A stretch of 64,000 bases of DNA. It comes from a virus. The notes under the pieces were generated by a model. It searched no databases and was not told the origin of the DNA. It worked only from the letters and a program-made list of their open reading frames with translations. The position numbers and the translations under genes were made by a program. The stretch covers positions 1 to 64,000 of the IMG/VR virus record IMGVR_UViG_3300046692_000130. One strand, given 5' to 3'. This document shows, in pieces, positions 1 through 64,000 of the stretch; positions within the stretch are counted from its first letter, which is position 1; each line of letters begins with the position of its first letter.

Positions 1-345
1 GCCGTCCGTTATGTCTGGCGCGATCTCTGGCGCGTCTTTGTTTGCATCTATTGAAACGGTAAACGCATGCGAGACTTGCCCGTCAAGTAAAAACTTTGCT
101 GGCGCTGGCGTATATGCGTCGACGCTGGCCCGTTGCTGGCCCGTGTGGCGTCCGTGTGGCGTCCGTTATGCTCTGGCCCGTCCGTCTACGCTGGCGCGTC
201 TCTGGCCCGTTGTGGCGATCTCTGGCCCGTTGCTCTGGCCGTTGCTTGGCGCTGGCGCTGGCGCTGGCCGTCGACGCTGGCCCGTGTGGCGATCTCTAAA
301 GCGCTTGGCCGTTGCGCTGGCGCTGGCGCGATCTCTGCCACAAAG
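1..345. repeat. Short-word repeat block A (CTGGCCCGT, GCGCTGGC, GCGATCTCTGG, GTCGACG), A-poor on + strand
   Basis: Mosaic of recurring 5-11 nt words visible directly; reverse-complement vocabulary of the block at 3280-3770. Confidence 0.85.
56..86 (-). promoter_or_regulatory. Putative promoter TTGACG-N19-TACCGT firing out of the window to the left
   Basis: Same -35 and same 19-nt spacer as the promoters at 1332-1362 and 2858-2888. Confidence 0.5.
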
Positions 346-375
346 TAAAACGGCCAGACTCTAAAGTCTGACCGT
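342..375 (-). terminator. Rho-independent terminator, near-identical copy at 1436-1470
   Basis: Minus strand hairpin ACGGTCAGAC...GTCTGGCCGT followed by TTTACTTT, just downstream of ORF 400-1092. Confidence 0.75.
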
Positions 376-399
376 GTAACCGTGTGATGTTCTGGCGCG

Positions 400-1092
400 C
401 TATTGAATGACGTTTAGAAGCGCTTTATTTGCCTTTTTCACTCCACTGCCATGTGTTGCAAAAGCGATTACAGCGCCAGTATCGCGCAAACGGTCAGCAT
501 TCATGCAAAGCTTGCATGATAGGCAATTTGCAGCTTTGCCCGTTTGTTGTGGGCAAGGAATTACCCTTACTCCGTCGACAACTTTAGCGCTGGCCGTATC
601 GTGATATTCGACAACAATAGCAGCGCCAAAACCCTTTGCCATGGCGTCTTTTGTATCGGCGATAGTCTCGCAAGATGCAAGCACGGACACATCACGCCAT
701 GACTGGCGCGAAACATTACGCCATGCATGCGTGTAAGACCATACACTCTGGCCATGCTTGGCGCGATACTCTGACGCTGCAGCGCTAACCGTCGACGCGC
801 CAGCATCCGTTGTGCAATCTCCCACAACGTGTAGACGCAACGGACGGACGCCAGACAATTCACGGATTGCCAGCGCTTCGTTATCGGCCAGCGTCTGTAG
901 ACTCTGACCCTTTGCTGCAGTGTTGAGACGCTTTGTATGTATCGCCATAGGGCCAGACTCGGCGTAGCATCCTGACCCTTGAAACGGGCAACTAGACGGG
1001 CAAGTCTCTTGTGATGCATATGTGGCCGATACTTCACCAATTTTGATGTTGCCAGACTTCTCAATTGCCATAACTCCAATGTGCTTTGCCAT
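400..1092 (-). CDS. Cys-rich phage protein (DUF7227/gp88-like, possible Fe-S or metal binding)
   Basis: 230 aa; TCPSSCPFQGSGCYAESGP, RLHVVGD, YTH, CPQQ..NCLSCKLC motifs; AAACGGAGAT RBS. Confidence 0.75.
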   Translation of the reverse strand: MAKHIGVMAIEKSGNIKIGEVSATYASQETCPSSCPFQGSGCYAESGPMAIHTKRLNTAAKGQSLQTLADNEALAIRELSGVRPLRLHVVGDCTTDAGASTVSAAASEYRAKHGQSVWSYTHAWRNVSRQSWRDVSVLASCETIADTKDAMAKGFGAAIVVEYHDTASAKVVDGVRVIPCPQQTGKAANCLSCKLCMNADRLRDTGAVIAFATHGSGVKKANKALLNVIQ

Positions 1093-1165
1093 GATTTTTT
1101 GATCTCCGTTTTTCTTGTTTTATAGTGCGTTTTTTGTTGTCTGTATCGTTTGAGATTGCAGCAAA

Positions 1166-1291
1166 TTACCGCGTCTTTGTGGGATAAACCATGTGGCAGA
1201 GTAGACGGGCCAGACCGTGCAAAATGACGTTGTGGAACATAGCAAAGATAATCATTCCGCTGCAGAATATCGGGCCAGCAAAGTTAGTCAT
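1166..1291 (-). CDS. 41-aa hydrophobic peptide (absent from ORF track)
   Basis: MTNFAGPIFCSGMIIFAMFHNVILHGLARLLCHMVYPTKTR*; preceded by the AAACGGAGAT RBS and a promoter. Confidence 0.6.
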   Translation of the reverse strand: MTNFAGPIFCSGMIIFAMFHNVILHGLARLLCHMVYPTKTR

Positions 1292-1331
1292 GCGCTTTTG
1301 ATCTCCGTTTCTTGAAATGTGTTGCATAAAC

Positions 1332-1362
1332 AAAATAGCACGTTTTCTAACTCATCCGTCAA
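1332..1362 (-). promoter_or_regulatory. Putative promoter TTGACG-N19-TATTTT with extended -10 TG
   Basis: Homologous to 2858-2888, including the downstream GCAACACAT and the RBS. Confidence 0.65.
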
Positions 1363-1435
1363 GAAAAATAATTGTCTTATTTTGCGCGATCTCTGGCGCG
1401 ATCTCTGGCCGTTGCTCTGGCGCGATCTCTGCCAC

Positions 1436-1470
1436 AAAGTAAAACGGCCAGACTATAGCGTCTGACCGTT
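1436..1470 (-). terminator. Rho-independent terminator (copy of 342-375)
   Basis: Hairpin plus U-tract downstream of ORF 1523-1798. Confidence 0.75.
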
Positions 1471-1522
1471 GCGTCTAATGCCTATTCTTGGCCCGATACT
1501 GGCCCGTGTAGTGCTTGGCGCG

Positions 1523-1798
1523 CTAATCGTGAGTAATTACAGCATCTATGGCCCGTTGCATCGCATGGCGTCCGTGTGATGAAGGATAAAAGACGCCAAT
1601 CATGCGCGCTGGCGCATTGCGTCCGTCCGGTCTCAAAAAAGCTTTGTAAGGGTTTTCAGTGTCTGGCGTATCGTGGAATTTTTCGATGTGACCCAAAACG
1701 GCATTGCCTCTAAAAATAAGCCACACGTCAGACTCGGAACCTACACGCGCATCCTGCAGAACAACACGGACGCCAGATATTGTGTTTTCGTTTGCCAT
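1523..1798 (-). CDS. Hypothetical protein, 91 aa
   Basis: AAACGGAGAT RBS; lies between a promoter and a terminator. Confidence 0.7.
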   Translation of the reverse strand: MANENTISGVRVVLQDARVGSESDVWLIFRGNAVLGHIEKFHDTPDTENPYKAFLRPDGRNAPARMIGVFYPSSHGRHAMQRAIDAVITHD

Positions 1799-1851
1799 GG
1801 TAATAAATCTCCGTTTCCAATAGGTCTTTTGTTGTCGGTATAGGGTAAGAA

Positions 1852-2817
1852 TTACTGGCCAGCGCTGGCCCGTGTTACGCGTGTACCTGCAGCGCCGAGT
1901 CTAAAGCGCAATGGTTGCCCGTCTATTTTGTTCGGAACATACACTCTGGCCGAATTGCCTAGCAGGTACAAACGGCAATCTTCGAATCTAAAGACGTTGC
2001 CCGTTGCGTCCGTCCAATCCAAAACGATTCCGTCAAGCTGGCAATCTGTATCGTCTGGCGTCAGACCTAGCAAAGCACGGGCAGACGTTGCAGCATCGCG
2101 CTGGCGATCTAACTTAGCGGCCAGCGTCAGAGGATACGCTGCAATTGCCTTTTGACGGTCAGATTCTATTTGCTCTGGCGTGAATACAAGCGAATTGCCT
2201 TTAGCGTCGACGCCAAGCGCTGGCGCGATCTCTGGCAAGTTGTGGCCGTTTCTGTTTTCTTGATTGTGCAAAATGCTGTACGGAATGCCCGAGTTATTCG
2301 CAATGATCATATTTTGCGAATGATCAAAAGCAACCTTTTGCTCTGACCGTTTCGCCATGCATACCATGCAAACTGGCGCATTGCGAACATATACGCGATG
2401 ATCTCCACACGTCGACGCGAAGCAATCGGAGCATGAATCTTTAGCGTCTTTGCATGGCACATCTGCAGTAGAGACCGGATGCGCGCATATGTGGCAATGG
2501 TTGGCCCGTTGCTCTGCCACATAATCCGCATAACCTTCTATCGCATGCATGGCGTGAACATCAGACATCCGCGTCTTAGCATCCGAGTTATAGAAACGGA
2601 CGGTAATGTTTCCGCGAGTGTCAGACGTTGCACGGGCAAAGATTCCACACGCCAAAACAGATTCAACACGGATTGTGTTGTAAGACCACGAAGGAACTGC
2701 AGGATTCTCTTTTGCAATCGTTTGGATTGCGCGCCAGATTGCCCGTCTAACCGTTTCAAGTTTGCTTTGTGCATCCGTTGCGATCTCAATTACCGTGTAT
2801 TCGATTTTGCTTGCCAT
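1852..2817 (-). CDS. Hypothetical protein with central Zn-finger-like Cys/His cluster, 321 aa
   Basis: Start moved to ATG 2817 behind the AAACGGAGAT RBS; CHIC..C..CSDC..CGDH..CMVC. Confidence 0.75.
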   Translation of the reverse strand: MASKIEYTVIEIATDAQSKLETVRRAIWRAIQTIAKENPAVPSWSYNTIRVESVLACGIFARATSDTRGNITVRFYNSDAKTRMSDVHAMHAIEGYADYVAEQRANHCHICAHPVSTADVPCKDAKDSCSDCFASTCGDHRVYVRNAPVCMVCMAKRSEQKVAFDHSQNMIIANNSGIPYSILHNQENRNGHNLPEIAPALGVDAKGNSLVFTPEQIESDRQKAIAAYPLTLAAKLDRQRDAATSARALLGLTPDDTDCQLDGIVLDWTDATGNVFRFEDCRLYLLGNSARVYVPNKIDGQPLRFRLGAAGTRVTRASAGQ

Positions 2818-2857
2818 GGTCTCTAATCTCCGTTTTTGTTTTATGTGTTGCACATCC

Positions 2858-2888
2858 AAAATAGCATGCAATCTAACGTATCCGTCAA
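2858..2888 (-). promoter_or_regulatory. Putative promoter TTGACG-N19-TATTTT overlapped by palindrome CGTCA-N10-TGACG
   Basis: CGTCAATTTATTTTCTGACG occurs at 2883 and again at 3261. Confidence 0.65.
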
Positions 2889-3279
2889 TTTATTTTCTGA
2901 CGGTATTACGTCAAGCATTCAAATTGAATGATTTTGATCTCATCTATATATAGCGAAAAAAAATCTCATGCGATACATGTTTACTAAATAGTAAAAATAT
3001 AGGCATTTTTAGTGAGTTTTCCACAAGCAATTAAACGCTATTAGAGACGCCACACGGACGCGGATGTCTGACCGTGTAGGGTAGGACGTTTCTTTTAGTC
3101 GACGTCTGTACGGGCCAGCAAACGGCCACAGCGTTTAAATTCGTTTTCGCTTTTCATACGCTTTTGACCTATTTTTCCTATTCGCCAGATTAGCTTTTGT
3201 GTCAATAGCTTTTTTTGAGACTCACGGAAAAAAGTTACAGTCAAGAAAAAAGTATGATTGCGTCAATTTATTTTCTGAC

Positions 3280-3770
3280 GCGCCAGACGGACGGCCACAC
3301 GTCGACGCCAGAGCAACGGCCAGCGCCAGACGCCAGCGCGCATGTATGCACGGACACGGACGGGCCAGACCGTACCCTATACGCGCCAGAGATCGCGCAA
3401 CGGACAACGGCCAGACCATTAGGACAACGGACGGCCAGACGGACAACGGCCAGCGCCAGACGTCGACGCGCCAAGCGATACAGACGGGCCAGTCTCGGGC
3501 CAGAGATCGCGCAACGGTCAGACGGCCAGAGCATGGCAACGGACGCCACACGGGCCAGTATGCGCGCCAGAGTACAGACGCCAGACACGGGCCAGCGCCA
3601 GAGTATGTAGACGTCAGACGGACGGGCCAGACCATGTGGCAGAGATCGCGCAACGGCCAGCGCGCCAGCATAGATAGAAGGTACGTATAGACGGACGGAC
3701 ACGGGCCAGCATACGGGCCAGATACAGACATAGTAGAAGGTGAGATATCAGACCATGGCGTCTATGCACG
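3280..3770. repeat. Short-word repeat block B (GCCAG, ACGGGCCAG, AGAGATCGCGC, ACGGACG), T-poor on + strand
   Basis: More than 20 GCCAG words; 3539-3558 is the exact reverse complement of 136-155. Confidence 0.85.
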
Positions 3771-3848
3771 GTCTTAGATAGGCAAAGTCTTTGCTTTGCT
3801 TAGACTTAGCACGGGCCAAGCATGGCCAAGCATACGCCAAGCACAACC

Positions 3849-4125
3849 TAAGTTATTGATTCTATTAGAGACCACGGCAATCCACGAAAGACTTCGTAGA
3901 TAGACGCCTATTAGATTCAATGACATACGGGCAAGCGCTTTGTAACCTATTGAATTCATTACGTTTGAATCTACGAACTTCATCGTACGAACATCATCGT
4001 AGGCTAAGTTGTTCATTTTGAATGAGATAGCGGGGGTGGGTTCAAAATCGCATTATCAGACCTACTCGCGACCGACGCGCAGGTTGAATTTACACACCTG
4101 CACATCATTTAGAATCAAGGAGATA
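3849..4125 (+). other. Putative cos / packaging initiation region with IHF-like sites
   Basis: GGGGGTGGGTTCAAAATC..GACCGACGCGCAGGTTGAATTTACAC resembles cos regions of HK97-type phages as I recall them; IHF consensus YAANNNNTTGATW perfect at 3849, one mismatch at 3943, 4005, 4113; sharp compositional boundary. Confidence 0.6.
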
Positions 4126-4423
4126 GGCAATTTCAGCACTTTCGCGCCCTCGGCCCCGGTGATGGTCTGCTTGGTTGTCATGGTGGGATTCATTGATCCT
4201 AAAAGAGTTCTGCCCCAATGTCAAGCATAAAGTGTGCAGTAATCACTGCATACATTTTCTTGTCAAATTAGGGTAATTTTTATGCTTATTGAGGCAACCA
4301 TACCTTCAGGGCAGACCGGCGCAGCCACGAGGCGCTAATGAGCAGGGCGAGGCACTCTAGGCGATGCTCTGACCCCCATGCTACGGCTTGGATCCACAGG
4401 TAGGTTTCGCCTATGATTCGCCC

Positions 4424-4771
4424 ATGTGGTTTATGGAGCCGATGAACGCCCGAGGCAAGCCAGCGACTCACCGCGTCCTGATGAACTACATGCTCCGTGA
4501 CGGGTGGCAGATCAGCTTCCTCGAAGCCGACTGTAAGACTTCCCTCCCCCACCGGCTGGTCTTCCGTGACCCGGGAAAGATTTTGGAGATGCAGATCCGG
4601 TGGGGTGAGGAGAAGTCATCAGCCAGAACGGGCGACATCGAGCGCGACATTCGAATGGGTCGACCCGGGGGAGTCTGGCTGATCCTTTCAACTGAGGACT
4701 ACGAGAAATTGCGGGTGGTGCGTAAACCAGTCAGATCGGTCAGCACGACCGTCAGACGGCGACAGGGCTAG
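4424..4771 (+). CDS. Conserved hypothetical protein (type recalled from Acidobacteriota genomes)
   Basis: HRVLMNYMLRDGWQISFLEAD..GRPGGVWLIL; probably leaderless from ATG 4424, 6 nt after TATGAT. Confidence 0.65.
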   Translation: MWFMEPMNARGKPATHRVLMNYMLRDGWQISFLEADCKTSLPHRLVFRDPGKILEMQIRWGEEKSSARTGDIERDIRMGRPGGVWLILSTEDYEKLRVVRKPVRSVSTTVRRRQG

Positions 4772-4977
4772 TCGGCGCGTAGTTCATCGCCCATGGTGCC
4801 AAGGAACTCGACCGGCCTACCGTCTTCGTCAACGAACTGTAGATCGCGACCATAGGGCATGGCGAACAACGGGCTGGCCGCTGCTGGGCGCTCAAGCCCA
4901 TTCGTTGATATCCCCAAAGCCGCCAGTGTAGTCTTCAATGAGTCGACATCGTCAGGATGAACTAGGAACGTGATCAA
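4768..4977 (-). CDS. Hypothetical protein
   Basis: Overlapping start/stop with 4974-5243; GGAGG RBS. Confidence 0.6.
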   Translation of the reverse strand: MITFLVHPDDVDSLKTTLAALGISTNGLERPAAASPLFAMPYGRDLQFVDEDGRPVEFLGTMGDELRAD

Positions 4978-5243
4978 AGCTTCCTCCGGTGGTCTCTCTG
5001 CTGAACTGGGTGGGGGCAGAGCGACATGTCAGCGTTGTGGATTGCTCGTGCTCGGGCGTAGAGACGGTGGTACTGTTCGCTAAAAACACTGTAGGCGACA
5101 CAGCCAACGATCTCGCCCGGGGTGCAGCCACAGACCTTAGGTTGATTCTCGGCTGCTCGTTTGGACGCCTCCATCTGCTCTTCCCGGCGCTGCGCCCAGA
5201 GGCTCAACAAGTACCATTTTTGCGGTATAGCTTGAGTGCTCAT
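4974..5243 (-). CDS. Hypothetical protein
   Basis: ATGA-coupled operon member. Confidence 0.6.
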   Translation of the reverse strand: MSTQAIPQKWYLLSLWAQRREEQMEASKRAAENQPKVCGCTPGEIVGCVAYSVFSEQYHRLYARARAIHNADMSLCPHPVQQRDHRRKL

Positions 5244-5650
5244 GCGATCCTCGCAGTTCCAAGCGCGGGGATCCTTAGCTTGTTCATGGCGCGTGAGAAG
5301 CCAGACTGGCGCTGGGTGTCTTGTGGCATCTCACCGGTCTCAAAAAACTCCATGCCGGTGGCAGTGATACGTGCGCCCTGTACGTTAGTACCTTTGAACT
5401 CGATCAATCCCCTGCGCCGTGCGCGCTCTATGGCCTGATCGATAAGTTGATGGTCTGCGGACGGTCGCGTGAAACGGAGTACAAGATCCCCGTATCGAAG
5501 ATCTGGTTTGTTTCCCTTAGGGGCAGATGAATCGAAGGTGCGATGGAGTTCTGCAATCATGAAGCCCCGAACTACTTGCAGATCGGTGATGTCTTCTCTG
5601 TGTTGCTGCTCCGCGTAAAGGTTAGGCACTACTGCGCTGCTGCCAGACAT
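5240..5650 (-). CDS. Hypothetical protein, possible winged-helix C-terminal half
   Basis: AAGGA RBS; RRRGLIEF..ARITATG pattern. Confidence 0.6.
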   Translation of the reverse strand: MSGSSAVVPNLYAEQQHREDITDLQVVRGFMIAELHRTFDSSAPKGNKPDLRYGDLVLRFTRPSADHQLIDQAIERARRRGLIEFKGTNVQGARITATGMEFFETGEMPQDTQRQSGFSRAMNKLRIPALGTARIA

Positions 5651-5663
5651 GGTACTTGTTCCT

Positions 5664-6200
5664 TCATGATTGAAATTCGTTTGCCGTCATGATCGTTGTA
5701 TTCGATCGGTCTCCCTCTGTAACGATTACCAGAGGCACTCGATTGCTTAGTGTGAACTTGCTTATGAGTCGTCCACCGTTCTTGGCACCCTTGTCGTTGA
5801 GGCGCTTCTGCTTCGGTGTAACTTCGCCCCAGTCGCCGGTCATATGGCGCGGAAGGAACGACGCAACATTCTCGTCGGCAGTGAAGAGAGCTTCCATCCC
5901 TGCCTTAGTCGTATGGCATTGACCAAGATCTGTATAGGGCAGGAGTGGCTTCTTCGGGAGCCGGTGCTTCGTTGCATTGACTCGTTGCCCGAGGTTGTAA
6001 CCTTCTTCAAAGATCGCCGTCTGGGCCTCTTCGCAAACGATCAACCTACGGACGATCTTCGTAACCTGCTCAGGAGTGAAGTACTCAGCAAACTCCTTCT
6101 TTGATTTCGTGCTTCTTCTCTTTGCGCTCTTCGCAATTCGCAATGCTTCATCGAGATCTATGTCGGTGCCTACGTACATGGGGAGTCCCTCGCAAATCAA
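5664..6200 (-). CDS. Protein with C-terminal plasmid/ICE-type domain (RH..GDWG..GGRLIS..TEGDRS.TT)
   Basis: Recognisable motif string of a widespread small mobile-element family; GAGG RBS. Confidence 0.7.
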   Translation of the reverse strand: MICEGLPMYVGTDIDLDEALRIAKSAKRRSTKSKKEFAEYFTPEQVTKIVRRLIVCEEAQTAIFEEGYNLGQRVNATKHRLPKKPLLPYTDLGQCHTTKAGMEALFTADENVASFLPRHMTGDWGEVTPKQKRLNDKGAKNGGRLISKFTLSNRVPLVIVTEGDRSNTTIMTANEFQS

Positions 6201-6227
6201 TAGAGCAGATGTCGGCGCAGAACTCGA

Positions 6228-6446
6228 TCAAGACATCTTTGTAAAATAGATGCTTGCAAGCTGGTCATCGATTGTGAGAACACCCGTCACCTTGAACACG
6301 CCGTCCAGTTCAAGATCTCCATCGGATTGGATTGACAGAAGATCACCTGATTTAGCTGGTCTCAATCCCTCAAACTCGGCTGGGAGACCCCCGGGGAAAG
6401 CCAACTTATACCGGCCATTCCCCATCTCGATGATCCGTTGCTTCAT
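6228..6446 (-). CDS. Hypothetical protein, probably leaderless
   Basis: TTGCAA-N17-TACTGT ends 6 nt before ATG 6446. Confidence 0.6.
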   Translation of the reverse strand: MKQRIIEMGNGRYKLAFPGGLPAEFEGLRPAKSGDLLSIQSDGDLELDGVFKVTGVLTIDDQLASIYFTKMS

Positions 6447-6515
6447 TTGCCAACAGTAGCATGATACTTGACTCTTTGCAACAAGCCTCGGCTGTATCGT
6501 CTGAGTAAGCACAAC

Positions 6516-7406
6516 TCAACCGATTTTGTCTGTACCACTCTTGTCGATATACGCCCAGTACTTCACATCCGCGCCGGGAAAGTGCGTGAACCAGACTTCG
6601 CCGTTCCTGCAGTCGCGCACCATTTGAGCGATTCCAGAGTCACCGCAGGTATGCAGCACAAGGATCTTCTCGCTCACTTCGTAGTCTCCGCGCCTCACGA
6701 ACGTGGGCAGGACAGTGACCGGGTTCCATGGAATGCCAGCACGACGCTCGTCGTTCAACTTCGCAATCTCAGCATTGAGCTTTGCAATCTCTGCCTCTTG
6801 CATGTCGAATGCAATTTTACGCTCGGCGGCTTCCTTGGAGACGGTTGGGTCGTTCGCGATCCGAATGTTTTGTTCGACGAGCTTGGCAAGGGCCGCTCGA
6901 TGGTTGCCGTCCTTGCAGCAGCCCCAGACTGTGGCGAGGTAGTCGTCGACCTGAACGAGACACGCCCTCGCTTCGTTCATTTCGTTCTGCAGCTTGGTCG
7001 CCCGGGCCTCGGCTTCCTTCTTCGTCCAATGCTCCCGGTAGAACTTGTTCTCTGCGTCAGTCATACGGTCGGCCAGCTTCCTGATGTGGTCGCGCTGTTC
7101 GTAGTTGGTGAACCGGCGAGGCTGGCCGTTGTACATCGTGTACGACTTGAGCTTGTCTTCGGCAAGTAGTGCGCGGGAGTTTCGCACCGTGCGCTTCTTC
7201 CAATCGATATGGACACCAGCCTTCTGCAGCGCCGACGTCAGCGTGTCTCTCAGTGACGTATTTGCAATGATGAGATCTTCGACATCTGTCCTGAGTTCCT
7301 GCGCCCGATCCTGCCACGCAAACTGACGAGCCAGTGTTGAGATGATCTTCCGCTTGCGCCTAAAGAATGGAATGGGTACGGAACGGGCCTTCAGTTCGTG
7401 CTCCAC
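6516..7406 (-). CDS. Coiled-coil hypothetical protein
   Basis: Long ORF in the operon; start uncertain (GTG 7406). Confidence 0.65.
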   Translation of the reverse strand: MEHELKARSVPIPFFRRKRKIISTLARQFAWQDRAQELRTDVEDLIIANTSLRDTLTSALQKAGVHIDWKKRTVRNSRALLAEDKLKSYTMYNGQPRRFTNYEQRDHIRKLADRMTDAENKFYREHWTKKEAEARATKLQNEMNEARACLVQVDDYLATVWGCCKDGNHRAALAKLVEQNIRIANDPTVSKEAAERKIAFDMQEAEIAKLNAEIAKLNDERRAGIPWNPVTVLPTFVRRGDYEVSEKILVLHTCGDSGIAQMVRDCRNGEVWFTHFPGADVKYWAYIDKSGTDKIG

Positions 7407-7428
7407 CTTGACGGCTATGTAGGGTCTG

Positions 7429-7641
7429 CTAGACAACCTTGACCTCCAGCTTCCGATCATCAACAGCGATGAGCTTCGCATCCTTTGGGTTCGCGAGATC
7501 CACTTCGAACGTCAGCTTGTGCTCGTAGCCAATGAACGAGAAATCCCGTGCTGCCTCTCCAGTGAGACCAAGCTGGTCAGCCTTGCTGTACATGTAATCG
7601 CCGTCGGCGTGGAGATGCACGTCGATAGTGGTCTTAGCCAT
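7429..7641 (-). CDS. Hypothetical protein
   Basis: AAGGA RBS, overlaps the upstream stop. Confidence 0.65.
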   Translation of the reverse strand: MAKTTIDVHLHADGDYMYSKADQLGLTGEAARDFSFIGYEHKLTFEVDLANPKDAKLIAVDDRKLEVKVV

Positions 7642-7972
7642 TGGTTTCCTTCTCGAAGCTCTTCATGGCTTCGTACACCGTGGTCAGGGTTGCGGTGTCG
7701 GCTTGGAGCCAGTTGAAGTTGCGAATGGCGTGTGACATGTTCGTGCGCTGGTTCGCGAGAAGCTGCTTGTCCCAGATCTCTTGATCGAACGCTTGTGCAT
7801 ACGCTCTGTGCCAGATCCCGCTGCCGATCTGTCGACCATCTGGTGTGTACTTCACGCCACCGGCGGTGAATCGACCAGTGCGCGTGACATTTGTAACTGC
7901 TTGTTTGTAGTAAGGGCCAGCGATACGGCGCACGAGTACGACATCACCGACCTTTACGGTGAGATTGTTCAT
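7634..7972 (-). CDS. Hypothetical small beta-barrel-like protein
   Basis: VKVGDVV..VTNVT.TG pattern; AAGGA RBS. Confidence 0.65.
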   Translation of the reverse strand: MNNLTVKVGDVVLVRRIAGPYYKQAVTNVTRTGRFTAGGVKYTPDGRQIGSGIWHRAYAQAFDQEIWDKQLLANQRTNMSHAIRNFNWLQADTATLTTVYEAMKSFEKETNG

Positions 7973-8019
7973 GTATTTCCTTTGTATTTGTGGGGTATTA
8001 GGGCTGCTTTAGCGCGCTT

Positions 8020-8325
8020 TCAGTCGCAGAATATGTCGTAGAAGTCGCCTTTTACGGGCAACGGCCATAGCAGTACAACGGTGCCATCCTCCGGTACTTG
8101 CACGGTGGGAGCGTTGGGTACGTTCTCACCTGTCTGTTGTACGAGGCAGTGAGCGCCTTTCTTGAGGTTGGGCAGCTTGAAGAGATCTGTGTGGTTGCCG
8201 GTCGACTCGACTGACATACGAAACGTGACAGGATCCATCGTTGAATTCTGGGCGATCATTCCGATGCCACAGCCGATGAGTGGAAGCGCCAGCGCGCCGA
8301 GTAAAGTTGCTGTGATGTTCCTCAT
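8020..8325 (-). CDS. Exported or lipoprotein-like hypothetical protein
   Basis: MRNITATLLGALALPLIGC: signal peptide with lipobox-like LIGC. Confidence 0.6.
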   Translation of the reverse strand: MRNITATLLGALALPLIGCGIGMIAQNSTMDPVTFRMSVESTGNHTDLFKLPNLKKGAHCLVQQTGENVPNAPTVQVPEDGTVVLLWPLPVKGDFYDIFCD

Positions 8326-8876
8326 GCTGCCTCCAACAATTGGAAGTCGGTCATGCGATATGCAGCCTTCTCACGGAACAGGACGGCAGCGCCGGTGAAT
8401 GTTGCTCTGGTCAGAGTCCAGATTGACTGACGCATGTCTTCGACGTGAGCATCGGCCAACTCATAGCTCATACCCATCTCAGTTGCGCCTTCGAGCTTCG
8501 TTGCCGCTTCGGGAAAGTCACGACCGAAGACGTGGCCACCGACGACGATGAAGTTATCGATGATCTCGGCTGTTGTGATGACGCCGATCTTCTGACGAGC
8601 ATCATGACCGTCCCATCCCACCTTGTAATCGACGGCCATACCGATGAGTGAAGGTAGTGCTTGCTCCGCAGCGCGACGTGTGAGGATCACGCGGTGACCA
8701 CGCGCACCGTTGGGTGCTTTGTCGCTGGGTTTGTCCAAGACGGTGAGTACGCCATGGAACGATTGGCGGTTTGGGTGCGAAGAGGCTCTGAGCGTCAGCC
8801 TCTTGTCACGCTTCCTTCTACCTTTCTCAAGGTAGAGTCTGTTGGGGTTATTCGTATCTGCGTAAATCGCGATCAA
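8322..8876 (-). CDS. Prohead-protease-like protein (orphan, early region)
   Basis: GHDARQKIGVI and GMSYEL parallel the His and Ser motifs of HK97/herpes-fold maturation proteases. Confidence 0.55.
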   Translation of the reverse strand: MIAIYADTNNPNRLYLEKGRRKRDKRLTLRASSHPNRQSFHGVLTVLDKPSDKAPNGARGHRVILTRRAAEQALPSLIGMAVDYKVGWDGHDARQKIGVITTAEIIDNFIVVGGHVFGRDFPEAATKLEGATEMGMSYELADAHVEDMRQSIWTLTRATFTGAAVLFREKAAYRMTDFQLLEAA

Positions 8877-9337
8877 CTCTTCTTGATTCCTTTCTTTGAC
8901 GAGACGACGCCGTGCGCGTCCTGAACCTGATTGCAGATGAGGTCAGCCAGCTTGTTCTCTTCTCTCTTCACATGGGTGAGAGTCACGCTGCAGTGTGCCT
9001 CGATCATCGAGAGCAGATCGCGGGTCTCACGGAAGATGCTGAGAAGGTTTTCGTCCTTCACTGCCCACTCGAAGCCCAACTGCTTGACGGCCAGTTGAGA
9101 GTCACTGATGAATTGGATCGTCGTGGGCAGATCCGCGACCGGCAGGGTGAGGACGTGCTGGCAAGCCATAAGGAAGCCTCGGTACTCAGCCTGATTGTTA
9201 GTTGTGAATGGAATGAAGCCAGAGTGTTGCTCGACTTCGCCTGTCTCTTTGGTGATGACGAAGGCCCATGCACCGGCCCCGGGATTATCCCTACATCCAC
9301 CGTCTGTATTTATCAGCCAACCTTTTACTTGTTGCAA
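8873..9337 (-). CDS. rnhA: Ribonuclease HI family protein
   Basis: TDGGCRDNPG, TNNQAEY, SDSQL, REENKLAD motifs. Confidence 0.92.
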   Translation of the reverse strand: MQQVKGWLINTDGGCRDNPGAGAWAFVITKETGEVEQHSGFIPFTTNNQAEYRGFLMACQHVLTLPVADLPTTIQFISDSQLAVKQLGFEWAVKDENLLSIFRETRDLLSMIEAHCSVTLTHVKREENKLADLICNQVQDAHGVVSSKKGIKKS

Positions 9338-9550
9338 ACATCTACCTTTCTGTCTGGCAAGATCATGTTCTCAGACATCAGTGCAAAATGCAATAAAAAT
9401 AATGCTGGTTTAGACAAGTTTTTTATTGTTTGTCCCAACCCAAAACCTCTCCCATTCGTGAGCCTAAGAAATAAAAGAATTTAGGTGCTTGACTTTCACA
9501 ATGAATACTGTCAGAATTTTGCTGTATGTAATTCTTCAAGGAGAAACATC

Positions 9551-9928
9551 GTGGTACAGACAAAAAAGCTAAAGTCACCCGGCTTCGCAATGGCCATGCA
9601 AAAGAAGATGGCCGAATTGGGCCTGTCCATTAACGATGTCGCCTCTTCTGCAGGTCATGCGTACGATCACATTCGCAAGGTCTACAACGGCGACACATTC
9701 CCCGGCCCGTATCTACTGCCCTCACTGTGCAAGACGCTGAAGCTCGACGTAAACGACATGCGTAAGAAAGTCATGGCCGACAAGGCACTGGAGAAGGGTT
9801 GGGAATCAGCCATCTCTGGTAAGGACAAGCGGCTGCTTCTGTTGGAGCGCTACTGGGCTTCCTTGAAGGACTCCGACAAAGAAGAATTGATTGCGATTGC
9901 TCGAATGAAGGCCAACGCCTCAGCTTGA
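9551..9928 (+). CDS. XRE-family HTH regulator (candidate repressor)
   Basis: ELGLSINDVA..HIRKVYNGDTFP; AAGGAG RBS before GTG 9551; divergent from the early operon; TTGACT-N17-CAGAAT promoter. Confidence 0.75.
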   Translation: MVQTKKLKSPGFAMAMQKKMAELGLSINDVASSAGHAYDHIRKVYNGDTFPGPYLLPSLCKTLKLDVNDMRKKVMADKALEKGWESAISGKDKRLLLLERYWASLKDSDKEELIAIARMKANASA

Positions 9929-9946
9929 TAGATTCACGAAAATGAG

Positions 9947-10000
9947 AAATGGCCTCTTGAGGGCGTCCAGCTTGCACCGGGACATTCTCAAGAGGCCATT
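9947..10000. terminator. Long inverted repeat between convergent genes
   Basis: AATGGCCTCTTGAG...CTCAAGAGGCCATT. Confidence 0.65.
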
Positions 10001-10005
10001 CGAGT

Positions 10006-10527
10006 TTATGACTGTGTTGCTTCAGTGCTCTCTTCGGCGACAGTCTCCACGACTACAGCCTCAGCCACTACAGACTTGGCGGTCGTGCCGGTGGATCCGA
10101 ATCCATTCGTGCCACGCGCAGTCGCTTCGAAGCCCTCAACCACAGAGATGTCGTCAGTCGCCAACACAGGTGTCGGTACGATCTGCGCGAACTTCTGCCC
10201 AGCCTTCAAAAGCTTCGGATGCGGGTACCCGGCCTGAAGCGTCAGCATCACGACGACCTCACCACGATAGCCACTATCGACCACGCGACCGACAGTGGAC
10301 ACACCCTGCTCTGCCATGGAAGAGCGGTCGTTGACCTTGAAGCCCAGTGGGTTGCCATCCTTGTCAGTACCCTTGATGGCGATGCCAGTGCGAACCTTAT
10401 TCACGACATTCAAATACAGCGGAGTCTCCTCCAGCGCGAACAAGTCGTAGCCGAGATCTCCTTCCTTACCAAGCTCGGGCAGCTTCGCGCCCTCTTCTAA
10501 CAGCTTCACTTCTAACTTCAAAATCAT
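10006..10527 (-). CDS. dut: Trimeric dUTPase
   Basis: GYDL, RSS, VDSGYRGE, AQ, RGTNGFGSTG motifs. Confidence 0.95.
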   Translation of the reverse strand: MILKLEVKLLEEGAKLPELGKEGDLGYDLFALEETPLYLNVVNKVRTGIAIKGTDKDGNPLGFKVNDRSSMAEQGVSTVGRVVDSGYRGEVVVMLTLQAGYPHPKLLKAGQKFAQIVPTPVLATDDISVVEGFEATARGTNGFGSTGTTAKSVVAEAVVVETVAEESTEATQS

Positions 10528-10539
10528 TGCTCCTTTTGG

Positions 10540-11061
10540 TTATGCTGCGTTGATGTTCTTCCATGTTCGTCGCATGACGACGTTGTAAATGGAGGCTGTG
10601 GTAACGCCATACTCACGGGCTAAAGCATCTTGATTTACGCCTAGTGCGAAACGTCTGCGTATTTCGATGACGTCATCGGCGTTAAGCTTGGCCAGTCTGC
10701 TTCGCTGAATGTTTATCGCGGCAGTGACCGGTTCCAGATGATCGGGATTTACGCAGAGTGTGTTCTTGCATAGATGATCGAGTTGAAGCTTTTTTGAGAG
10801 CTTCTTCTTGTACTTCTTGTAGATCACGCGATGCGCTGGTTGCTTATCGATCATGCCGTAGACGCCGTTGGTGCCTAGCACCCAGACCCAACATCTGGTG
10901 ACAGGATCCTTGACGTACATCTCGGATTCTTTCTTGCGTGTGTTGTGTCCGTGAATGAACCTGACCGGCTTGCCTTTGACGCGTCCCGCAGATAGCTTGG
11001 TGTGTGTTGCGAGGGGTGTTGGACGACCGCACCCACACTCGCAAAGTTTTACTTGCTCCAA
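10540..11061 (-). CDS. HNH homing-type endonuclease
   Basis: CECGCG, AHRV, LDHLCKNTLCVNPDHL, C-terminal HTH. Confidence 0.9.
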   Translation of the reverse strand: MEQVKLCECGCGRPTPLATHTKLSAGRVKGKPVRFIHGHNTRKKESEMYVKDPVTRCWVWVLGTNGVYGMIDKQPAHRVIYKKYKKKLSKKLQLDHLCKNTLCVNPDHLEPVTAAINIQRSRLAKLNADDVIEIRRRFALGVNQDALAREYGVTTASIYNVVMRRTWKNINAA

Positions 11062-13493
11062 TACTTAGAAATTGCTCCTTCCGATTCCATGGGGATAACA
11101 GTGACGAACTCGCCACCGCCGCGAATGATTGCGTCAGACACTTCGTCAGAAACCGCTTCACTGTGCTCTTCGGGACTCTCCGTCAATAATTCGTCGTAAA
11201 TGAATGAGAGCAACGAAGCACCGTACTTCGGCTCCAGAGTGTGCCAGAGATAAGGCTTGCCATTCGGGTCAAAGCCAGCCCCCATCGCAAGCTTCATCAT
11301 GTCGGCACCGGTTCCTTGGATCGCCATGTTGCCACCCTCACGCTTCACTGCAGCAATGAGTGAGTGGTACATCTGCATAGCCTTCTGCTGTGTGTAGTTC
11401 TTCTTGTGCTTGTTCATCGCAGCGGTCTTTGCTTGCTCATACGTGACCTGAGTGATCAAGCGCCGACGCCCAGAGAGCGTACGTGCCTCTCCGTTGTCGT
11501 ATGCATCATCGCGCAACATCTTCAACGTCTTCGAAGTCTGCGCGAACGTGCGGTGCCAGTTGTCGAGGAGTGCCTGAGCTTCTTCCTTCGAGATCTTCAA
11601 TTCGAGTGAAGTCGAGTAGGCTTGCTTATCATACGCAACACCGAAGTTGATGTTCTTCATCTTGTCGCGCTCTTTGCCGTGAGCAGGACACTTGCACTTC
11701 TGGTGATCGAGTGAGTAGTAGGCGCATGGCGGCAGAGTCTTCTGCTGGCCGTCGATAGTGACTGTGGTCGCTACCATCAGCGCAGCTTCGCGCCATGCCT
11801 TCTCGTTCAGCATCTCCGCTGAGATTGAGTGGACGTCCTGCCTCTTGTTGAAGGCCGCGATCCATGCTGGCTCTCGCGAGTACTGGACGAGGATCCGAAG
11901 CTCCTGACCAGAGCAGTCCTTGTCGACCATGTCGTAACCGGGCCGGGACTCGAAGCACATGCGATAGCGCTTGTCCTTTGGAAGATTCAGGATGTTGGGA
12001 TTGGTGGCAGACGGACGGCCAGTGTCAGTGCCAAGCTGGAGGAAGCGCGCATGTATGCGTCCTGTCTCTGGCGTGACAAAGCCGAACTTCTTCTTCTTGC
12101 CCTCGCCGACCTTCACATTGTTCGGTGAGATCCAGCGCAGACCGTACGTACCGATTGCCTTGTCGAGCGAACGCATCGTGCGTATGGCGTCGATGACAGG
12201 CTTCTCAGCATGCTTGTCGAGCATCTTGTCGTTCGTGCTCTTCAGGTTGGTCTTGTTCAGTCCGAACGGGCCTTTGTGAATTGCATCAAGCAACTGTGAC
12301 GGTGAGGCGTAGTTGATCGCAGCCTTACCACGCATGGTCGCGAGTTCTTCCATCGACCCCTTGTTGGCCTTCCTCGCTTCACGCTTCCACTCCTCGCTAA
12401 CGCGCTTCAACTGCACGTCACGCTCGGCCTGTGCAGACTTGCGCTCTTCTACCAACTGGGCGCGCCGTGCCTTCAACTCATTGACGCGGTCGATGGTTGC
12501 TTTCTTGGTACCCAACGACCGGATCTCGGCAGCGATGCTTTCGTATTCCTCGCCGTGCTCGACCTTCAGCGACAGAGCTTCCTTCTGCGCCTTGAGCCTT
12601 TCAATCAGGGCGTGGTCAGGTGGCTGCTTGAAGCCAACAATGGGCAGGAAGAACGAATCGAGACGGTCGATAGTCTCGTCCAGTTCCTTCTGGTTTGTGT
12701 CCATCAACGCCTTCCACTTTTCAGGGTTGACGTAGAGACCGTTGAGGTACATGTCACCGAAGGCAGGGATGGCGTCGTGCTCGATCTTGAACACACGCTC
12801 AAGACCGCACTCTTTCGCGACGTCGATCTGCTTCTTCTGGATTGCGTACGGCAAACGACAGTCCAGCGCGCAATACGTGATCTGCTCATCTGTCAGTGGC
12901 GTCTCCAGATCGAAGCTGGTCTGCAGCGCCTTGTCGATGCTGCGCTTGTAGTACCGGCGCATCAGGTCGCCCATGCCATAGAAGCCCTTCTGCATGGCTG
13001 GTACCTGACCGTTGTAGATCAGGCGTTCAGAGATCTGGGTGCAGTACAGATTCCAGATCCGCATGCCGAGGCACCACTTGGAGACGACGTATTCGAACTC
13101 CAGATTGTGGCCCAGCTTGTAGTGCGAGTTGGATTGCAGTGAAGGCCCGACCACGTTGATCACTGGATCGAGCATGGCAAGGAATTTGTCTGAAACGGCA
13201 GGACTGCGTCTGTATAGTCCTTGTGCCGCGATCAAGTTCTCTTTGGTCTCACAGAACGCCAGCAGATCGATGACGTACTGCTCGTCCTTGTTGCCAAGCT
13301 GCAGGGTACGGGCGCGCCGGTGGTAGAAACCTTCCACCATGTTTGTTTCGTAGTCAAAGGCGTAGTCGGTTACGCGGGTGAGAAAACGGCCAACCTTGTC
13401 CAGACCAGCGCCGTCCACTACCAGCGTTGGGTTGAGTTTTGGATTGAGGGTTGAAAGATCAAGAGGGGGTACTACGGGGTACTGGATCGTCAT
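11049..13493 (-). CDS. polA: DNA polymerase family A with 3'-5' exonuclease
   Basis: FDYET, HNLEFE, YCALD (exo); TDTGRPS..PN..NLP, DCSGQELR, KNINFG..Y, IQGTGAD, YDEL. Confidence 0.93.
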   Translation of the reverse strand: MTIQYPVVPPLDLSTLNPKLNPTLVVDGAGLDKVGRFLTRVTDYAFDYETNMVEGFYHRRARTLQLGNKDEQYVIDLLAFCETKENLIAAQGLYRRSPAVSDKFLAMLDPVINVVGPSLQSNSHYKLGHNLEFEYVVSKWCLGMRIWNLYCTQISERLIYNGQVPAMQKGFYGMGDLMRRYYKRSIDKALQTSFDLETPLTDEQITYCALDCRLPYAIQKKQIDVAKECGLERVFKIEHDAIPAFGDMYLNGLYVNPEKWKALMDTNQKELDETIDRLDSFFLPIVGFKQPPDHALIERLKAQKEALSLKVEHGEEYESIAAEIRSLGTKKATIDRVNELKARRAQLVEERKSAQAERDVQLKRVSEEWKREARKANKGSMEELATMRGKAAINYASPSQLLDAIHKGPFGLNKTNLKSTNDKMLDKHAEKPVIDAIRTMRSLDKAIGTYGLRWISPNNVKVGEGKKKKFGFVTPETGRIHARFLQLGTDTGRPSATNPNILNLPKDKRYRMCFESRPGYDMVDKDCSGQELRILVQYSREPAWIAAFNKRQDVHSISAEMLNEKAWREAALMVATTVTIDGQQKTLPPCAYYSLDHQKCKCPAHGKERDKMKNINFGVAYDKQAYSTSLELKISKEEAQALLDNWHRTFAQTSKTLKMLRDDAYDNGEARTLSGRRRLITQVTYEQAKTAAMNKHKKNYTQQKAMQMYHSLIAAVKREGGNMAIQGTGADMMKLAMGAGFDPNGKPYLWHTLEPKYGASLLSFIYDELLTESPEEHSEAVSDEVSDAIIRGGGEFVTVIPMESEGAISKYWSK

Positions 13494-13504
13494 GCTCTGG
13501 AAAC

Positions 13505-13548
13505 ATCATAAGACAGACTCATGCCGAATGCAACAGTTTTTATGCTGG
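13505..13548 (-). promoter_or_regulatory. Promoter TTGCAT-N17-TATGAT with upstream CCAGCATAAAAACTG element
   Basis: Element shared with four other promoters. Confidence 0.75.
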
Positions 13549-13642
13549 TCGATTAATTCATCAAAATGTGACTCTAAGTTCTTGAAAGCATTAGGCTTCT
13601 AAGGTAAAATCAGACTATAGTCAAAGCGAGGCAGCTACTTTC

Positions 13643-13772
13643 TGTGGAAAAAACTGTGGACGCCGAAAATCGATATTTATTTGCACCCTCTAACCTATTG
13701 AGGTACAGTCAGTTACGAGCCAGGATTTTCCACAGGGCTTGCAGAATGGAAATTCATGTGATACACTAAAGT
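13643..13772 (+). promoter_or_regulatory. Regulatory element copy 1: DnaA-box-like TTTTCCACA plus TTGCAG-N17-TACACT
   Basis: Diverged ~120-bp duplicate at 15149-15268. Confidence 0.55.
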
Positions 13773-14034
13773 AGTTGCCGGGTTGCACGTATATCTATAT
13801 GTGATCTGTACGACTTGTACGACGTACTAGCACTCTCCCCCAGCACTGTTACTCCCTATCGGTACACGTCTATTGGATGGACGATTGTATTTCACCCAGC
13901 ATTCAATCCAAGGTATTAGATCAATTGTTTTGCGAGTAGGGTTGTTGATTGTTTGTGCCGATACCCTTTTAGGGGGATTAGGCAATTGACCCCACTAGCA
14001 TTACAACGAATTTGTCTGACTTGAGGACTTTGGT

Positions 14035-14409
14035 TTGCAAGAAAAGGATTACAACTATCTGGGCGTATGGCTCAGAGCCAAGCTTGCGGCTCGTCAAGTG
14101 TCTATCAGCAAGTTCGTCCTGCTGATGAAATATGCAATGACGAATGCCACTGTCTTTCGATGGTTGAATGACACCTATCGACCCGAGGCAGAACACATGA
14201 AGCTCGTGTGTCAGACTCTTAGCGAGTTGCCGGTCAGGCTACCTGATGGCACCGAATACTTTGAGGACGTTCCATGGTCTGAGGGATTGGCGCAATATAC
14301 GCCCCGGCCAAAGGGATGGATTGTGCTCAAGGATCGGCAAGTGAAAGCAGCCAAGAAGAAGAGCACAGGCAAGCCGGTGAGGCGCGCCACCAATACGAAA
14401 AGGAAGTAA
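14035..14409 (+). CDS. HTH (XRE-like) DNA-binding protein
   Basis: TNATVFRWLNDTYRP recognition-helix pattern; GAGG RBS; basic tail. Confidence 0.65.
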   Translation: MQEKDYNYLGVWLRAKLAARQVSISKFVLLMKYAMTNATVFRWLNDTYRPEAEHMKLVCQTLSELPVRLPDGTEYFEDVPWSEGLAQYTPRPKGWIVLKDRQVKAAKKKSTGKPVRRATNTKRK

Positions 14410-14636
14410 CCGCTAGACACCTTTATAGCCCGTCTTCGAGAAACCCTTGTGGGGAGATCTCTGGACGGGCTACGGCACATACCTTAGGAGAGAATTACTT
14501 CAGGGGTAAATCAGCTAAACATGATCAGTGCGTAAGACAGTGAGTCGATGACGAGCGGAAGGCAAAGGGCAGAGACTGCACCAACGGTGTAGGCCCGAAC
14601 CTGCTTAGACGCTATTGCTCCTCTGGCGGTCGTTGC

Positions 14637-14885
14637 ATGGGTATCCTGTACTTCTTGAGGCAAATGAAGTGCAAGACATCCACCGGCCAATGGCTCACTG
14701 ACTGGGCCAGTCCAAGCACCCCACGACTCTACGACTGTGTCATCTGTGTCAGTGACGGCATACGGCCCCTTCAGTTTTTGAGGCTCCACGCCGAGGACGG
14801 TTCTAATTACATGGTTTGCTGCAACACGAATACTCTCGATTGGCGCACCCACAACACAGGGGCAGAAACAATCAGGGCAGATTGA
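14637..14885 (+). CDS. Small hypothetical protein
   Basis: ORF only; start uncertain. Confidence 0.4.
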   Translation: MGILYFLRQMKCKTSTGQWLTDWASPSTPRLYDCVICVSDGIRPLQFLRLHAEDGSNYMVCCNTNTLDWRTHNTGAETIRAD

Positions 14886-15148
14886 AGTACCGCAACAGGA
14901 AGTGAGATTTACTGCTATCGCAATGTGAAGCTTACGGCACACCCCGCAGTGCTGAAAATGGAAGGGTTGGTTATCAGGACTGCCGATTGGCAATTGTTCT
15001 TGTTCTAGCGACACTGGGTGCATGGAAACCGGAACTGCCTCCTCTTAGGCCGACAAATTACTGCTCTGTTGCTCGTCGACATGACTAACGATACAGTACG
15101 ATCTCAGACGATACAAGAAGAAATTACCCAGTGTTCATTTTAGCCCAA

Positions 15149-15268
15149 AAACAGTGAACGCCGAAAATGTCGATTTATTTTGTCTCGTAAGTATCTTATT
15201 ATTCAGCATGTTACAGACCTTGACTTTTTCCACATCTTGTAATATGAGAATTCCGTGATATACTATGT
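15149..15268 (+). promoter_or_regulatory. Regulatory element copy 2, probable tRNA/late operon promoter
   Basis: ACGCCGAAAAT..ATTTATTT..GTTAC..TTTTCCACA..GTGATATACT aligns with 13651-13772. Confidence 0.55.
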
Positions 15269-15425
15269 ATATAAGCTTGAGTAAGGGAAGTTTTCTATCT
15301 GTATCGGTAAAAACTTCCAACACGGGGTAACTCGCGAAACCCCTTATAAATCCTGTACTAAATGATTACTAACGGCTTCACAGTAATCATCTTTCAGTCA
15401 GTGATTCGCACACATATACAACTAT

Positions 15426-15502
15426 TGGGTGATAGCACAAGTTGGTAGTGCATTCCGCTGTTAACGGAACGGTTGTAGGTTCGAACCCTACTCGCCCAGC
15501 CA
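15426..15502 (+). tRNA. tRNA-Asn(GTT)
   Basis: Acceptor TGGGTGA/TCGCCCA, anticodon arm TTCCG-CTGTTAA-CGGAA, GTTCGAA T-loop, encoded CCA. Confidence 0.93.
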
Positions 15503-15565
15503 CATAAAGCCGCGTATACCAAGGCGGCTGGGGCCAACCCTAGTGGTGGCCCCCTTAGCATTCAC

Positions 15566-15639
15566 AGGTCGGTAAGCTAACGGCAAACTGTCTGGCTCCA
15601 AACCAGAACTTGCGGGTTCAAATCCTGCTCGACCTGCCA
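15566..15639 (+). tRNA. tRNA-Trp(CCA)
   Basis: Acceptor AGGTCGG/TCGACCT, anticodon arm TCTGG-CTCCAAA-CCAGA, GTTCAAA T-loop, encoded CCA. Confidence 0.93.
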
Positions 15640-15708
15640 AACATCAACAACAGACCCGCCACGCCTCTCACGGAAGCGCAACTGGCGGGTTTTCTATTTG
15701 GAGCAAAC

Positions 15709-16089
15709 TTGCCATCTCGAAGTCAACGACCATGCTCGGTTCCCGGGTGTACGAACCTGTGCGCGAACAGATGGTGCGAGATCCACGAGAAGGACAAGAC
15801 GGTCACACGGAAGTACGACCTCTACAGGGGCAGCAGCACTGAGAGAGGCTACGGCGGCGAGTGGCGCAAGGTTCGCCTTCAGATCCTGAAGCGCGACAAC
15901 TTCCTCTGCGTTGCCTGTCTGGCCACTGGCCGACCGACCACGGCAACTGACGTCGATCACATCGTGCCTATGGCGCGTGGCGGTGCTCGACTGGATCCTA
16001 ACAACCTGCAGTCACTTTGCAGTGTGTGCCACAAACGCAAGACCTATGAGCACGATGGGGCATTTGGCAACGACGTAAGCGAGATCTAA
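15709..16089 (+). CDS. Terminase-associated HNH endonuclease (HK97 gp74-like)
   Basis: Start reassigned to TTG 15709 (GGAG RBS); RPC..PGC, RGY..W, VDHIVP..GG..NLQSLC..CH..KT. Confidence 0.9.
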   Translation: MPSRSQRPCSVPGCTNLCANRWCEIHEKDKTVTRKYDLYRGSSTERGYGGEWRKVRLQILKRDNFLCVACLATGRPTTATDVDHIVPMARGGARLDPNNLQSLCSVCHKRKTYEHDGAFGNDVSEI

Positions 16090-16103
16090 GGAGCAGAGAC
16101 ACG

Positions 16104-16667
16104 ATGACGTGCATAGTAGGTCTCGTCGATAAAGACGGTGTTGTGCTTGGAGGAGATTCAGCGGGTGTCGATGAGTCGTTCGCTATAGAGTCGCGCACAG
16201 ACCCAAAAGTCTTCACGCGTGGCCCATTTGTCATTGGCTTCGCTGGCAGCTTCCGCATTGGGCAATTGCTGCGCTACAAGCTCACGACGCCTCAACATCA
16301 GATCAAGCTCGAAGATCACGAGTACATGGCGACACGTTTCGTGGACGCGGTACGAAAGTGCCTGAAGGACAACGGCGCGGTGAGTGATGACTTCAAGGCA
16401 GAGACCGGCGGTACCTTCTTGGTCGTCTATCGCAACAAGCTGTACTCGATTCAAGAAGACTACCAAGTCGCTTGTGTGCAGGATTCGTTCGACGCAATCG
16501 GGTGTGGATCTGACATCGCGAAGGGCGCACTTTACGTGCTCCCGAAAGACATGACGACTGAAGATCGAGCGCTGAAGGCACTACAGGCTGCTGAACGATT
16601 CAGCGCCGGTGTGCGCGGCCCGTTCCATCTCGTCCGAAGTAAAAAACAACGAAAGAAAGTGAAGTAA
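16104..16667 (+). CDS. HslV/proteasome-beta-like Ntn-hydrolase peptidase
   Basis: M-TCIVG N-terminal Thr, GGDS, PKVF, GFAGS, AIGCGS. Confidence 0.8.
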   Translation: MTCIVGLVDKDGVVLGGDSAGVDESFAIESRTDPKVFTRGPFVIGFAGSFRIGQLLRYKLTTPQHQIKLEDHEYMATRFVDAVRKCLKDNGAVSDDFKAETGGTFLVVYRNKLYSIQEDYQVACVQDSFDAIGCGSDIAKGALYVLPKDMTTEDRALKALQAAERFSAGVRGPFHLVRSKKQRKKVK

Positions 16668-17081
16668 ATGCCGACACCAAGAAAGACAGTCGACCAACTG
16701 CGACTGAGTGGAGCACTTGACGTGAACCCCGGTAGATATGCGGATCGCGTCGAGAACGAACCGGTACCAACTGGCGAGATCGGTGATCCTCCTGAGCACT
16801 TCAGGCATGCCAAGAAAAAGATCTGGCGCGAGATCGTTGCGAACTCTCCCCCGGGAGTGCTCAAGAATAGCGACCGCATGACAGTCGAACTTGCTGCTCA
16901 CCTAATGGACAAGCTTCGTAACGACGAGGAAGGAATCTTGAAGGCGAGTGAGTACACCTTGCTGCTGAACGTCCTCGCGAAGCTCGGTATGAACCCAATT
17001 GACCGCACACGAATCGCGGCAACCCCGCCCGACAAGAAAGAGAAAGCTGCCGATCCATGGGCAGAGCTACTGCAGCAGTGA
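16668..17081 (+). CDS. terS: Terminase small subunit (P27-like)
   Basis: PRK..NPGR, PPEH..AKKKIW, KLGMNP.DR; directly before TerL. Confidence 0.85.
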   Translation: MPTPRKTVDQLRLSGALDVNPGRYADRVENEPVPTGEIGDPPEHFRHAKKKIWREIVANSPPGVLKNSDRMTVELAAHLMDKLRNDEEGILKASEYTLLLNVLAKLGMNPIDRTRIAATPPDKKEKAADPWAELLQQ

Positions 17082-17092
17082 CCTAACCACAC

Positions 17093-18784
17093 ATGAACAT
17101 CTCGATCAATCACGCGCACGACGCGCACCAATACGCACATGACGTCGTCGCTGGAAAGATCACGTCCTGTAAGTGGGTCAAGCTTGCATGCGAACGACAC
17201 CTGAAAGGTCTCGACGAAGCAAAGCAGGATAGCTACCAGTGGGAGTTCGATGAAGCTAAAGCGAACAAGGTTTGCAAGTTCATGGAACTGCTCCCACATG
17301 TCAAAGGCAAATGGGCTGCTAAAGCTGAAACAGTACGGCTAGAACCATGGCAGAAATTCGTAATTGCGAACATGTTCGGATGGGTCGATAAGACCACCGG
17401 CCTTCGCAAGTACCGCATCGTCTACATCTGCGTTCCTCGTAAGAACGGCAAGAGCTTCTTGGCTGCTGGCATCGGGTTGTACTTGTTCGCGCTCGATGGT
17501 GAGTTTGGCGCTGAGGTTTATTCCGGTGCAACCACTGAGAAGCAAGCGTGGGAAATTTTCCGACCGGCGCAACAGATGTGTGAACGCACACCTGCACTGC
17601 GCGAACGTCTCGGGATCGCGGTCAACGCGAAGACACTGACGATTGAAAGCAACGGCTCCCGTATGTTGCCTGTCATCGGATCTCCCGGTGATGGTGCCTC
17701 GCCGTCTGGCTCCCTCATCGACGAATACCACGAGCATCCTACAGACGTCCTGCTCGACACCATGATCACTGGTATGGGTGCTCGTGAGCAGCCTCTGGCG
17801 ATCATCACTACGACTGCTGGCTCAAACACTGCTGGCCCTTGCCGAATGCTCCAGAGTGATCTGGAGAAGGTTCTGGAAGGGACTTTTACGAACAACGAAC
17901 TCTTCGGTGTGATCTACACCATCGACGAGGGCGACGACTGGCAAAGCGAGGAAGCACTTCGCAAAGCGAATCCGAACTACGACGTATCAGTATCGGGCGA
18001 CTTCTTGAAAGCGCGTGTCGCTGAGGCAGTACAGTCGAGTCGCAAACAAAACATCACCAAGACGAAGCACCTGAACGTCTGGGTAAACGCAACGAGTGCA
18101 TTCTTCAACGTAGCCAAGTGGATGACACTGGCCGACGCGAATCTACACGAAGACCAGTTCATTGGTCAGCCTTGCGTTACCGGTCTCGACCTTGCGTCAC
18201 AGATCGACATCGCAGCCTCAGTGAAAGTCTTCATGAGGCAGATAGATGGCGTCGAACACTACTACATCTTTGGGAAGTTTTATATCCCAACGGATACGGT
18301 GAACCTGCCGCAGAATCAGCACTACCAGCAGTGGCACCATGAAGAGCAACTCATAGCTACTCCCGGCAGTGAGACCGACTTCAGCTTTATCAAGCGAGGA
18401 ATCCTCGAAGACGCAGAGAAGTTCGCCGTCAAAGAGTTGGCGTTCGATAAATATCAAGCCACTCACTTGAAGCAGGAGATCGCGGCAGAGACATCCATCC
18501 TGACCACCGAGATCCCGCAGACACCCTTGATGTTGTCTGAGCCTATGAAGCAGCTTGAGGCAATGATCATCTCCGGTCGCATCCACCATGACGGCAACCC
18601 TGTGATGACGTGGATGATCGGCAACACCGTTGCCAGAGTCGATGCGAATGAGAATGTCTTTCCACGTAAGGAGAGACCTGAGAACAAAATAGACGGCGTC
18701 TCTGCCTTACTGAATGCGCTCGTTAGAGTTCGCTCTGCGATTACCGCACTTGATACAGAGTTCTTCGACTTCAACGGATTTTGA
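17093..18784 (+). CDS. terL: Terminase large subunit (HK97-type)
   Basis: PRKNGKS Walker A, IDEYHEH, ITTTAG, GLDLA, KIDG. Confidence 0.97.
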   Translation: MNISINHAHDAHQYAHDVVAGKITSCKWVKLACERHLKGLDEAKQDSYQWEFDEAKANKVCKFMELLPHVKGKWAAKAETVRLEPWQKFVIANMFGWVDKTTGLRKYRIVYICVPRKNGKSFLAAGIGLYLFALDGEFGAEVYSGATTEKQAWEIFRPAQQMCERTPALRERLGIAVNAKTLTIESNGSRMLPVIGSPGDGASPSGSLIDEYHEHPTDVLLDTMITGMGAREQPLAIITTTAGSNTAGPCRMLQSDLEKVLEGTFTNNELFGVIYTIDEGDDWQSEEALRKANPNYDVSVSGDFLKARVAEAVQSSRKQNITKTKHLNVWVNATSAFFNVAKWMTLADANLHEDQFIGQPCVTGLDLASQIDIAASVKVFMRQIDGVEHYYIFGKFYIPTDTVNLPQNQHYQQWHHEEQLIATPGSETDFSFIKRGILEDAEKFAVKELAFDKYQATHLKQEIAAETSILTTEIPQTPLMLSEPMKQLEAMIISGRIHHDGNPVMTWMIGNTVARVDANENVFPRKERPENKIDGVSALLNALVRVRSAITALDTEFFDFNGF

Positions 18785-18796
18785 GGCTAAACACTT

Positions 18797-18997
18797 TTGA
18801 ACTACACCGACGTTCTTTTTCTGCTCGGCATCATTTTGTTTTCTGTTGGACTCGGCTTTATTTACTGGCCGTTGGTCTTCCTTTGGTTCGGCGGCTGGTT
18901 CATGTTCCTCGCGTATCACAGCGCGAAACGGACGCTGCATTTCACGACTACAACACCCAGACAGTACGCCGTCACACCTGACTTCAACGACAACTAA
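18797..18997 (+). CDS. Small membrane protein between TerL and portal
   Basis: Two hydrophobic segments; GAGG RBS; typical position. Confidence 0.7.
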   Translation: MNYTDVLFLLGIILFSVGLGFIYWPLVFLWFGGWFMFLAYHSAKRTLHFTTTTPRQYAVTPDFNDN

Positions 18998-19007
18998 GGA
19001 ATAAAAC

Positions 19008-20741
19008 ATGTCCCTACTAACACGGCTGATCCGAAACGGCTCACCATTTGACAATCCAGCCGTGCCGTTGAATTCAGCGAACGTCGAATACTTCTTGGAT
19101 CTCTTTTCCGGTGGCGGTCGCGGCGATGCGAATGAGATCGTAACACCTATCACCGCGATGCAGACCACAGCAGTGTGGGCCTGTGTCACCAAGATCTCGG
19201 AGCAGATCGCAACATCCCCTCTCCTTGTTTACGAAGTCGATAAGAAGGGCAAGCATGTAGCGCTGGATCATCCGTACTACTACCTGCTCCACAGCAAGCC
19301 AAACGATGAGCAGGACTCGGTTCAGTTCCGCACATCTGCACAGGCAAGTCTGCTGCTCTGGGGTAATGCGTACATCCAACTGCAGCGCGACAACAGCAAT
19401 TCGATTCGACAGATGTGGCTTCGTCATCCCGCGAAGACACGCGCACTTCGGATTGATGGGACGCTATGGTACGAAACCACCGACAACCACAAAGGTGACA
19501 GAACGCTGATCGACGCCGACGACATGATTCACATCATGGGCATGACGTTCGACGGATTCAACGGTGTCAGTCCCATCGAGTTTGCACGACAGACCATCGG
19601 CACGAACATTGCCATGGATCGCTTCGGCGCTCAGTTCTTCGGTAACTTCGCAACTCCATCACTAGCGATCAAGACACCGAACGCAGTGAAGCCCGAAGAT
19701 AAGGCGCGCATGCGGTCACAGTGGGAAGCACTGCAATCTGGTTCGAACCGGCACCGCGTAGCTATCCTCGACAACGGTATGGACGTCGAGACGATCTCGA
19801 TCCCACCTGAGGCAGCACAGTTTCTTGAGTCGAAGATGATGACTCGCAGAGACATCGCAGCAATCTTTGGTGTTCCACCGGCAATGATCGGTGACGTTGA
19901 GAAGTCTGTACGAGCCAATGTCGAACAGCAGAGCATCGACTTCTTGAACTTCTGCTTGAAGCCATGGATTCGCCGCTGGGAGATTGCGCTATCGACGAAG
20001 CTCTTCCCTACTGTCGGACGCAACGCGAATAAGTTCATCGCCAAGTTCGATATGCGCGAGATGCTTCGCCCTGATGCTGCAGCGCGAACGACCTTCTACC
20101 AGTCTGGTATCCAGAACGGTGTGCTCTCGCCTGATGAGGCGCGTGAGATGGAAGGATTGAACCCGCTCGGTAACTACGGCGATCAGCACTTCATTCAGTT
20201 GAATATGCAGACGCTGAAGATGGCGAAGCAGGTTGAGGATATCGGCCCAGTCGACAATACGGCCCCGAACCCGACCGGCGATCAAGGTAAGACACCGAAG
20301 GCCGATCCTAAGACAGAGACCGACGACACACTCGAAGTCGAATCTGAAGAGAACTCTCTGATGAACCGAATCGGTACACCCTACTCGGGTTTGTATCGCG
20401 ACGGACTCAGCCGGTTGCTCCATCGCTCCAAGCGTGACGCAACGGCCATTCGTCAGTGCCTCAGCCCAACACTCATTGGTATTGCACTCTCTCTCCGGTC
20501 GCTTCATAAGATCCCGGGCGACGTGCTGACCACAAACGACGAATGCTATCGAGCGATCAACAAACTGGTCGACGGTATCGAACGGCGCGCTTCTAGCTGG
20601 AAGGAAGACGACGTTGAATCAATCAGCCGCGATGAACTGAAACGAGCCATGAGGAGCTTGGTCTTTGCTACACACAAAGATCTGGGAACGATTCGGGCGC
20701 TCAAGGACATCCGTGAGCTTGAAGACGACAAGGAAGAGTAA
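19008..20741 (+). CDS. HK97-family portal protein with C-terminal extension
   Basis: AVWACV..I, LLWGNAY, GVSPI, IAAIFGVPP, EAREMEGL. Confidence 0.96.
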   Translation: MSLLTRLIRNGSPFDNPAVPLNSANVEYFLDLFSGGGRGDANEIVTPITAMQTTAVWACVTKISEQIATSPLLVYEVDKKGKHVALDHPYYYLLHSKPNDEQDSVQFRTSAQASLLLWGNAYIQLQRDNSNSIRQMWLRHPAKTRALRIDGTLWYETTDNHKGDRTLIDADDMIHIMGMTFDGFNGVSPIEFARQTIGTNIAMDRFGAQFFGNFATPSLAIKTPNAVKPEDKARMRSQWEALQSGSNRHRVAILDNGMDVETISIPPEAAQFLESKMMTRRDIAAIFGVPPAMIGDVEKSVRANVEQQSIDFLNFCLKPWIRRWEIALSTKLFPTVGRNANKFIAKFDMREMLRPDAAARTTFYQSGIQNGVLSPDEAREMEGLNPLGNYGDQHFIQLNMQTLKMAKQVEDIGPVDNTAPNPTGDQGKTPKADPKTETDDTLEVESEENSLMNRIGTPYSGLYRDGLSRLLHRSKRDATAIRQCLSPTLIGIALSLRSLHKIPGDVLTTNDECYRAINKLVDGIERRASSWKEDDVESISRDELKRAMRSLVFATHKDLGTIRALKDIRELEDDKEE

Positions 20742-20743
20742 AC

Positions 20744-21538
20744 ATGAAACGTGAACGAAGGTTTTTGGCCCATGAGTTCCGCGTCGACGACTCCGGTGCA
20801 GCGCCTAAGATCTCTGGTTACGCAAGCAAGTTCGGCGTACTCAGTGAGGATCTCGGTGGCTTCCGTGAGCGAATTGACCCGGGCGCATTCGACGCCTGTC
20901 TAGCCTCCACTCCCGACATCGTCGGTCTCTTCAATCACAACCCCGAAAAGGTACTGGGCAGAACAACGTCTGGCACCATGGAAGTCAAGACCGATGCGGT
21001 CGGCCTCTTCTATGTGATTGATCCACCCGACACGCAGCTTGCCCGAGACCTGATGGTTTCGATGAAGCGCGGCGACATCAACAAGAGCAGCTTCGGCTTC
21101 TTCTGCCTCGAAGACACATGGGATTTGGCTGAGGACGGATCTTTGATTCGTACCGTGCTAAAGGCCAGCGTATTCGATTGCAGCCCTGTGACGTTCCCGG
21201 CTTACCCCGATGCGACCTCTCAGGTACGCTCGTTGTTCCCTGACGGCAAGCCTGAAGTACCTGAACCTGAAGCTCCTGCAGCGCCGGTAATTGAAGCGCC
21301 TGTCGAGACTGAAGTCCGTTCTGAAGATGCACCTGCTGCAGACAATGCAGAAGAGCGCAACAGTGAGGACGAAGACGAGGAAGGCGACGATTGCGAAGGC
21401 TGTGAAGACGACGACTGTGAGTTCTGCAGTGCTCGTCGCGAGTCTGAGCGCGCTGCCGCTGATGCTGCAAAGGCGACCGAAGATGCCGCTGTACACGAGA
21501 ACCTTACGCTCAAGCTGAAGTTGGCTTCGATCTCGTAA
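20744..21538 (+). CDS. HK97-family prohead protease
   Basis: GYASKF, FNHN..VLGRT, SSFGF, SPVTFPAY; acidic Cys-containing tail. Confidence 0.95.
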   Translation: MKRERRFLAHEFRVDDSGAAPKISGYASKFGVLSEDLGGFRERIDPGAFDACLASTPDIVGLFNHNPEKVLGRTTSGTMEVKTDAVGLFYVIDPPDTQLARDLMVSMKRGDINKSSFGFFCLEDTWDLAEDGSLIRTVLKASVFDCSPVTFPAYPDATSQVRSLFPDGKPEVPEPEAPAAPVIEAPVETEVRSEDAPAADNAEERNSEDEDEEGDDCEGCEDDDCEFCSARRESERAAADAAKATEDAAVHENLTLKLKLASIS

Positions 21539-21706
21539 ACAGCAACGAACAAGATTGGCAGTGATCAGTGTCCGTGTAATGCGGCCCCTTAGGTGGGAAC
21601 TCTTGATCCTGCAGCGACGAAGACACCATAGAGCGTGGCTGACTGTCTCGCAAACCCTGCACCACTCATTCTGTAACACCCAAATTCAAACAAGGAACTT
21701 ATCACA

Positions 21707-22942
21707 ATGAATACTCGCAATCTGCGGGAACAGCGCGCTGCGCTCATCACTCAGGCCAACGCTCTTTTGACCGAGAACGTCGCACTCAACGAAGAGCAGC
21801 GCTCGAAGTTTGACGCCCTCTATGCTGAGGCCGACGGTCTCAAGCAGACCATCGACCGTGCGGAGCGCGCAGCGGCTGCTGAGGCAGAGCTTCGTGAACT
21901 CCAGCCCGTCGTGAAGCCTGTTGTTGAGGGCGATGCAAAGGCTGCTGAGGTTCGTGCTGCCAAGTACACTTCGGCGTTCAACAAGTATCTGCGCGAGGGC
22001 AAGGAAGGTCTGAATGCTGAAGAGCGTTCGCTTCTGTCCGAGAATCGCGCACAGTCGGTGACGACTGGCTCCGGTGGAGCGTACACGGTGCCTCAGGGCT
22101 TCATGAACGAGCTTGCTGTAGCGCTGAAGCACTACGGCGGTATCCGCGACGTGGCGCGCAGCCTCGTTACTTCGACCGGCAATCCGCTGCCGTGGCCGAC
22201 GAACAACGATACCTCGAACATGGGTTCGCGCCTCGGTGCAACTTCTGTTCCCGGTACCGCTCAGGAAGTCGATCTGACCTTCGGTCAGGTGAACCTGAAT
22301 GCATGGACGTACACGTCTCAGGCGATCACGGTTCCGAACGAATTGCTGCAGGATTCGGCGTTCGATCTGGAGGCATTCATCAAGGAGCAGTTCGTCACAC
22401 GTATCGGTCGTATTCAGAACAACGAATTCACCGTCTACAGCGGTGGCAACGGCCCTCAGGGTGTTGTTCCCTTCGCTACCGGCTCTGCAACCGGCGTAAC
22501 TGCTGCCACGGGCGGCACGACCGCGATCACCTACGACAACCTCGTAGACCTGATCCACTCGGTCGATCTGGCGTACCGCAAGAACGGTACCCTGATGTTC
22601 AACGACCTCACGTTCTCCGTGATCCGCAAGATCAAGGACAACTACGGTCGTCCGCTGCTGGCCCCGGGCATCGACGGTTCGGATCCCGACAAGATCCTCG
22701 GTTACAAGTACGTGGTCAACAACGACATGGCTGTACCCGGTGCCAACGCCTACTCCATGCTGTTCGGTGACTTCTCCAAGTACATCGTCCGCGACATCGC
22801 GAACAGCACGGCCATCATGCGCCTCGACCAGTTGAACGCGCTCAACAACCAGACCACCTTCGTTGCGTTCACGCGCTCCGATGCTCGTGGTGTGGATGCT
22901 GGTACGCACCCGATCAGCTTCTTCAAGCAGTCGGCAACTTAA
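21707..22942 (+). CDS. Major capsid protein, HK97 fold
   Basis: Coiled-coil delta domain, GGAYTVP, ELLQDS, KDNYGRPL, FGDFSKY. Confidence 0.96.
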   Translation: MNTRNLREQRAALITQANALLTENVALNEEQRSKFDALYAEADGLKQTIDRAERAAAAEAELRELQPVVKPVVEGDAKAAEVRAAKYTSAFNKYLREGKEGLNAEERSLLSENRAQSVTTGSGGAYTVPQGFMNELAVALKHYGGIRDVARSLVTSTGNPLPWPTNNDTSNMGSRLGATSVPGTAQEVDLTFGQVNLNAWTYTSQAITVPNELLQDSAFDLEAFIKEQFVTRIGRIQNNEFTVYSGGNGPQGVVPFATGSATGVTAATGGTTAITYDNLVDLIHSVDLAYRKNGTLMFNDLTFSVIRKIKDNYGRPLLAPGIDGSDPDKILGYKYVVNNDMAVPGANAYSMLFGDFSKYIVRDIANSTAIMRLDQLNALNNQTTFVAFTRSDARGVDAGTHPISFFKQSAT

Positions 22943-22947
22943 TCAAG

Positions 22948-22985
22948 TGGCTCCTCAGTCTTCACGGGCTGGGGAGCCTCTTTCC
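22948..22985 (+). terminator. Rho-independent terminator
   Basis: GGCTCCTCAG...CTGGGGAGCC followed by TCTTT. Confidence 0.65.
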
Positions 22986-22997
22986 TTGTAAGGACAC

Positions 22998-23291
22998 ATG
23001 AAAGAACTCATCATTCTCACTTCCATAAGTGGAACAGGTAACCCAGACGGCATCAGCCCCGGCGTATTCAGCTTCTCACGCGGAATGTACGTGAAGATCC
23101 AAGACGATCATCTCGCTGATGTATGGGTAGCCACTGGTCGCGCCAAGTACGCCGACCCTGAGCCTGTAACAGATTTTGTAGCCCCTCAGGCACCGGCGAT
23201 CACTCCCGAACCTGAGACAGCAACCATCCCCACATCTCACGAGACGGCCATTTCTCCACAAGGGAGGAGGCCACGAAAGCGCGGTAAGTAA
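22998..23291 (+). CDS. Small post-capsid hypothetical protein
   Basis: AAGGA RBS; conserved position; basic tail. Confidence 0.7.
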   Translation: MKELIILTSISGTGNPDGISPGVFSFSRGMYVKIQDDHLADVWVATGRAKYADPEPVTDFVAPQAPAITPEPETATIPTSHETAISPQGRRPRKRGK

Positions 23292-24184
23292 TGTCAATTG
23301 CTCTGAAGCAGATCATGCCCCCGATGATCGAGCCAATCAGTCTCGACGAGGCAAAGCAACATTTGCGTGTCGACATAGACGCTGAAGATGATCTCATCCT
23401 TTCGATCATCAGCGCAGCGCGGTCGAGGGCAGAGGGTTATACCGGCCTGAGTCTGATGCCACAGAAGTGGATGTACGCAATGGATCGATTCCCGGTCTTC
23501 AGGCGCACAGGCACTGCACCATCCCGCTCAGACTTTGACCAACTCGGAAACAGCACATGGGAAGGCGAGTTGCAATTCAATCGCTCCCAGCAGGTTAGCC
23601 TTCCGCGCTCTCCACTGATCTCCGTCGATCTCGTCACATACATTGACCTGAACAGCCAGCAGAGAGTCACACTGGCAGCAAACAATTACATCGTCGACGA
23701 CATGTCGATGCCCGGACGCTTAGTCCCACCGGTTGGTGCAAGCTGGCCACTCGCGCAGCCCGTCGCCAATTCAGTACAGATCAGCTTCACTACTGGCTTC
23801 GTCGTCACGATCACTGAGTCTTATGTGGTGCCAAGCAGCGCGCCGTATACGGTCACATTGAATGCTGTGACTGCGAACAAGAAAGTGATCGGCATATCGA
23901 CAGTCATCGACACGACGTCGAACCAATCAATCAATTACACGAACGCAGACGGCATCCTGACATTTACTGCAGACTCTGCAGGAAAGACGGTCTCTGTCAC
24001 ATACACGATCTCGACTGTTCCTGAATCACTCGTCATGGCGATCAAGCTCATGATCGGCGCGTTCTATGAGAACCGAGAGTCGTTCGTTGTAGGCGTCGGC
24101 AATGCAGTCTCGACACCGATCTCTGCTGAACACCTTATGAACGAACACCGTCAGTCGGTCTTCGGCTTCACGATGGGTGGCTAA
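23291..24184 (+). CDS. Head-tail connector (gp6-like) with beta-rich insertion
   Basis: EPISLDEAKQHLRVD, AIKLMIGAFYENRE. Confidence 0.9.
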   Translation: MSIALKQIMPPMIEPISLDEAKQHLRVDIDAEDDLILSIISAARSRAEGYTGLSLMPQKWMYAMDRFPVFRRTGTAPSRSDFDQLGNSTWEGELQFNRSQQVSLPRSPLISVDLVTYIDLNSQQRVTLAANNYIVDDMSMPGRLVPPVGASWPLAQPVANSVQISFTTGFVVTITESYVVPSSAPYTVTLNAVTANKKVIGISTVIDTTSNQSINYTNADGILTFTADSAGKTVSVTYTISTVPESLVMAIKLMIGAFYENRESFVVGVGNAVSTPISAEHLMNEHRQSVFGFTMGG

Positions 24185-24186
24185 TT

Positions 24187-24540
24187 ATGGCAAAGAACGT
24201 AGTGCTACAGGCTGGCCAACTTCGCCATCGCATCACCATTCAAACTCCCCCGGCTGACGTGAACAACCCGTTCACACAAGATCTGCCATGGGTTGATCTG
24301 ATCACATGCTGGGCGCGCATCCAGCCGCTCACTACGCGTGAGATCTACCAAGGCACTCAGGACGGCTCAGGCGTCACGCACCGAATCACGATGCGTTACC
24401 CGGGCAGCGTCGGCATACGTGCCGGGTACAAGATCAAGTTCGGTACTCGCATCTTCGAACTCAAAGACGGCTTCATAAACGTCGAAGAGCGCAACCGCGT
24501 GATTCAGCTTTCGGCGCGTGAACTCAACCCAACGGAGTAA
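24187..24540 (+). CDS. Head closure / head-tail adaptor (SPP1 gp16-like)
   Basis: AGQLRHRITIQ, WARIQP, THRITMRY. Confidence 0.9.
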   Translation: MAKNVVLQAGQLRHRITIQTPPADVNNPFTQDLPWVDLITCWARIQPLTTREIYQGTQDGSGVTHRITMRYPGSVGIRAGYKIKFGTRIFELKDGFINVEERNRVIQLSARELNPTE

Positions 24541-24545
24541 ACGCC

Positions 24546-24932
24546 ATGGAAGTGCAAGTTGTCGTTGATCTCAACGGCATTGAAGAAGCTCTACACCAAC
24601 TCGGCCCTCGACTAGCAAAGAAGACTATGCGTAAGTCGCTGCGGAAAGCTGCCAAGGTCTGGCAGAAGGAAATGAAGATTCGCACTCCAGTCGACACCGG
24701 CCAACTGCGAGACGACATCGACATCTTCCTATTCGTCAACGGCAGAAACGATGAGGGCAGCGTACTAGTCGGGCCAACCAAGCATTCGTTCTACGGAAGG
24801 TTCTTGGAATTTGGCACGAAGAACATGACAGCAAAACCATTCGTCAGACCAACCTTCGACGCCAAGGCCAATGAGGTTTTGGAGACGTTCGTTGAATCGC
24901 TCAGATCGGATTTAGAGGAGGTACTAAGGTAA
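24546..24932 (+). CDS. HK97 gp10-family tail component
   Basis: PVDTGQLR, FLEFGT..M.AKPFVRP. Confidence 0.92.
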   Translation: MEVQVVVDLNGIEEALHQLGPRLAKKTMRKSLRKAAKVWQKEMKIRTPVDTGQLRDDIDIFLFVNGRNDEGSVLVGPTKHSFYGRFLEFGTKNMTAKPFVRPTFDAKANEVLETFVESLRSDLEEVLR

Positions 24933-25667
24933 GTGATCGAAGAAGGACTGTACCTCCAACTGAACCAGACTGATGGTCTGACTTGTCTCATTGGTCACCA
25001 CGCAGTCCACTTGAACTTTGCGCCACAGGTTGCACCCAACCCATGCATCGTCATGCAGGGCATCTCATCCACTCCTGACTACACGTTCTACGGCCCCAGC
25101 GGCTTCAACACGCGACGATACCAGTTCAGTTGCTACGGCGACACGTATCCACAAGCGAAACGCGTACAGGAGGCTCTGAGGCTTGCTCTCGATGGCTTCA
25201 ATGGCTATCTGCCCAATGGGGCGCTCGTCTTCGACATTCGACGCGACAACGAGCAAGACCTATACGACAACGAGAGCAATTCACATCGCATCATCACTGA
25301 CTTCTACATCGACTTCCAAGAGTTGGGTCAGGGGCAGGTGAGCAACATCACGCAGAACGTCGCACCACAACTTATCACGGAGACATACCAACCTGTAATG
25401 CTTATCGACTTCTCCGTTCGCAACGCAATACACAGTTTGACGCTGACTGGTGATGTGGAATTCACATTCACTGGAGGCGTAGCTGGACAACTCATTACGC
25501 TCATCATCACTCAGGATGGAGTCGGTGGTCACCAGATTACAAGCTGGTCGCCCAACATCACTAGCGGTGTGCAGGTAGGACAGGTCGCTGGAGCGTCAAC
25601 TGCGCTGCAGTTCTTGTTCGACGGTGCGAACTACCTCTTGCTGAACGCACCGATCAGCAGTCAATAA
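24933..25667 (+). CDS. Tail terminator (DUF3168-like) fused to an extra C-terminal beta domain
   Basis: RYQFSCYG..Y..AK..LRLALDG; C-terminal ~90 aa resembles the C-terminus of 37309-37977. Confidence 0.8.
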   Translation: MIEEGLYLQLNQTDGLTCLIGHHAVHLNFAPQVAPNPCIVMQGISSTPDYTFYGPSGFNTRRYQFSCYGDTYPQAKRVQEALRLALDGFNGYLPNGALVFDIRRDNEQDLYDNESNSHRIITDFYIDFQELGQGQVSNITQNVAPQLITETYQPVMLIDFSVRNAIHSLTLTGDVEFTFTGGVAGQLITLIITQDGVGGHQITSWSPNITSGVQVGQVAGASTALQFLFDGANYLLLNAPISSQ

Positions 25668-25746
25668 CAACCAGTTCTTTCCTTGCATATCTGCGGGAAT
25701 CGAGCGACACGCAACAATCCAACCCAATTCATAAAGGAAAACATCC

Positions 25747-26232
25747 ATGCCTACTACTTTGGCTCCTGTAGATGGAGTGAGCAAAGCATTTTCTGGTAAA
25801 GGCACAGTACTCGGTATCGGCCCCATAGTCGGCTCGACCGGCACCGCCACTTTTGTACCGATTGCCGAACTCAAGACATTCAACTTCAGCGGCACCAAGA
25901 ACGACATCGAAGACGTAACGAACAGCGACTCCGCTGGCCGTGCGCGTGAATACCTCGTCACGCTGCTCGACTCCGGTGACATCTCTGTCAGCGGTAACTA
26001 CATCGCTGGTGATGCTGGTCAGACCGCGTTCCGCGCTGCCTTCAATCTCGGCAGTGTAAATGAGTGGGAGATCCAGCTTCCCAAGACTCCCTTGCAGACG
26101 ACTACCGGCGACTTGATCACATTCAACGGCGTTGTGACTGAGAACTCCCTTGACATCCAGTTCGACAAGGCTGTGACCTTCTCGGGCAAGATCAAGGTCT
26201 CAGGCGTCATCACCTTCGTCTCTGGCAGCTAA
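25747..26232 (+). CDS. Major tail tube protein
   Basis: IEDVTNSDS..REY..L.DSGD; position. Confidence 0.88.
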   Translation: MPTTLAPVDGVSKAFSGKGTVLGIGPIVGSTGTATFVPIAELKTFNFSGTKNDIEDVTNSDSAGRAREYLVTLLDSGDISVSGNYIAGDAGQTAFRAAFNLGSVNEWEIQLPKTPLQTTTGDLITFNGVVTENSLDIQFDKAVTFSGKIKVSGVITFVSGS

Positions 26233-26244
26233 CACAACCTACAC

Positions 26245-26290
26245 ATGCAGCATTATCCTTGACTGGGTAGTGCTGCATTCTTTCTCTTTC
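26245..26290 (+). terminator. Rho-independent terminator
   Basis: ATGCAGCATTATCC...GGGTAGTGCTGCAT followed by T-rich tract. Confidence 0.7.
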
Positions 26291-26316
26291 GAATGACAAA
26301 AGGAAAAACACTACTC

Positions 26317-26697
26317 ATGGCTCGTAAGACCGTTGCCGGTATCCCCGGCTCTGACCCAACCCTCTCCAGCGCATCGGTCACAATCCACGACCGCACCTAC
26401 AAGCTTTGCTTCGACTTCAACGCCCTCGCCACCGCTGAGGAGCTTACAGGAATCAACCTGCTGACCAGCCTCGATCTGTCGAGCCTGTCCGTCGTCAAGT
26501 TCCGCGCCATCTTCTACGCTGCACTCCTCAAGGATCAGCCCGAGATCACGCTTGGACAAGCCGGTTCCCTGATCACCATGAAGTCGATGAACGACATCAC
26601 ACTCGCGCTCATTGAGGCATGGACTGGTTCTCGCCCAGAAGTAGATGAGGCAGAGACGAAGGCAAACCCTCACGGGGAGTCGAGCAGCGAGAGCTAA
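26317..26697 (+). CDS. Tail assembly chaperone (gpG-like)
   Basis: YKLCFDFNALATAEE; between tube and tape measure. Confidence 0.8.
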   Translation: MARKTVAGIPGSDPTLSSASVTIHDRTYKLCFDFNALATAEELTGINLLTSLDLSSLSVVKFRAIFYAALLKDQPEITLGQAGSLITMKSMNDITLALIEAWTGSRPEVDEAETKANPHGESSSES

Positions 26698-27077
26698 CCT
26701 CGGCTCAACAATGGCTTGAGTACTGGTCAATAGGGCGCTTCCATCTTCATCTCTCCGATGAGCAATTCTACGATCTGACGCCACGTCAGTTCCATGCGTT
26801 GATGCTCCGCTTCAAAGAAGCCCGTGAGCACACCGAACTCCTCTTCGGAATCAACACGGCTGTCACGATCAACACATCATTTAGCCCACCCAAAGAAGCG
26901 AAGTCACCCTTCGACTTCATGCCCTCCAAGATGGGCGAAGCCTCTCCTGACAAACACGCACCGGCACCGCCGAAGCGATTCAACAGGCAGAAGTTCGCTG
27001 ACGGTATTCGCAAGTTCCTTACTGCGATGCCACCCCACTTGGTCAAAGTCATTCCACCTGCTGAGAAAAAGGAGTAG
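26664..27077 (+). CDS. Tail assembly chaperone -1 frameshift extension (gpGT-like)
   Basis: A AAC CCT slippery heptamer at 26664-26670; -1 frame open to 27077 (..LSDEQFYDLTPRQF..). Confidence 0.8.
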   Translation, partial: KPSRGVEQRELTSAQQWLEYWSIGRFHLHLSDEQFYDLTPRQFHALMLRFKEAREHTELLFGINTAVTINTSFSPPKEAKSPFDFMPSKMGEASPDKHAPAPPKRFNRQKFADGIRKFLTAMPPHLVKVIPPAEKKE

Positions 27078-27080
27078 TCA

Positions 27081-30000
27081 ATGGCGACGACAAAAGTCGG
27101 CACGATAAGTGTCGAACTCATCGCGAAGACAACAAGCTTCAGTGACGCGATGACGAAGGCGTCCCAGATCTCACTGAACACAAGCAGGAACGTGCAGCGG
27201 TCACTGGGTTTGATCTCAGTGGCTGCAACGGCTATGGCTGGAGGCGTCACCGCTGCCCTCACTGCAGTCATCACGAAGTCTGAAGAGTTCGTCTTCACGA
27301 TGCAGCAGATGGCTGAGAAGACCGGCACAACGGTTGAAAACTTCTCCCGGCTGGCCTACGCGGCCCGTTCTGCTGGCGTACCTGTAGATCTGCTCAAGAC
27401 GTCCATGGAGCGCCTTGCTCGTACGTCCTACGCTGCACAGAGCGGTCAGAAAGGTTCTGCCGAAGCCTTCGCTGCACTTGGCATATCGGTCAATGACCTC
27501 AAGGGGCCACTCAACGATTCATCGGCCCTGATGATCGAAGTTGCAAAGCGGCTCGATAAGTACAAAGACTCGACTAACAAAACAGGTCTGGAACAGAAAC
27601 TCTTCAGCCGTTCGGGCGCTGAACTCGCTCCCATTCTTCGGCTCACAGGCAACAATTTCGAAGAGCTTTCCAGACAGGCTGAGAAGTACGGCGTAGTCAT
27701 CAGTGGTGAGGCTGCAGAGAAGTCCCGCCAGCTTCATCAGAACATCGTTCAGCTACAGTCAGCCATACAGGGCATGGGAGTGAAGATTCTCACAAGCGCT
27801 TCCCCAGCGCTCTCTGAGCTTGCCCAGAAGTTCCTCGCGTTCGCAACTAGCGCAAAGGGGCAGGATGCAATCGCGCGGTTCGGTGATGTAGTAGCCAAGG
27901 GCGTCACGCTGGCAGGTAAGGCGTTCGACTTCCTCGTGCAACATGCCACAGCAGTAAAGCTCATTCTCGAAGCAATCGCAATCAGCAAGGTCACTGGCTT
28001 CATGCTCAGTGTCGCGACAAACAACGGCAAGGCTGGCGCGTCATTCGCCAATCTAGCAACGGGTGCTGGGCGGTTCCTCGCGAACATGACCGGCTTTGGT
28101 GACATAGAGCGCTCGGTCAAGAGCCTCACTCCTGTCGTATCGGGACTAGCGTCCTCCTTCGGTGGAGTACTCACGACCGGCATGCGTAACTTCGCAGCGT
28201 CGTCTGCAGCGGGTAAAGCAAGCGTTGCTGAGTTCCTAGCATCGATTCCTACGCTGGCTGCTTCGGCGGTCGCTGCGATCAAAGGAATCTCGTTCAATGG
28301 CATCTCGTTCACCGCTCTAACGCAGTCGCTGCAAGGCATGGTCTCTTCAGGACTCATCGCCGCTAAGACCGGACTACAGACACTGAAGTTCGCCATTCTC
28401 GATTCTGCTGTAGCTGCTGACGTCTTCGTCAAGGCTAACGGCGGTATCAAGAACGTCATGATGGATCTGGTCAGTGTTGGTCAGGTTCTTGTGAATCAGG
28501 GGCTGGACAAGATCAGAGTCGCTTTCGTTGCGATTCAGAATCTGAACGTCACTGGACTGTTTACTGGTTTCGGCGCAGCGATCAGTCAGTTCGCAACAAC
28601 TGCCGTAGCCTCAATCGGAGGTGTCACTGCTGCACTGTGGGACTTGACAGTGGCTGCTGTAGTGAATCCGTTGACGTGGCTCGTCGTAGGCGCTGCCGCC
28701 CTCGCTGCTGCAACGGTTGCGATGTACAGGTTCCGCGACTCTGCGATCACGGTAAATGGCGAAGGCTTCCTGCTTCGCGATACGTGGCAAGGCGCATGGA
28801 TCGGAATCAAATCTGGACTCGATTCACTGTGGGAGAGGTTCAAAGGCTTCTGCAGCACGGTAAAGAGTCTGTGGGGCGACGTCATTGGCTGGTTCAGCAA
28901 GACGGCGTTCGGCTCGATCATCCTTGAGCAGATCAGCAAAGCGGTCGAAGGCGTCAAGTCTTTGATTCGGTCGCTGGCTTCTTACCTACATGTACCGGCA
29001 TGGCTCCTCAAAGGCATGGAGGAATCCAAGCGCCAGCGTGAGCAGTCAGAGAAGCAGAAGAGCGCCCCAGCATCAACAGGGGCAGGATCTACTGACAAGC
29101 CAGTCGCACCGCCACTCCCCGGCCCACCCGCTAAGGTGGATGAATTGATGAAGCGTCTCAAAGAGCTTCAAGATTCGGCCATAGAGGCGAAGAAGGCGCT
29201 CAACGACGTCGGCAACGGCCCAGACTACCTAAGGGCAGACAAGATCGATAAGGACGTCATCAAGTTCCTCGATCAGTACGCTGACAAGATCAAGCTTCTG
29301 AGCAAAGCACAACAGGATAAGCTACGCGCCGATGTTCGCGCTGCTGTGACCCTGCAGGTGAACTCGGATGCTGAACGTGAACTTGATCAGCAGATCATCG
29401 ACGGCACACGGTCTATTGAAGAGCAGACCAATGCAACGCTGCTCCGCAACGACGCAATCCGCGCCGGTACGAAGGCGATGCATGACGCTGTTGTTCAGTC
29501 TCAGTTGAATACATTCCTCTCAGGCAAGAGTGATGAGTGGAAGCGTGGCCATCCTCAAGAGATCGAGAAGTATCGCTCTGCGATTGACAAGAGTACCTCT
29601 GTCAACGAAGACGCAAAGATCACGCAGGACATTGCAAGTCTGCAGGATGAAGTCAACACACAGGACATGCTGAACAAGGCAATCCTGAGAGGCTCTGATG
29701 CGCGCCAACAGGCATCGCTTCAGATCCAGATTCAGCAGATGAGGCTGGAGAAGTTCAATGGTGATCAGTCGACCAACAACGACGGGATCAACAAGCAAAT
29801 CGATCTGCTCACACGGCTCGACGAGTTGAAGCAGCGCTCTGCTGCACTCGACAAAGCTGCAAGCATGAATCCTCAGATCGCCTACTTGGAAGCAATCAAG
29901 CGCACGAGTGAAGCTGCACAGGCGGCTCGTGGAGAGGGACAGCCTCTGGACGACCGTGCAGTCATGGCGGCGAACAAGGAAGCTCTTGATCAGTACTACG

Positions 30001-30833
30001 ACTCCGTCAACAAGACCAATCTCGCGGTTGGTAATGGTCTCGACGGTATTCGTACCTACTTCCAAGAGATGGCCCGAGGCGCTGAGTCGGCTGCACAGCA
30101 GATTCACGACGTACTTGGTGGAGCGTTCGAATCATTGAACGATACCGTCCTGAAGGTCATGAATGGGCAGAAGGCAAGCTGGTCGAGCTTCTTCCATGGC
30201 ATCGGCGATTCGCTCGTGAAGATCAGCCTCCAGAAGACTGAGCAGGGTATCGCAAATGTCATTCTGGGCGCGGCGGGACAGGGTCAGAAAGGCCCGGGCG
30301 GCTCACCTATAAAGGGTGGCGTCGGTGGCATTCTCGGCGGGATCCTCGGCGGTGGTAAAGCGCCGGTCGGTACCTCTGGCGATCCACTGCACGTAAAGGT
30401 CGTCGGTATGGCTGGATCTGGTATGCCGAGTCTGGGTGGTCTGTCACTTCCGAAGGTTACAAGCTCGGGCGACGACAACGGGGGCGGGGGTTGGTTCTCC
30501 AAGTTCCTCGGCTTCGGTAGTCACATGGCTTCATCGTTCGCTGGCCACTTGGCTGGCGGCGGCGACGTCAAGGCTGGCTACATGTACGACGTCGGCGAGA
30601 TGGGACGTGAACGATTCGTTCCAACACAGAACGGAAGGATAGTCCCGAACAACAAGCTCGGCGGCGACTCGCACACGTACCACATCGACGCATCTGGTAG
30701 CAGCAACCCTGCAGCCACAGAGGCGGCGGTTCATCGCGCTATGCAGAAGGCTTTGCCACACTCAGTCGCTGCAAGTGTGCAGACACAACATCAACAGAAA
30801 CTCAGATCACCTGCAGGAGCACGGAGAGGCTAA
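27081..30833 (+). CDS. Tail tape measure protein
   Basis: 1250 aa, Ala-rich helical; C-terminal AGGGDV..Y.VGE.G.E.FVP. Confidence 0.95.
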   Translation: MATTKVGTISVELIAKTTSFSDAMTKASQISLNTSRNVQRSLGLISVAATAMAGGVTAALTAVITKSEEFVFTMQQMAEKTGTTVENFSRLAYAARSAGVPVDLLKTSMERLARTSYAAQSGQKGSAEAFAALGISVNDLKGPLNDSSALMIEVAKRLDKYKDSTNKTGLEQKLFSRSGAELAPILRLTGNNFEELSRQAEKYGVVISGEAAEKSRQLHQNIVQLQSAIQGMGVKILTSASPALSELAQKFLAFATSAKGQDAIARFGDVVAKGVTLAGKAFDFLVQHATAVKLILEAIAISKVTGFMLSVATNNGKAGASFANLATGAGRFLANMTGFGDIERSVKSLTPVVSGLASSFGGVLTTGMRNFAASSAAGKASVAEFLASIPTLAASAVAAIKGISFNGISFTALTQSLQGMVSSGLIAAKTGLQTLKFAILDSAVAADVFVKANGGIKNVMMDLVSVGQVLVNQGLDKIRVAFVAIQNLNVTGLFTGFGAAISQFATTAVASIGGVTAALWDLTVAAVVNPLTWLVVGAAALAAATVAMYRFRDSAITVNGEGFLLRDTWQGAWIGIKSGLDSLWERFKGFCSTVKSLWGDVIGWFSKTAFGSIILEQISKAVEGVKSLIRSLASYLHVPAWLLKGMEESKRQREQSEKQKSAPASTGAGSTDKPVAPPLPGPPAKVDELMKRLKELQDSAIEAKKALNDVGNGPDYLRADKIDKDVIKFLDQYADKIKLLSKAQQDKLRADVRAAVTLQVNSDAERELDQQIIDGTRSIEEQTNATLLRNDAIRAGTKAMHDAVVQSQLNTFLSGKSDEWKRGHPQEIEKYRSAIDKSTSVNEDAKITQDIASLQDEVNTQDMLNKAILRGSDARQQASLQIQIQQMRLEKFNGDQSTNNDGINKQIDLLTRLDELKQRSAALDKAASMNPQIAYLEAIKRTSEAAQAARGEGQPLDDRAVMAANKEALDQYYDSVNKTNLAVGNGLDGIRTYFQEMARGAESAAQQIHDVLGGAFESLNDTVLKVMNGQKASWSSFFHGIGDSLVKISLQKTEQGIANVILGAAGQGQKGPGGSPIKGGVGGILGGILGGGKAPVGTSGDPLHVKVVGMAGSGMPSLGGLSLPKVTSSGDDNGGGGWFSKFLGFGSHMASSFAGHLAGGGDVKAGYMYDVGEMGRERFVPTQNGRIVPNNKLGGDSHTYHIDASGSSNPAATEAAVHRAMQKALPHSVAASVQTQHQQKLRSPAGARRG

Positions 30834-31459
30834 TGGCAATAGTTGGACAGTTCAACGGCAACAAGATCATCTCCGTGCCGTCCTCGCCGGGATTCAGAAG
30901 CATAGATTGGAACGCCACCGACATCGTCGGCGTAGGCACCAATACCTTCACCGGGCAACAGCAGGTTCAGTCGTGGCAGTCTGGCTTTCTTTCAGGGACT
31001 GTCACGCTACCTGCTATGACACGGCAACAGGCGCGCACTTGGATCAGCTTCTTGCTGCAAGCCCAAGGCTCGTACAACGTCTTCCAGATCGGCGACAAGT
31101 TCTGCGTCAACCCTCTGGGCAGCGCGCTAGGCAGTCCCGTCACACTCGGCTTCGGCCAGTCTGGCTACACGCTGAACACGAACGGCTGGGATGCATCGGC
31201 ACAGGGTGTGTTGCTGGCTGGCGACTACGTCCAGTTGGGCTACCGGCTGTACCGCTGTCTCGACGACGTCAATGCAGACGGCACCGGCAACGCAAGCTTC
31301 TCGATCTGGCCACAGATAAGAGAGACGGTACCAAGTGGTACTCCTCTGATCACCACAAACACAAAAGGACTCTTCCGGTTGGCGTCGAACCAGCGCTCGT
31401 GGAATGAGTCGTACATCCGCACCGTTGGACTCAGCTTCCACATCATTGAGGCGCTATAG
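30833..31459 (+). CDS. Distal tail protein
   Basis: Follows tape measure; FTGQQQVQSW, AGDYVQLG..LY. Confidence 0.75.
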   Translation: MAIVGQFNGNKIISVPSSPGFRSIDWNATDIVGVGTNTFTGQQQVQSWQSGFLSGTVTLPAMTRQQARTWISFLLQAQGSYNVFQIGDKFCVNPLGSALGSPVTLGFGQSGYTLNTNGWDASAQGVLLAGDYVQLGYRLYRCLDDVNADGTGNASFSIWPQIRETVPSGTPLITTNTKGLFRLASNQRSWNESYIRTVGLSFHIIEAL

Positions 31460-32044
31460 ATGCCACGTAAAGCAAGTGACGCATATGTAGCAGCCCTCGC
31501 TGCACCTACGATGCTTCCGGTTCTATTCGTGGAATGCAACTTCGTCTCTGGCCCAGTGAACATCTGGACGGGCTTAGGGCAGACCACATGGAATGGCAAG
31601 ACGTGGATCGGCATGGGTTCGCTGCTCTCGATCTCAACTATTGAAGAGGGCGCTGACGTACAGGCGCGAGGAATTTCCCTCACGCTCTCGGGTATTGACC
31701 TTGAACTACTTCAAGACACTTTGAACGAGTTTCAGGTTGGCTTGCCGGTAACGATCTGGCTGGGCCTGAGAGATCCTCAAACGAACAACCTCATCCCTGA
31801 CCCAGTGGTCAGCTTCTTGGGGCGCACCGACGAACCAACTATAGACATCGACGGGAAGAAAGCATCGATCACAGTCGCATGCGAGTCCCGGCTGATGGAT
31901 ATGAACACCCCAGTTCCCTATCGCTACACGCAGGTGGATCAGCAATTGTTCTACCCCGGCGATCAAGGTTTCATGTGGGTCAACAGCATCCAGAGCATCC
32001 CCATCTACTGGGGGCAGACGAACACTACAGACGGTAACCCGTAA
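31460..32044 (+). CDS. Minor tail / baseplate protein
   Basis: W.G.G.L..IS.IEE, LSGI, DQQ..YPGD.GF. Confidence 0.8.
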   Translation: MPRKASDAYVAALAAPTMLPVLFVECNFVSGPVNIWTGLGQTTWNGKTWIGMGSLLSISTIEEGADVQARGISLTLSGIDLELLQDTLNEFQVGLPVTIWLGLRDPQTNNLIPDPVVSFLGRTDEPTIDIDGKKASITVACESRLMDMNTPVPYRYTQVDQQLFYPGDQGFMWVNSIQSIPIYWGQTNTTDGNP

Positions 32045-32562
32045 TGAGACATTCCGACTGGGTTTCTGCGCTGGACGCTTACTTCACAACCCACAAGGAT
32101 GCACCTTTCAGCTACGACCAGTCGAAGGGTCTCGATTGTTGCACATTCGCATTTGGCGCAATCGAGGCCCAGACCGGTATCGACATCGGGAAGGCATTCA
32201 GGGGCAACTACAACACTCGCAAAGAATCACTCAGAGTCATACACGCTTACAGCGGCAAAGCATCGCTGGAGAGTGGGGTGGAAGCGCTCATGAACGAGCA
32301 TCGCTTCCCTGAGATCCCACTACTAAGAGCACAGCGCGGCGATGCCGTGCTTATTCGCAAAGGGCAAAGATATTCGTCTCTCGGGATCGTCGCATTGAAC
32401 GGACGAGAGATTCTCACTATTTCAAACAAAGGAATTTGGCGACTTCCGCTCACTAGCGGATTTCGTGCGTGGAGTCTATGTCAAAAACAGCAGCAGAGAT
32501 CGGAATCGGCGCAGCCATGGTTGGCGCTGCCTTCTTCACAGGTGGTCTCTCACTCTCCCTGA
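32044..32562 (+). CDS. NlpC/P60-like tail tip protein (DUF6950-like)
   Basis: PFSY..DCC.F, AQRGD; 3' end overlaps the next gene by ~85 nt. Confidence 0.75.
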   Translation: MRHSDWVSALDAYFTTHKDAPFSYDQSKGLDCCTFAFGAIEAQTGIDIGKAFRGNYNTRKESLRVIHAYSGKASLESGVEALMNEHRFPEIPLLRAQRGDAVLIRKGQRYSSLGIVALNGREILTISNKGIWRLPLTSGFRAWSLCQKQQQRSESAQPWLALPSSQVVSHSP

Positions 32563-35500
32563 CGGCCTTCGGTTCAGCATTCTCGCTGTCCGGTACTGCC
32601 ATCACATCATTCCTCGCTACAACCGGCGCTGGCTTCGTTATGTCAGGCGTTGGAACTCTTCTCGGTCAACGAGCGACTGGTGTACAGACGACGTCGCGCA
32701 ACCCTCTCCATCCGTGGCAGGTAATTTACGGACGGACTAAGGTCGGCGGCAACATTGTCTATCTGGAGGAAGTAGGTTCGAACAACCGCATTCTCCTTCT
32801 CGTCATCGCGTTGGCATGTCATCCCTGTCAGGAAATCGAGCAGGTTTGGCTCAACAACAAAAAGCTCCAGATGCGGCTCAATACGAGCTTCAACGATTCA
32901 TCCAATCCCAACGGGTTCATGAATAGCTTCAACCCGCCTCAAGGTATCTGGAACATACAGACCATCAGCCGAGTCAACGACGTCGTTACAGTGACGTTCG
33001 CGCAGAATCCGAACTCACTCTATACCGGCTTCAACGGCGAGACGCTATGGATTCGCAACACAATCGACAACGTCGGTGGCAACTCCTTCAACGGCTACTG
33101 GCCCGTGCAACAGACCGGCCCGAACTCTTTCACATTCACAGCAGGTGGCCCTCAAGGCGCTGGCCGTTCCTTCACAGGGACAATCAAGAGCACATGGCCT
33201 GTCTATAACAACAACGTCACCACTGGCTTCTACCTCGGCAATCAGACACAAGCGTCTGGCATCGTTCTCGGCAACACCGCTGGGTACTGGACGAATGATT
33301 GTCTGCTCAGTGGCAGAACGTACGTGACGATGAAGCTAGAGTATGACTCGTCACTCTTCAACGGCATGCCTGAGATCAGCTTCGTGGTCAAGGGTAAGAA
33401 CGACATCTACGATCCACGCACCGGCACGACGGGCTATTCGAACAACCCAGCGCTTTGCATTGCTGACTACCTAGCGCATCCAGTGTTTGGCTTCGGCGCG
33501 CACTACGGTGCCGAGATCCCGATTGACGAACTCATCGCTGCAGCTAACGTCTGCGACGAACAGGTTCCGCTGGCTCTGGGAGGCACTGAGAACCGCTACT
33601 CCTGCGATGGGTACTTCGATGTGAGCGTACCGCGTGGAGACGTCCTGCAGAACCTCCTGACGTCGTGTGGTGGTCGCCTGACATACAACGGTGGTCAGTT
33701 CGTCATTCAACCTGCTGGCTGGTATCCCCCGGCCAACCTGATTGACATAGCTGACGGCGACTCTGGGCAGAAGATGCTTGTCTCTGATCAAGGCTTGGTC
33801 GTTCACCCATTCAACAATCCCCCGGCTCCGCAGTTCGTTCCTGACAGTAGCGGAACGGTCAAGGATCAGATGACGTTCATCATCGGCATGCTCAATGCCT
33901 ATGTAGCGACACAGAGCACCGTGGCGCTGTCCATGGCAAAGCTCTGCCTCGACGCCATCTTCCATACGATCTACCGCGACATGGTTCTGCCAGACATCGT
34001 CGACGACACGCACATCTGGCCACCCCACTGGCTCTACAACGTCAAGCAGCCCATGCTGGACGCGAATGGCGACATCCTCCAAGTTGGGCAGAACATGGAC
34101 AACGTCCCTGCGTTGCGCGGCCTGTCTCCTTCAAGTGGCGAGATCGACGCGACCGGCGACTCCTTCAACTGGTGCATGAGAGCCTACCTTCTGGCGGCTC
34201 AGGTACTGGACGGAGTATCACCTGTCTCTGATATCCATCACGGATACGGCGACGACTACGGCTTCGACTACGGCAACCCGGTACGGTTCGACCAGACAAC
34301 ACTCAGCTTCTGGCAGCACATGGCTCTTGCAACTATGCAGGAAGCTCGGTATGCCTACAACATCAGCAACCAACGTCAGTGGATCCGTCGATCGATCAAC
34401 AAAAATCCTTTCGCAATCACTGGCTCCTCTGCAACGTCAAACCTTGCTGTCGCTCCTGCAGTATCGTGCGATAGCTCGGGCAACATCGTGATCACGTTCG
34501 TCAATCAGGTGATTACCAATGCGAATACTCGCTACAGTGTCACCGGCATCAACGACGCGTTCAACACTGGCGACTACACCATCTTCTCCTTCATAGGCAA
34601 CACGAAGGGCGACTCGTTCCAGATCCAATTGATCCTGAACGACGGCAGCACGGACTGGGTATTCACCACGACGGCACAGAGCGACAACGACTACAACCTG
34701 CGCTTGAACAACACGGACTTCCTGAACGGTTCAGGGGAGCAGATGCCGTATGGCACACCTGTACACACTGCTACCGTGAATATCCCTGAGTCTCTTGGTG
34801 GTAACGAGAGCATCGTAATCAAGGGCGTTCGCCAGTATCCGAACAAGTCTGTACCTTATGGCAACGGTGGGGCAATCCCCTACACGGCGACATACCAAGG
34901 CCCACTCCGCGAAGGTTCACGCCTCGGATGGGAAGGGCCAGTCTACATCGGCTACCAGAGTCCATGGGCAATCAAGCAGCTTGGCGACGAGAACAACGTA
35001 GCAACGAACGTCCAGCTTCTGTATGACGCCCAGATGGCATGGGGCAGTACAACCCTCGCCATTCTCCAGCCAGATGTCATTCGCTTCGTGATCTCTGGAG
35101 CAAACCCCCAGACGATCAACGCACCCATCACCATTGATCGCAGTGGTAATGGTTCAGCGCAGATCACCCTCGACGGTCTCAACGAAGGTACTGATTCGAT
35201 CCAAGCGTTTCTGGATTCGAAGAGCCTGAGTTCGAACATCGCAAGGTATGCGTGGAATCCATTGTCTGGAGGCATCGGCCTCACGACCGTGAACTCAACC
35301 ACCATGGTTGCAGACGGATCAAGCTTCTTCCACGGACTGAGCGCAGTGATTGGGCAGCAGACCTTCAACAGTCTGATGTTCAACTCACACGAGCTTCCAT
35401 TCGACTGGGGAGATCCACATGAGTCCCAGAACGTCGCTGACCCGATTCAGAACAATCCTCAGACTCCTGATGGTCTTTACGCTGGGGATATCCCGGTGCA

Positions 35501-37265
35501 AGGCTCGGGCGGTAGTCGCTCCATCAACATGGTCTTTACTGGTCAGTTCGTTGTCACGAGCGCTGGCCCAGTCAACTTCCAAGCCATTCTGAACGCATCG
35601 TTTGTCATCGGTGTTCGTGGTGCTTCATACGTGAGCGGCCCTCAGCACTTTGGCCCAATCACAACCACGCCAATGACTGGCATCCAGAGCTTGGCTGGCT
35701 TCAACGAACCGGGCTACTGGCCGGGTGGTAATCAGGCGCACGAGTTCTTCACCCTGAACTTCCCTGCGCCGGGAGTCTACGACTACGAGATCTGCTTCAC
35801 GGCTGGCAACTTCCACGAGAAGATGTTCTGCCTCATTGCAAATAACGCGATGATCAAGCAGGTACAGGCTCCTACAACAGCTACCGGTGACAATCCAACT
35901 GGGCAGCTTGCTCTCGCACCTGTGAGCGGCGGCGGCTTTGTTGGTGGATCTCAGGACTACACGCTGACGGTTACTGGTGTCTCGGTACCGCCCGACTCCG
36001 ATACACACGGCACAGGGCCACTCGCTCCGGTCTTCTACTTCGACCAGCAAGACGTATCGCAGTTCGGCACAGTCAACACCTTCGGCTTCATTGGGGTGGA
36101 CGACGCGTCGTGGGTCGGATACCAGTTGCGACCTCTCGTCGAGTTGACGTCACTGATGCGCGCATGCACCGGCTCAGAGAGCTACTACACACAGGCGTCA
36201 ACCGTCGTGAATAAGTTGCTGTCTTGGTTCGATACGAACTGGACTGACACATACGGTGGGCCTCCGACACGCTTCACACAGACCGGCGCATCGAGGGACT
36301 ACACCGATCCTCACGCTGTCGGATTACTGATGAGGGCAGTGCTCGACATGGACATGCTTCATCGTCCTAGCGGCAACGCCAGTGGCACCATGGACGCAAC
36401 TCTGCAGTCACTCTTCAACAAGTCAATGCTGTTCTTCAATCACTGGTTCCTTCAAGACGGGCCAATGAAGGGAACATTCTGCACGAACCCGACCGGCGCA
36501 CAAGACTGGTTTGGCTTCTGGCATGGTGAACTGCTAACGACTTGCTCTCAGTTGTACAAGTGGGCGATCAACGCCAACATCAATGACCTCACGACTGCAT
36601 CCGAGGCATTGGCGTTCGTTTATGGATTGATCGACTTCGCAGTGGGCAACACGGCACACGTCGACCCAGATCTTGGCTACACAGTCACCGATCTGCGCGG
36701 CGGTATCAAGTGGAAGCCGAAGCTGCCGAAGCACAATCTGTACAACGGCGTGAAAGGCACATACGTCAGTGAAGCGAATCAGTGGCAGCAAAGTGACTTC
36801 CCGACGTACTGTCAGGACGCGCTACACGGCTACAGCAATGGCTCACCGGCTTATGACTATGACGCCAACTGGGAAGCAGACAAGCAGCGCTTGTTCAAGG
36901 ATGTCCAGTTACCATTCACGACCTCTGTGAGCACGGCACAGCGCCTCGCGAAGATCGAACTCCTGCGAGTACGACAGCAGGGACGCGGTGTTCTGCAGGG
37001 CATGATGTCGATGTACAAGTCGACGCCTCTGGACGTGGTCATGGTCTCGTTCGCGCCATTCAATTGGCAGAACAAGATCGTTGAGATCGCGAACACGCGC
37101 TTGGTGCAGGAACGGTCAGACGATGGTGACGCAGTCTTTCTCGGAACAGAAGTAGATATCGCGGAGACATCCAAGAAGGTCTACGACTGGGACACGAAGG
37201 AAGAGCTTTCAAGCCAAGGCTACTCATACCTCCCGAATCAACTCAACACATCACCCGATGCATAA
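32478..37265 (+). CDS. Tail tip/hub protein (J-like) with large inserted domains
   Basis: VIYGRTKVGG, KGKNDIYDPR..YSNNPALC..DYL, AANVCDE, NGVKGTY, LPFT..AQRLAKI. Confidence 0.9.
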   Translation: MSKTAAEIGIGAAMVGAAFFTGGLSLSLTAFGSAFSLSGTAITSFLATTGAGFVMSGVGTLLGQRATGVQTTSRNPLHPWQVIYGRTKVGGNIVYLEEVGSNNRILLLVIALACHPCQEIEQVWLNNKKLQMRLNTSFNDSSNPNGFMNSFNPPQGIWNIQTISRVNDVVTVTFAQNPNSLYTGFNGETLWIRNTIDNVGGNSFNGYWPVQQTGPNSFTFTAGGPQGAGRSFTGTIKSTWPVYNNNVTTGFYLGNQTQASGIVLGNTAGYWTNDCLLSGRTYVTMKLEYDSSLFNGMPEISFVVKGKNDIYDPRTGTTGYSNNPALCIADYLAHPVFGFGAHYGAEIPIDELIAAANVCDEQVPLALGGTENRYSCDGYFDVSVPRGDVLQNLLTSCGGRLTYNGGQFVIQPAGWYPPANLIDIADGDSGQKMLVSDQGLVVHPFNNPPAPQFVPDSSGTVKDQMTFIIGMLNAYVATQSTVALSMAKLCLDAIFHTIYRDMVLPDIVDDTHIWPPHWLYNVKQPMLDANGDILQVGQNMDNVPALRGLSPSSGEIDATGDSFNWCMRAYLLAAQVLDGVSPVSDIHHGYGDDYGFDYGNPVRFDQTTLSFWQHMALATMQEARYAYNISNQRQWIRRSINKNPFAITGSSATSNLAVAPAVSCDSSGNIVITFVNQVITNANTRYSVTGINDAFNTGDYTIFSFIGNTKGDSFQIQLILNDGSTDWVFTTTAQSDNDYNLRLNNTDFLNGSGEQMPYGTPVHTATVNIPESLGGNESIVIKGVRQYPNKSVPYGNGGAIPYTATYQGPLREGSRLGWEGPVYIGYQSPWAIKQLGDENNVATNVQLLYDAQMAWGSTTLAILQPDVIRFVISGANPQTINAPITIDRSGNGSAQITLDGLNEGTDSIQAFLDSKSLSSNIARYAWNPLSGGIGLTTVNSTTMVADGSSFFHGLSAVIGQQTFNSLMFNSHELPFDWGDPHESQNVADPIQNNPQTPDGLYAGDIPVQGSGGSRSINMVFTGQFVVTSAGPVNFQAILNASFVIGVRGASYVSGPQHFGPITTTPMTGIQSLAGFNEPGYWPGGNQAHEFFTLNFPAPGVYDYEICFTAGNFHEKMFCLIANNAMIKQVQAPTTATGDNPTGQLALAPVSGGGFVGGSQDYTLTVTGVSVPPDSDTHGTGPLAPVFYFDQQDVSQFGTVNTFGFIGVDDASWVGYQLRPLVELTSLMRACTGSESYYTQASTVVNKLLSWFDTNWTDTYGGPPTRFTQTGASRDYTDPHAVGLLMRAVLDMDMLHRPSGNASGTMDATLQSLFNKSMLFFNHWFLQDGPMKGTFCTNPTGAQDWFGFWHGELLTTCSQLYKWAINANINDLTTASEALAFVYGLIDFAVGNTAHVDPDLGYTVTDLRGGIKWKPKLPKHNLYNGVKGTYVSEANQWQQSDFPTYCQDALHGYSNGSPAYDYDANWEADKQRLFKDVQLPFTTSVSTAQRLAKIELLRVRQQGRGVLQGMMSMYKSTPLDVVMVSFAPFNWQNKIVEIANTRLVQERSDDGDAVFLGTEVDIAETSKKVYDWDTKEELSSQGYSYLPNQLNTSPDA

Positions 37266-37308
37266 CTTGGAGGGGCGCAGCGATGCGCTCCTCGCCTTTT
37301 GAGGATTC

Positions 37309-37977
37309 ATGGCAACTTCAACTCCAAATCTTAGTCTCGTGCAACCTCCTGCGGGTACGGATGGTTGGGCTGGCTCGATGAACGATAACCTCGACAAGCT
37401 CGATCAGGCTATCCAAGCCCTGCGCGCACAAGTCGCAACCACTGTACAAGGCCCACCGGGCGCAACGGGTGCTACTGGCCCGACCGGCCTCGTTTGGATG
37501 GGGCCATGGTCATCTGTGATCTCTTACCCCAAGAACGCAGGTGTGAGCTACAACGGTGCTTCCTACATCGCGCTCGGCCCCAACAGCGCAGTACAACCAG
37601 ACATCAACCCAAACACATGGGGAGTGCTAGCAGTTGGTGGTGTAGGTGGTGGCGACACGGTCGTCCCTCCGTCCCTCAACAACTTGCCCTTTACTAGCAG
37701 CTTGACAGTGGACTTCTCTACCTTGAACGCCACGCAACGCGTCGTCGTTACAACTGACGTGAGCATCACCTTGACCGGCGCTGTAGCTGGGCAGGACTGC
37801 AAGCTCATCGTCGTCCAAGACAGCGTAGGTGGTCACCAGATCTCGGGCTGGGCATCGAACGTGCTCGGCGGTGCGCTGCTCCCATCTGGAGCCACACCCA
37901 ACACATCTGCGCTCTTCGTCTTCCACTACGACGGCACGAACTATCTCCTGTCGAACATCCCAATCGCTAATCAGTAA
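37309..37977 (+). CDS. Fibre adaptor-like protein: collagen-like GXY repeats, small beta module, C-terminal beta domain
   Basis: TPNLSL..P, N.DKLD, GPPGATGATGPTG, W.G.W....Y....VSYNG.SY. Confidence 0.75.
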   Translation: MATSTPNLSLVQPPAGTDGWAGSMNDNLDKLDQAIQALRAQVATTVQGPPGATGATGPTGLVWMGPWSSVISYPKNAGVSYNGASYIALGPNSAVQPDINPNTWGVLAVGGVGGGDTVVPPSLNNLPFTSSLTVDFSTLNATQRVVVTTDVSITLTGAVAGQDCKLIVVQDSVGGHQISGWASNVLGGALLPSGATPNTSALFVFHYDGTNYLLSNIPIANQ

Positions 37978-37987
37978 AAGGATCACA

Positions 37988-40900
37988 ATGAAACTTATGA
38001 AATACATTGCCAGCTTTTTGCTGGTGATGTTCGCACTCCTGCCTATGTCATTTGGACAGGCGAAACAGGTGGCCCCTGCTGGCGGTATCGATACACCGCA
38101 GATCAATCATCTGGTCATTTGTGATAACCATTACGCAAGTCTGCAGCAGTGCGTGAACGTCGCTGGCACGACGAGTAGTGTGTTGGTTCCCTACGCCCAG
38201 CATCCGGGTGAAACCTATTCGAACCCTCACTCAGTTACCGTGCTCGACATTCGCCAGACACTGCCGTCCGGTGCGAATCCTGCCGGTACAATCTTTCAGG
38301 ATCAACTCAACAATGGTAGCGGTGGTTTAGCGGCTGGAATCACGCACGGTGGCCCTAACAACCTCGACCTTCTGAACCCCGGTGCTATACAGGCGTTCCG
38401 TCTCAACTACGTCACACCGGGAACAGATACTCAAACGTATCCGCATCAGCACACGAACATCTACAACTCGTCGTCCTCGAAGCGGTACATGAGCAACGAC
38501 GATATCACCCACACGATGCTGAACCTCTACATCCCAAGCGGTGGCAAGAACTACAGCAATCAGTATTCAGGTGGAGAATCGACAGCCTTTGAGAAGCCAA
38601 ACCACGCCATCCTAACGCTGAACTCTCTCAAGCAAACCGAGGGACAGGGTGGTGGATACTTCGCTTCTCTTGTGAAGAATCTCGGCGTCGGCGACACGAT
38701 GATGAACACGCAGCAAGGTGTAGCGACAGGTGTGAGCGATGGTGACGACGAAGGTTTGAAGTTCTTTCGCGCCAACCTAATTCACAATCCTAGCCGCTTC
38801 GGAATGTCCATCACTTCGATTGCATCCGACTCCTATGGTAACTACGTGTTTCGTGGAACAAACACAGGCTCTTACAATGGTCTACCTTCTGAGGGACTGC
38901 CTGTCATCAATCTGTCGAAAGACTTAAATCCTTCGCAGACTGGAAACATTACTGACATTCGTGCGTATGCAGCCGACAATCGCTTTGCACAGGTGACGCC
39001 AGACACTGGCATCAACATCGCTACCCTCCTGGGTAATTCGACAGTAAGCTATACCACTTCTTCGATTGTGCCTAGCAATCTAAGTGCTGGTATCCTCACT
39101 GCCAAGAATGGTTCAGGTGGTTTGTCGAGCGCCACTGTGACAGTTACAAACGCAACCGGCTTCACTGCAAGTAGCACGATTCCGGTTTGTATTGGATCTG
39201 TGGCAGCAAACTACGAACAGACCTATATCTCAGCAGTCAATACCTCCACTAACACGCTGACCCTACAGTACGCTCGATATCAGCATGGCACGAACGATAT
39301 GGTGTCTCAGGGTGGAGCTTGTGGTTACGCTATCGCGATGAGCGCCGACGAGAAGGCTCCCGGCACTGTACCGGCCAACGATCTTGCAAGTCAGACCACG
39401 ACACTCCATAACGCTTACTACGTGATGGGTACGATCAGCGGAAACTTCATCGTCTACACGAACATGCATGCAAGTGCCGATGCCGTCCTTCATACAGCGG
39501 CTTACACCAACACCACCCCGTTAGTGGCAGGGACGCTTACACCCTCAGTGGGTGGAGGGCAGCTTAATGGATTAGCGATCAATGGTGATGCCAACTACTC
39601 CAACTACAGAGGAAATTTCGTAGGACAGACGACGCTTGCCTATCCTACGATCACCTTCAGTGGCGGGGGCTGCACAACTCAGCCGGTAGCAAGCGTGACG
39701 AGCTATGCCCGTCCAAGTGCTTCTCAGATCCTTCCCGTCATCACCATAACCAATCCCGGCGCAGGATGCAGTGGTTCACTCACTGCAACAATGCAAAGCA
39801 GCTACGCCAACCCGTATCACCTTTATCCTGCTACGGTCAGCTTCAAAGTAATTGACCCAAGCGCAGCCATCGATCCGAATACTGGTGAGCCTTCAGCCAG
39901 CGGCAACTACGTAATGACTGAGGCCGTCAATCCAGCGAACTGGGCGAACGGCGACACGCTCGAAATCAGTGGCTGGTGGAATCAGTACGCAGGGTCAAAT
40001 GTGACGCTCGGTACTATCTACGGTGGGCAGAGCAACAACTTCAGTCTCAGACATGCTTTGCTCTTTGCTGGAGACTGGGCGGGTTCTGAACCTGTGGGCA
40101 ATACCCTTAGCGGTATCGTCAACAGAACACCTTCCTCGCACTACTACAGCCCCAATGGCCCATCTCCCGGCGTTGCCTACGAACTGCCTCCAGATGGTTT
40201 CGAGTTGGGCGGCATGATGAAGAATTCCATCTGGACATCAGATGCTCCAACTGATTCCGTGATGGCCGTAAGGTGCGTCAGTGGTGGATCCTTCTATGTG
40301 GATGCTCTTTCCCCCTGCAACTTTGGAGTGGCGCAGAGCTATCACATCTGGAAAGGCTTCACGGCTTCCAACATCGCGGCCTACGACAGCATCGACTACA
40401 ACAACGGCACGAGAACCATCACCTACAATGTGCCTAACTTTGTGTTCCAGAACGGCAACATCAGCTTTGGTTCAACGTCAGGATTTGGAACGACACCTAG
40501 TTTCCATACTGGCCTACAGATCAAGCATGACAACGGTGTGACCTTTGTGAATGACAACGGGCCAACGCAGATTATTCATATTTGCAATCCGTTGTTCTCT
40601 GCTTCGAATGTGCTTGGCGTAGGTGCTTGCCATCCGAGAGCGGGAGACACTGCCGACTACAACTTCGATGGTCGTTGGGATGCAGGTTATCTCAATGCCA
40701 ACGTAGCCTCTCGTACTCCTGCTTTGAGCGTGAGTCTTGCGCCTCCGGTGTTTTTGGGGTCAGCTACATGGAGTGGTACAGGCAGCGGCCATAACTATCA
40801 GTTTGTCTTTGCTGCTATTAGCCCTCTTGGAATCATGGGGCCAATATCAGCGGATACTTTGGGCGTCTTCAATCAGGGCACTCTCGGCGGCGGCAACTCG

Positions 40901-41578
40901 ATCACAATAAGCTGCAGCACGACGGCGGCACAAATCGGATACCCTTCAGGGACTACGATTGCTGCTTTGCTCCCTGACGGAGCAGGAAACTACATCAACG
41001 AAGGCACCTGCGGTTCAGGTGGCACGATTACTGTAGACGGATCTCACACCACCAATGTTGTGCTTCCGACCCACGCCTACAACAGCTTCATCGGTGCGGG
41101 ACAGTACAGGGTCGAGGCAAGTGGCGATATCTCGTTCCTACCATCGCAAACCACAGAGACAGGTGATACACACATAGCGAGAACAGGCGCGAATGATGTA
41201 TCAATCGGCTCAACCAAGGGCGCATCTGATGGCGCACTGCACGTCGGATCTCTGACCATCGGTGGCAACGCTGTATGTCAGTCAACCGGAACCAATTGCC
41301 CATCGAGCGGTGGCGGTACCCCACTTGGCGGTACGGTGACTCTCACTTCCCCATCATCGGGAATCGAGGGAGGCATTTGTTGGAGCAACACTGTGACGGT
41401 AACCGGCGCAACAGTAGGACACGCTGTGGCTGTATCCACTGCTGACGGTAGCGACGGCAATGCATTCAGCATCGTGAAAGCGACCGTATCAGCGGCCAAC
41501 ACGATCAAGGTGCAGGAATGCGCGTATGCTACGGCACCGTTCGATCCGACTACAACCTACGCAGTGTCGACCTACTAA
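37988..41578 (+). CDS. Fibre/spike-position beta-rich protein with Sec-type signal peptide
   Basis: Start reassigned to ATG 37988 (AAGGA RBS); MKLMKYIASFLLVMFALLPMSFG; Gly/Ser/Thr/Asn-rich; 16 Cys. Confidence 0.8.
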   Translation: MKLMKYIASFLLVMFALLPMSFGQAKQVAPAGGIDTPQINHLVICDNHYASLQQCVNVAGTTSSVLVPYAQHPGETYSNPHSVTVLDIRQTLPSGANPAGTIFQDQLNNGSGGLAAGITHGGPNNLDLLNPGAIQAFRLNYVTPGTDTQTYPHQHTNIYNSSSSKRYMSNDDITHTMLNLYIPSGGKNYSNQYSGGESTAFEKPNHAILTLNSLKQTEGQGGGYFASLVKNLGVGDTMMNTQQGVATGVSDGDDEGLKFFRANLIHNPSRFGMSITSIASDSYGNYVFRGTNTGSYNGLPSEGLPVINLSKDLNPSQTGNITDIRAYAADNRFAQVTPDTGINIATLLGNSTVSYTTSSIVPSNLSAGILTAKNGSGGLSSATVTVTNATGFTASSTIPVCIGSVAANYEQTYISAVNTSTNTLTLQYARYQHGTNDMVSQGGACGYAIAMSADEKAPGTVPANDLASQTTTLHNAYYVMGTISGNFIVYTNMHASADAVLHTAAYTNTTPLVAGTLTPSVGGGQLNGLAINGDANYSNYRGNFVGQTTLAYPTITFSGGGCTTQPVASVTSYARPSASQILPVITITNPGAGCSGSLTATMQSSYANPYHLYPATVSFKVIDPSAAIDPNTGEPSASGNYVMTEAVNPANWANGDTLEISGWWNQYAGSNVTLGTIYGGQSNNFSLRHALLFAGDWAGSEPVGNTLSGIVNRTPSSHYYSPNGPSPGVAYELPPDGFELGGMMKNSIWTSDAPTDSVMAVRCVSGGSFYVDALSPCNFGVAQSYHIWKGFTASNIAAYDSIDYNNGTRTITYNVPNFVFQNGNISFGSTSGFGTTPSFHTGLQIKHDNGVTFVNDNGPTQIIHICNPLFSASNVLGVGACHPRAGDTADYNFDGRWDAGYLNANVASRTPALSVSLAPPVFLGSATWSGTGSGHNYQFVFAAISPLGIMGPISADTLGVFNQGTLGGGNSITISCSTTAAQIGYPSGTTIAALLPDGAGNYINEGTCGSGGTITVDGSHTTNVVLPTHAYNSFIGAGQYRVEASGDISFLPSQTTETGDTHIARTGANDVSIGSTKGASDGALHVGSLTIGGNAVCQSTGTNCPSSGGGTPLGGTVTLTSPSSGIEGGICWSNTVTVTGATVGHAVAVSTADGSDGNAFSIVKATVSAANTIKVQECAYATAPFDPTTTYAVSTY

Positions 41579-41685
41579 ACGACAACGAAACACGAGCACT
41601 GGGCGATCTTCACCAAAACAGCGGTGGGTCGCCCTTTGTGCTTCACAACACTACACGGGACTCCGTGACTCTGAGGTATTTTCTA

Positions 41686-42051
41686 ATGGCCATCCCAGCG
41701 CTTCAAATCACTGCAATCGCAGTGTCTGTCCTTGGCTTCTTGTTCGGCGGTGGGCTGCTCAAGTATTTGTCCAACCGTATTGAGGAGAAAGCGATCATCA
41801 AGACGAAAGTCCTTGATCTTGAGAAGAGGGCAGACAAGCTCTCTGCGAAGATTCAGGCTCACGATACGACGATTGCTTTGCAGGGACAGAGTATTGCTTC
41901 GCTCAGTGAGGCAATGAAGAAGCTCGACGATCTGCCCAAGATCCTTACTGCCTTGGGTGTGCTGGGCGAAAAGATCGCCTCAATCGAACGACAGTTGAAT
42001 CGATTGGATGGGGTCAAGGGCGAACCAGACGACCCGTTTTGCCAGCGCTAA
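41686..42051 (+). CDS. Holin-like single-TM coiled-coil protein
   Basis: N-terminal TM helix then coiled coil; GAGG RBS; follows the tail module. Confidence 0.6.
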   Translation: MAIPALQITAIAVSVLGFLFGGGLLKYLSNRIEEKAIIKTKVLDLEKRADKLSAKIQAHDTTIALQGQSIASLSEAMKKLDDLPKILTALGVLGEKIASIERQLNRLDGVKGEPDDPFCQR

Positions 42052-42054
42052 AAA

Positions 42055-42099
42055 CCAGCATAAAAACTATTGACTTCAGCGCGGACTGTGTTGTACATT
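42055..42099 (+). promoter_or_regulatory. Promoter CCAGCATAAAAACTA-TTGACT-N18-TACATT
   Basis: Shared upstream element. Confidence 0.75.
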
Positions 42100-42142
42100 A
42101 CACATAGTCCTCGTTGCCTACCGGAAACGTGGAGATTGCATT

Positions 42143-43087
42143 TTGAAAACAGTGCGACCTCGGCTTACAGACGAACAGAAGTCTGTGATCCTTGCAAGCT
42201 TGCGTTATGGCGCTTCAAACCGTGCCATTGCGCGTGATCTAGCTGTCGATGAGAAGACTATTCGCCGCTTCAGGGCGTCTCTCGACGTAACAGAAAAACA
42301 TGGACGGGAGGAGACCCTTGGGCAGTCGCATCTAAGCAACAACGCTGTAAAGCGCTTCATTGCAGTATCTGACATCCACTGGCCTTACGTCCATAAACCC
42401 ACCATCAAGCTCATCCTGAGTCTCCTTGGAGACATTCAGTTCGACGGGTTCGTCTTCCTCGGCGATCAGTTCGACAACTCCGTCATCAGCCACCACAACA
42501 AGGGTAAGAACCTTCTCAAGCCGCGTGGTTCCTACTACGCAGAAGAGACGTCGTTCGACAAGGAATTCCTGCGCCCAGTTGAGCAGTTGATTGGCGACGG
42601 TAAGAAGATCTGGATCAAGGGAAACCACGATCACTGGGAGACCCAGTACGTCGAAGAGTTCCCTGAACTCGAAGGCAAGATCGAGCGCGACATCAGCCTC
42701 AAGCTGGAGGAGCGTGGTTGGGAAGTTGTTGAGTGTGGCAAGTCCTACACGTACGGCAAGCTTACCTATCTCCATGGTGAGACGCTGACCGGCGCACAAC
42801 ACGCTAAGAAGGCGCTGGAAGTCTTCTGCACCAACGTCCTGTACGGACACTTCCACAGCCCTCAGAGCGCGACCAAGGTGCTCCCACATAACCAGACACA
42901 GAAGTGGAGTGCATGGTGCAGCCCCATTGCTGGGGATTGCAACCCGTACTACATGCGTAACAAGCCGTCTGGCTGGGTGAATGGCTTCACGCTCATCGAG
43001 TACACACGCAACGGAAACTTCAATCTCTACCCAATCATCACGAGCGGGAACGAGATCGCCTATGGAGGCAAGATCTACAAGGCATGA
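42143..43087 (+). CDS. Calcineurin-like metallophosphoesterase with N-terminal HTH
   Basis: SDIHWP, LGDQFD, GNHD, HG, GHFH. Confidence 0.9.
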   Translation: MKTVRPRLTDEQKSVILASLRYGASNRAIARDLAVDEKTIRRFRASLDVTEKHGREETLGQSHLSNNAVKRFIAVSDIHWPYVHKPTIKLILSLLGDIQFDGFVFLGDQFDNSVISHHNKGKNLLKPRGSYYAEETSFDKEFLRPVEQLIGDGKKIWIKGNHDHWETQYVEEFPELEGKIERDISLKLEERGWEVVECGKSYTYGKLTYLHGETLTGAQHAKKALEVFCTNVLYGHFHSPQSATKVLPHNQTQKWSAWCSPIAGDCNPYYMRNKPSGWVNGFTLIEYTRNGNFNLYPIITSGNEIAYGGKIYKA

Positions 43088-43130
43088 CAAGCTATACAGC
43101 CAGCAACATACTGGAGCGGATTCGCAAATA

Positions 43131-43781
43131 ATGCAACCCAGCCCCAAGACACCACTCATCATTGCATTCGGTTACAAGGCACAGTCGGGCAAGGGGGAAA
43201 GCGCTGAGACCATTCGGCGCTCCCGCTCGACCTTCAGTGGCCACATCGGTATCTTCAGCTTCGCTACGGCGCTCCGCGACGAGATCCATGGCGCTGTGCT
43301 CGATCTGATCGAGAAGACAGGTGTGACGCCACAGTTGGCCTTGCAGGAGCTTTGCTCCAAGTTTGGGGTCACCTACGACGAGAACGCCAAGGTCGACAAG
43401 CTCAACCCATGGGGCAAGCAACGCGCCCTCCAGCAGTACTGGGGAACTGAGTATCGGCGCGCACAAGATCCACAGTATTGGGTCAAGAAGCTGCACACGT
43501 CCATCGCCGACAGTTGCGTTGATATCGCGCTGATCGACGACATGCGATTCCCTAACGAGTACGCATGGGCAGATACCAATGGCTACACCGTGAAGGTTGA
43601 ACGTCGTGACTTCGCCGGTCTTGAAGGTGATGCAGCAATGCACTCATCGGAGACCAGCTTGGACGGCTATGACTTCGACTACTACATCTCTGCAGGTGCT
43701 GATGGCCTTGCAGAGTTGCGCGCACAGGCTCTGCATGTGTTCGACACCGTCCTTGAACTTTTCCAAACGAAAGAGAAGTAA
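43131..43781 (+). CDS. Deoxynucleoside monophosphate kinase
   Basis: GYKAQSGK, SFA..L, R.LQQYWGTEY.R, IDDMRFPNE, HSSE. Confidence 0.88.
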   Translation: MQPSPKTPLIIAFGYKAQSGKGESAETIRRSRSTFSGHIGIFSFATALRDEIHGAVLDLIEKTGVTPQLALQELCSKFGVTYDENAKVDKLNPWGKQRALQQYWGTEYRRAQDPQYWVKKLHTSIADSCVDIALIDDMRFPNEYAWADTNGYTVKVERRDFAGLEGDAAMHSSETSLDGYDFDYYISAGADGLAELRAQALHVFDTVLELFQTKEK

Positions 43782-43787
43782 CCAGCA

Positions 43788-43922
43788 ATGACTCAGACAG
43801 ACCGGACGTACCGAGGAGGCACGTTCGCCGAACTCATCAAGCAGTATCACCACGACCGCATCACCACCGATCCACAGTACAAGGCTGCGGTTGAAGCTGC
43901 CAAAGGAAGTAATCGCAAGTGA
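43788..43922 (+). CDS. 44-aa hypothetical peptide (absent from ORF track)
   Basis: MTQTDRTYRGG..GSNRK*; fills the gap and is GTGA-coupled to the next gene. Confidence 0.5.
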   Translation: MTQTDRTYRGGTFAELIKQYHHDRITTDPQYKAAVEAAKGSNRK

Positions 43923-44173
43923 TTCTCAACCCAATGGACGCGGTGCTCGTAGCCTACATCGCCCTTCTGAACGTCAACGCCCTCGTCATCTCTATGAATC
44001 CACCCAAGAGTGAAGACGGCGTGTACGCGTTCTTTTACCGGTACACGAGGCAGATCACCAACACCGTCGACACGATCTTTGAACGTCGATACAACCTCAC
44101 CGTTCCCCACGCTGCCCTGCTCGATCCGAAGCCAGAACAGGTGGAAACCGAAAACCCTACTCAGGAGAAATAA
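43919..44173 (+). CDS. Small membrane protein, holin-like
   Basis: Hydrophobic N-terminus, M.PP....Y.FFY. Confidence 0.55.
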   Translation: MILNPMDAVLVAYIALLNVNALVISMNPPKSEDGVYAFFYRYTRQITNTVDTIFERRYNLTVPHAALLDPKPEQVETENPTQEK

Positions 44174-44175
44174 TC

Positions 44176-44586
44176 TTGGCAAACAAGTTCGAATCATTTT
44201 TGAAGAAGGTCGGCACTGTAACTGAGCATGGTCTGGAGAAGATCCTGCCCATCGCAATTCGTGCTGCGACCGTCGCTGTGCCTGTACTGGCAGTGTCTGG
44301 CAATGCACCGGCTGCAGCAGTCATTCAGACCATCATCGGCATCGTCGTTCAGACAGAGCAGAAGTATGCAGCCACTCCCGGCACCGGCCAGCAGAAGTTC
44401 GCTGAAGCTGTCGCTGTCGCCTCCCCGGCTGTCACCGCGCTGCTGTCCAACGCTGGCGTCACTGTCAACGCTACGACCGTCAACGCGTGGGTTCAGGTCG
44501 TTGTCGATGCCCTCAACATGGTACCGGCTGCTGAACTCGATGCTGCAATCGTCGCCGCTGGCGTCCAGACTGTGAAGGCTGCTTAG
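44176..44586 (+). CDS. Holin-like (LL-H type) or virion membrane-associated protein
   Basis: Ala/Val-rich; E.K....TGQQKFAEA; AGGAG RBS. Confidence 0.55.
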   Translation: MANKFESFLKKVGTVTEHGLEKILPIAIRAATVAVPVLAVSGNAPAAAVIQTIIGIVVQTEQKYAATPGTGQQKFAEAVAVASPAVTALLSNAGVTVNATTVNAWVQVVVDALNMVPAAELDAAIVAAGVQTVKAA

Positions 44587-44589
44587 TCC

Positions 44590-45165
44590 ATGGCAACTCA
44601 CATCGCAGACGTCGTGAGTAGTGGGTTGCCGTTGCTCACCAAGGAAGAGTTTGTTGCCCAGATCAAGGACGGTGACATGCTCTTCCTCGGTGGCGACTAC
44701 CTGATCTCGCACCTGATTGAGAAGCGCACAGGATCGCCATGGAGCCACGTAGGCATGCTCTTCACTGAGCAGAACACCAAGGCTGTACTTTGCCTCGAAG
44801 CAGTGCATGAGGCTGGCATTCGCATAGGTAGCCTCGATCATTACATGAACCACTACAAGGGTACGGCCATCCTTGCGCGCATCCCCACGGCCAGCTATGA
44901 GCAGTTCAAGAAGGCACTCAACGTCGGCATCTTGAAGCTCGATGGCGGCTACGACACCAACCAGTTGCTCCAGATCGGCGCACAGGCCGTGCTGCCCTTT
45001 GTGAAGCCTACGTCAAGCGACGACTCTGCATTCTGCTCTGGCTTGATGGAGATAGTCTGGACGGCTGCAGGTGTGCAATTGAATCACAACGCCCACGGCA
45101 ACCTCTCCCCTGAAGAACTTTGGAACCAGCCCCTCGTCGTAGGGATCTGCGGTACCCAACTCTAA
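44590..45165 (+). CDS. Permuted papain-like amidase (YiiX/YaeF family)
   Basis: GD.LF, I...T.SPWSHVG, LEA, YD, FCS.L, SP.EL. Confidence 0.85.
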   Translation: MATHIADVVSSGLPLLTKEEFVAQIKDGDMLFLGGDYLISHLIEKRTGSPWSHVGMLFTEQNTKAVLCLEAVHEAGIRIGSLDHYMNHYKGTAILARIPTASYEQFKKALNVGILKLDGGYDTNQLLQIGAQAVLPFVKPTSSDDSAFCSGLMEIVWTAAGVQLNHNAHGNLSPEELWNQPLVVGICGTQL

Positions 45166-45176
45166 TTTCATATCTC

Positions 45177-45213
45177 GCCCATCGTCCCTCACACGGATGG
45201 TGGGCTTCTTTTC
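45177..45213 (+). terminator. Rho-independent terminator
   Basis: GCCCATCGTCC...GGATGGTGGGC followed by TTCTTTT. Confidence 0.7.
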
Positions 45214-45229
45214 CCGTTTAGGAGCCATT

Positions 45230-45487
45230 TTGTCAAAGCTTGAACTCGTCCAACCCACAACCCCAACCCCCAAACCAGACGACCATCTACTGACCATGGA
45301 TGAAGTCGCTACCATGCTAGGCGTCAGCATCAGCTTCGTGAAGAATCACTCGACACGCGTCAAGCCATTCATCCCTTCAGTGAAGTGGGGTGACGAAGGA
45401 ACACGGTCGACGCGCCGGTACCGCAAAGCCGACATCATGAAGTTCATCGAAGACCACTTGGAGAACCGGCCTCGCAAGACGGCATAG
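45230..45487 (+). CDS. Excisionase-like HTH protein
   Basis: LLTMDEVATMLGVS..RRYRKADI; GGAG RBS before TTG 45230; adjacent to integrase. Confidence 0.8.
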   Translation: MSKLELVQPTTPTPKPDDHLLTMDEVATMLGVSISFVKNHSTRVKPFIPSVKWGDEGTRSTRRYRKADIMKFIEDHLENRPRKTA

Positions 45488-45540
45488 GCAGCATTTTGCT
45501 TGTTGCATTCATCATTGTTTGAGCGGTATAGTGAAACATT

Positions 45541-46752
45541 ATGACCAGAGCACGATTCCAAGAAGGATCGCTCCAGATCAAGGGCAAGGGCGCGAAGGCT
45601 GAGTACTTCACGCGGATCCGTGTCTATGACGACATAACTGGGAAGTCCACCCAGCCACGCATCTCGCTCGGCCTCGTCTCCAAGATGAGCAAGCGCGAAG
45701 CCCTGAAGAAGAGGGCAGAGATCATCGGAGAACGTCTTCACCAGTTGCCGAAGTCTGCGCCGACTGCCTCCATGCGTGGATCCACCACACTTGAGAACTT
45801 CTACCGTGAGCGCTTCCTGATCATGAAGTCTCATTGGAGCCAAGCCCAGCGCGACAGCTTCGCATACATCATGGACAGCTTCGTCCTGCCCCGGTTCGGC
45901 AAGTATGCCATCAGCGACATCGACAAGGTTCTGGTGCAGAGTCTTCTCAACTCTCTTGAGGAAAAGTACAGCAAGAGCACACTGACCCACGTACGCACCA
46001 AGATGGTCGAAGTCTTCGAAGAGGCTGTCGAGCAGGACTACGCAGTAAAGAACCCCGCCGCGAAGACCAAGATCCCGGCTGGAGCGCGCCTACCAGAGCG
46101 GCCCGTCCTGACGTCTGAATGGCTCATGCAGATCATCGCCAAGGTCACCGACGCCCGGGACAAGGCAGTGTTCATGGTGGCCACCTTCTGCGCCCTACGT
46201 ACCAGTGAGGCGTTCGGTCTTCCATGGGGCAACTTCCACCACGATGAAGCGACCGGCACCGGCTGGTTCCTGATCGACCAGATCGCGTACCGAGGCAAGC
46301 GCTACAAGCGCACCAAGAACGACGCCAGCAAGGCCCGGGTGCATATCAGCAAGAAGACGCTGGCGGCAATCCTCCAGTGGCAGAAGGAGTGCAAAGACAC
46401 GAGTCCTGACGCTCTGATGTTCCCCAGCACGAACAAGAATGGCCGGTCGAAGAAAGGCGCGCCTATGTACCCACCTACGTGGCTCCAGAAGCGCCTACAA
46501 CCGATTGCTGACTCTCTGGGTATCCCATTCAAGGTCAACTTCAGGGCGACCCGTAGGACGGCCATTACGCTGGTACAGGAGCAAGGATCCTCACTGGCTT
46601 CGGCTCAGGGTATGGCTCGGCATGCATCGCCCAAGTCGACGTCCGAGATCTACACACAGATCGTGCCAGAGAACGTGAAGAAGGCAGTCAACGACTATGA
46701 AGAGATGGTGTTTGCTGCGAAGCCTAAAGCCAAACTCACCCGAGTGAAATAG
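45541..46752 (+). CDS. int: Tyrosine integrase
   Basis: R.R.Q.GS N-terminus, ALRTSEAFGL, TK, RATRRT, RH....T.EIY. Confidence 0.92.
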   Translation: MTRARFQEGSLQIKGKGAKAEYFTRIRVYDDITGKSTQPRISLGLVSKMSKREALKKRAEIIGERLHQLPKSAPTASMRGSTTLENFYRERFLIMKSHWSQAQRDSFAYIMDSFVLPRFGKYAISDIDKVLVQSLLNSLEEKYSKSTLTHVRTKMVEVFEEAVEQDYAVKNPAAKTKIPAGARLPERPVLTSEWLMQIIAKVTDARDKAVFMVATFCALRTSEAFGLPWGNFHHDEATGTGWFLIDQIAYRGKRYKRTKNDASKARVHISKKTLAAILQWQKECKDTSPDALMFPSTNKNGRSKKGAPMYPPTWLQKRLQPIADSLGIPFKVNFRATRRTAITLVQEQGSSLASAQGMARHASPKSTSEIYTQIVPENVKKAVNDYEEMVFAAKPKAKLTRVK

Positions 46753-46771
46753 AGCAACCAGATCTGTAGCA

Positions 46772-46800
46772 GAGGGTCACCTTCGGGTGGCCTTTTCTGT
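46772..46800 (+). terminator. Rho-independent terminator
   Basis: GGGTCACC TTCG GGTGGCC TTTT. Confidence 0.8.
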
Positions 46801-46810
46801 TGCCTAAATC

Positions 46811-47000
46811 GTGGCACAACAGTGGCACAATAAGGAGCACAATGGGGTACTTAGAGCACTTATAGCACTCAAAAACCCCAGTAAATACGCTATGCACCAC
46901 GAATCGAACTGCCTTACAAGCAGAATTTCTGTGGCTGGAACCGCCTTAATTTGCAGTAAGATACAAAAATTGTGTGGCACAAAACGGCACAATAAGGAAG
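46811..47000 (+). repeat. attP arm-type direct repeats (GGCACAA)
   Basis: GTGGCACAA...GGCACAATAAGGA at 46811 and 46974; five GCACAA cores between integrase and tRNA. Confidence 0.7.
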
Positions 47001-47005
47001 TAAAC

Positions 47006-47082
47006 GGGCGGTTAGCTCAGTTGGTTAGAGCGGGTGCCTTACAAGCACTAGGTCGGGGGTTCGAATCCCTCACTGCCCACCA
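47006..47082 (+). tRNA. tRNA-Val(TAC), probable attP core
   Basis: GGGCGGT/ACTGCCC acceptor, GGTGC-CTTACAA-GCACT anticodon arm, TTCGAAT, ACCA end. Confidence 0.95.
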
Positions 47083-47362
47083 CAAACACCCCCGCCCCGC
47101 CCCCATGGCGACACACTGGGATCTCCTGAAAATAAAGTTCTCTGAGAGTGAAGGCTTGGGAACTGCTACGCCCGAGTGAAATAGGCGTGTCCGGTGTGAT
47201 TTCTGTATCTTACTGATTTTAATTAACTTATGGGACACAAGTAGTATTCGCATGTCATTGCAAAAGAATGCACTTGTAGGAATCAAGAACGGTATGGGAT
47301 ACTCGCTGCCATCTCACGGGCCGCGCTTCTAAATTGAGCTTTACAGAAGGGCACCAACTCTC

Positions 47363-48211
47363 ATGAATCGTAGATCGTTCCTTACATCGGCAGGTGCTAC
47401 TGCAGCCTGTCTTGCGACTGCTGGCGGGTCTACCTCCCGCAAGCTATTTGCCCAAGATGTTGACCCCGGCCTCCTCAATGCTTGTGTCGATAACAACGCA
47501 ATTGCTGCGGCCAACATGTACTACAACTCTGCAGGGGCCGGTGACTTCTACGGACTCGCATGGGCGAACTCAACCCTCGCACAGCATTGCAGGGATACCG
47601 GAGTTGATGCCGCCTTCAACCAAACAGCCTTATGGCTCTCACCGGGTCAACTCAACCCAAGCCAAGTCGATGTAGCAGGGGTCACGGCCAACATACAACG
47701 GTTCTGCCCTGATCTTCAGGTGTCAGATATGCAGGACATCTTCAATCGGCTCCCGACTGATCCCGACTCGATTGCTTCAGGTCTTGCAACCGTGCAACAG
47801 TATGGCCTTTCCTCGATGCTAGATTCCTCCGCTGCTGGTTATTATGCGAAGGCAGGCTACCTCTCAGGTAACGGCGAACCCACTCCTATTGCATACAAGG
47901 GAACTCGCACTCCCTCATATCCCCGCGTCATCAACAAGGTTCATCGTCCGCAGATGAAGCCACATCTCCAGAAAGCGATGTACGCCTTTCGTCCTTTCAT
48001 GACGATTACTCCAGAAGGTGGCGCACCACCTCACAAGCCGTATACCTGTGAGAGCGATAACAGGATGCAAGCGGCGTTCGGTACGTTCACATTCATGGTC
48101 ACCATAGTCTGTATGGCTGGTTGGGTTACAGGGCTGGTATGTGGCCCGGTCTTCGGTATAATCTCAGGCGTCTGGCTGATCGGTCATATCGCAGTTTGTG
48201 GCGGCGTATAA
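47363..48211 (+). CDS. Tat-exported precursor with C-terminal hydrophobic Cys-containing peptide (bacteriocin-like)
   Basis: MNRRSFL twin-arginine motif; C-terminal ~55 aa with 4 Cys and two hydrophobic helices. Confidence 0.75.
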   Translation: MNRRSFLTSAGATAACLATAGGSTSRKLFAQDVDPGLLNACVDNNAIAAANMYYNSAGAGDFYGLAWANSTLAQHCRDTGVDAAFNQTALWLSPGQLNPSQVDVAGVTANIQRFCPDLQVSDMQDIFNRLPTDPDSIASGLATVQQYGLSSMLDSSAAGYYAKAGYLSGNGEPTPIAYKGTRTPSYPRVINKVHRPQMKPHLQKAMYAFRPFMTITPEGGAPPHKPYTCESDNRMQAAFGTFTFMVTIVCMAGWVTGLVCGPVFGIISGVWLIGHIAVCGGV

Positions 48212-48220
48212 GGAGAGTCT

Positions 48221-48439
48221 ATGGTCACTTTAGCGAACTTCGTAGCGCATCACGCTTTCTGGGTCAATGTGTGCATGGTCACGTTGATCATTGCCAATAC
48301 CATCGGGATAACTCTGTACAAGAAGAGGCACTCCAACCAACTGCCACAGGGGAAGACAAAGGCCATCCTCATCATTGGATATGGCCTCGCTGCCGTCTTC
48401 GGTTGCTTTGTTGTAGGTGTCCTGTCGGCGCGCGGCTGA
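48221..48439 (+). CDS. Two-TM membrane protein (candidate immunity)
   Basis: AAGGAG RBS; two TM helices around a basic loop. Confidence 0.7.
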   Translation: MVTLANFVAHHAFWVNVCMVTLIIANTIGITLYKKRHSNQLPQGKTKAILIIGYGLAAVFGCFVVGVLSARG

Positions 48440-48454
48440 TTTCAGGCAAGAAAA

Positions 48455-48490
48455 TGCCCCTTAGGATTGATCTCCTAAGGGGCTAATTTG
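48455..48490. terminator. Bidirectional terminator between convergent operons
   Basis: GCCCCTTAGGA...TCCTAAGGGGC. Confidence 0.75.
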
Positions 48491-48511
48491 CGGTTATGTT
48501 TTGTGTGGAAT

Positions 48512-48721
48512 CTAGCCGACTTCTTCTCCCTCGTAAGCTCCCGGCAATACGGTGAACAAGTTCAGTCCCTTTTCTTTACGTTCAGCGTTAGCCTTAGTGA
48601 CGCACGGCTCACAAACAGGTTGTCTCGTGCCGTCGATGCGAAGAGAAGGTACCAGATCAGGGTTGTAGTTGAAGACCTTACCACAGAGGACGCAGGGCGA
48701 CATACAAGTCATGTACCCCAT
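48512..48721 (-). CDS. Small Zn-finger-like protein
   Basis: CVLC...CEPC; start at ATG 48721. Confidence 0.65.
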   Translation of the reverse strand: MGYMTCMSPCVLCGKVFNYNPDLVPSLRIDGTRQPVCEPCVTKANAERKEKGLNLFTVLPGAYEGEEVG

Positions 48722-48723
48722 GG

Positions 48724-48978
48724 CTACGCCGCTACCTTCATCTGCTTTGAGATCCTGATGTGATCGCTGCCTCGTAACCAGTTCTCGCGAACGTCGCCGT
48801 TGGTGACCGTCTTGCCGTCTACCACGAGGTAGGTATCTCCGTCTGGGCCAAGAGAGTTGAGCCAGTCGGCGGTCGTCACGCCACTGCAGAAGCCCTTGTT
48901 CGCCCAGCGCGTTTGGCAACCGCCGCTACCGTTGACACCCTGCCCATCGTGTACAGCTTCGACCATGGTTGTCTTCAT
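48724..48978 (-). CDS. Hypothetical protein
   Basis: ATGA-coupled to hicB; GAGGT RBS. Confidence 0.6.
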   Translation of the reverse strand: MKTTMVEAVHDGQGVNGSGGCQTRWANKGFCSGVTTADWLNSLGPDGDTYLVVDGKTVTNGDVRENWLRGSDHIRISKQMKVAA

Positions 48979-49193
48979 GCCGCCACCTCGATCACTGATG
49001 CTTGAGACTTAGCTGCTGGGATCGGCTCACCGCTCCGCTTGGCTTCCTCGATCCAGATCTCGATTCCCTCACGCATGTTCTGCTGGGCCTCTTCCAGAGT
49101 CTCACCGCTGGCCACGACCACCGGAAGGTCTGGAACGTACCCGCCCCAACTTCCATCCGCAGCTTGCTCGAATACTGCCGTGTAGTTCGCCAT
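48975..49193 (-). CDS. hicB: HicB antitoxin (short form, no DNA-binding domain)
   Basis: Y.AVFE....WGGYVPDLP....GETLEEA..NMREGI; TAATG coupling to hicA. Confidence 0.92.
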   Translation of the reverse strand: MANYTAVFEQAADGSWGGYVPDLPVVVASGETLEEAQQNMREGIEIWIEEAKRSGEPIPAAKSQASVIEVAA

Positions 49194-49381
49194 TACCGTA
49201 ACCCCGCTTGCTTCATGATACTGTTTGCCGTCCCGGGTGGCACGTCCGAACTTAGCTTGTGCGCGGCCACTACGACGATGCCCGACTTGGTCACATGCTT
49301 GTAGACCCGATGACTTCCCTTCGTGCGTTCTAACTGCCATCCATCCTCCTCCAAGAGCTTGATGATGTCACGGTATTTCAC
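49193..49381 (-). CDS. hicA: HicA toxin (mRNA interferase)
   Basis: LEEDGW..R.KGSH..YKH..PPGT..SI.KQAGL. Confidence 0.95.
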   Translation of the reverse strand: MKYRDIIKLLEEDGWQLERTKGSHRVYKHVTKSGIVVVAAHKLSSDVPPGTANSIMKQAGLR

Positions 49382-49410
49382 TTGGTGTCCCTCACTGGCT
49401 TACATCCATT

Positions 49411-49454
49411 ACTCTACGGAACCATGTGGCAGAAGTCAACAATTATTTTGCTTG
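49411..49454 (-). promoter_or_regulatory. Promoter TTGACT-N17-TAGAGT with variant CAAGCA element
   Basis: Directly upstream of hicA. Confidence 0.65.
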
Positions 49455-49545
49455 TTACGCTAATTTTCTTTCTTGTCTGCATGTCTGCACAAACACAAAC
49501 GCCCCGGTCAAAGCCGAGGCGAATGCGAGAGGGACTGACGAAGGT

Positions 49546-50253
49546 TTACGCTACATTCTTCCAACGTGGGCTGTAGCGACCGTAGAGCTTCTTGCGACCG
49601 GCTGGGCCAAGCTTACGCAGGGCGACGATGTTCTTCACGATCTCGGCCCGTTCGAATGAATCCTTACGACCGCCGTCCAAGTAACGAGCGATCTGGTCGT
49701 CGAGGATCCCGGCGAACTCCGTAGGACGAACATAGTGAACAGCATCGAGCAACCAGCCATGGCGGCGATTGACTTCGGCCTTGACAACCTTGTTCCGCGC
49801 CACAGAGCAGCTAGGGCAGAAGAGGCGTTCAGCTTTGTAGGCTGTGATAGCGGTGCCACACTCAGGGTTTGAGCAGACGGCAAGGTTGACGCCAAGCTGG
49901 CGAAGGATATCCAGATCGATCTTCCATGCTGAGTCGCCCATAGCTACCGACTTGAAGACGTTGTAGCAGCGGTTCTGCAGAGAGTGGGTAGCAGCCTTAC
50001 CGGCGTTCTGCTTGGTGTCGTACTTGCTGATGGGCATACCGCCCCAGAGAGCGATGAAGTTATCCTCGACCACAACCCCGGGCAGAGAGACGGAGAACCA
50101 TTCAGGGTGCTTGTCGCTGAAGGACACATACACCGGGTACTCACCGGCCTCGACCTCGACGTCCTGCCACCATGCAGCGCACTCGTAGCTGGCGTTGCGG
50201 AAGATTGCCTTCTCAGAAACCTTGAATGTGCCGACCTGAATGCTCTGGTTCAT
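49546..50253 (-). CDS. Hypothetical protein with Zn ribbon
   Basis: CSNPEC..FCPSC. Confidence 0.7.
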   Translation of the reverse strand: MNQSIQVGTFKVSEKAIFRNASYECAAWWQDVEVEAGEYPVYVSFSDKHPEWFSVSLPGVVVEDNFIALWGGMPISKYDTKQNAGKAATHSLQNRCYNVFKSVAMGDSAWKIDLDILRQLGVNLAVCSNPECGTAITAYKAERLFCPSCSVARNKVVKAEVNRRHGWLLDAVHYVRPTEFAGILDDQIARYLDGGRKDSFERAEIVKNIVALRKLGPAGRKKLYGRYSPRWKNVA

Positions 50254-50292
50254 TGCCTTATCCCCTTAGAAATAGTGTACTCAATCCTGCGT

Positions 50293-50547
50293 TTACTTGA
50301 TCAACGCCTCGACTGCCTCAACATCGACGGCCCAAGTTGTCTGCGTCCAAGTTCCTGAATCTGTGGTTACGTCGCCATGGACTATGACGATGCCCTTCTG
50401 TGCGAGTGACGACATCACACCTGCTAGTTGTCTCGGGTGTTCGACCGCCCCACGGCACTCCTGCACCAAGCCGAAGTCGTGGCCGTTGCCCTTGCTGCTC
50501 TTGAACAGCGCTACCAGAACCTTCTTCTCCATCGGTGTGATCGTCAT
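50293..50547 (-). CDS. Small winged-helix-like protein
   Basis: AAGGAG RBS; T..EK.VL..GVMSSL.QKGIV. Confidence 0.7.
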   Translation of the reverse strand: MTITPMEKKVLVALFKSSKGNGHDFGLVQECRGAVEHPRQLAGVMSSLAQKGIVIVHGDVTTDSGTWTQTTWAVDVEAVEALIK

Positions 50548-50571
50548 CTCGTAATCTCCTTTACATTTTCT

Positions 50572-50615
50572 AAGTTACAGAGGGATTCGGATCGTGTCAA
50601 TAGTTTTTATGCTTG
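50572..50615 (-). promoter_or_regulatory. Promoter CAAGCATAAAAACTA-TTGACA-N17-TAACTT
   Basis: Shared upstream element. Confidence 0.78.
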
Positions 50616-50683
50616 TTTCTATAATTTTCTTTCTGACGCACAAAAGCCCCAGCCGAAGCCGGGGCAAATGTTGGGAGATGGGT

Positions 50684-51589
50684 TTAGCGCTGGGGATCCC
50701 CACCAGACTCGTGCCTGAAGTACTTGCGATACTGCTTCCAGCCACGGAAGTTCCCGATGTAGTCGGAGTCGACCATGGCCTCGGCCTGATGCTCAAACGG
50801 CGAAGCATGGATCGGCGCGGACTGAGACAGGCGCTGGCACAGGGCGAAGTCATCCTCGTACTTGGACAGCTTGTCAGATCCCACCAGTGTGTACGAGGTA
50901 CGGGCGCAACGTGCCGCCGAGACCGACCGTGCCTGATGCAGTGACAGCTTATCGACTTCATCGCTGGTCAGGAAGGGCAGATGCCACTCTCCCGGCTTCA
51001 GGATCTGATACTTCCACTTGCCGCCGTAGCCGAGACGGGCATGCATATCGAAGCCGTCCATGGTGGCCAGCGTCCCTTTTGCAATGCGGATCTCACGCTC
51101 CATCTGCTTTGCCAGTTCACGGAAGTGAGGCTCGGCGTCAGAGTGATTCCTGAGGAGCAGAAGGTTCTCGACTTCAGTCACGCTGAAGACCTGACGCACC
51201 CACGAGTACGGCTCCAGATAACGCCCAGCAATGCCCTTGTGGACGCCCAGCTTGGTCAAGAGGTAGGCAAGGGCCACCGGCGCGTAACGGAAGCCCCTAA
51301 TGAGCGCTAATGCAGTCTTACGACGCCATCCGTCAAGCTCTGCCCCCGGGTTCATACCCTTCTGATTCTGGCCGATGAAGATCGGAATGTATGGATCCTC
51401 GATCACGGCCTTGATCATCTTGGACGTCGGTATGGCCCGAGTGCTAGACGTGTTGCGCGAGGCAACCCGGTGCGTAAGAACCTCACCCAGCAGCGGTCGG
51501 GGATATGTCAGGACGAAGGTGTAGATCATGTCGCCGGTCGCACTGTTGCGCGAGGCGAGGTTGAGTTCTGCTTTGATTTGTGTGGTCAC
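50684..51589 (-). CDS. thyX: FAD-dependent thymidylate synthase, phage type
   Basis: YPR..L.E..THRV.SRN.SS.RAIP, HK....R.LEP, LR.H.DA.P, SAARCAR.SY, HASPFEHQA. Confidence 0.88.
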   Translation of the reverse strand: MTTQIKAELNLASRNSATGDMIYTFVLTYPRPLLGEVLTHRVASRNTSSTRAIPTSKMIKAVIEDPYIPIFIGQNQKGMNPGAELDGWRRKTALALIRGFRYAPVALAYLLTKLGVHKGIAGRYLEPYSWVRQVFSVTEVENLLLLRNHSDAEPHFRELAKQMEREIRIAKGTLATMDGFDMHARLGYGGKWKYQILKPGEWHLPFLTSDEVDKLSLHQARSVSAARCARTSYTLVGSDKLSKYEDDFALCQRLSQSAPIHASPFEHQAEAMVDSDYIGNFRGWKQYRKYFRHESGGDPQR

Positions 51590-51602
51590 TGAATGCTTTC
51601 TG

Positions 51603-51791
51603 TTAGAGGTATGTGAGATCGAGCGGGTGGCAAGGGACGGAGTGCTTGGTGCCATCGAACTTCACGTAGACGTAGTGGTCGTAACTTCGTCGACGGGCGA
51701 TGATGCCAGACATCTTTCCATTGGGGCCGATGACACGCTGTCCCGGGACTGGGTTGACGCCGTAGTGTTGCTTCACGTACTCGTATGCCAT
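51603..51791 (-). CDS. Hypothetical protein
   Basis: YEYV..YGV...G.RV..V.FDG....CHP; operon position. Confidence 0.7.
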   Translation of the reverse strand: MAYEYVKQHYGVNPVPGQRVIGPNGKMSGIIARRRSYDHYVYVKFDGTKHSVPCHPLDLTYL

Positions 51792-51794
51792 CGT

Positions 51795-52370
51795 CTATTG
51801 CCCATAGGCTGGCGCACAGGCGCTGGCAGCTTCGTAAGGATCGATCTCAGGCTTGTAGTGGTGAAGGATGTCACCAAGGTCGCAGTCGCTAATTGCCCAG
51901 CCTCTTGACGTGAACTTCAGCGCACGGCGCAAAGGACACAAGGTGCCACGATCCTTCTCGGCCTTCCTGAAGGTGAGCGTCTTGGTCGCGCAGTCGGTGT
52001 AGAAGCCTTCGAGGCAAAGACCGACGAAGCTCTCAGTCGCCTTGTCCCAGTGGATCTCCGCGCAACTCATGAGGTAGTCGAAAGACTTGATCAGATCGAG
52101 ACCGTCGATGAATGGCTTGTAGTAGACGTACTGGACGATGAGTCCGTTGAGATTGATTGTGAAGGAGAGGAAAGTCTTCTTGATCAGACTCCCATGACTG
52201 GCATCTAGGGCAAGTCGCGCAGCTTGCTCCTCAGAGTGGCAGAAGATATCGATGTCTCGAATCTGCTCACCAGTGACTATGCTTCGTATCGCGCCACCGG
52301 CCAGTACGACGTCATCTTCTTTCATCTGTTGTAGAACGATCTCAGGTAGCGACCCAAGAACGATCTTCAT
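51795..52370 (-). CDS. Nucleotidyltransferase (CCA/poly(A) polymerase head-like)
   Basis: LAGGAIRS......DIDIF, FD, R..K...RGW. Confidence 0.75.
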   Translation of the reverse strand: MKIVLGSLPEIVLQQMKEDDVVLAGGAIRSIVTGEQIRDIDIFCHSEEQAARLALDASHGSLIKKTFLSFTINLNGLIVQYVYYKPFIDGLDLIKSFDYLMSCAEIHWDKATESFVGLCLEGFYTDCATKTLTFRKAEKDRGTLCPLRRALKFTSRGWAISDCDLGDILHHYKPEIDPYEAASACAPAYGQ

Positions 52371-52377
52371 TGTGGTT

Positions 52378-52713
52378 TCAGTTAGCTGTGGAACGGCAGT
52401 AATCCTTTCTGGTTGGTTGATAGCTCACGACGCCAAGACCATGGATGCCGAGATCCCGGGCGACCGCAGGAGTCATGTCGAGCACACGCCCATGGATGAA
52501 CGGGCCTCGATCAGTGATCACTGCATACGTGCGCTGATGATTGATGGTGTTGTCGATCTGGATGCAAGTGCCAAGCGCATAACGCCGACTCGCTACGCTA
52601 TGGGCAGATGGGTTGTAACGATTCCCATTCGCCATGCGATGACCTACAAAGTGTGTGCTGTAGATTGACGCGATCCCTAACACAGCAACTGCTACGGCTC
52701 TGTGCCTAAGCAA
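52378..52713 (-). CDS. RlpA-like lytic transglycosylase (DPBB fold)
   Basis: ASIY..F.G..MANG..Y, ITDRGPF..GRVLDM. Confidence 0.88.
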   Translation of the reverse strand: MLRHRAVAVAVLGIASIYSTHFVGHRMANGNRYNPSAHSVASRRYALGTCIQIDNTINHQRTYAVITDRGPFIHGRVLDMTPAVARDLGIHGLGVVSYQPTRKDYCRSTAN

Positions 52714-53029
52714 ATGCCAGCGTTCCTTCTAGGAAGGTTGAGCGTGTATCGCGCTTGAGCGGTGCGTCATACCGGTGAACAAAGATCTTGGCTGCATGTT
52801 GCGCTTCTTCAACGATCTCTTCATCAGTGAACTTGATTCCAAGACTACGCTCGACGTACATCAACTCTTCAGTTGAGTGGAGCACTTCACCGTTCTGCCA
52901 TAGAGCTACACGTAGCGAACCATGAGGGCTACGCAGGGACTCCATCGCAGCACGAAGAGCGTCGACGTAATTTTCATCGAATGACTGAGAGCAACCAGTC
53001 TCATCAACAAGAACGATATCTTCAAGCAT
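52706..53029 (-). CDS. Hypothetical protein
   Basis: AAGGA RBS before ATG 53029. Confidence 0.6.
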   Translation of the reverse strand: MLEDIVLVDETGCSQSFDENYVDALRAAMESLRSPHGSLRVALWQNGEVLHSTEELMYVERSLGIKFTDEEIVEEAQHAAKIFVHRYDAPLKRDTRSTFLEGTLAFA

Positions 53030-53255
53030 GTTCCTTCTCTTTCTTGGTTTCGGATTTTTCTTCGTAGAGTAGTGCTGGCTTGTCGTCGAAGTACCACCAG
53101 ACCATGAATGCTGCAGCATATTGCAAGTAGACCCTCGGGCAGATCTCAGCCTTAGCTGCCTTCTCTAGTGCTGATGTAACGCGGTAACGCCAATAGTCTT
53201 CGTGATTTCTACTAACCTGCTCGGGGATGAGTCGGGGTAAGGGCGAATCAATCAT
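53022..53255 (-). CDS. Hypothetical protein
   Basis: Tightly packed operon member. Confidence 0.55.
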   Translation of the reverse strand: MIDSPLPRLIPEQVSRNHEDYWRYRVTSALEKAAKAEICPRVYLQYAAAFMVWWYFDDKPALLYEEKSETKKEKEHA

Positions 53256-53384
53256 TAGCGGTTCACTTACTCCTCGATCAGTTCAGCGGCTTCGTTGCAC
53301 TCGGGGTGACTACATAGCACGATGTCTTCAGGATCAACATCGGGCCTATTGATCACCCGTTCGGTCTCGTGGCCCTCAGGACAC

Positions 53385-53678
53385 TCATAAATTGCCAGCA
53401 CGGTTCCTCACCTTCTTGACACGTTGCAATGCTGATTCACGCTGCTCCAGACGACGTTGTAGCTGGTTATTCCTATCAGCCATACGTTGTAGCGCACAGG
53501 TCTTGCACTCGTTGTAGTATCCGAAGTCCATTTGCAGGAGGTGGATTGTGCAGTACCCGTTGCGTCGAAGCACCTTGAGATCGGCGCGCTGCTGTAGCCG
53601 TCTCTCGATGCGTTCAATCAAGCGGTTGGACAATACCAGCCCGACAATGGCAGAGATGATAAGAAGGCAACCAGTCAC
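53385..53678 (-). CDS. Single-TM hypothetical protein
   Basis: GTGA-coupled to lysozyme; N-terminal TM; C..H..C..C. Confidence 0.6.
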   Translation of the reverse strand: MTGCLLIISAIVGLVLSNRLIERIERRLQQRADLKVLRRNGYCTIHLLQMDFGYYNECKTCALQRMADRNNQLQRRLEQRESALQRVKKVRNRAGNL

Positions 53679-54205
53679 AGTAGATCCTGAGTCCTTTCTG
53701 GGTAGTCGCGCTGCACACTTGCGCCTTCCTTGATCAAGCGGACAACGTCAAAGGCACGAGTCTTGACCTCACGGAACCATGCACTGTTGGTGAACTGGGC
53801 AGCGGCCACGTTGTAGTTCTCTGCTTGGAGGGCAGCAATCGCCTTGTAGAAACCAGCGAACTTGGTAGCACCCATGTTGAAGACCATGTCGATCACGGCA
53901 GCGCGCACAGGATCTGGGAGATGGTCAAAGTTCGAAACAGCGCCACGAGCACCTTTGATTGCGTCGGCCAGACTGGCTTGGAACAACGTGTCGATTTGTG
54001 CGTCGTTGAGTGGAAGGTGACCACTGAGTACCCACTTGTATGTAAGGCCCAGTGCTTCGATCTTCTGCTGCGCGCCATCAGCCTTGAGATTGAAGCCGAT
54101 GCCGATAGTGGGAATGCCCTTGGAGTCGAGATACATTGAAGACCGTCTGCCCTCGTGCTTTGCAATAAGGTCTTCTACAAACTTGGCGAATTCTGCAGGG
54201 TTCAA
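53675..54205 (-). CDS. T4-like lysozyme (GH24)
   Basis: HEG.....YLDS.G.PTIGIG, DMVFNMG, SAW..EVK.RA. Confidence 0.92.
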   Translation of the reverse strand: MNPAEFAKFVEDLIAKHEGRRSSMYLDSKGIPTIGIGFNLKADGAQQKIEALGLTYKWVLSGHLPLNDAQIDTLFQASLADAIKGARGAVSNFDHLPDPVRAAVIDMVFNMGATKFAGFYKAIAALQAENYNVAAAQFTNSAWFREVKTRAFDVVRLIKEGASVQRDYPERTQDLL

Positions 54206-54214
54206 CTTTGTCCT

Positions 54215-54427
54215 TTACGTAGTTAGTCGGAACAGGTTTTCGAGTTCCATGATTTGCATGTCGGCAGACATCTTGAGCGCCGGTTCGCGCCGTTCGATAT
54301 TGACCTCTTCGTCAGCAATGAATGCGTTCGTAAGTCGGCAATGGTGGCAGAGCACACCGTCTGCCTCGGTCTCGATCAGGTCGTTAGCATCACCGCATGA
54401 GCGGCACCTGTATTCGGGCCAGAGCAC
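54215..54427 (-). CDS. Small Zn-finger-like protein
   Basis: CRSC..CHHC; coupled to neighbours. Confidence 0.55.
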   Translation of the reverse strand: MLWPEYRCRSCGDANDLIETEADGVLCHHCRLTNAFIADEEVNIERREPALKMSADMQIMELENLFRLTT

Positions 54428-54990
54428 TACTCACCCTTGGCGACGAAGTGTTCGAAGCGCTCGATTGCAATGAGTCCCATGGCCCTGCGCTTGTGGTTGA
54501 TACTGCGAGTAGACTTGGCACGGTCGCTTGGCCTCGCGAAGTCAGTGATAAGGTGGATCCGCTCCTCGTTGTTCACCTGCGTCTCAAGCTGCTCGTACGC
54601 GAACCGGAACCTCTGTGGCCAGTTATGTACGAAGAACAGGTTGCGAGTCACTTCCCACTTCAGTCCAAGCAGCGCCGATGCGAGATCCCCGGGATCAGTG
54701 ATCTTCTTCATGACACGCTTTGGAATACGCTGTGTCGACTCTGGCCACTTGGGCGCATCTTCCGTCTTCAGGAAGTCGTCCAACGACCCGCGCATATAGG
54801 TCATCTTTGTCTGGAAGTCGACCGGGAACCCACATTCGACGTTGATGTTCCCAGCAATGCATGCTGTAGTGCCACACGAGTTGCCTTCGCGAACCCAGCT
54901 ATCCATGTCGATCAGTTGCGGAGCGGACTTCATGCGTTCCAGTACGCGCTTCAGAATGCTCTTTGCTTCCTTCTTCAATCTCACTGCCAT
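54427..54990 (-). CDS. Hypothetical protein (CGTTACIAG family)
   Basis: DM..W....CGTTACIAG; GGGAG RBS. Confidence 0.7.
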   Translation of the reverse strand: MAVRLKKEAKSILKRVLERMKSAPQLIDMDSWVREGNSCGTTACIAGNINVECGFPVDFQTKMTYMRGSLDDFLKTEDAPKWPESTQRIPKRVMKKITDPGDLASALLGLKWEVTRNLFFVHNWPQRFRFAYEQLETQVNNEERIHLITDFARPSDRAKSTRSINHKRRAMGLIAIERFEHFVAKGE

Positions 54991-55036
54991 GTAAGTCTCC
55001 CCTCGGTCGTCGACCGGTTATTTGCTGTCTGTATCG

Positions 55037-55417
55037 TTAGAAGTCGCCGGTGTTGCTTCCGTCGTAACCTTCGTCCTCGCTGCCAAAGTCATCAGACTCG
55101 TCATCATCGAAGAATTGGTCGTACTCAGACTTGTAGTCCTCGTCGTCGTTGCCTTCGTCTTCGCCTGAAAGAACGTGTTCAGGTGCGTCGTCGTAGTCGT
55201 CCAGACTGGGCAGAGGCTTGCGGTGTGCAACGTCTGAGACGATTCCGAATCCGAACTTGCCTTCGTCCTGATAGACAGCTTCAATGTCGCTGTTTGCGCG
55301 CTTTACGAGACCGACTGACGCGTCATGGTGATTGTTGAGGATGAGCGCGACGTCGATGCCGGTTAGCTCAGAATCTTCGAAGAGTTGGTCGTGATGTTGG
55401 CGGCAGAGTTGGTGCAT
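55037..55417 (-). CDS. Hypothetical protein with very acidic C-terminus
   Basis: AGGAG RBS before ATG 55417. Confidence 0.65.
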   Translation of the reverse strand: MHQLCRQHHDQLFEDSELTGIDVALILNNHHDASVGLVKRANSDIEAVYQDEGKFGFGIVSDVAHRKPLPSLDDYDDAPEHVLSGEDEGNDDEDYKSEYDQFFDDDESDDFGSEDEGYDGSNTGDF

Positions 55418-55419
55418 TG

Positions 55420-55872
55420 CTATGCAGTCACTCCTACGCGTGAAATCATCCAACGTGCAGCCGGGGATCCCGAGTACACTGTGCTTCCAGTTCCTACACG
55501 CTCGATCTCACCAGCGTCGGCCATCTCAGAGATGCGCGCCGTAACGGTTGAGTAGCGCCATGCCGGGAATGCTGCCAGTACGTCTTCTGCCATGCAGCCG
55601 GGGTGGCTTGCGATGTAGTCCAGAATCTGCTGGCGCTTGCTGACCTTGGTCTTGTTGGCGATCTCATTCGCTGCGGTCGAGTTGGGCGTCGTGCTTACTG
55701 AGTCAACGACAAAGATGTGGGTAGGGGTCGTGCCGGTGAGAGGCTGATCGGCTTTGCTCTTGAAATTGTCGTACTGGGCCTGTTCGGACGGGGTAAGCTT
55801 GACTCCCAAGAAAACCTTCGTGCGAAGGATGGTTCCTAGTTCCTGCTGTGACGCGATTGCTGCTGGCGACAT
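55420..55872 (-). CDS. Winged-helix DNA-binding protein
   Basis: QILDYI..HPG..STVTARISEM...G.I; first gene after the promoter. Confidence 0.7.
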   Translation of the reverse strand: MSPAAIASQQELGTILRTKVFLGVKLTPSEQAQYDNFKSKADQPLTGTTPTHIFVVDSVSTTPNSTAANEIANKTKVSKRQQILDYIASHPGCMAEDVLAAFPAWRYSTVTARISEMADAGEIERVGTGSTVYSGSPAARWMISRVGVTA

Positions 55873-55922
55873 TCTGTGGGTGTTCCTCCATGAGTTGGTC
55901 AGCACTGCTCTGACCTGAAGTA

Positions 55923-55966
55923 ACTATAGCAAATTGTTTGACTGAATGCAATAGTTTTTATGCTGG
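55923..55966 (-). promoter_or_regulatory. Promoter CCAGCATAAAAACTA-TTGCAT-N17-TATAGT
   Basis: Shared upstream element; extended -10. Confidence 0.8.
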
Positions 55967-55980
55967 TTTTTCATGCAAAG

Positions 55981-56022
55981 TAAAAGCGGTGTCTACAAGG
56001 TTTTGGCCCTGTAAACACCGCG
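55981..56022 (-). terminator. Rho-independent terminator after nrdA
   Basis: GCGGTGT.TACA.GG hairpin followed by TTTT on the minus strand. Confidence 0.7.
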
Positions 56023-56028
56023 TGTGAT

Positions 56029-57681
56029 TTATGCACTACAGGACGCGCAGTCAAGAAGTGAACGGCTCAACTCTTGCGCTGCATTGACACTGTACTGGTA
56101 ATAGAGACTCTTGACGCCAAGCTCGTGCGCCAGAAGGAACAGAGCATTGACATCCTTGATCGGATCCTTCGGCGAGATCATCAGATTCAGAGACACGCCC
56201 TGATCGATGAAGCGCTGGCGCGCACCGGCCTGAATGATCACTTCCTTAGGCGAGATCTCGGCAAACGTCTTGAAGACAGCCTTCTCATGATCACTGAGGA
56301 AGTCCAGATGCTGAACGCTTCCCTTCTTGGACAGAATGCTATCCCAGACCTCAGGTGTGTTCCTGCCCATGGACTCAAGCAGCGCCTCCAAGTGGACGTT
56401 CTTGATCGTGAACTTACCCTTGGCGAGATCCTTGATGTAGTAGTTCGCCTTGTGTGGCTCGATACCCTCAGAGACCTGACCGAGAATGAACGCAGACGAC
56501 TTGGTCGGCGCAATGGCCAATAGCGTCGTGTTACGGCGTCCGTAGCCCTTCAGATAGTAAGGCTCCCCAAAGATCTGTGCGAGGTCAGTAGAGGCAGCGT
56601 ATGCCTGTTCCTTGATGGTCTTAGCGATCTCCACGTTGAGGAACTTAGCCTCCATGGATTCGAACGGAATCATCTTGCTCTGCAGGTAGCTGTGCCAGCC
56701 AAGCTGACCGATACCGAGAGCACGGTGACGCTTTGCGAACAGCACTGCGCGCTCAAGGAACCTGATGCCAGCCGCCTTCTCGATGAACTCCGACATGACT
56801 GCGTCGAGAAAGAAGGTCAGAAGCTCTACAGCGTCCGTATTCTTCCACGCGTCATAATGCAAAAGGTTCATGCTCGACAGGTCACAGACGAACGACTCGG
56901 TCTCAGAGTCTGGCAGCATAATCTCGCTGCACAGATTCGAGTGAGTGATCTTCATGCCCTTGTCGCGATAGACATCAGGCGCGCCGTTGTTGGCGTTGTC
57001 GATGAAGAGGATGTATGGGTAGCCGACGTTGGCCCGTACCTCAAGCACCTTGGCCCAGATCTTGCGCTTCTCAGCATCACCGGCCTTCATCTCTGCCAGC
57101 CAGTAGTCTGGTACTGAGACGCCAAACGAGAGATCCTGTACCGGGCTTCCCTCGCTCCTGATTGTCAGGAACTCCATGATGTCGCCGTGATCGATCGGCA
57201 AGTACGCGGCGAAGTTTCCACGGCGTGTGCGACCTTGTGAGACCACGTTGATCAGGTTGTCGAACAGGCGCATGAAGTGGACTGCACCTGAACTCTCACC
57301 GTTGTCAGTGATCGGTGCGCCACGCTTACGAAGCTCACCAAAATAGGCCGACGTACCGCCACCATACTTGGTCATGGCTCCGACTTCAGAGACTGTGTGA
57401 AGGATTGATTCAATCGTGTCGCCCATGTACGAGCCAAAGCACGATATGGGCAGACCACGGTTAGTGCCGAAGTTAGCCCAGATGGGTGTAGAGAGGGACA
57501 CCCAGCCCTTCTGAATGATTGCCTTGAAGCGCGCTGCGAAGCCGGAGATCCCCAGCCTACGCTCTGCCTCTGAGCAGATGATGTCTACGCGCTCGTCAAG
57601 CGTCTGGCCGGGTAAAAGGTAGTCCCGGTCTAGGAATTGCTGGCTCATTTCTGTAAGCCAGACGTAATCTGTGTTGCTCAA
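56029..57681 (-). CDS. nrdA: Ribonucleotide reductase class I alpha subunit
   Basis: LPISCF, GGGTS, SNLCSEI, AIAPT.SS, SLYY, C-terminal CASC. Confidence 0.96.
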   Translation of the reverse strand: MSNTDYVWLTEMSQQFLDRDYLLPGQTLDERVDIICSEAERRLGISGFAARFKAIIQKGWVSLSTPIWANFGTNRGLPISCFGSYMGDTIESILHTVSEVGAMTKYGGGTSAYFGELRKRGAPITDNGESSGAVHFMRLFDNLINVVSQGRTRRGNFAAYLPIDHGDIMEFLTIRSEGSPVQDLSFGVSVPDYWLAEMKAGDAEKRKIWAKVLEVRANVGYPYILFIDNANNGAPDVYRDKGMKITHSNLCSEIMLPDSETESFVCDLSSMNLLHYDAWKNTDAVELLTFFLDAVMSEFIEKAAGIRFLERAVLFAKRHRALGIGQLGWHSYLQSKMIPFESMEAKFLNVEIAKTIKEQAYAASTDLAQIFGEPYYLKGYGRRNTTLLAIAPTKSSAFILGQVSEGIEPHKANYYIKDLAKGKFTIKNVHLEALLESMGRNTPEVWDSILSKKGSVQHLDFLSDHEKAVFKTFAEISPKEVIIQAGARQRFIDQGVSLNLMISPKDPIKDVNALFLLAHELGVKSLYYQYSVNAAQELSRSLLDCASCSA

Positions 57682-57689
57682 AAACTCTC

Positions 57690-57902
57690 CTATCCTTTGT
57701 TGCTGTAGATAACCTTGCCGTCGACTCGCGCTTCTTCCATATCCTCAGGGGCATACTGTGCAGCGAGGAACGCAGTTGCGTCATGGATGAGGCTCTGGAC
57801 TTCTGTTAGTGGCTGGCCAGCTTTGATCGGTGGATCGTACTCGGCCTTCAGGGACAAGGTGCCATCTGGGTTCTCGGTGACTGTCAGTGTTGCTTTGCTC
57901 AA
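57690..57902 (-). CDS. Small hypothetical protein between nrdB and nrdA
   Basis: GGAG RBS before TTG 57902. Confidence 0.6.
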   Translation of the reverse strand: MSKATLTVTENPDGTLSLKAEYDPPIKAGQPLTEVQSLIHDATAFLAAQYAPEDMEEARVDGKVIYSNKG

Positions 57903-57912
57903 TACGTTCTCC

Positions 57913-58887
57913 TTAGAACAAATCGTCTGCAGTGAAGCTCTGCATCTTCTTGCTGTAGGCGACACTCTTCTTGTTGAAGAAGTCGTTGTTGACTTCGGTC
58001 TGAAGCTCTTCATCGAACCAGCGCAGAGTCTCCAGCTTGTCCTTGTCGACCTCGAATACCAACGGCGCGTCGATCAGCACCATGGACTCATTGAAGCGCT
58101 GCTTGATGAATTCCTTGACAGTTTCTTTGGGCAGGAACGGAAGCTCACCGGCCTCGAAGATCCAGTCGATGATCTGGCACTCAGCCTCGAATGCCTTCTT
58201 GGCGGCGCGGTGGATCGTCTTGTAGAAGTCCTCGTTGAACCACTCAGGGTTCTCGGTCTTGATGTACTTGACGATGGTCGCGCCGAGGAGAGCATGAATT
58301 GTCTCTTCCTTCTGCGTGGCCTGTACGACGTTGTCAATGTCCTTCAGCAGATTGCGATGCTTGTTGAATGACTTGATGATTGCGAACTGGCTGAACAGCG
58401 ACACGTTCTCAATGAACATAGAGAAGAGCGTCAGCGTGAGTGCGTAGTTCTGGTTGCTGCTGTCGGCTGCACCTTTGAGGTACTTGGTCAGGTAATCGAC
58501 CCGGCCCTGAATGACAGGATTCTGGAGCAGCATGGTGAAGTCGTCGTTCAGGCCAAGCACCTGTAGGAGATGAGAGTAGGCGTCAGCGTGGCGTACTTCG
58601 CTCTCGCCGAACGTCACACCCACCTGCTCAAACTCAGCCTTGGGGAACCTGTCGCCCAGCTTCGTCCAGAATCGCTTCACTGAGATCTCGATCTGTGAGA
58701 TGGCCAGCAGAGTGTTCTTGATGGCATTGCGCTCGACCGCGTCCAGCTTGACATTGAAGTCCTGCAAGTCTGCAGTGAAGTTCCACTCCGAGACCAGCCA
58801 GAAGCTGTGGTTGATTGCGTCTTTGAATGCGACTACATCTGGATATTCGAATGGCTTGAACGCCACTCGTTTGGTAAAGATACTCAA
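57913..58887 (-). CDS. nrdB: Ribonucleotide reductase class I beta subunit
   Basis: KPFEYP, EVRHADAY, ENVSLFSQF, EETIH, DFF. Confidence 0.96.
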   Translation of the reverse strand: MSIFTKRVAFKPFEYPDVVAFKDAINHSFWLVSEWNFTADLQDFNVKLDAVERNAIKNTLLAISQIEISVKRFWTKLGDRFPKAEFEQVGVTFGESEVRHADAYSHLLQVLGLNDDFTMLLQNPVIQGRVDYLTKYLKGAADSSNQNYALTLTLFSMFIENVSLFSQFAIIKSFNKHRNLLKDIDNVVQATQKEETIHALLGATIVKYIKTENPEWFNEDFYKTIHRAAKKAFEAECQIIDWIFEAGELPFLPKETVKEFIKQRFNESMVLIDAPLVFEVDKDKLETLRWFDEELQTEVNNDFFNKKSVAYSKKMQSFTADDLF

Positions 58888-59408
58888 GACTTCCCTTTCA
58901 CGTAGTGGTTGTAGATGTACTCTGCCGCTTCTTCAGTGGGCAGCAAATGACTATGAGGCAGAAGCTTCCACCCGATGAGTAGAGAGAGAAGATCCGTGTC
59001 GATCCGTTTGGCTTCCTCTTTTGTCTGGCCACGTCCGACTGTCATGTAGGGACGGTCGCCACGTTTGAGGTAAAACAGAAGGTTGTCGTAGCTTTCCCAA
59101 ACCTGCTTTACAAGTGGGAAGAAAGCGCGGTGGTAGTCGGATGACGCGTAGTTAGCACACAGCAAAAGTGGACTGTCACATATAGCCCAGTCCACCTTGC
59201 CTTGAAGTCTTTGCAACCTTCGATTCTGTTTGGCGAGTACGTATAGTTGGTCGGACAGCACATTGCTGCGCTCTTCCCAGACCATGTCCTTCGCATACTC
59301 GTTCACCAGTTCGACGTTGTATCCTGCCTTCTTCATCAGGACAAACAACTCAGCCGCTGTTGTGCTCTTACCTGCGCCCGGGCCAGCAATCAGGTTGATA
59401 ACTTTCAT
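58884..59408 (-). CDS. P-loop kinase/ATPase (NadR/AAA_28-like)
   Basis: INLIAGPGAGKST, EYAKD, CDSPLL, GR.QT.EEA. Confidence 0.85.
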   Translation of the reverse strand: MKVINLIAGPGAGKSTTAAELFVLMKKAGYNVELVNEYAKDMVWEERSNVLSDQLYVLAKQNRRLQRLQGKVDWAICDSPLLLCANYASSDYHRAFFPLVKQVWESYDNLLFYLKRGDRPYMTVGRGQTKEEAKRIDTDLLSLLIGWKLLPHSHLLPTEEAAEYIYNHYVKGKS

Positions 59409-60424
59409 GCCGCCATCGCCGCCTTGATGTAGTCCTCAGACTTGCCCATCACCTTGAGCGTGGCAATCTTGGTCGCCCTGTAAGCTTCTACATCATCGGT
59501 CAGCAACTGACGTACGCCAGCCTTGCCCATAATCGTGGTGCCGTCGAAGGTATAGTTCTTGCTGCTCTGCTTCCAGACGTTGCTCTTGATCGCGTACTGG
59601 GCGAGACTTGCGAAGTCGTCCAGACCATGGCCGAACATGAGATCTTCTTCGACCTCGCGGAACGGACTGGCAACCTTGTTCTTGATCGCCTTGATCTTCG
59701 TCCTGTTGCCAGCGTTGACGTCGCCTTCCTTCACCTGTGCCAGACGACGAACGTCCAAGCGAACGGATGCGAAGAATGGAAGCGCACGGCCACCCGGCGT
59801 CGTCTCATTGGATCCGAACGTCACACCGATCTTCTCGCGAATCTGGTTGATGAAGCAGACGATGGTGCCGGTCTGGTTTGCAGCCGCTGTGATCTTACGC
59901 AGCGCCTTTGCCATCATGCGCGCCTGAAGTCCAACGTGAGCATCTTCCATCTCGCCATCGAGTTCTGCCTTCGGTGTAAGGGCAGCGACTGAGTCGACCA
60001 CACAGATCCCAACACCACGACTGTGGATAAGATCGATAGTGGCCTGTAGTGCTTGCTCACCGTAGTCAGGCTGGCCGACGAGGAGGTTGTCGACGTCTAC
60101 ACCCAGCGCATTGGCATAGGTGACGTCCAGTGCATGCTCTGCGTCGACGAAGGCTGCATTCTTGCCAAGCTTCTGGGCGCTGGCGATCAGGTGCAGGTTA
60201 GTGGTTGTCTTGCCCGATGAGGCTGGGCCAATCATCTCGACGACGCGCCCGTCTGGGACGCCTCCAATGCCGAGTACATGATGATCGATACCGAAGACAC
60301 CGATTGGAATGTTGGGTAGGATCCGGTCGACCTTGTCGCCGAGGCGTTGGAAGTTCAGCCCCAGATCCTTCTTGATTTTCTTGACTGCTGCCTCTAGGGC
60401 TTCATTCTGTTCTTTCGTACTCAG
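59405..60424 (-). CDS. recA: RecA recombinase
   Basis: GPASSGKTT, DAEHALD, VDSVAAL, FINQIREKIG, GGRAL.F; likely CTG start at 60424. Confidence 0.96.
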   Translation of the reverse strand: MSTKEQNEALEAAVKKIKKDLGLNFQRLGDKVDRILPNIPIGVFGIDHHVLGIGGVPDGRVVEMIGPASSGKTTTNLHLIASAQKLGKNAAFVDAEHALDVTYANALGVDVDNLLVGQPDYGEQALQATIDLIHSRGVGICVVDSVAALTPKAELDGEMEDAHVGLQARMMAKALRKITAAANQTGTIVCFINQIREKIGVTFGSNETTPGGRALPFFASVRLDVRRLAQVKEGDVNAGNRTKIKAIKNKVASPFREVEEDLMFGHGLDDFASLAQYAIKSNVWKQSSKNYTFDGTTIMGKAGVRQLLTDDVEAYRATKIATLKVMGKSEDYIKAAMAA

Positions 60425-60888
60425 ATGAACTCCTTCGGTTCTTTTGGGCCAATCTCCACGACCACGCACTCGGACTGCTTACCCTGCATTGCGAGATGCG
60501 CCATCGGCAAAAGCCACTGGAGATTAGGGACGTGATTGAGGAGCGAGACTTCGCGCCAGTTGTGAATGCGAATTGGTTCGTCAGTCGGCGACTGCAACTG
60601 CTTCAACGGGCCTGTAGCGACAAAGAAGTAGACGCAGAAACCATCACCAACCAAGGTGCAGAACGGCTTCCAGTCACTTGTCTTCGTCTCGTACCCAGTC
60701 TCCTCACGGAACTCGCGCACCATAGCGTCGACTGTTATCTCACCCGCTTCGACGTGACCGCCGACAGCGTTGAGCTTCCTCGCTTGCCACTCTGGGCGCT
60801 TCTTCCTGATGAGTGCAACACGGTTGCTCACTCCAGCTTCGAGTACATCGAACATGAACCCTGCAACGTATCTAATCGACGTCGCCAT
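60421..60888 (-). CDS. Nudix hydrolase
   Basis: GGHVEAGE....AMVREFREETG Nudix box. Confidence 0.92.
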   Translation of the reverse strand: MATSIRYVAGFMFDVLEAGVSNRVALIRKKRPEWQARKLNAVGGHVEAGEITVDAMVREFREETGYETKTSDWKPFCTLVGDGFCVYFFVATGPLKQLQSPTDEPIRIHNWREVSLLNHVPNLQWLLPMAHLAMQGKQSECVVVEIGPKEPKEFI

Positions 60889-61270
60889 TGACTACCTCTC
60901 TTCCATGCGTAAGGGTGATTGTCTTGTCCTGCTCTGGCAGGTACTCTTTCCACGTCTTCGACCACGGGCCTCGTACCGAGAACACCCACGTCGTTCCCAC
61001 ACTCTTTACCTTGTGGAACATGTCTCGTGGCGTCTTGATCCATGCCAGAGAAGGCATGTACACATTTACGTACTGGCCTCGTGGGTACTCAATCAAACAA
61101 CCTTTGAGCACCCATGACCGGGCGTTGAATGCGTGACTGTGGTATGCCTCGCGTGATCCATCAGCAAAGCGTAGAAACACGATGCTGAAGAGGCTCTTTG
61201 CTTCGATGAGGAAGTAGCCATGTACACGCGACTCTGGCCCACCGTCCTTCATACGTTTGAAGAGCTTCAA
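60872..61270 (-). CDS. Cupin-like phage protein
   Basis: KDGGPES.V, HSHAFN..S.VL.G.L.E, FHKV. Confidence 0.7.
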   Translation of the reverse strand: MKLFKRMKDGGPESRVHGYFLIEAKSLFSIVFLRFADGSREAYHSHAFNARSWVLKGCLIEYPRGQYVNVYMPSLAWIKTPRDMFHKVKSVGTTWVFSVRGPWSKTWKEYLPEQDKTITLTHGREVVNGDVD

Positions 61271-61668
61271 GCGGCAGACTCCTCAGAAATGATTGCGTCG
61301 GCGTCTGTAACGTCTGCGAGGGTTTCCTTCTGCTCGATCAGAAACTCGCGGAGATGCTTCAGATGCTTGGCATACTTGACGCCCGTCTTCTGACGAAGAA
61401 GGATCTCGCCGCCGTCAGTCTGCAGCACGAGCAGGTTCTGCTTAGTTGAGTCTGGGTTGGCCGTGAAGAATGTCAGCCAGCAGCCGGGACAGTTTGTGTT
61501 GGGAACAGTGATCGGGCTGATGCGGTGACCGCAGTTCAGTCCGTCGATGTTGTTACTGTTCGGGTAGATTCGGCACATCAGTTTTTCAGGCTTTGGGTTG
61601 TCTGGTGACATTTCGTCGTACGTCCTTTGTGCAGACATAAGCTGCATATGGTGAGAGTTCAACATCAA
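61267..61668 (-). CDS. Hypothetical protein
   Basis: CGH..C..C; start uncertain. Confidence 0.55.
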   Translation of the reverse strand: MMLNSHHMQLMSAQRTYDEMSPDNPKPEKLMCRIYPNSNNIDGLNCGHRISPITVPNTNCPGCWLTFFTANPDSTKQNLLVLQTDGGEILLRQKTGVKYAKHLKHLREFLIEQKETLADVTDADAIISEESAA

Positions 61669-62014
61669 TGAAGCGCTGGCCCACGAGATCGCGAACCTGT
61701 ACGTCGTAGTCGGCGAACTCTGGCGGTACTGCGTCTAACTGACCGTAGTTGTGGTAGAACTCCACGAAGTAGCGCAGAAGATGAGGATGGCCTTGCAGTG
61801 CGCGACGTGCGTTCGTCTCTGTGTCGCAGACAAAGTCTGACTGTGATGGCCTGATCTTCGCCGTGCTACGCGTGTACGTGGCTTTACCGGCCTCGTTACC
61901 ACGGTCGTACGCTATTGCTTGGATCCCGCCGCCAGCAGCTTTCATCTCCTGCCAGAGTGGAATGTTCTGTCTGAATGCTTTGTGTGCCTCTCGGCGCTCT
62001 GCCCTAGTTGGCAT
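61586..62014 (-). CDS. Hypothetical protein
   Basis: GGGAG RBS before ATG 62014. Confidence 0.6.
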   Translation of the reverse strand: MPTRAERREAHKAFRQNIPLWQEMKAAGGGIQAIAYDRGNEAGKATYTRSTAKIRPSQSDFVCDTETNARRALQGHPHLLRYFVEFYHNYGQLDAVPPEFADYDVQVRDLVGQRFIDVELSPYAAYVCTKDVRRNVTRQPKA

Positions 62015-62393
62015 TGGTGACGCTCCCGTTCTTGCGAAGCGCAACCAACTCTGTGACAAGGCCCATAAACTGTTCGAACTCCATCGTTACCTGAGTCATC
62101 TCTTTGTTCTTTCCATGGAAGAGAAGCTTGATGGTCGGTCGACTGACGTATTTGAGGAAGTGCTTCTTGAATGTGGTGAAGACGTTGAGTGCTTCTACTT
62201 GCTTGCACTCGATGTCGAAGTTGAAGATCTTACGGGCAGCGGGTGTCAGTATCACGTCCACGCCGGTCACGCCCATCGATGTTGATTTGATATCGTCCGG
62301 TTCAAGTTCGTAGAGCGCGCCGATCTCTCGCAGAGCATCGCGCACTTTGTCTTGGCACCGGCGACCTTTCGCCTTGGCGCTGCTGGTTCTGAT
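62004..62393 (-). CDS. Holliday junction resolvase (PD-(D/E)XK)
   Basis: SAKAKGR..Q, S.SMG..G.DV.L, IECK..E; N-terminus needs a start upstream of the track's GTG. Confidence 0.85.
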   Translation of the reverse strand: MRTSSAKAKGRRCQDKVRDALREIGALYELEPDDIKSTSMGVTGVDVILTPAARKIFNFDIECKQVEALNVFTTFKKHFLKYVSRPTIKLLFHGKNKEMTQVTMEFEQFMGLVTELVALRKNGSVTNAN

Positions 62394-62474
62394 AAGTCTT
62401 TTCCTATTTGGGGATTTGTCGCGCTGGGGGAAATGCTCACCCCAGCTAACGACGATGTGTTGCGAACTTCTGGG

Positions 62475-62714
62475 TTACGACCGAACGACTACTGGGTACC
62501 CGCGCCCAACCGTCTGGAATCCAAGTTCATGGTTCTCGTCGGTATGGGGCATGAGATGAAGTGTCCCATCGGTCTTGATGAGGAGAATGTCGCCGAATGG
62601 CTTGCGACTGCCGTTATCGTCTGCTGCGTAAAGCATGACCCCTTCATGCGTATTGCGAAGTGCGTAGTCGGTTACCTTGTTGCGCCTGAAACGCTTGAGA
62701 AGCTTCTTGAGCAT
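62475..62714 (-). CDS. Hypothetical protein
   Basis: AAGGA RBS, own promoter. Confidence 0.65.
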   Translation of the reverse strand: MLKKLLKRFRRNKVTDYALRNTHEGVMLYAADDNGSRKPFGDILLIKTDGTLHLMPHTDENHELGFQTVGRGYPVVVRS

Positions 62715-62741
62715 TAGTTCCTTTCTGTTTGGGATGTCCTA

Positions 62742-62785
62742 ATAGTACGACAACTCTTTACCGAATGCAATAGTTTTTATGCTGG
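62742..62785 (-). promoter_or_regulatory. Promoter CCAGCATAAAAACTA-TTGCAT-N17-TACTAT
   Basis: Shared upstream element. Confidence 0.8.
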
Positions 62786-63034
62786 TTCTGGAACGATTTG
62801 TTCAAGCACTGGAAGTGGAGGCTTGCCTGTCGCTTCACGGTAGACATTGACGACCTTGTAGAGCCACTGGTTGTAGGCTTCGACAAACTTCAGTTCAGCG
62901 AACTCGGGCGTCTTATCCTTGACGCTAACCTCGCCGTCCTTGGAGCGAATGACGAACTCGCCATCCTCTTCCCACGACATGACAGCGATGGCCATGGTCG
63001 CGCCGGTAACAAATTCTTTTACATTGGTGATCAA
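62777..63034 (-). CDS. Hypothetical protein
   Basis: Coupled to the ligase stop. Confidence 0.6.
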   Translation of the reverse strand: MITNVKEFVTGATMAIAVMSWEEDGEFVIRSKDGEVSVKDKTPEFAELKFVEAYNQWLYKVVNVYREATGKPPLPVLEQIVPEPA

Positions 63035-64000
63035 CTCATGTCCTCTTCTAACCGGATAGCATGTCCGATTGGTAAATTGGGCAGACCGTCTACGGTGCGA
63101 CCGAAGAAGCGAACCGTCAGCTTCTGCCCCTTGTACTTGTTTGAGATCTTGAGAAGTTCGCGCCGGTCGTTGTGCGTACCACGGGGCCGAGTCTCAAACT
63201 CCAGATTGTTGGTATCGTTCCTGCACTTCCAGATGACGAGATCGGCTTCGACAGACCCGGGTTCACCACCACGAGAACCGATTATCTCGAATTCAGCGTC
63301 CTCGAATTCTTTGAGCTTCAGCAGATTGCGTGACCGTGCGCCCCACTCATACACACCGTTGTAGTCGCGCACGATGAGACCTTCATAGCCTTGTAGGACA
63401 AGTGTGTCGTGTTGCTTCTTGACCTCAATGGCGTTCAGAGCGATATCAGTCTCAACCATGAACACAATGCTCTGTGGAGACTCGGTCGACATGTATGCGT
63501 CTTCCAGTTCGGCCTCGTCGAGTTCGCGCATACGCCTATACCACGCGTGGTCGTCTTCACCCTTGATCACTGGCATGTCGTAGACGTGGTACTGAAGCTT
63601 GTCAGTCTCGCCCGGGTAGAACTTCTTCGTGCGTGAGTTGATCCACTGCAGCGTCTTACCGTGCAGATAGATCTCACCATCGAACACACAGTTCTTGGGC
63701 AACTCCCTTTCAAGCTTCTTGTTGATGTGCTTGACCTCAGTCCATTCCTTACCACCACGCGAGATCAGGACTACGCGATCACCGTCCCACTTCGCCAACG
63801 CTCGAACACCGTCGAGCTTGTGCTGCGTATAGACCGGGTAGATGACCTTCTTCTCATTCTTGCTGAACTCATGCGCCAGCATAGGCAAGAACGGCTTCTC
63901 GACAGCGTCGTCAACCGTCAGCCGATACTTGCGCTCCAGCTTGTGCTTGTGCATCGCCTCTGCCTCGACCATGGCCTGTTCCTCAGGCGTCGTAGCATTA
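63031..64000 (-). CDS. ATP-dependent DNA ligase (5' end outside window)
   Basis: PMLA, KLDGVR, DGEIY, EGLIVR, R...LLKLK.F.DAEF. Confidence 0.95.
   Translation of the reverse strand, partial: NATTPEEQAMVEAEAMHKHKLERKYRLTVDDAVEKPFLPMLAHEFSKNEKKVIYPVYTQHKLDGVRALAKWDGDRVVLISRGGKEWTEVKHINKKLERELPKNCVFDGEIYLHGKTLQWINSRTKKFYPGETDKLQYHVYDMPVIKGEDDHAWYRRMRELDEAELEDAYMSTESPQSIVFMVETDIALNAIEVKKQHDTLVLQGYEGLIVRDYNGVYEWGARSRNLLKLKEFEDAEFEIIGSRGGEPGSVEADLVIWKCRNDTNNLEFETRPRGTHNDRRELLKISNKYKGQKLTVRFFGRTVDGLPNLPIGHAIRLEEDMS

What the first reader, a model, noticed from the sequence alone, without database searches (positions are those of the whole stretch)
1..4125. Candidate leading-end system: relocated cos puts a sequence-restricted pre-early module at the first-ejected genome end
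Seen: a cos-like G-run/ACCG motif with clustered IHF-like sites at 3849-4125. The usual cos position of HK97-type phages (between the HNH gene and terS) is fully occupied by an HslV-like gene, 12 kb away. Left of this site the DNA changes character abruptly, and all genes sit in promoter-RBS-gene-terminator cassettes transcribed away from it. Established: lambda-type phages package from cos toward the terminase genes and eject the last-packaged end first; T5 and T7 carry pre-early host-takeover/anti-defence genes on first-entering DNA. Inference: 1-4030 is the right end of the virion chromosome, enters first, and acts as a T5-like first-transfer module in a temperate cos phage.
Basis: partly seen in the sequence, partly recalled or inferred. 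Interest (0 to 1): 0.88.

Follow-up and report, generated by a model that had tools for sequence, protein, structure and literature searches.

The report
Odd-vocabulary gene module beside displaced cos
A 94-kb soil phage seems to cut its DNA 12.6 kb from its packaging genes, and the 4.6 kb next to that cut is written in a strikingly small set of DNA words, which may protect the first DNA to enter a cell, though entry order is not shown.

Summary
The window is the first 64 kb of a 94,594-bp viral contig that closes into a 94,364-bp circle. In an independent Logan assembly of the probable source run (about 19x), contigs stop at 4072 and restart at 4083. The uncovered 10 bases (CGACGCGCAG) are unrepeated. 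This is what a 10-nt 3' cohesive end looks like after end repair, and HK97 has such ends.

HNH, an HslV-like gene, terS and TerL are contiguous at 15.6-18.8 kb and no contig breaks there.

The 4.6 kb left of the cut wraps the contig ends. It lacks about 12 mostly asymmetric tetranucleotides, and this holds inside coding sequence (z = -6.8 to -10.9). It has two bicistronic promoter-terminator cassettes pointing away from the cut, and two inverted, strictly polar CTGGC/GGCCCGT arrays.

One gene (DUF7227) has a weak radical-SAM-like fold and is fused to DNA methyltransferases elsewhere. The other two longer proteins have no detectable relatives.

Similar GGCCCGT arrays occur near contig ends in other phages, in two complete genomes at the end away from the terminase genes.

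Not shown: first entry, T5-like two-step transfer, anti-defence function. A moron or mobile cassette is a serious rival. The scan had already noted the vocabulary and the arrays on this same DNA.

The parts
1..340 (+). Array L, window part. It continues from record 94,001-94,364. It is a non-coding 'word salad' of CTGGCCCGT, CTGGCCGT, CTGGCGCG and GCGATCTC units with almost no A on the + strand.
   Evidence: 38 CTGGC on the + strand against 0-1 on the minus strand across 94,001-340. The rest of the genome has 1.7 per kb.
350..375 (-). Intrinsic terminator closing cassette 2
   Evidence: 11-bp stem followed by UUUUACUUU, -21.5 kcal/mol, z -4.5
400..1092 (-). 230-aa DUF7227 protein. It is Cys-rich with a weak radical-SAM-like fold and is fused to DNA methyltransferases in other proteins.
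   Evidence: Pfam PF23872 at 1.5e-33. 2249 representative proteins (one per 50%-identity cluster) match at E<=1e-3. Fusions to PF00145, PF01555 and PF05869. AF2 pLDDT 97.9. Best structural matches are QueE, viperin and other radical-SAM barrels at Z 5.2-6.7.
1166..1290 (-). 41-aa hydrophobic ORF with the module's standard RBS (first gene of cassette 2)
   Evidence: Read directly from the sequence. No homology was tested.
1335..1362 (-). Promoter-like element P2 (TTGACGGATGAGTTAGAAAACGTGCTATTTTG), 80% identical to the P1 region
   Evidence: Repeat family D13; pattern hits
1380..1560 (+). Short internal array of the same words, together with terminator T1 (1443-1470, minus strand)
1523..1798 (-). 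91-aa protein with no relatives
   Evidence: Only itself found among 5.8 billion proteins
1852..2817 (-). 321-aa protein with no relatives and a Cys-rich centre
   Evidence: Only itself found. No Pfam, PHROG or NCBIfam match. AF2 pLDDT 38.8, unusable.
2857..3290 (-). Promoter P1 (TTGACG-16-TAAATT at 2914-2887) and an untranslated upstream region. The region holds further TTGAC elements and two copies of the palindromic GTCAATTTATTTTCTGAC.
3237..3840 (-). Array R: the same words as array L in inverted orientation
   Evidence: 24 GCCAG and 0 CTGGC on the + strand
3849..4125 (.). AT-rich stretch flanking the cut, with clustered IHF-like and TTGAAT-type sites
4003..4024 (+). Right copy of the 22-bp border direct repeat GCTAAGTTGTTcATtTTgAATG. 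The left copy is at record 93,806-93,827.
   Evidence: 19 of 22 bases identical. The 9-mer GCTAAGTTG occurs only at these two places in the genome.
4031..4043 (+). G-run CGGGGGTGGGTTC, 29 bp before the cut
   Evidence: A comparable G-run lies about 40 nt from the contig end in G009.
4073..4082 (.). Inferred cohesive end CGACGCGCAG (10 nt, probably a 3' overhang)
   Evidence: Logan contigs of run X1 end at 4072 and restart at 4083, with no overlap and no repeat, at about 19x depth
4196..4224 (-). Promoter-like site (TTGACA-17-TAGGAT, 10 of 12) pointing leftward across cos into the module. It would only be usable once the ends are joined.
15610..18784 (+). HNH, proteasome/HslV-like gene, putative terS (weak P27-family match) and TerL (PF03354 + PF20441). 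This is the canonical cos neighbourhood, and no genome end lies here.

Best explanation
**Genome ends.** The virion chromosome of this HK97-terminase-type temperate phage ends at 4072 and 4083, with a 10-nt, probably 3', cohesive end (CGACGCGCAG). That is 12.6 kb upstream of terS, not next to it.

**The module.** The 4.6 kb on the far side of the cut from the terminase genes runs from record 93,806 through the contig start to window 4024. It is a discrete terminal module. Reading inward from the end, it contains:
- an AT-rich segment with IHF-like sites;
- polar array R;
- sigma-70-type promoters firing inward;
- two insulated bicistronic cassettes (321 aa + 91 aa; 41 aa + DUF7227);
- polar array L in the opposite orientation.

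**Proposed mechanism (inferred).** If packaging runs from cos towards the terminase genes, this module is packaged last and enters the cell first. Its promoters enter ahead of its genes, so host RNA polymerase can express the cassettes before the rest of the genome is available.

Both coding and non-coding DNA of the module use a reduced vocabulary that lacks about a dozen mostly asymmetric tetranucleotides. I read this as selection against short target words of sequence-specific host nucleases. That pressure would fall on the only DNA exposed before phage counter-measures act. This is the same logic as for the T5 first-step-transfer region.

DUF7227 elsewhere travels fused to three classes of DNA methyltransferase. 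It is the best candidate for such a counter-measure, through DNA modification or anti-restriction.

The arrays are a recurrent element near the ends of other phage contigs. They most likely control what happens to a free DNA end, either as Chi-like exonuclease control or as protein-bound stops.

**Shown:** the position of the ends (indirectly), the anatomy, the word statistics and the domain fusions.
**Inferred:** packaging direction, entry order, early expression and any anti-defence role.
For: **Ends.**
- Logan record 4 ends at 4072 and record 1 starts at 4083. The other contig breaks (331/352 and 1417-1454) are overlaps caused by a repeat.
- Record 1 is 90,634 bp. That equals 352 + (94,364 - 4083 + 1), so it closes the circle across the contig start.
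- HK97 ends carry 10-nt 3' overhangs (PMC9410871).
- TerL matches PF03354 and PF20441, and an HNH gene is adjacent.

**Module borders and composition.**
- 4-mer log-odds flip at the borders.
- Avoided words: GGGG 0; GGCT/AGCC 3 against about 36-40 expected; GGTG 3 against 43; GAGG 2 against 34.

**Non-circular test on coding sequence.** Twelve words were defined as depleted using the module's non-coding DNA only. They occur 55 times in its coding sequence. Resampling with phage-wide codon usage gives 176 +/- 11. Resampling with the module's own codon usage gives 115 +/- 9, and none of 1000 resamples was as low as observed. The Tunturi_1 homologue of the DUF7227 gene has 61 of these words against 16 in ours.

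**Expression signals.**
- Promoters lie nearer the cut than their genes, and the terminators are strong.
- The RBS type is shared with the adjacent early arm.

**DUF7227.** Fusions to C5, N6/N4 and Dam methyltransferases.

**Arrays elsewhere.**
- GGCCCGT arrays sit at contig ends in other viral contigs. Nine of 20 whole-contig hits lie within 350 bp of an end.
- In two complete genomes the arrays sit at the end opposite the terminase/portal genes (G001; G009).

**T5 logic.** RM and CRISPR act on T5-like phages only through sites in the FST region (PMC10644984; bioRxiv 10.1101/866236).
Against: - No read-level terminus mapping was possible. Contigs cannot show molecule ends directly, and the IMG/VR contig does bridge the 10 bases.
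- Packaging direction is assumed, not shown.
- Short palindromes are not avoided. GGCC, GCGC and CGCG are enriched, with 375 four-base palindromes against 281 expected and 86 six-base palindromes against 57. Classical type II avoidance is therefore not the driver.
- Array words are also enriched inside coding sequence (z +6 to +8). The vocabulary could reflect selection for words, or copying from the arrays, rather than avoidance.
- By the Chi orientation rule, an exonuclease entering at 4072 would cross array R in the inactive orientation. It would pass through the genes before meeting array L.
- The other two longer proteins have no relatives, and no known anti-defence family was found.
- Self-contained cassettes of odd composition are also what morons look like.
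Confidence: 0.42

Rival explanations
1. **Moron or mobile cassette.** The 4.6 kb is a horizontally acquired accessory island. It was inserted by site-specific or illegitimate recombination about 50 bp from cos, a permissive spot. It would be expressed autonomously, perhaps from the prophage. Its odd composition would reflect its own history as a promiscuous element, and its position would have no link to entry order.
For: - A 22-bp direct repeat (19 of 22) sits exactly at both composition borders.
- Each cassette has its own promoter and terminator.
- The phage is plausibly temperate: it has a tyrosine recombinase and a tRNA-Val gene.
- Run X3 holds four perfect 151-nt pieces of the module and nothing real from 4083-20000. 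Run X2 holds eight pieces of the phage body and no clean piece of the module. Depth is low, so this is weak.
- In G001 the two arrays are adjacent with no genes between them. The genes here therefore look like cargo inserted between pre-existing arrays.
Against: - The module has no integrase or transposase.
- The RBS type is shared with the neighbouring early arm.
- Depth equals that of the phage body (17.7-19.1x).
- No donor genome is known to have so narrow a vocabulary.
- The DUF7227 gene is recoded relative to its nearest homologue at the nucleotide level. That argues for ongoing selection in place.
- This reading is compatible with the best explanation rather than exclusive of it.
Confidence: 0.28
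2. **Recombination or end-processing region.** The arrays are dense clusters of Chi-like sites, or sites for another end-acting host or phage protein. They would resemble the terminally clustered Chi sites of lambdoid phages that rely on host RecBCD. The vocabulary of the genes between them would be a by-product, through gene conversion or templated repair from the arrays, and not defence avoidance.
For: - Phages LLS and MD8 have 20-32 Chi sites in one orientation, clustered at the right end. The Pseudomonas Chi is GCTGGCGC (PMC12315714).
- Our arrays contain GCTGGCGC 6 times, CTGGCGCG 12 times and CTGGCCCGT 22 times, with strict polarity.
- Array L is in the 'active' orientation for entry at 4072.
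- The phage encodes a bacterial-type RecA (1e-104).
- Array words are enriched inside the coding sequence.
Against: - Array R is in the opposite orientation.
- Density (one unit per 6-20 bp, non-coding) is far above anything reported for Chi clusters.
- TGGCCCGT is not over-represented in the two Acidobacteria and two Proteobacteria genomes tested. The host is unknown, so this is not decisive.
- The words inside coding sequence are not polar.
Confidence: 0.15
3. **No genome end at 4073-4082.** The 10-base hole in the Logan contigs would have another cause, such as a local coverage dip, graph cleaning or micro-heterogeneity. The true cos or pac site would lie elsewhere, and the junction could even be an assembly artefact.
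For: - Contigs cannot show molecule ends.
- The IMG/VR contig reads through the site.
- Dyad symmetry around the hole is weak: 6 of 11, matched by 3.5% of genome positions.
Against: - The hole has no overlap, no repeat and no alternative contig at about 19x depth. Every other break in the region is an overlap at a repeat.
- Its length equals the HK97 overhang.
- The module's left junction with the phage body is inside one Logan contig, and depths match.
Confidence: 0.12

Closest known systems
HK97-type cos packaging (TerS, TerL and HNH gp74; 10-nt 3' cohesive ends)
   Same: TerL matches PF03354 and PF20441. An HNH gene sits beside terS and terL, and terS gives a weak P27-type match. The inferred overhang is 10 nt. 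An AT-rich, IHF-like flank and a G-run lie near the cut.
   Different: The cut is 12.6 kb from terS, with an 11-kb leftward replication block (PolA, dUTPase and others) between them. In HK97 the cut lies between HNH and terS, and TerS binds 15-29 bp downstream of it (PMC11331095). Here the HNH-terS gap is filled by an HslV-like gene.
T5 first-step-transfer (pre-early) region; also the T7 leading early region
   Same: A terminal segment of a few percent of the genome (4.9% here, 7.9% in T5). It holds small genes, mostly of unknown function, and large untranslated repeat regions that include inverted partners (bioRxiv 10.1101/866236). The logic is shared: only sites in the first-entering DNA are exposed to RM and CRISPR (PMC10644984).
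   Different: There is no ~10-kb terminal direct repeat. No A1, A2 or dmp homologues were found, and no DnaA-box injection-stop region. The ends are cohesive. Two-step entry is untested. The near-total loss of a word set inside coding sequence is not described for T5, to my knowledge.
[quoted passage not shown] 2025, PMC12315714)
   Same: Polar, one-orientation clusters of GCTGG-type octamers near the right cos end of temperate cos phages. GCTGGCGC, the Pseudomonas Chi, is one of the array words.
   Different: Here there are non-coding arrays of 29-47 units within 0.6-0.7 kb. There are two arrays in opposite orientation. The dominant word is CTGGCCCGT, of unknown activity. The phage has its own RecA. 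The host Chi is unknown.
Morons of HK97 and lambdoid phages (Juhala et al. 2000; from my own knowledge)
   Same: Promoter-gene-terminator units whose composition differs from their surroundings, placed at module boundaries or genome ends in temperate phages.
   Different: Morons are not known for a reduced vocabulary shared by coding and non-coding DNA. They are also not known to be bracketed by long inverted polar arrays.
Anti-defence 'leading regions' of conjugative plasmids (from my own knowledge)
   Same: Counter-defence genes are concentrated on the DNA that enters the recipient first.
   Different: Plasmid leading DNA enters single-stranded and uses ssDNA promoters. Nothing comparable is seen here.

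Membership tests
HK97-type cos packaging system | Large terminase of the Terminase_1 type, with its nuclease domain | tested here: met
   PF03354 at 6.4e-24 and PF20441 at 2.9e-31. 49-52% identity to annotated phage TerL proteins.
HK97-type cos packaging system | HNH endonuclease gene next to the terminase genes | tested here: met
   PF01844 at 2.4e-12 for 15610-16089. It is separated from terS only by the HslV-like gene.
HK97-type cos packaging system | Unique genome ends with about 10-nt 3' overhangs | tested here: inconclusive
   A 10-base uncovered hole at 4073-4082 between Logan contigs at about 19x fits this feature. Contigs cannot show molecule ends or overhang polarity.
HK97-type cos packaging system | cos lies immediately upstream of terS, between HNH and terS | tested here: not met
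   There is no intergenic space in 16089-16668. A Logan contig is continuous across that region, and the break lies at 4072/4083.
T5-like first-step-transfer module | Homologues of the pre-early genes (A1, A2, dmp) | tested here: not met
   None of the three longer module proteins matches such a family in Pfam, PHROGs or NCBIfam. The 41-aa ORF was not searched. Two of the three have no relatives at all.
T5-like first-step-transfer module | Module lies inside a long direct terminal repeat | tested here: not met
   The only end overlap is the 230-bp assembly overlap, which closes a circle.
T5-like first-step-transfer module | This DNA enters first, and entry pauses at a cis-acting stop signal | not testable with these tools
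   Infection experiments are needed. Array L is only a candidate for a stop signal, based on its position.
Terminal Chi clusters (LLS/MD8 class) | The repeated word is the host's Chi, over-represented in the host chromosome | tested here: inconclusive
   TGGCCCGT occurs 131 and 174 times in two Acidobacteria MAGs, against 248 and 142 for the control word. It is not enriched in two Proteobacteria either. The host is unknown.
Terminal Chi clusters (LLS/MD8 class) | Sites are clustered near the right end in the single orientation that is active for entry at that end | tested here: inconclusive
   Array L fits. Array R, which is nearer the end, is inverted.
Moron or mobile cassette | Own promoter and terminator, foreign composition, discrete borders | tested here: met
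Moron or mobile cassette | Present or absent among related phages, or found in other contexts | tested here: inconclusive
   No relatives were found. The only hint is the low-depth split between runs X2 and X3.
Radical-SAM superfamily (DUF7227 protein) | Partial TIM barrel with a three-Cys cluster binding 4Fe-4S and SAM | tested here: inconclusive
   The best VIA matches are QueE, viperin, LipA and PFL-AE at Z 5.2-6.7, below the Z 8 reliability mark. C31, C35 and C42 are conserved as CX3CX6C, not the canonical CX3CX2C. Foldseek found nothing at E<=1e-3.

The most novel reading that the evidence does not exclude
Cos phages of soil bacteria may carry a previously undescribed terminal cis-system. 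It would consist of polar GGCCCGT/CTGGC arrays at the last-packaged, first-entering end, which govern the fate of the free end. In this phage the system would have become an 'armoured' landing pad. Cargo cassettes sit between two inverted arrays, and the whole unit, genes included, is written in a reduced DNA vocabulary that starves sequence-specific defences of targets until a DNA-modification function is made.
Probability: 0.25. Interest if true: 0.85.

Novelty: new variant of a known kind. Interest (0 to 1): 0.72.

Why it matters
Confirmation would give three things.
- A temperate cos phage that uses a T5-like or T7-like 'protect the first DNA in' strategy.
- A clear natural case of genes recoded at the DNA-word level over a sharply bounded few kilobases.
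- A recurrent, unexplained array element at phage genome ends that can now be searched for.

The avoided word list is a direct, testable read-out of what the unknown host's defences recognise.

Practically, cos cannot be assumed to sit next to terS in HK97-type phages. Gaps of overhang length between de Bruijn contigs can locate cohesive ends in metagenomes.

Tried and rejected
- **tRNA or att at the 4030 junction:** none. The only tRNAs are at 15.4, 15.6 and 47.0 kb.
- **Relatives of the phage or module:** PolA and the 321-aa protein gave nothing close in IMG/VR or GTDB genomes.
- **cos-core words:** one 18-mer had no hit. One 19-mer hit a coding region of an unrelated contig by chance.
- **The module's 23-mer terminator word:** absent from viral and metagenome contigs.
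- **Rfam on 1-5000:** no match at E<=1.
- **321-aa protein:** the ESM Atlas gave nothing. The single-sequence AF2 model had pLDDT 38.8 and was not searched.
- **DUF7227 protein:** PDB sequence search gave nothing, and Foldseek gave only weak TIM-barrel rows.
- **TGGCCCGT as a host Chi:** no over-representation in four genomes.
- **General restriction-palindrome avoidance:** not seen.
- **Dyad symmetry at the cut:** weak.
- **PF03354 in five array-bearing contigs:** none found. Four are fragments of 12-28% completeness.
- **Shared motifs with G001:** a GGGTGGGTT 9-mer near the G001 contig end and CTTATA iterons next to the arrays in both phages were judged too weak to build on.
- **Runs X2 and X3:** they hold only 5-10% of the sampled words at 2-3x depth. 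No habitat or strain conclusion is drawn.
- **Other TGGCCCGT hits:** many of the 58 IMG/VR hits are coding repeats such as pentapeptide or collagen-like repeats, and were set aside.
- **Literature search for GGCCCGT:** it returned only primer sequences.

Full report
**What the window is.** The window is bases 1-64000 of a 94,594-bp IMG/VR virus record. The record's first 230 bases recur at its end with one mismatch. An independent Logan assembly of the probable source run (X1, rhizosphere, about 19x) contains a 90,634-bp contig. That contig runs from window 352 leftward across the contig start and round to window 4083. Its length equals 352 + (94,364 - 4083 + 1), so the genome closes into a 94,364-bp circle.

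The phage has these genes:
- an HK97-type TerL (PF03354 + PF20441), a portal, an HNH gene and a weakly P27-like terS;
- a tyrosine recombinase and a tRNA-Val gene;
- a large leftward early arm with PolA, RNR, a bacterial-type RecA, a DNA ligase, a primase-helicase, two RNA ligases plus PNKP, and NAMPT.

Its nearest nucleotide match is a gene of Tunturiibacter (Acidobacteriota) phages. The host is otherwise unknown.

**The observation.**
- the G-run at 4031-4040;
- ACCGACGCGC at 4071-4080;
- a cluster of IHF-like sites, 4 of the 23 window matches within 277 bp;
- HNH, an HslV-like gene, terS and TerL packed without gaps at 15.6-18.8 kb;
- an abrupt change of composition at about 4030;
- leftward genes with uniform ribosome-binding sites and strong terminators.

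Two corrections apply. There are two bicistronic cassettes: P1 - 321 aa - 91 aa - T1, and P2 - 41 aa - DUF7227 - T2. The odd region wraps the contig ends, so it runs from record 93,806 to window 4024, about 4.6 kb.

**The genome ends.** In run X1 the Logan contigs covering the module break three times.
- Two breaks (331/352 and 1417-1454) are overlaps at a 38-nt word that occurs twice and has double depth.
- The third is different. One contig ends at 4072 and the next begins at 4083. There is no overlap, no repeat and no alternative contig, and depth is 17.7-19x on both sides.

At that depth, 31-mers crossing 4073-4082 must have been nearly absent, so most molecules end there. A 10-base hole is what end repair leaves when it removes 3' overhangs; 5' overhangs would be filled in and give a 10-base overlap instead. 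HK97 has 10-nt 3' overhangs (PMC9410871).

The same contig is continuous through 15-19 kb, so the canonical HNH/terS position is not an end. I put the cos assignment at about 0.8. Contigs are not reads, the IMG/VR contig does bridge the site, and dyad symmetry at the cut is weak.

**The restricted vocabulary.**
- In the 4.6 kb, GGGG/CCCC never occurs. GGCT, GGTG, GAGG, TGGG, GGGA, GCGG, CCGG, GAAG and a few others are 5- to 20-fold depleted.
- GG is tolerated mainly as CGG or GGC.
- The number of distinct 6-mers is far below any same-size window elsewhere in the genome.

To avoid circularity I defined 12 depleted words from the module's non-coding DNA only, then counted them in its coding sequence.
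- Observed: 55.
- Resampled with phage-wide codon usage: 176 +/- 11.
- Resampled with the module's own codon usage: 115 +/- 9, with none of 1000 resamples as low as observed.

The nearest homologue of the DUF7227 gene, in phage Tunturi_1, has 61 of these words against 16 in ours. The genes are therefore recoded at the DNA-word level, including at codon junctions.

Two caveats limit the interpretation. Short palindromes are not avoided, and GGCC, GCGC and CGCG are enriched. Array words are also enriched inside the genes, at z +6 to +8. Selection for words, or copying from the arrays, therefore cannot be separated from selection against words.

**The arrays.**
- Array L spans record 94,001 to window 340. 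It has 47 TGGC units with variable spacing of 6-20 bp, and CTGGC occurs 38 times on the + strand against about 0 on the other.
- Array R (3237-3840) has the same words, all inverted.
- One strand of each array is almost free of A, which explains the spurious long ORFs there.
- The top exact words are CTGGCCCGT (22 copies, against 1 in the other 89.6 kb), CTGGCCGT, CTGGCGCG and GCGATCTCT.

Each border of the module carries an AAGTCT..AGACTT hairpin. Each also carries one copy of a 22-bp direct repeat, 19 of 22 identical, whose core occurs nowhere else in the genome.

**The arrays are not unique to this phage.**
- An IMG/VR scan for three spaced TGGCCCGT copies returned coding repeats. It also returned about a dozen unrelated contigs with the same kind of non-coding, A-poor arrays.
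- Nine of the 20 hits where the whole contig is held lie within 350 bp of a contig end. Repeats do break assemblies, so this association is confounded.
- G001 is a complete 52.8-kb genome. Its array, an inverted partner array and a set of iterons sit at the contig start. The TerL operon abuts the other end.
- G009 is a complete 50.5-kb genome. Its array and a G-run lie within about 150 nt of the contig end. A probable TerL and the portal lie 2.6-5.8 kb from the start.

In all three phages the arrays lie on the side of the junction opposite the terminase genes. This is the best available, though indirect, argument that the module is the 'right', last-packaged and so first-ejected end.

**The genes.**
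- *DUF7227.* The 230-aa protein belongs to a large family: 2249 representative proteins (one per 50%-identity cluster) matched at E<=1e-3. In other proteins the domain is fused to C5, N6/N4 or Dam DNA methyltransferases. Its confident model (pLDDT 97.9) resembles radical-SAM partial barrels only weakly, at Z 5.2-6.7. It has conserved CX3CX6C and four-Cys motifs. A role in DNA modification or anti-restriction is a reasonable guess, not a result.
- *The 321-aa and 91-aa proteins.* Neither has any relative among 5.8 billion proteins.

**How it most likely works.** See Best explanation. The inference chain has four steps:
1. The ends are at 4072/4083 (indirectly shown).
2. Packaging runs towards the terminase genes (assumed from lambda and HK97, supported by G001 and G009).
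3. The module therefore enters first, promoters ahead of genes.
4. Region-limited recoding reflects exposure of just this DNA to sequence-specific defences before protection is in place, as in T5, where RM and CRISPR act only through FST sites.

The arrays may act as Chi-like or protein-bound end controllers. The closest precedent is the terminal, one-orientation Chi clusters of LLS and MD8. By that orientation rule, however, array R faces the wrong way for an enzyme entering at 4072.

**Rivals.** A moron or mobile cassette explains the cassettes, the border repeats, the gene-free paired arrays in G001 and the X2/X3 split. It is compatible with a leading-end role. A recombination-region reading explains the arrays and the RecA gene but not the word loss. 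An artefactual hole is unlikely.

**Verdict.** The 'first-entering pre-early, T5-like' reading is plausible but untested, and the module is not a member of the T5 system. The bounded reduced-vocabulary module and the recurrent GGCCCGT end arrays are, to my knowledge, undescribed. I class it as a new variant of a known kind, with interest 0.72.

Noticed in passing
IMG/VR loci L042/G001 (1-345, 440-580), L075, L032, L043, L026, L038, L030/L048, L062/G009, L056, L053, L076: Non-coding, A-poor 'word-salad' arrays built on GGCCCGT recur in about a dozen unrelated viral contigs, mostly at or near contig ends. In the two complete genomes they lie at the end opposite the terminase/portal genes.
   Followed up: partly
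window 1-20000, runs X2 and X3: Run X3 holds four perfect 151-nt pieces of the module (163-313, 608-758, 3388-3538, 3514-3664) and nothing real from 4083-20000. Run X2 holds eight perfect pieces of 5380-17477 and no clean module piece. This hints that the module and the phage body can occur apart, but depth is very low.
   Followed up: no
window 56029-60469; record 63,031-78,896 (L010, L009): The early arm encodes class I RNR subunits, a bacterial-type RecA (1e-104), an ATP-dependent DNA ligase, a Toprim-DnaB primase-helicase, an SNF2/ResIII helicase, two RNA ligases plus PNKP (a tRNA-repair set) and NAMPT (NAD salvage). The last two groups look like counter-defence functions.
   Followed up: partly
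record 93,678-93,761 (L009 17679-17762), just left of the module: Four CTTATA-containing repeats, all in one orientation, lie between the module's left border and the first early-arm gene. They account for 4 of the 7 + strand copies in the genome. G001 has seven CCCYTRTAGTGGYGA iterons in the equivalent place next to its arrays.
   Followed up: partly
window 10540-11061: An HNH_3/His-Me homing-endonuclease-like ORF overlaps the 3' end of the PolA gene by 13 nt.
   Followed up: no
window 4196-4224 (minus strand): A near-consensus sigma-70-like promoter (TTGACA-17-TAGGAT) points from the left genome end across cos into the module. It could work only after the ends are joined, or in the prophage.
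   Followed up: no
window 11-364, 3222-3731; record 93,937-94,365: The long ORFs over the arrays are artefacts. The A-poor strand has almost no stop codons in any frame.
   Followed up: yes

Follow-up and report, generated by a model that had tools for sequence, protein, structure and literature searches.

Limited stretches of phage DNA that lack words found elsewhere in the same genome have been described in the first-step-transfer DNA of T5 and in the early region of T7-like phages and Murciavirus (PMC12455610). In those systems one or a few defined motifs are absent, and the stretch is the proven first-injected end and comes with anti-restriction proteins. Here we describe a comparable stretch (the island) at the start of a 64,000-nucleotide piece of viral DNA (the window; IMG/VR record IMGVR_UViG_3300046692_000130, positions 1 to 64,000). 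Like phages that avoid sites in their leading region, this phage is under heavy restriction pressure. Unlike them, it bans classical sites genome-wide, and its island lacks dozens of mostly non-palindromic 4-mers, contains no recognised anti-restriction gene, is bounded by a direct repeat and probably lies ~12 kb from cos.

A restricted vocabulary inside and outside genes

The first-pass annotation had described a restricted vocabulary at positions 1-4030, and its counts for this region are exact. CCGG occurs twice (1627 and 2475) against 14 times in 4100-6100, GGGG and CCCC do not occur, and GAGG, CCTC, GGTG and CACC have a single copy each, whereas their window-wide rates are 2.8-4.6 per kb. 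The recurrent words it had listed are also present as described, with 37 CTGGC and 41 GCCAG (about 4-5 times the window rate), eight GTCGACG and 9 of the window's 11 copies of GCGATCTC.

The restricted vocabulary is confirmed and is stronger than first described. Fifteen depleted 4-mers occur ~22 times in the whole island, compared with ~25 times per 500 bp elsewhere. By 4-mer Jensen-Shannon distance the island stands 0.099 away from the remainder of the genome, whereas 170 other windows give 0.0079 ± 0.0021, and the island spectrum is ~44 sd off every other genome window. The conditional entropy H(4|3) is 1.759 bits, compared with 1.931 ± 0.013 within the same genome and a minimum of 1.877 among 172 mid-GC windows of unrelated DNA; 57% of 6-mers are present, compared with 78.6 ± 2.0% in other windows; and no further 300-bp window anywhere in the genome has an island-like score. 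Nearly all GG/CC dinucleotides in the island lie within CTGGC or ACGG-type words. This low-entropy word set is common to the island's genes, spacers, arrays, promoters, ribosome-binding sites (RBSs) and terminators, and the rest of the phage lacks it. The word signatures of arrays and coding sequence correlate with rho 0.61, and the island correlates with the rest of the genome with rho 0.23, compared with 0.88 for other windows.

The recurrence of the same words in intergenic DNA and in open reading frames, also noted at first, is borne out by a correlation of r = 0.80 between coding and non-coding log-ratios. Depletion persists in codon-preserving shuffles that hold the protein sequence and the codon usage of each gene constant: the DUF7227 gene contains 5 depleted words (20.0 ± 3.5 when shuffled) and orf321 also 5 (26.1 ± 4.0), and in either gene 0 of 2000 shuffles reach 5. 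A word set derived from the non-coding part occurs 97 times in the coding part, where 281 are expected, and one derived from the coding part occurs twice in the non-coding part, where 83 are expected. Relative to 10 homologues, which carry 48-73 depleted words per kb, the DUF7227 gene (7.2 per kb) is recoded into the island vocabulary. Island genes have a GC3 of 0.48, against 0.66 in the phage, and hardly use the codons ACC, CCC, CTC, CGA and AGG; their context bias exceeds codon usage (mean z-squared 3.44, against 2.03 ± 0.26 in 11 control gene chunks). Because the words inside genes occupy all three frames and both orientations, the bias acts on the DNA level, not the protein level.

Edges, cassettes and polar arrays

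The right edge of the island lies near 4030, as first proposed: an order-3 Markov change point falls at 3970 and forbidden words first cluster at 4032. The left edge, however, is not base 1. The ends of the 94594-bp contig overlap by 230 bp, with positions 1-230 recurring at contig 94365-94594 with a single mismatch, and the island runs on across this circular junction to contig 93846. It comprises contig 93846-94364 plus 1-~4025, in total 4.55 kb of a ~94-kb phage genome, with compositional change points at contig 93846 (left) and 3970-4031 (right). The contig break within the island appears to be one that circular assembly introduced among repeats, although the 230-bp terminal overlap, which lies within the left array, could still be a real terminal repeat.

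A 22-bp direct repeat brackets the island, with its copies ~20 bp or less from each compositional breakpoint (Table 1). The alignment score of the two copies is 14.5, compared with a maximum of 13.0 in 1000 shuffles; allowing up to 4 mismatches, the genome has no third copy, and the exact 11-mer core is confined to these two. The hairpin AAGTCT...AGACTT (3784-3808) is matched by another at contig 93877-93901, with a borderline similarity score of 12.5 that the best shuffle also reaches. With its three mismatches, the flanking repeat could have other origins, for example an illegitimate-recombination scar. Searches of the module revealed neither a recombinase or transposase nor terminal inverted repeats.

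Table 1 Features of the island and its flanks (window positions unless marked as contig positions).
Feature	Position	Strand	Remarks
Left (L) array, part within the window	1-345	+	Polar words CTGGC, CCGT and GCGATCTC dense; A-poor
Cassette B intrinsic terminator	350-375	-	Made of island words; 11-bp stem, T-run
DUF7227 / GP88-family gene, 230 aa, radical-SAM-like (predicted)	400-1092	-	Pfam PF23872, 1.5e-33
Small hydrophobic ORF, 41 aa, first in cassette B	1166-1291	-	RBS AAACGGAGAT at 1301-1310
Cassette B promoter	1334-1365	-	-35 TTGACG within TTGACGGAT (1354-1362), extended -10 TGCTATTTT; read from sequence
Mini-array, orientation as L	1376-1522	+	Repeat families D1, D6
Cassette A terminator	1443-1470	-	Enclosed by mini-array
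orf91	1523-1798	-	No family match; RBS 1807-1816
orf321, ORFan	1852-2817	-	Cys/His-rich middle; RBS 2826-2835
AT-rich centre, motif polarity flips	2818-3280	.	Holds cassette A promoter(s), 2855-2915, - strand
Right (R) array, L motif family	3281-3770	-	+ strand shows GCCAG/ACGG, T-poor
80-codon open frame, doubtful gene	3774-4016	-	Begins within right direct repeat; no RBS
Flanking 22-bp direct repeat, right copy	4003-4024	+	GCTAAGTTGTT(C)AT(T)TT(G)AATG; 19/22 bases identical to left copy
Flanking 22-bp direct repeat, left copy	contig 93806-93827

The island holds two self-contained cassettes; a sigma-70-like promoter, the shared RBS AAACGGAGAT, one or more genes and an intrinsic terminator make up each of them. 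The 10-nt RBS is identical upstream of all four genes, including the DUF7227 gene, which has its own at 1102-1111. The promoters of cassettes A and B are near-duplicates, with TTGACGGAT on the - strand at 1354 and 2880. A 56-nt repeat (family D6) covers the cassette B terminator region, with a second copy at 1414-1469, and a perfect 20-bp repeat, CGTCAATTTATTTTCTGACG (family D15), occupies 2883-2902 and 3261-3280; in all, the duplicated regulatory modules comprise families D6, D7, D13 and D15. The DUF7227 protein has invariant CX3CX6C and CX9CX2CX2C motifs, and its structure model (pLDDT 84) gives best fold matches to QueE, TYW1 and PFL-AE (Z 5.5-6.1). The vocabulary of orf321 is restricted to the same degree as that of the arrays; a search of 5.8 billion clusters recovered this protein alone, an exhaustive HMMER search gave short partial matches alone (E at least 2e-7), and fold prediction failed (pLDDT 39). 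No DNA-binding protein was identified for the island. Elsewhere the phage carries numerous counter-defence genes (RNA ligases with PNKP, NAMPT with NMNAT/Nudix).

The 9-10-bp motif of the three arrays, sTC-TGGC-sCGT, is strictly polar and reverses its orientation around the AT-rich centre. The L array directly adjoins the cassette B terminator on its left and extends past the contig junction as far as contig 94040. Per 100 bp it contains 4-7 CTGGC and no GCCAG, with A making up 2-14% of bases, while the R array contains 5-6 GCCAG and no CTGGC, with 5-9% T; 23 inverted-repeat pairs connect the R array with the L array and mini-array. The 9-mer CTGGCCCGT lies on the + strand up to 1865 (with one exception) and on the - strand from 3110, and the A-poor motif word points its 3' end toward the centre on either side. 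The motif recurs at spacings of 6-70 bp without periodicity, TGGC cores number 77, the arrays are scrambled mixtures of a few short units, and RNA folding of the arrays is the same as for shuffles (z 0.2-0.5). Within genes just 4-5-mer cores recur, and the flanking motif positions are nearly information-free. Positive selection for a protein-binding word, one of two causes first put forward for the vocabulary, fits the arrays, given that CTGGCCCGT is strictly polar and has 25 copies in the island and 1 in the other 90 kb, but binding sites cannot account for the missing words.

Explanations for the vocabulary

Our preferred reading, which we hold tentatively, is that positions 1-4030 make up most of a discrete 4.55-kb module with an intrinsic lexicon tied to the polar arrays, inserted in the phage. 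The recipient would be a temperate cos phage of HK97 type, ~94 kb in size, and the insertion would lie in its leftward early arm. The lexicon would belong to the module as a whole, arising from a foreign origin together with frame-independent DNA-level selection on the entire module, and would not be caused by the DNA's place in the virion. The arrays may be recognised by a factor that reads DNA in one direction, either away from or toward the AT-rich centre. It could be a roadblock/insulator protein or an origin-binding protein, or the motif could be a Chi-like signal read by an end-processing nuclease. The module has probably resided in the same host pool long enough to obey the phage-wide ban on at least 15 restriction-type sites. 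Because neither a donor nor a sister island was found in any collection searched, the argument for a foreign origin draws solely on the flanking repeat, codon usage and signature. Against this reading stand, too, the missing recombinase, transposase, terminal inverted repeats and DNA-binding protein, the mismatches in the flanking repeat, the terminal overlap that could be a real terminal repeat, a signature much more extreme than ordinary genomic signatures, and aperiodic arrays unlike classical iterons or centromeres.

It is unlikely that the island instead enters the cell first and was purged of defence recognition sites while exposed before anti-defence proteins are made, the other cause first put forward. 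Purging itself is real but genome-wide, island included, and affects at least 15 (~17) restriction-type sites. Outside the island GGWCC occurs 0 times (97 expected) and CCWGG 2 times (169 expected), GGCGCC, GCCGGC, TGCGCA, CTCGAG, CAGCTG, CGGCCG and AACGTT are all absent, CGCGCG occurs 2 times (40 expected) and CGATCG 4 times (38 expected), and four non-palindromic 6-mers are likewise nearly absent; in the island, banned sites number 0, where its own composition predicts 27-33 plus ~12 (overall about 27-44). Site avoidance clearly shapes the evolution of this phage, and the island follows the phage's bans; the phage is rich in counter-defence genes, the contig ends and their overlap fall inside the island, and the two strands are depleted alike, in genes and outside them, as avoidance of double-stranded sites would predict. 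A precedent exists in Autographiviridae, in which motif loss is confined to the leading region (PMC12455610). Against this, 6-bp palindromes show no special depletion in the island (40.6% retained, compared with 39.1 ± 3.7% elsewhere), though a quarter of all 6-mers is lost; the one-mismatch neighbours of banned sites are not depleted (ratio 1.01); the words missing specifically from the island are mostly non-palindromic; and GGCC, GCGC and GTCGAC are over-represented. The depletion spans more than 25 4-mer classes, beyond any plausible enzyme set; no known anti-defence protein was found encoded in the island; an insertion-type direct repeat coincides with its edges; and the over-represented polar words are left unexplained. 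Gene order also speaks against the DNA being exposed first: an HNH-TerS-TerL packaging module (Terminase_1, HK97 cos type) lies at 15.6-18.8 kb, about 12 kb off the island, which is therefore unlikely to be the first-entering end. Classical restriction-site avoidance does not explain the island's vocabulary, and neither purging nor a protein-binding word accounts for what distinguishes the island.

We regard as improbable a role in end protection, in which double-strand ends arise at the AT-rich centre (a displaced cos or a recurrent origin break) and the inverted arrays act as Chi-like signals on the G/T-rich, A-poor strand, oriented against a RecBCD/AddAB-type nuclease moving outward either way. 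Short, A-poor and G/T-rich words are typical of known Chi sites. For an enzyme that leaves the centre, Chi must have its 3' end toward the centre, the orientation seen in the arrays, whose polarity flips between 1865 and 3110. The array core GCTGGC resembles GCTGG of E. coli Chi; the phage has RecA, and a search of the phage recognised no RecBCD inhibitor. However, the dozens of copies are well above any described Chi arrangement, gene order places cos elsewhere, and the missing words and recoded genes go unexplained.

Equally doubtful is a neutral origin by cryptic simplicity, which Tautz and colleagues are said to have described in 1986 as scrambled short-motif DNA produced by slippage. Slippage, template switching and short-patch conversion among dense repeats would have spread and erased words, leaving a functionless vocabulary, and the scrambled arrays, the duplicated regulatory modules, the same bias in all compartments and the shuffle-level RNA folding of the arrays are consistent with this. 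The gene words, however, are 4-5-nt cores that are scattered over every frame, lack flanking array sequence and are too short to be conversion tracts; the conserved enzyme gene is recoded yet keeps its invariant residues; the sharp island edges match the direct repeat; and the ~17 banned sites are at zero despite many one-step neighbours, which indicates strong purifying selection on island DNA.

It is very improbable that a linear phage contig had foreign or mis-assembled sequence attached at either end: the island does straddle the contig ends, has one mismatch in their overlap and has no relatives in any collection searched, but the 230-bp overlap closes the circle through it, its genes are intact with conserved residues present, it shares the genome's rare-site bans, which unrelated DNA would not, and the imperfect 22-bp flanking repeats are too short for driving a mis-join.

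Comparison with known systems

The proposed module resembles the morons of lambdoid and HK97-like phages, with which it shares autonomous promoter-gene-terminator cassettes (two here) between phage operons and a deviant composition, here in GC3. By contrast, neither kilobase-scale polar motif arrays nor a k-mer repertoire cut by a quarter, coding sequence included, is known from morons. With iteron, centromere and operator arrays (P1 incC-repA-incA, F, R1 parC, lambda ori and P4 ori/crr) the island shares short-repeat clusters that flank genes and an AT-rich segment in defined orientation; iterons, however, are 17-22 bp long and regularly spaced, whereas the 9-10-bp island motif is aperiodic, and no Rep or Par protein was recognised in the island. 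Words of the Chi/KOPS type are likewise short, oriented, A-poor and G/T-rich and flip strand at a symmetry centre, but they occur at low density over megabases, whereas the island packs dozens of copies of its putative recognition word into a few hundred bp. Cryptic simplicity, finally, shares aperiodic arrays mixing a few short units, but here the bias enters a conserved enzyme gene alongside perfect avoidance of ~17 specific sites, a pattern that favours selection over drift.

Word bias and its limits

The first-pass annotation had drawn attention to a narrow k-mer repertoire in positions 1–4030, and all of its counts are exact: in this stretch CCGG occurs twice, GGGG/CCCC is absent, and GAGG, CCTC, GGTG and CACC occur once each. 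Enriched several-fold are CTGGC/GCCAG (78 copies) and ACGG/CCGT (104 copies). The window covers the first 64 kb of one virus contig of 94,594 bp, whose first 230 bases recur at its end with one mismatch. Once the map is closed into a circle, the aberrant segment (hereafter the island) spans 4.55 kb, from contig position 93846 to ~4025. Its Jensen–Shannon 4-mer distance to the rest of the genome is 0.099, compared with 0.0079 ± 0.0021 for 170 other 4.5-kb windows, and its rho with the rest of the genome is 0.23, compared with 0.88 for other windows. The island has a balanced base composition (H1 = 2.00 bits); its third-order conditional entropy is 1.759 bits versus 1.931 ± 0.013, a value seen elsewhere only at ~75% GC. 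Scoring of 300-bp windows revealed no island-like sequence elsewhere in the genome.

The bias extends into coding DNA. In codon-preserving shuffles that fix both the protein and the gene's own codon usage, 15 scarce 4-mers (the depleted words) appear 20.0 ± 3.5 times in the gene of the DUF7227/GP88-family protein and 26.1 ± 4.0 times in the orphan gene orf321, versus 5 times in each actual gene. This check, set beforehand, upholds a depletion beyond what chance, GC and amino-acid content produce. The breakpoint that had been proposed near 4030 is likewise recovered: an order-3 Markov likelihood scan places the change points at 93846 and 3970, and the first cluster of forbidden words begins at 4032. 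Context bias of the island genes beyond codon usage gives a mean z-squared of 3.44, ~5 sd above 11 control gene chunks of the same genome. Word sets derived from non-coding DNA also apply to coding DNA, and the reverse, with per-word enrichment correlated at r = 0.80 between the two. As a natural control, ten DUF7227-gene homologues (47–63% GC) carry 48–73 depleted words per kb, compared with 7.2 in the island copy. Inside genes the favoured words are found in each of the three frames and in either orientation, where they specify a wide variety of dipeptides, indicating that the constraint acts on DNA rather than on protein.

Both copies of a 22-bp imperfect direct repeat lie no more than ~20 bp from the compositional change points. 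The repeat has no further genomic copy at up to four mismatches and scores above all 1000 shuffles. We read it as a putative insertion or excision scar, in which case the vocabulary would belong to the inserted unit. A transposon or insertion sequence was rejected: the direct repeat is present, but the best inverted match between the island ends (9.0) is at shuffle level, and the island contains no transposase or integrase family match and no recognisable recombinase. A search for longer homology between the two flanks found none.

Avoidance of short sites is strong outside the island, where GGWCC is absent versus 97 expected and CCWGG occurs twice versus 169 expected (Markov expectation). GGCGCC, GCCGGC, TGCGCA, CTCGAG, CAGCTG, CGGCCG and AACGTT are each absent versus 16–33 expected, CGCGCG occurs twice versus 40 and CGATCG four times versus 38. 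The non-palindromic GCACGC, GCGAGC, GCAGGC and GGGCAC, counted there on both strands, occur 0–3 times each versus ~40 expected each. The island contains none of the banned sites, versus 27–33 of the palindromic set and ~12 of the others expected from its own lower-order composition. Its favourite words nevertheless stand one step away from them, as TGGCGC but never GGCGCC, ACGGCC but never CGGCCG, and eight GCGCGC but no CGCGCG; there is no safety margin around banned sites, sequences one mismatch away being as frequent as expected (ratio 1.01). Such perfect bans beside near-miss words imply that purifying selection acts as strongly on the island as on the remainder of the phage, and that the island is not naive foreign DNA.

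The words lost from the island alone are of another kind and do not resemble restriction sites. Of the 64 six-base palindromes 40.6% are retained, compared with 39.1 ± 3.7% in other windows, as are 57% of all 6-mers, compared with 78.6%; GGCC, GCGC and GTCGAC are over-represented. Purging of restriction sites, one of the two causes suggested in the first-pass annotation, thus stands in part: avoidance is strong, but it is genome-wide, and palindromes are not enriched among the words that the island alone lacks. Restriction-site avoidance is real in genome and island alike, yet it is not the island's distinguishing mark. With at least 15 entries, the catalogue of banned sites predicts which restriction enzymes an uncultured, probably acidobacterial host may carry.

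Cassettes, proteins and arrays

The island genes all lie on the minus strand and are arranged as two cassettes. Both promoters contain TTGACGGAT and an extended –10 element, all four genes share the ribosome-binding site AAACGGAGAT, and the terminators are copies of one another with 93% identity; promoters, ribosome-binding sites and terminators are themselves composed of island words. With its own promoters and terminators, a GC3 unlike that of the flanks (0.48 versus 0.66) and sharp change points, the island has the properties of a moron or autonomous cassette.

Features of the island and its phage, in contig coordinates unless stated
Feature	Position	Strand	Remark
Cassette A	promoter region 2855-2915; terminator 1470-1443	-	orf321, orf91
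Cassette B	promoter ~1365-1334; terminator 375-350	-	41-codon hydrophobic ORF, DUF7227 gene
DUF7227 gene	400-1092	-	L013:4859-5551
R array	3281-3770		motif on minus strand
AT-rich centre	2818-3280
20-bp repeat	2883-2902 and 3261-3280		perfect; CGTCAATTTATTTTCTGACG
22-bp direct repeat	93806-93827 and 4003-4024		imperfect, 19/22; exact 11-mer core GCTAAGTTGTT
8-bp palindrome CGTCGACG	117, 269, 790, 2205, 2410, 3300, 3461, 94315		arrays and inside both large genes
tRNA genes (Asn, Trp)	15426-15639		just upstream of HNH
HNH endonuclease	15610-16089		packaging module
HslV-family (HslV-like) peptidase	16104-16667		between HNH and TerS
TerS	16668-17081		packaging module
TerL (Terminase_1)	17093-18784		packaging module
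Counter-defence cluster	~72.8-79.8 kb		L234:9832-16804

Pfam, PHROG and PADLOC matched no island protein except the DUF7227 protein, leaving three orphans, and no defence-system protein or known RNA family was matched in the island. The DUF7227 protein carries two invariant cysteine clusters, CX3CX6C and CX9CX2CX2C, the first of which differs from the canonical radical SAM CX3CX2C. The best folds for its model (pLDDT 84) are radical SAM enzymes with weak scores (Z 5.2–6.1; QueE at 6.1, then TYW1 and PFL-AE), and an NrdG profile gives E 0.009, far below the family cut-off. The model hints weakly at a radical-SAM-like protein. We found no support for the label "DNA methyltransferase" that GenBank gives to the homologue in Tunturiibacter phage Tunturi_1. 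The predicted structure of the orphan orf321 reaches only pLDDT 39.

An array of short motifs lies behind each terminator (the mini-array for cassette A, the L array of 0.7 kb for cassette B), and a third (R) is located on the opposite side of the AT-rich centre. The motif, sTC-TGGC-sCGT, fits 77 TGGC cores and has an informative length of ~9–10 bp. Its spacing is irregular (6–72 bp), and searches found no regular spacing, helical phasing, dominant period or selected RNA structure in the arrays. Polarity is strict, with the motif on the plus strand (2–14% A) in L and the mini-array and on the minus strand in R. The 9-mer CTGGCCCGT, present in 25 copies in the island versus 1 in the other 90 kb, flips strand between 1865 and 3110. 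Within genes only the 4–5-nt cores recur, the flanking motif positions being uninformative, which suggests that genes share the vocabulary and not full array sites. The 20-bp repeat, itself a small hairpin, frames the centre; between its copies lies a 358-bp A-tract-rich segment, the site of the polarity flip, which may be an origin, a bend or a place where proteins load.

The single difference within the terminal overlap (1-230 versus contig 94365-94594) turns CTGGCCCGT into CTGTCCCGT in one copy, reflecting either population variation in the array or an assembly error. Of the palindrome CGTCGACG, which could be an operator-like site, there are 8 copies in the island versus 12 in the other 90 kb. 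An iteron-type replicon or partition site was rejected, as the island has no regular 17–22 bp repeats and no Rep/Par family match. Readings of the words as sigma-54 or T7-type primase sites were set aside, at least one of them for its wrong spacing.

Relatives and genomic setting

No relatives of the island, its arrays or orf321 were found in IMG/VR, GenBank phages, GTDB genomes, JGI metagenome contigs or large protein sets. A set of 5.8 billion protein clusters returned only orf321 itself, an exhaustive HMMER search gave short partial matches, and ESM Atlas yielded no usable match. Island DNA matched GenBank phages in two short DUF7227 segments alone, both in Tunturiibacter phages, and 401 sampled genomes from the phylum of an Acidobacteria-labelled MAG (G001) gave only chance (CTGGCG)n matches. 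Patterns built from the array words retrieved, from IMG/VR and GTDB genomes, chance high-GC matches or regular tandem repeats such as those of pentapeptide-repeat genes. Two unrelated IMG/VR contigs (L202:12960-13160 and L209:530-1010) contain long 12-bp tandem repeats of similar words, of the GCGCTGGCCCGT type in one and the CAGTGTAGGGGC type in the other, whose regularity is unlike the island arrays.

Among DUF7227 neighbourhoods at 11 viral and 75 metagenome loci, none has the vocabulary, and the closest, the 4980-bp metagenome contig L235 with a homologue at 63% identity, has only a mild dip. In the 2-kb stretch L235:3000-4980 the depleted-word density is about one third of that of the flanks, and there are no arrays. 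The L235 homologue lies downstream of an unannotated 161-aa ORF, by eye perhaps terminase-small-subunit-like.

The phage genome encodes an integrase and includes, besides an HK97-type head module, a large early arm. Its replication and nucleotide genes encode PolA, a primase-helicase, RecA, RNR and dUTPase, with a weak, sub-threshold ThyX-like match; relatives of the DNA polymerase in IMG/VR reach 36% identity at best, so no synteny partner is available. Its counter-defence genes include two RNA ligases (RNA ligase 2-like and T4 Rnl1-like) and a polynucleotide kinase-phosphatase for tRNA repair, followed in the same cluster by NAMPT and an NMNAT/Nudix protein for NAD+ regeneration.

The order HNH-TerS-TerL is typical of HK97-like cos phages and predicts a cos near 15–17 kb. 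Cohesive ends would then lie ~12 kb from the island, although gene order is not proof. Several of the nearest TerL relatives are found right where their own records begin. If cos is elsewhere than in the island, the most plausible explanation for the contig break within the L array is that the assembly broke in repeats. The tRNA-Trp gene overlaps the start of the listed HNH ORF, and a strong promoter-like TTGACT-17-TAATAT lies near 15220.

Possible origins of the island

The best-supported reading is that the island is an inserted, autonomous module whose whole sequence obeys its own lexicon, symmetric around an AT-rich centre with polar arrays. Through the arrays, a factor would most probably read DNA in a set direction; this might involve a roadblock or insulator placed after each terminator, a protein that binds an origin, or a signal of the Chi type. 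That other G/C-containing words are excluded throughout the module would be the mark of selection on the unit as a whole, or of its history. A more specific and speculative proposal, to which we attach a low probability, is that the lexicon is a cis-encoded mark of a mobile module: a factor would scan from the AT-rich centre and tolerate few words, with arrays, spacers and conserved genes rewritten to suit. If true, this would be a new form of sequence-level self-marking or self-protection of phage DNA, distinct from the genome-wide site avoidance that runs in parallel.

Ranked below that proposal, and likewise improbable, is a purge of the leading end, in which the island enters the cell first and has been cleared of defence sites. 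The 230-bp end overlap of the contig does fall inside the island, but palindromes are not specially lost there and restriction-type sites are absent genome-wide. The number of missing words, the position of the predicted cos and the coincidence of the island edges with a direct repeat also speak against it. Doubtful to a further degree is the idea that Chi-like arrays guard DNA ends at the AT-rich centre; the polarity flip around 1865-3110 would fit neatly, but the scheme requires ends at the centre, and none is in evidence. We judge no more probable than this a neutral origin by slippage or conversion, which fits the arrays and misfits both the recoded conserved gene and the perfect site bans. 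An assembly artefact is very improbable, as the island shares the genome's rare-site bans.

Avoidance of short words in phages is usually taken as escape from restriction enzymes. In this genome two layers are cleanly separable, namely classical genome-wide avoidance and another constraint, far broader and confined to the island, that extends into a conserved enzyme gene and matches an insertion-type direct repeat within ~20 bp. A selective cause would point to an unknown reader of DNA words, with a binding, processing or defence activity, and low conditional entropy at balanced base composition would then be a simple computational signature for more such modules; a historical cause would imply that the donor lineage had a genomic signature without precedent. 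To our knowledge, no described phage region has a k-mer repertoire cut so sharply through genes and spacers alike. The island combines known kinds of element, a moron-type insertion and motif arrays, and the constraint on its words may be new.

Follow-up and report, generated by a model that had tools for sequence, protein, structure and literature searches.

Convergent arrays of short polar words in a sharply bounded island of a soil phage genome

Two dense, non-coding arrays of short polar words, inverted relative to each other, make up the two arms of a 4.56-kb island with sharp borders (genome 93806-4024). The phage is of the Acidobacteria type, and the island sits in its long leftward early/replication arm. 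The arrays are probably protein-binding arrays of some kind, read at the level of the DNA. The window that we analysed is a stretch of 64,000 nucleotides (IMGVR_UViG_3300046692_000130:1-64000) from a 94,594 bp soil phage contig. The ends of this contig overlap, 94365-94594 matching 1-230 with one mismatch, and hence the contig is self-closing and the first array, block A, is cut by the junction.

Layout of the island

1-35, plus strand: end of the left half of block A, its upstream part lying across the junction at genome 94030-94364 (overlap, word listing)
36-99, unstranded: 65-nt stretch without words that interrupts block A (72-nt gap in TGGC spacing)
100-345, plus strand: right half of block A, A-poor, with sTCTGGCsCGT words, every one forward (composition, word listing)
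350-375, minus strand: intrinsic terminator T2 of the leftward DUF7227 gene, adjoining block A; 11-bp stem, then TTTACTTTGT (terminator search)
400-1092, minus strand: 230-aa gene of the DUF7227 / GP88 family, with Cys clusters (profile match, E 1.5e-33)
1129-1155, minus strand: copy of the phage-wide motif CTGTATCG(T)TTGAGAT, 5' of the DUF7227 gene (motif search)
1166-1291, minus strand: 41-aa hydrophobic ORF with the island's ribosome-binding site ACGGAGAT upstream (sequence reading)
1317-1362, minus strand: promoter-like element TTGACGGAT...TATTTT, 80% identical to the element at 2843-2888 (repeat comparison)
1380-1520, plus strand: small patch with forward words (1380-1436), terminator T1 (1443-1470, minus strand) and words (1483-1520) (repeat comparison)
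1523-1798, minus strand: 91-aa orphan gene with a ACGGAGAT ribosome-binding site (homology search)
1852-2817, minus strand: 321-aa orphan gene, its middle part Cys-rich (homology search; AF2 model, pLDDT 39)
2883-2902, unstranded: 20-nt near-palindrome CGTCA-N10-TGACG, overlapping the TTGACG of the leftward promoter 2914-2887 (repeat search)
2903-3260, unstranded: AT-rich centre, 31-45% GC, with a TTTTCCACA box at 3017 and a 19-mer (3146-3164) common to Tunturi_3 (composition, k-mer comparison)
3261-3280, unstranded: identical second copy of the near-palindrome, at the inner edge of block B (repeat search)
3280-3770, minus strand: block B, plus strand T-poor, block A's words all on the minus strand (composition, word listing)
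3787-3861, unstranded: right subterminal segment with an AAGTCT...AGACTT hairpin, CGGGCCA, three copies of GGCCAAGCAT and an IHF-consensus site at 3849-3861 (sequence comparison)
4003-4024, plus strand: right border, a 22-nt direct repeat identical at 19/22 positions to 93806-93827, with a switch of vocabulary (repeat and k-mer comparison)
4196-4253, minus strand: hairpin (4232-4253) and promoter TTGACA-17-TAGGAT leading left into block B, outside the island (sequence search)

Taken across the junction, block A comprises 94030-94364 and 1-345 and is 680 nt long; its A content is 8.4%, and the T content of block B is 8.8%. A preliminary description of the sequence, which had called the blocks A-poor and T-poor, was accurate on this point. 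GC is 69% at 101-300, with an AT skew of -0.65, and the AT skew over 3301-3600 is +0.58 to +0.64. In 200-nt windows along the genome, a base fraction below 10% was found in these two arrays only, the median minimum base fraction being 0.20. The minus strand of the non-word stretch at 36-99 carries TTGACG...TACCGT, which might be a leftward promoter. The smaller patch of words described at 1380-1520 is also real: a 56-nt stretch of it repeats the unit of terminator and words at 320-375 with 93% identity, and a few words stand directly 3' of the stop codon of the 91-aa gene.

The cassette within the island consists of four genes with their own promoters and terminators, and the arrays adjoin these transcription signals (terminators 375-350 and 1470-1443, promoter 2914-2887). 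The DUF7227 protein has a weak NrdG-like match, and the homologues of its gene in Tunturi_1 and Tunturi_2 are annotated as 'DNA methyltransferase'. Further genome copies of the extended CTGTATCG(T)TTGAGAT motif were found at 86864 and 91313. The orphan 321-aa and 91-aa proteins have no recognisable DNA-binding domain. The 321-aa gene, which lies beside the arrays, was checked as a possible initiator; it has no family match, and its AF2 model, at a pLDDT of 39, is useless. Outside the island, the promoter at 4224-4196 is the best sigma-70-like promoter of the region.

Word grammar and non-coding nature of the arrays

Both arrays are built on the consensus s-T-CTGGC-s-C-G/T-T, which the words GTCCGT and GCGATCT accompany; the core is constant across the arrays, and the linkers and spacing vary. 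Block A contains 47 TGGC[CG] cores in the forward and one in the reverse orientation, as against none forward and 27 reverse in block B. The position matrices of the two arrays are alike (r = 0.92 outside the anchor) and the ranking of word types is identical; one word grammar serves both arrays. The words of block B are indeed the reverse complements of those of block A: 87 12-mers are common to A and the reverse complement of B, compared with 0.27 (maximum 7) in first-order Markov simulations, and none is common to the two in direct orientation. The polarity switches once, in the AT-rich centre at 2903-3260. Outside the island TGGCCCGT occurs three times forward and twice in reverse, and the words are not over-represented in the rest of the phage.

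The arrays are neither tandem repeats nor CRISPR-like repeat-spacer arrays, in agreement with the preliminary description. TRF reported only patches of 2-4 copies with periods of 6-40, and the TGGC spacing varies between 6 and 72 nt without a prevailing period (autocorrelation <=0.35). The word spacings of 6-20 nt are irregular and show no helical phasing. The exact 20-nt inverted pair at 136-155 and 3539-3558 is present as described. When the order of the units was shuffled, the longest A/B match was 20.3 +/- 2.4 nt and reached >=20 in 58% of shuffles. Since shuffled units give equally long matches, the pair is a by-product of the common vocabulary and not a special pairing site, and long-range pairing through it gains no specific support.

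Long ORFs run through both arrays and the six frames are nearly without stops, but base composition alone, with A or T scarce, is sufficient to keep these frames open. The words are spread over the three reading frames (14:13:10 and 10:8:6), and no ACGGAGAT-type ribosome-binding site was found upstream of the array ORFs, which argues against a repetitive protein gene. A structured non-coding RNA was rejected as well: folding of both strands of both arrays was no better than that of shuffled sequence (z = +1.91, +0.02, +0.60 and +0.15), and an Rfam search of the arrays gave no match at E <= 0.01. The earlier view of the blocks as polar, non-coding elements acting at the DNA level is thus upheld.

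Borders, vocabulary and relatives

The 22-nt direct repeat that marks the borders coincides with the change of vocabulary and has no further occurrence in the genome; its motif is conserved in this phage group, with a third occurrence inside the island (3849) and others in Tunturi_3 and Tunturi_4. Each arm is followed on its outer side by ~220 nt that contain a hairpin and IHF-consensus bend sites, the right subterminal segment (3787-3861) mirroring genome 93860-93940. Of the seven genome matches to WATCAANNNNTTR, four lie in the two subterminal segments.

Six 4-mers are avoided throughout the island, with 0-4 occurrences per 500 nt inside versus 15-39 outside. The avoidance reaches into the genes (1 observed versus 19 +/- 3.8 expected, and 4 versus 15.6 +/- 3.1), in which the array words are also enriched about two-fold beyond codon usage. 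Plain avoidance of restriction sites does not account for this vocabulary, since common palindromes are enriched (GGCC, 13.7 per kb versus 3.9; GTCGAC, 2.2 versus 0.7) or present (GATC).

In two distant relatives, Tunturiibacter phages 3 and 4, word-rich regions without annotated genes lie at roughly the same map position (1.7 kb in Tunturi_3, 2.4 kb in Tunturi_4), and both relatives share an extended IHF-like motif with this phage. These regions are positional analogues; their words are unrelated to those of the island, and in Tunturi_4 an opposite-polarity pair, CACACAGAC then GTCTGTGTG, makes the polarity divergent whereas that of the island is convergent. Arrays of the same word were observed in unrelated contigs, in intergenic control regions, after terminators and beside iteron clusters; as these were found by searching for that word, the identity of their words reflects ascertainment and is not independent evidence.

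Possible functions of the arrays

The near-absolute polarity, the single matrix, the 12-mers shared in inverted orientation only and the non-coding nature of the arrays all count in favour of protein binding, as do the adjacent transcription signals, the sharp borders, the clustering of IHF-like sites, the polarity switch in AT-rich sequence and the Tunturi analogues. Among the functions suggested in the preliminary description, oriented binding or loading sites fit best. More specifically, though only tentatively, our best reading is a control or origin-type element, in which the arrays would be oriented sites for protein binding and may have a pairing role. A sequence-specific DNA-binding protein would read the closely packed single-orientation words on double-strand DNA, and this putative protein would coat each convergent arm in one direction. 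Bends outside the arms could let both coated arms meet, and the arm-arm complex might then mark and insulate the island. This pairing is modelled on iteron clusters (P1 incC/incA, mini-F) or on the centromere arrays parC1/parC2 of pB171. Against such binding, no candidate for the binding protein was found among the island proteins; against an origin, the k-mer avoidance of the island's own genes is left unexplained. An origin could instead lie at 13.6 or 15.2 kb, where further DnaA-box-like TTTTCCACA sites are present, and the GC skew is uninformative.

The iteron clusters of P1 incC-repA-incA and mini-F ori2 flank an initiator gene and pair by handcuffing. The island is similar in its two clusters of direct-repeat binding words on either side of a gene, its AT-rich segment (31-37% GC at 2801-3100), its IHF-consensus sites at the borders, such bend sites being common at iteron origins, and its words, which like iterons are replicon-specific. 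However, iterons are 17-22 bp long and present in 4-9 copies at a regular ~two helical turns, whereas the island words are of 6-10 nt, in 27-47 copies at irregular spacings of 6-20 nt, and no Rep-family protein was recognised in the island. Type Ib centromeres also consist of many very short packed words whose orientation matters: in pB171, parC1 has 17 and parC2 18 hexamers on the two sides of parAB, and omega binds the heptad arrays of pSM19035. The likeness extends to two operon-flanking arrays paired by a binding protein. A partition centromere of this type was nevertheless rejected: neither the island nor its immediate neighbourhood yielded a ParA-type ATPase or a ribbon-helix-helix protein, and the island proteins gave no ParA or ParB/ParG match in Pfam, PHROGs or NCBIfam.

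A bolder proposal, which we consider unlikely, is that the island represents a DNA domain of a new, sequence-defined kind: about 4.6 kb, including its genes, in a restricted vocabulary and enclosed by convergent polar arrays with bend sites. If this were true, the island would be treated unlike the remaining genome in the cell; one protein might coat its whole length, for example, or it might be the first part exposed at ejection and be hidden from host nucleases. The borders of the domain would then be set by the arrays, acting as loading or stop sites.

Among alternatives to binding arrays, a genome-end or DNA-ejection signal of the T5 injection-stop or T7 repeat type is rather improbable. 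The arrays would then lie at or near the ends or at the border of a first-entering segment, and the island would be a pre-early module whose vocabulary spares it attack by host nucleases. The closest published anatomy is that of T5-like phages, in which two inverted 131-bp repeat regions, 1.9-4.3 kb apart, lie around ORFs of low conservation, within a region that is untranslated and rich in repeats (Davison, bioRxiv 10.1101/866236). Here too, inverted non-coding repeat regions a few kb apart bracket variable ORFs; the likeness extends to an anatomy that is kept when the enclosed genes are not, and to bending proteins proposed to act there (bioRxiv 10.1101/866236). The T5 regions differ in being single 131-bp inverted repeats with paired DnaA boxes, whereas the island has arrays of 27-47 short words; TTWTNCACA occurs in the island at 2265 and 3017, neither in an array, and its one TTTTCCACA box (3017) is in the AT-rich centre. 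The T5 repeats also lie within a 10-kb terminal repeat with known ends, while the island is known from a self-closing contig.

In T7, the short-repeat arrays SRL and SRR, which Dunn and Studier are said to have described in 1983, reportedly adjoin the terminal repeat. These are irregularly spaced, non-coding copies of a short word in one orientation on both sides of a short unique segment, just as block A runs from words through its 65-nt island to words again. They reportedly number about a dozen heptamers and go with a T7-type terminase, whereas the TerL of this phage is of the HK97 type and accompanied by an HNH gene, and a second array in opposite orientation lies 3 kb off. The host-type promoters, terminators and orphan genes of the island, and a restricted vocabulary with sharp borders that reaches into genes, would suit an ejection signal, as would the contig break within block A; a second contig (G001) likewise begins within its array, ~0.9 kb from its HNH-TerS-TerL genes. 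Assemblers break at repeats, however, which accounts for the break in block A, and a de Bruijn graph does not reveal physical ends. The only packaging genes found, the HNH / TerL set (PF03354, PF20441), occupy 15.6-18.8 kb. This places them 11-12 kb away from the island and speaks for an HK97-type cos in their vicinity. GGCC and GTCGAC are enriched and GATC is present rather than avoided, and the corresponding regions of Tunturi_3 and Tunturi_4 have no annotated genes.

It is improbable that the arrays are a degenerate satellite with no sequence-specific function, in which short A-less units grew by slippage in a non-coding region that is tolerant and hyperplastic, and then underwent inverted duplication. 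The local tandem patches of 2-4 copies, the pure runs (GTGGCCC)n and (GCTGGCCCGT)n in other contigs, and the unrelated words at the same map position in relatives agree with such an origin. Yet the core is preserved despite varying linkers and the A and B matrices agree; slippage cannot explain word enrichment together with depletion of six 4-mers inside genes, and the mirror-image subterminal segments with clustered IHF-like sites argue for a built element.

We also think it improbable that the words are polar sites for a DNA-tracking enzyme (Chi-like for RecBCD/AddAB, KOPS-like for FtsK, or a Ter-like fork barrier), their convergence marking a protected or targeted point. The strict strand polarity with a switch at one point is indeed shared with Chi, KOPS and Ter, the GC-rich words (CTGGCG, GCTGGC) partly resemble GCTGGTGG, and another array (contig G002) includes CGTGGTGG. 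Chi, KOPS and Ter are, however, single sites dispersed genome-wide, one of which suffices for known function, as against two local arrays of a word that is not enriched elsewhere in this phage; no Chi, KOPS or Ter precedent is known for arrays of 27-47 sites.

A mobile element, in which the arrays would be inverted terminal arms with many sites for a transposase or recombinase, is very improbable: the 22-nt flanking direct repeats, the inverted arms with IHF-like sites at either end and a composition foreign to the remaining genome speak for it, but no transposase or recombinase domain was detected in the island proteins (Pfam, PHROGs, NCBIfam), neither an empty site nor a second copy of the island was found when looked for, the border motif belongs to the phage group, and the island contains the phage-wide CTGTATCG promoter-type motif. 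There is equally little likelihood that the arrays act as RNA (sponge, leader, or duplexes between A and B transcripts) or encode repetitive proteins: the leftward promoter 4224-4196 does aim into block B and long ORFs span both arrays, but the word phases, ribosome-binding-site, folding and Rfam results described above oppose this, and the terminators at 1470-1443 and 375-350 part B from A on leftward transcripts.

Two word arrays of opposite polarity across the contig junction

The record is 94,594 bp long, and the window covers its bases 1-64000. Bases 1-230 recur at 94365-94594 with one mismatch (CTGGCCCGT vs CTGTCCCGT), and the contig map therefore closes as a circle of 94,364 bp which carries one polymorphic site at this 230-nt overlap. 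Closure of the map gives no information on the physical ends; the record is classed as linear and 77% complete despite it.

All that the preliminary description had stated as fact about the two word arrays, block A and block B, was reproduced on recheck, and block A is an A-poor word array as described. Its extent of ~100-340 had to be revised, since the contig junction cuts the block and it is twice as long as was supposed. Block A comprises 94030-94364 plus 1-345 (680 nt, 8.4% A), broken up by a 65-nt non-word stretch at 36-99, and block B spans 3280-3770 (8.8% T). Using 200-nt windows over the whole genome, a base fraction below 10% was found in these two blocks only. The core word TGGC[C/G] has 47 forward copies and one reverse copy in block A; in block B it has 27 reverse copies and no forward one. 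Genome-wide, TGGCCCGT has 22 forward and 12 reverse copies, 19 and 10 of which lie within 93800 to 4020.

The two arrays share one grammar. The TGGC-anchored consensus is s-T-C-TGGC-s-C-G/T-T; outside the anchor, the position matrix of A has a correlation of 0.92 with that of the reverse-complemented B, and the ranking of word types is alike in both (CTGGCCCGT > CTGGCCGT and CTGGCGCG > CTGGCG). Block A and the reverse complement of B have 87 12-mers in common, against 0.27 in Markov simulations, and none is common to the two in direct orientation. The feature is real and statistically extreme. The exact 20-nt inverted pair turned out to be no special site: shuffles of unit order match it, yielding a longest common stretch of 20.3 +/- 2.4 nt, and a designed pairing site of 20 nt was rejected.

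Terminase region of the phage
15610-16089, plus strand: HNH endonuclease gene
17093-18784, plus strand: TerL gene (PF03354 and PF20441)

The portal, protease and capsid genes are also on the plus strand. A long minus-strand arm from ~15.0 kb encodes DNA polymerase A, dUTPase and RNase H, and proceeds leftward across the arrays and the region between them, continuing to 93.6 kb and lower coordinates. Among cultured phages, Tunturi_4 and Tunturi_3 are the nearest relatives (DNA polymerase identity 30-33%); both are phages of Acidobacteria (PMC11924767). We also observed a proteasome-subunit-like protein (16104-16667; PF00227, E 6e-6), encoded with the HNH endonuclease on one side and the presumed small terminase gene on the other, and an Rfam abiF RNA motif (15655-15690; 41.2 bits vs a gathering score of 37) directly past a tRNA-Trp and in the 5' portion of the listed HNH ORF.

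A bounded island with a restricted vocabulary

The arrays are the arms of a 4.56-kb island, which runs from 93806 to 4024 across the junction.

Features of the island
93806-93827 and 4003-4024: 22-nt direct repeat; both compositional borders coincide with its copies
minus strand, all island genes: 321-aa orphan, 91-aa orphan, 41-aa hydrophobic ORF, DUF7227/GP88
1470-1443 and 375-350, minus strand: strong intrinsic terminators, each followed directly by array words (56-nt repeat D6)
2883 and 3261: identical 20-nt near-palindromes flanking an AT-rich centre
1141, plus strand: CTGTATCG motif

The two copies of the border repeat are identical at 19 of 22 positions (alignment score 29 vs 18.8 +/- 2.1 in shuffles), and it has no further copies genome-wide with up to 5 substitutions allowed. 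On the minus strand the repeat conforms to the IHF consensus WATCAANNNNTTR, and four of the seven IHF-consensus matches in the genome fall in the ~220-nt segments between borders and arrays. Both segments hold mirror-image AAGTCT...AGACTT hairpins adjoining a TGGCCCG word. Word polarity flips in the AT-rich centre between the near-palindromes, and two near-identical promoter-like elements lie within the island on the minus strand. The island also contains a copy of the phage-wide CTGTATCG(T)TTGAGAT motif, indicating that it is wired into the phage's own regulation. With its conserved right flank (TTTGAGAT or CTAAAGATT) the motif has 14 plus-strand copies (window 1141, 6492, 15089, 15299 and 55029; genome 70304-91409), which are dense at 81-91 kb, and it probably serves the leftward arm as a phage-specific promoter or operator.

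Between ~93,810 and 4,020, 4-mers which are common elsewhere in the genome nearly disappear, and the switch is completed inside one 250-nt step on each side.

Avoided 4-mers in the island
CCCC and GGGG: 0 seen, about 17 expected
CACC and GGTG: 2 seen, 42 expected
CCTC and GAGG: 2 seen, 34 expected
AGCC and GGCT: 1 to 3 seen, by the borders chosen, 36 expected

The island holds 2,354 distinct 6-mers, compared with 3,207 +/- 90 in windows of equal length elsewhere, and its coding parts alone hold 1,766 vs 2,242 +/- 71. Synonymous codons were then shuffled per gene with protein and codon usage held constant, over the three genes in 400-2817 and with 4-mers counted on both strands. Six avoided 4-mers occur once in the 321-aa island gene, where 19 +/- 3.8 are expected from the shuffle, and four times in the DUF7227 gene (15.6 +/- 3.1 expected), and array words are about two-fold enriched inside island genes (p <= 0.003). 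Since the depletion goes beyond the synonymous-codon shuffles, codon bias is not the explanation, and DNA-level selection acts inside the coding sequence of island genes. Plain restriction-site avoidance does not explain it either, as common palindromes persist in the island: GATC occurs there, and GGCC and GTCGAC are enriched. The constrained order of synonymous codons implies that the island as a whole is subject to some reader or avoidance at the DNA level.

Searched against 5.8 billion clusters and 1.84 billion representatives, the 321-aa and 91-aa island proteins proved to be orphans; the sole relatives of the island's own proteins are on two short independent Logan contigs (2,648 and 1,116 nt) of the same phage. 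For the 321-aa island protein the predicted fold was unusable (pLDDT 39) and the Atlas gave no match. The DUF7227/GP88 protein (400-1092) has two cysteine clusters, C-x3-C-x6-C near its N terminus and C-x2-C-x2-C near its C terminus, and it weakly matches NrdG-like proteins (E 0.009). Its homologues in Tunturi_1 and Tunturi_2 are annotated 'DNA methyltransferase', but it may instead be a radical-SAM-like enzyme.

Related phages and the possible role of the arrays

No close relative of the island was found: megablast of its DNA against phage records gave 0 matches, distant blastn gave short DUF7227 matches only, and neither viral nor metagenome contigs yielded a relative of the flanking 321-aa protein (6516-7481). 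A tie between the arrays and the DUF7227 gene was rejected, as 11 viral loci with homologues, as well as Tunturi_1 and Tunturi_2, are without adjoining arrays. The gene order DNA polymerase, RNase H, conserved small gene, exonuclease is common to Tunturi_4 and Tunturi_3, and the largest unannotated stretch of each (2.4 kb and 1.7 kb, respectively) separates the polymerase cluster from the conserved small gene.

Unannotated stretches in the distant relatives
PP885687 64452-66825 (L215:20453-22826): Tunturi_4
PP885686 78676-80337 (L216:28677-30338): Tunturi_3

In the Tunturi_4 stretch, a T-poor array of the CACACAGAC type is followed after ~150 nt by its reverse complement, an A-poor array of (GTGTGTGTCT)n. 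The Tunturi_3 stretch has AATAAACGTACTC as four units in tandem, along with AGACCT/TAGAGA words; the IHF-like motif occurs in it twice, and a 19-mer of it exactly matches window 3146-3164. These word-rich, gene-free regions of the two distant relatives lie at roughly the map position of the arrays. What the group conserves is thus a gene-free, word-rich region whose words are phage-specific; in the present phage, a four-gene cassette sits between the two polarities.

We consider it probable that the arrays are DNA-level protein-binding arrays of some kind, on account of their one-way orientation, a grammar common to both arms and a core that stays invariant while the linkers vary, together with the terminators and promoters abutting the arrays, the bend-site clusters outside and the AT-rich centre. 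Such binding sites would build a large nucleoprotein complex on double-stranded DNA. One weak point is that a binding protein for the arrays was not found among the island proteins. That they serve a control or origin-type pairing role is a more tentative proposal. Paired clusters on either side of a gene, as here, occur in the iteron replicons of P1 and mini-F and in type Ib centromeres (pB171), but iterons are longer, sparser and more regular than the words of this phage, and a control or origin role leaves the vocabulary inside genes unaccounted for. GC skew carries no origin signal. A DnaA-box-like 9-mer, TTTTCCACA, has five copies in the genome (window 3017, 13643, 13726 and 15226; genome 73994): one is in the AT-rich centre of the island, and three, including an inverted pair 83 nt apart, occupy the gaps that precede the DNA polymerase gene and separate the two arms. 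They are candidates for origin or operator sites.

The main rival, which we regard as unlikely, is a T5-like genome-end or first-entering segment linked to ejection. It would account naturally for the sharp borders, host-type promoters, orphan genes and separate selective regime, and the T5 left terminal repeat is the closest published anatomy, having two inverted untranslated repeat regions 1.9-4.3 kb apart which have non-conserved ORFs between them and are associated with the injection stop (bioRxiv 10.1101/866236). However, given the HNH-TerL arrangement, a cos site is expected 11-12 kb from the island. HNH-associated terminases are, as a rule, of the cos type. The contig break in block A is uninformative, and the analogous regions of Tunturi_3 and Tunturi_4 have no annotated genes. 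Functionless satellite DNA is an improbable reading of the arrays, and polar tracking sites are likewise improbable. As had been described, the arrays are neither tandem repeats nor repeat-spacer arrays: TRF finds patches of 2-4 copies only, and word spacings run from 6 to 72 nt with no dominant period. A mobile element is highly improbable; the extended IHF-like motif TAGAATCAAYAACTTR, with three copies in Tunturi_3 and one in Tunturi_4, is a motif of the phage group and not the scar of one insertion. An RNA or coding function is just as remote. In the long ORFs, words are spread over all three phases (14:13:10 for A, 10:8:6 for B), so that the blocks are not ordinary repetitive protein genes. 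The six frames are almost stop-free because one strand lacks A and the other T, and the ribosome-binding site ACGGAGAT, present before all four real island genes, is absent before the array ORFs. Structured RNA was rejected on z-scores of +1.9, 0.0, +0.6 and +0.15 for the four strands against dinucleotide shuffles, and no Rfam family matches the arrays.

Large phages of the T5, T7 and Felix O1 types have large non-coding, repeat-rich regions that are conserved and mostly unexplained. The feature is best filed with such repeat-rich control or end regions, its unusual extra being the vocabulary constraint that runs through the enclosed genes. It is an unusually clean case, with a single word grammar, near-absolute polarity and mirror-image borders, and its selective signature extends into protein-coding sequence, where it can be measured. 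With analogous regions in Tunturi_3 and Tunturi_4, both of them grown in culture on Tunturiibacter, it is bench-testable in Acidobacteria, a phylum with, to our knowledge, almost no phage molecular biology.

Word arrays in other contigs

Word-pair scans returned mostly pentapeptide-repeat genes and simple heptamer microsatellites. Besides these, three further arrays were found, in the contigs G001, G002 and L308.

Positions of two of the further arrays
L213:1-705: G001, IMGVR_UViG_3300046533_000456, 52.8 kb
L137:3380-3565 and 6440-6930: G002, IMGVR_UViG_3300037603_000132, 64.7-kb provirus

G001 begins inside an A-poor array (3% A) of 22 GCCCGT words, followed by nine ACGGGC words in a T-poor AAACGGGCC array, seven iteron-like CCCCCTATAGTGGTGAC-type repeats and then genes; its HNH-TerS-TerL genes are at the opposite end of the contig, some 0.9 kb from it. 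In G002, a terminator is followed by a 490-nt A-poor array with GCGATCTC among its words, ~1 kb past the 3' end of a VapE-type primase-helicase gene. L308 has a terminator, then ~25 copies of GCTGGCCCGT, nine AATTTGAYC repeats and a promoter. As all three were found via a word search, the common word reflects ascertainment; what is informative is the position of the arrays after terminators and beside iteron clusters. The G002 provirus also has six tandem 30-nt units with GGCGATCTCGTGCCC upstream of a TTGACGGAT promoter, and 40 copies of GCGATCTC, compared with 0-3 for a control word.
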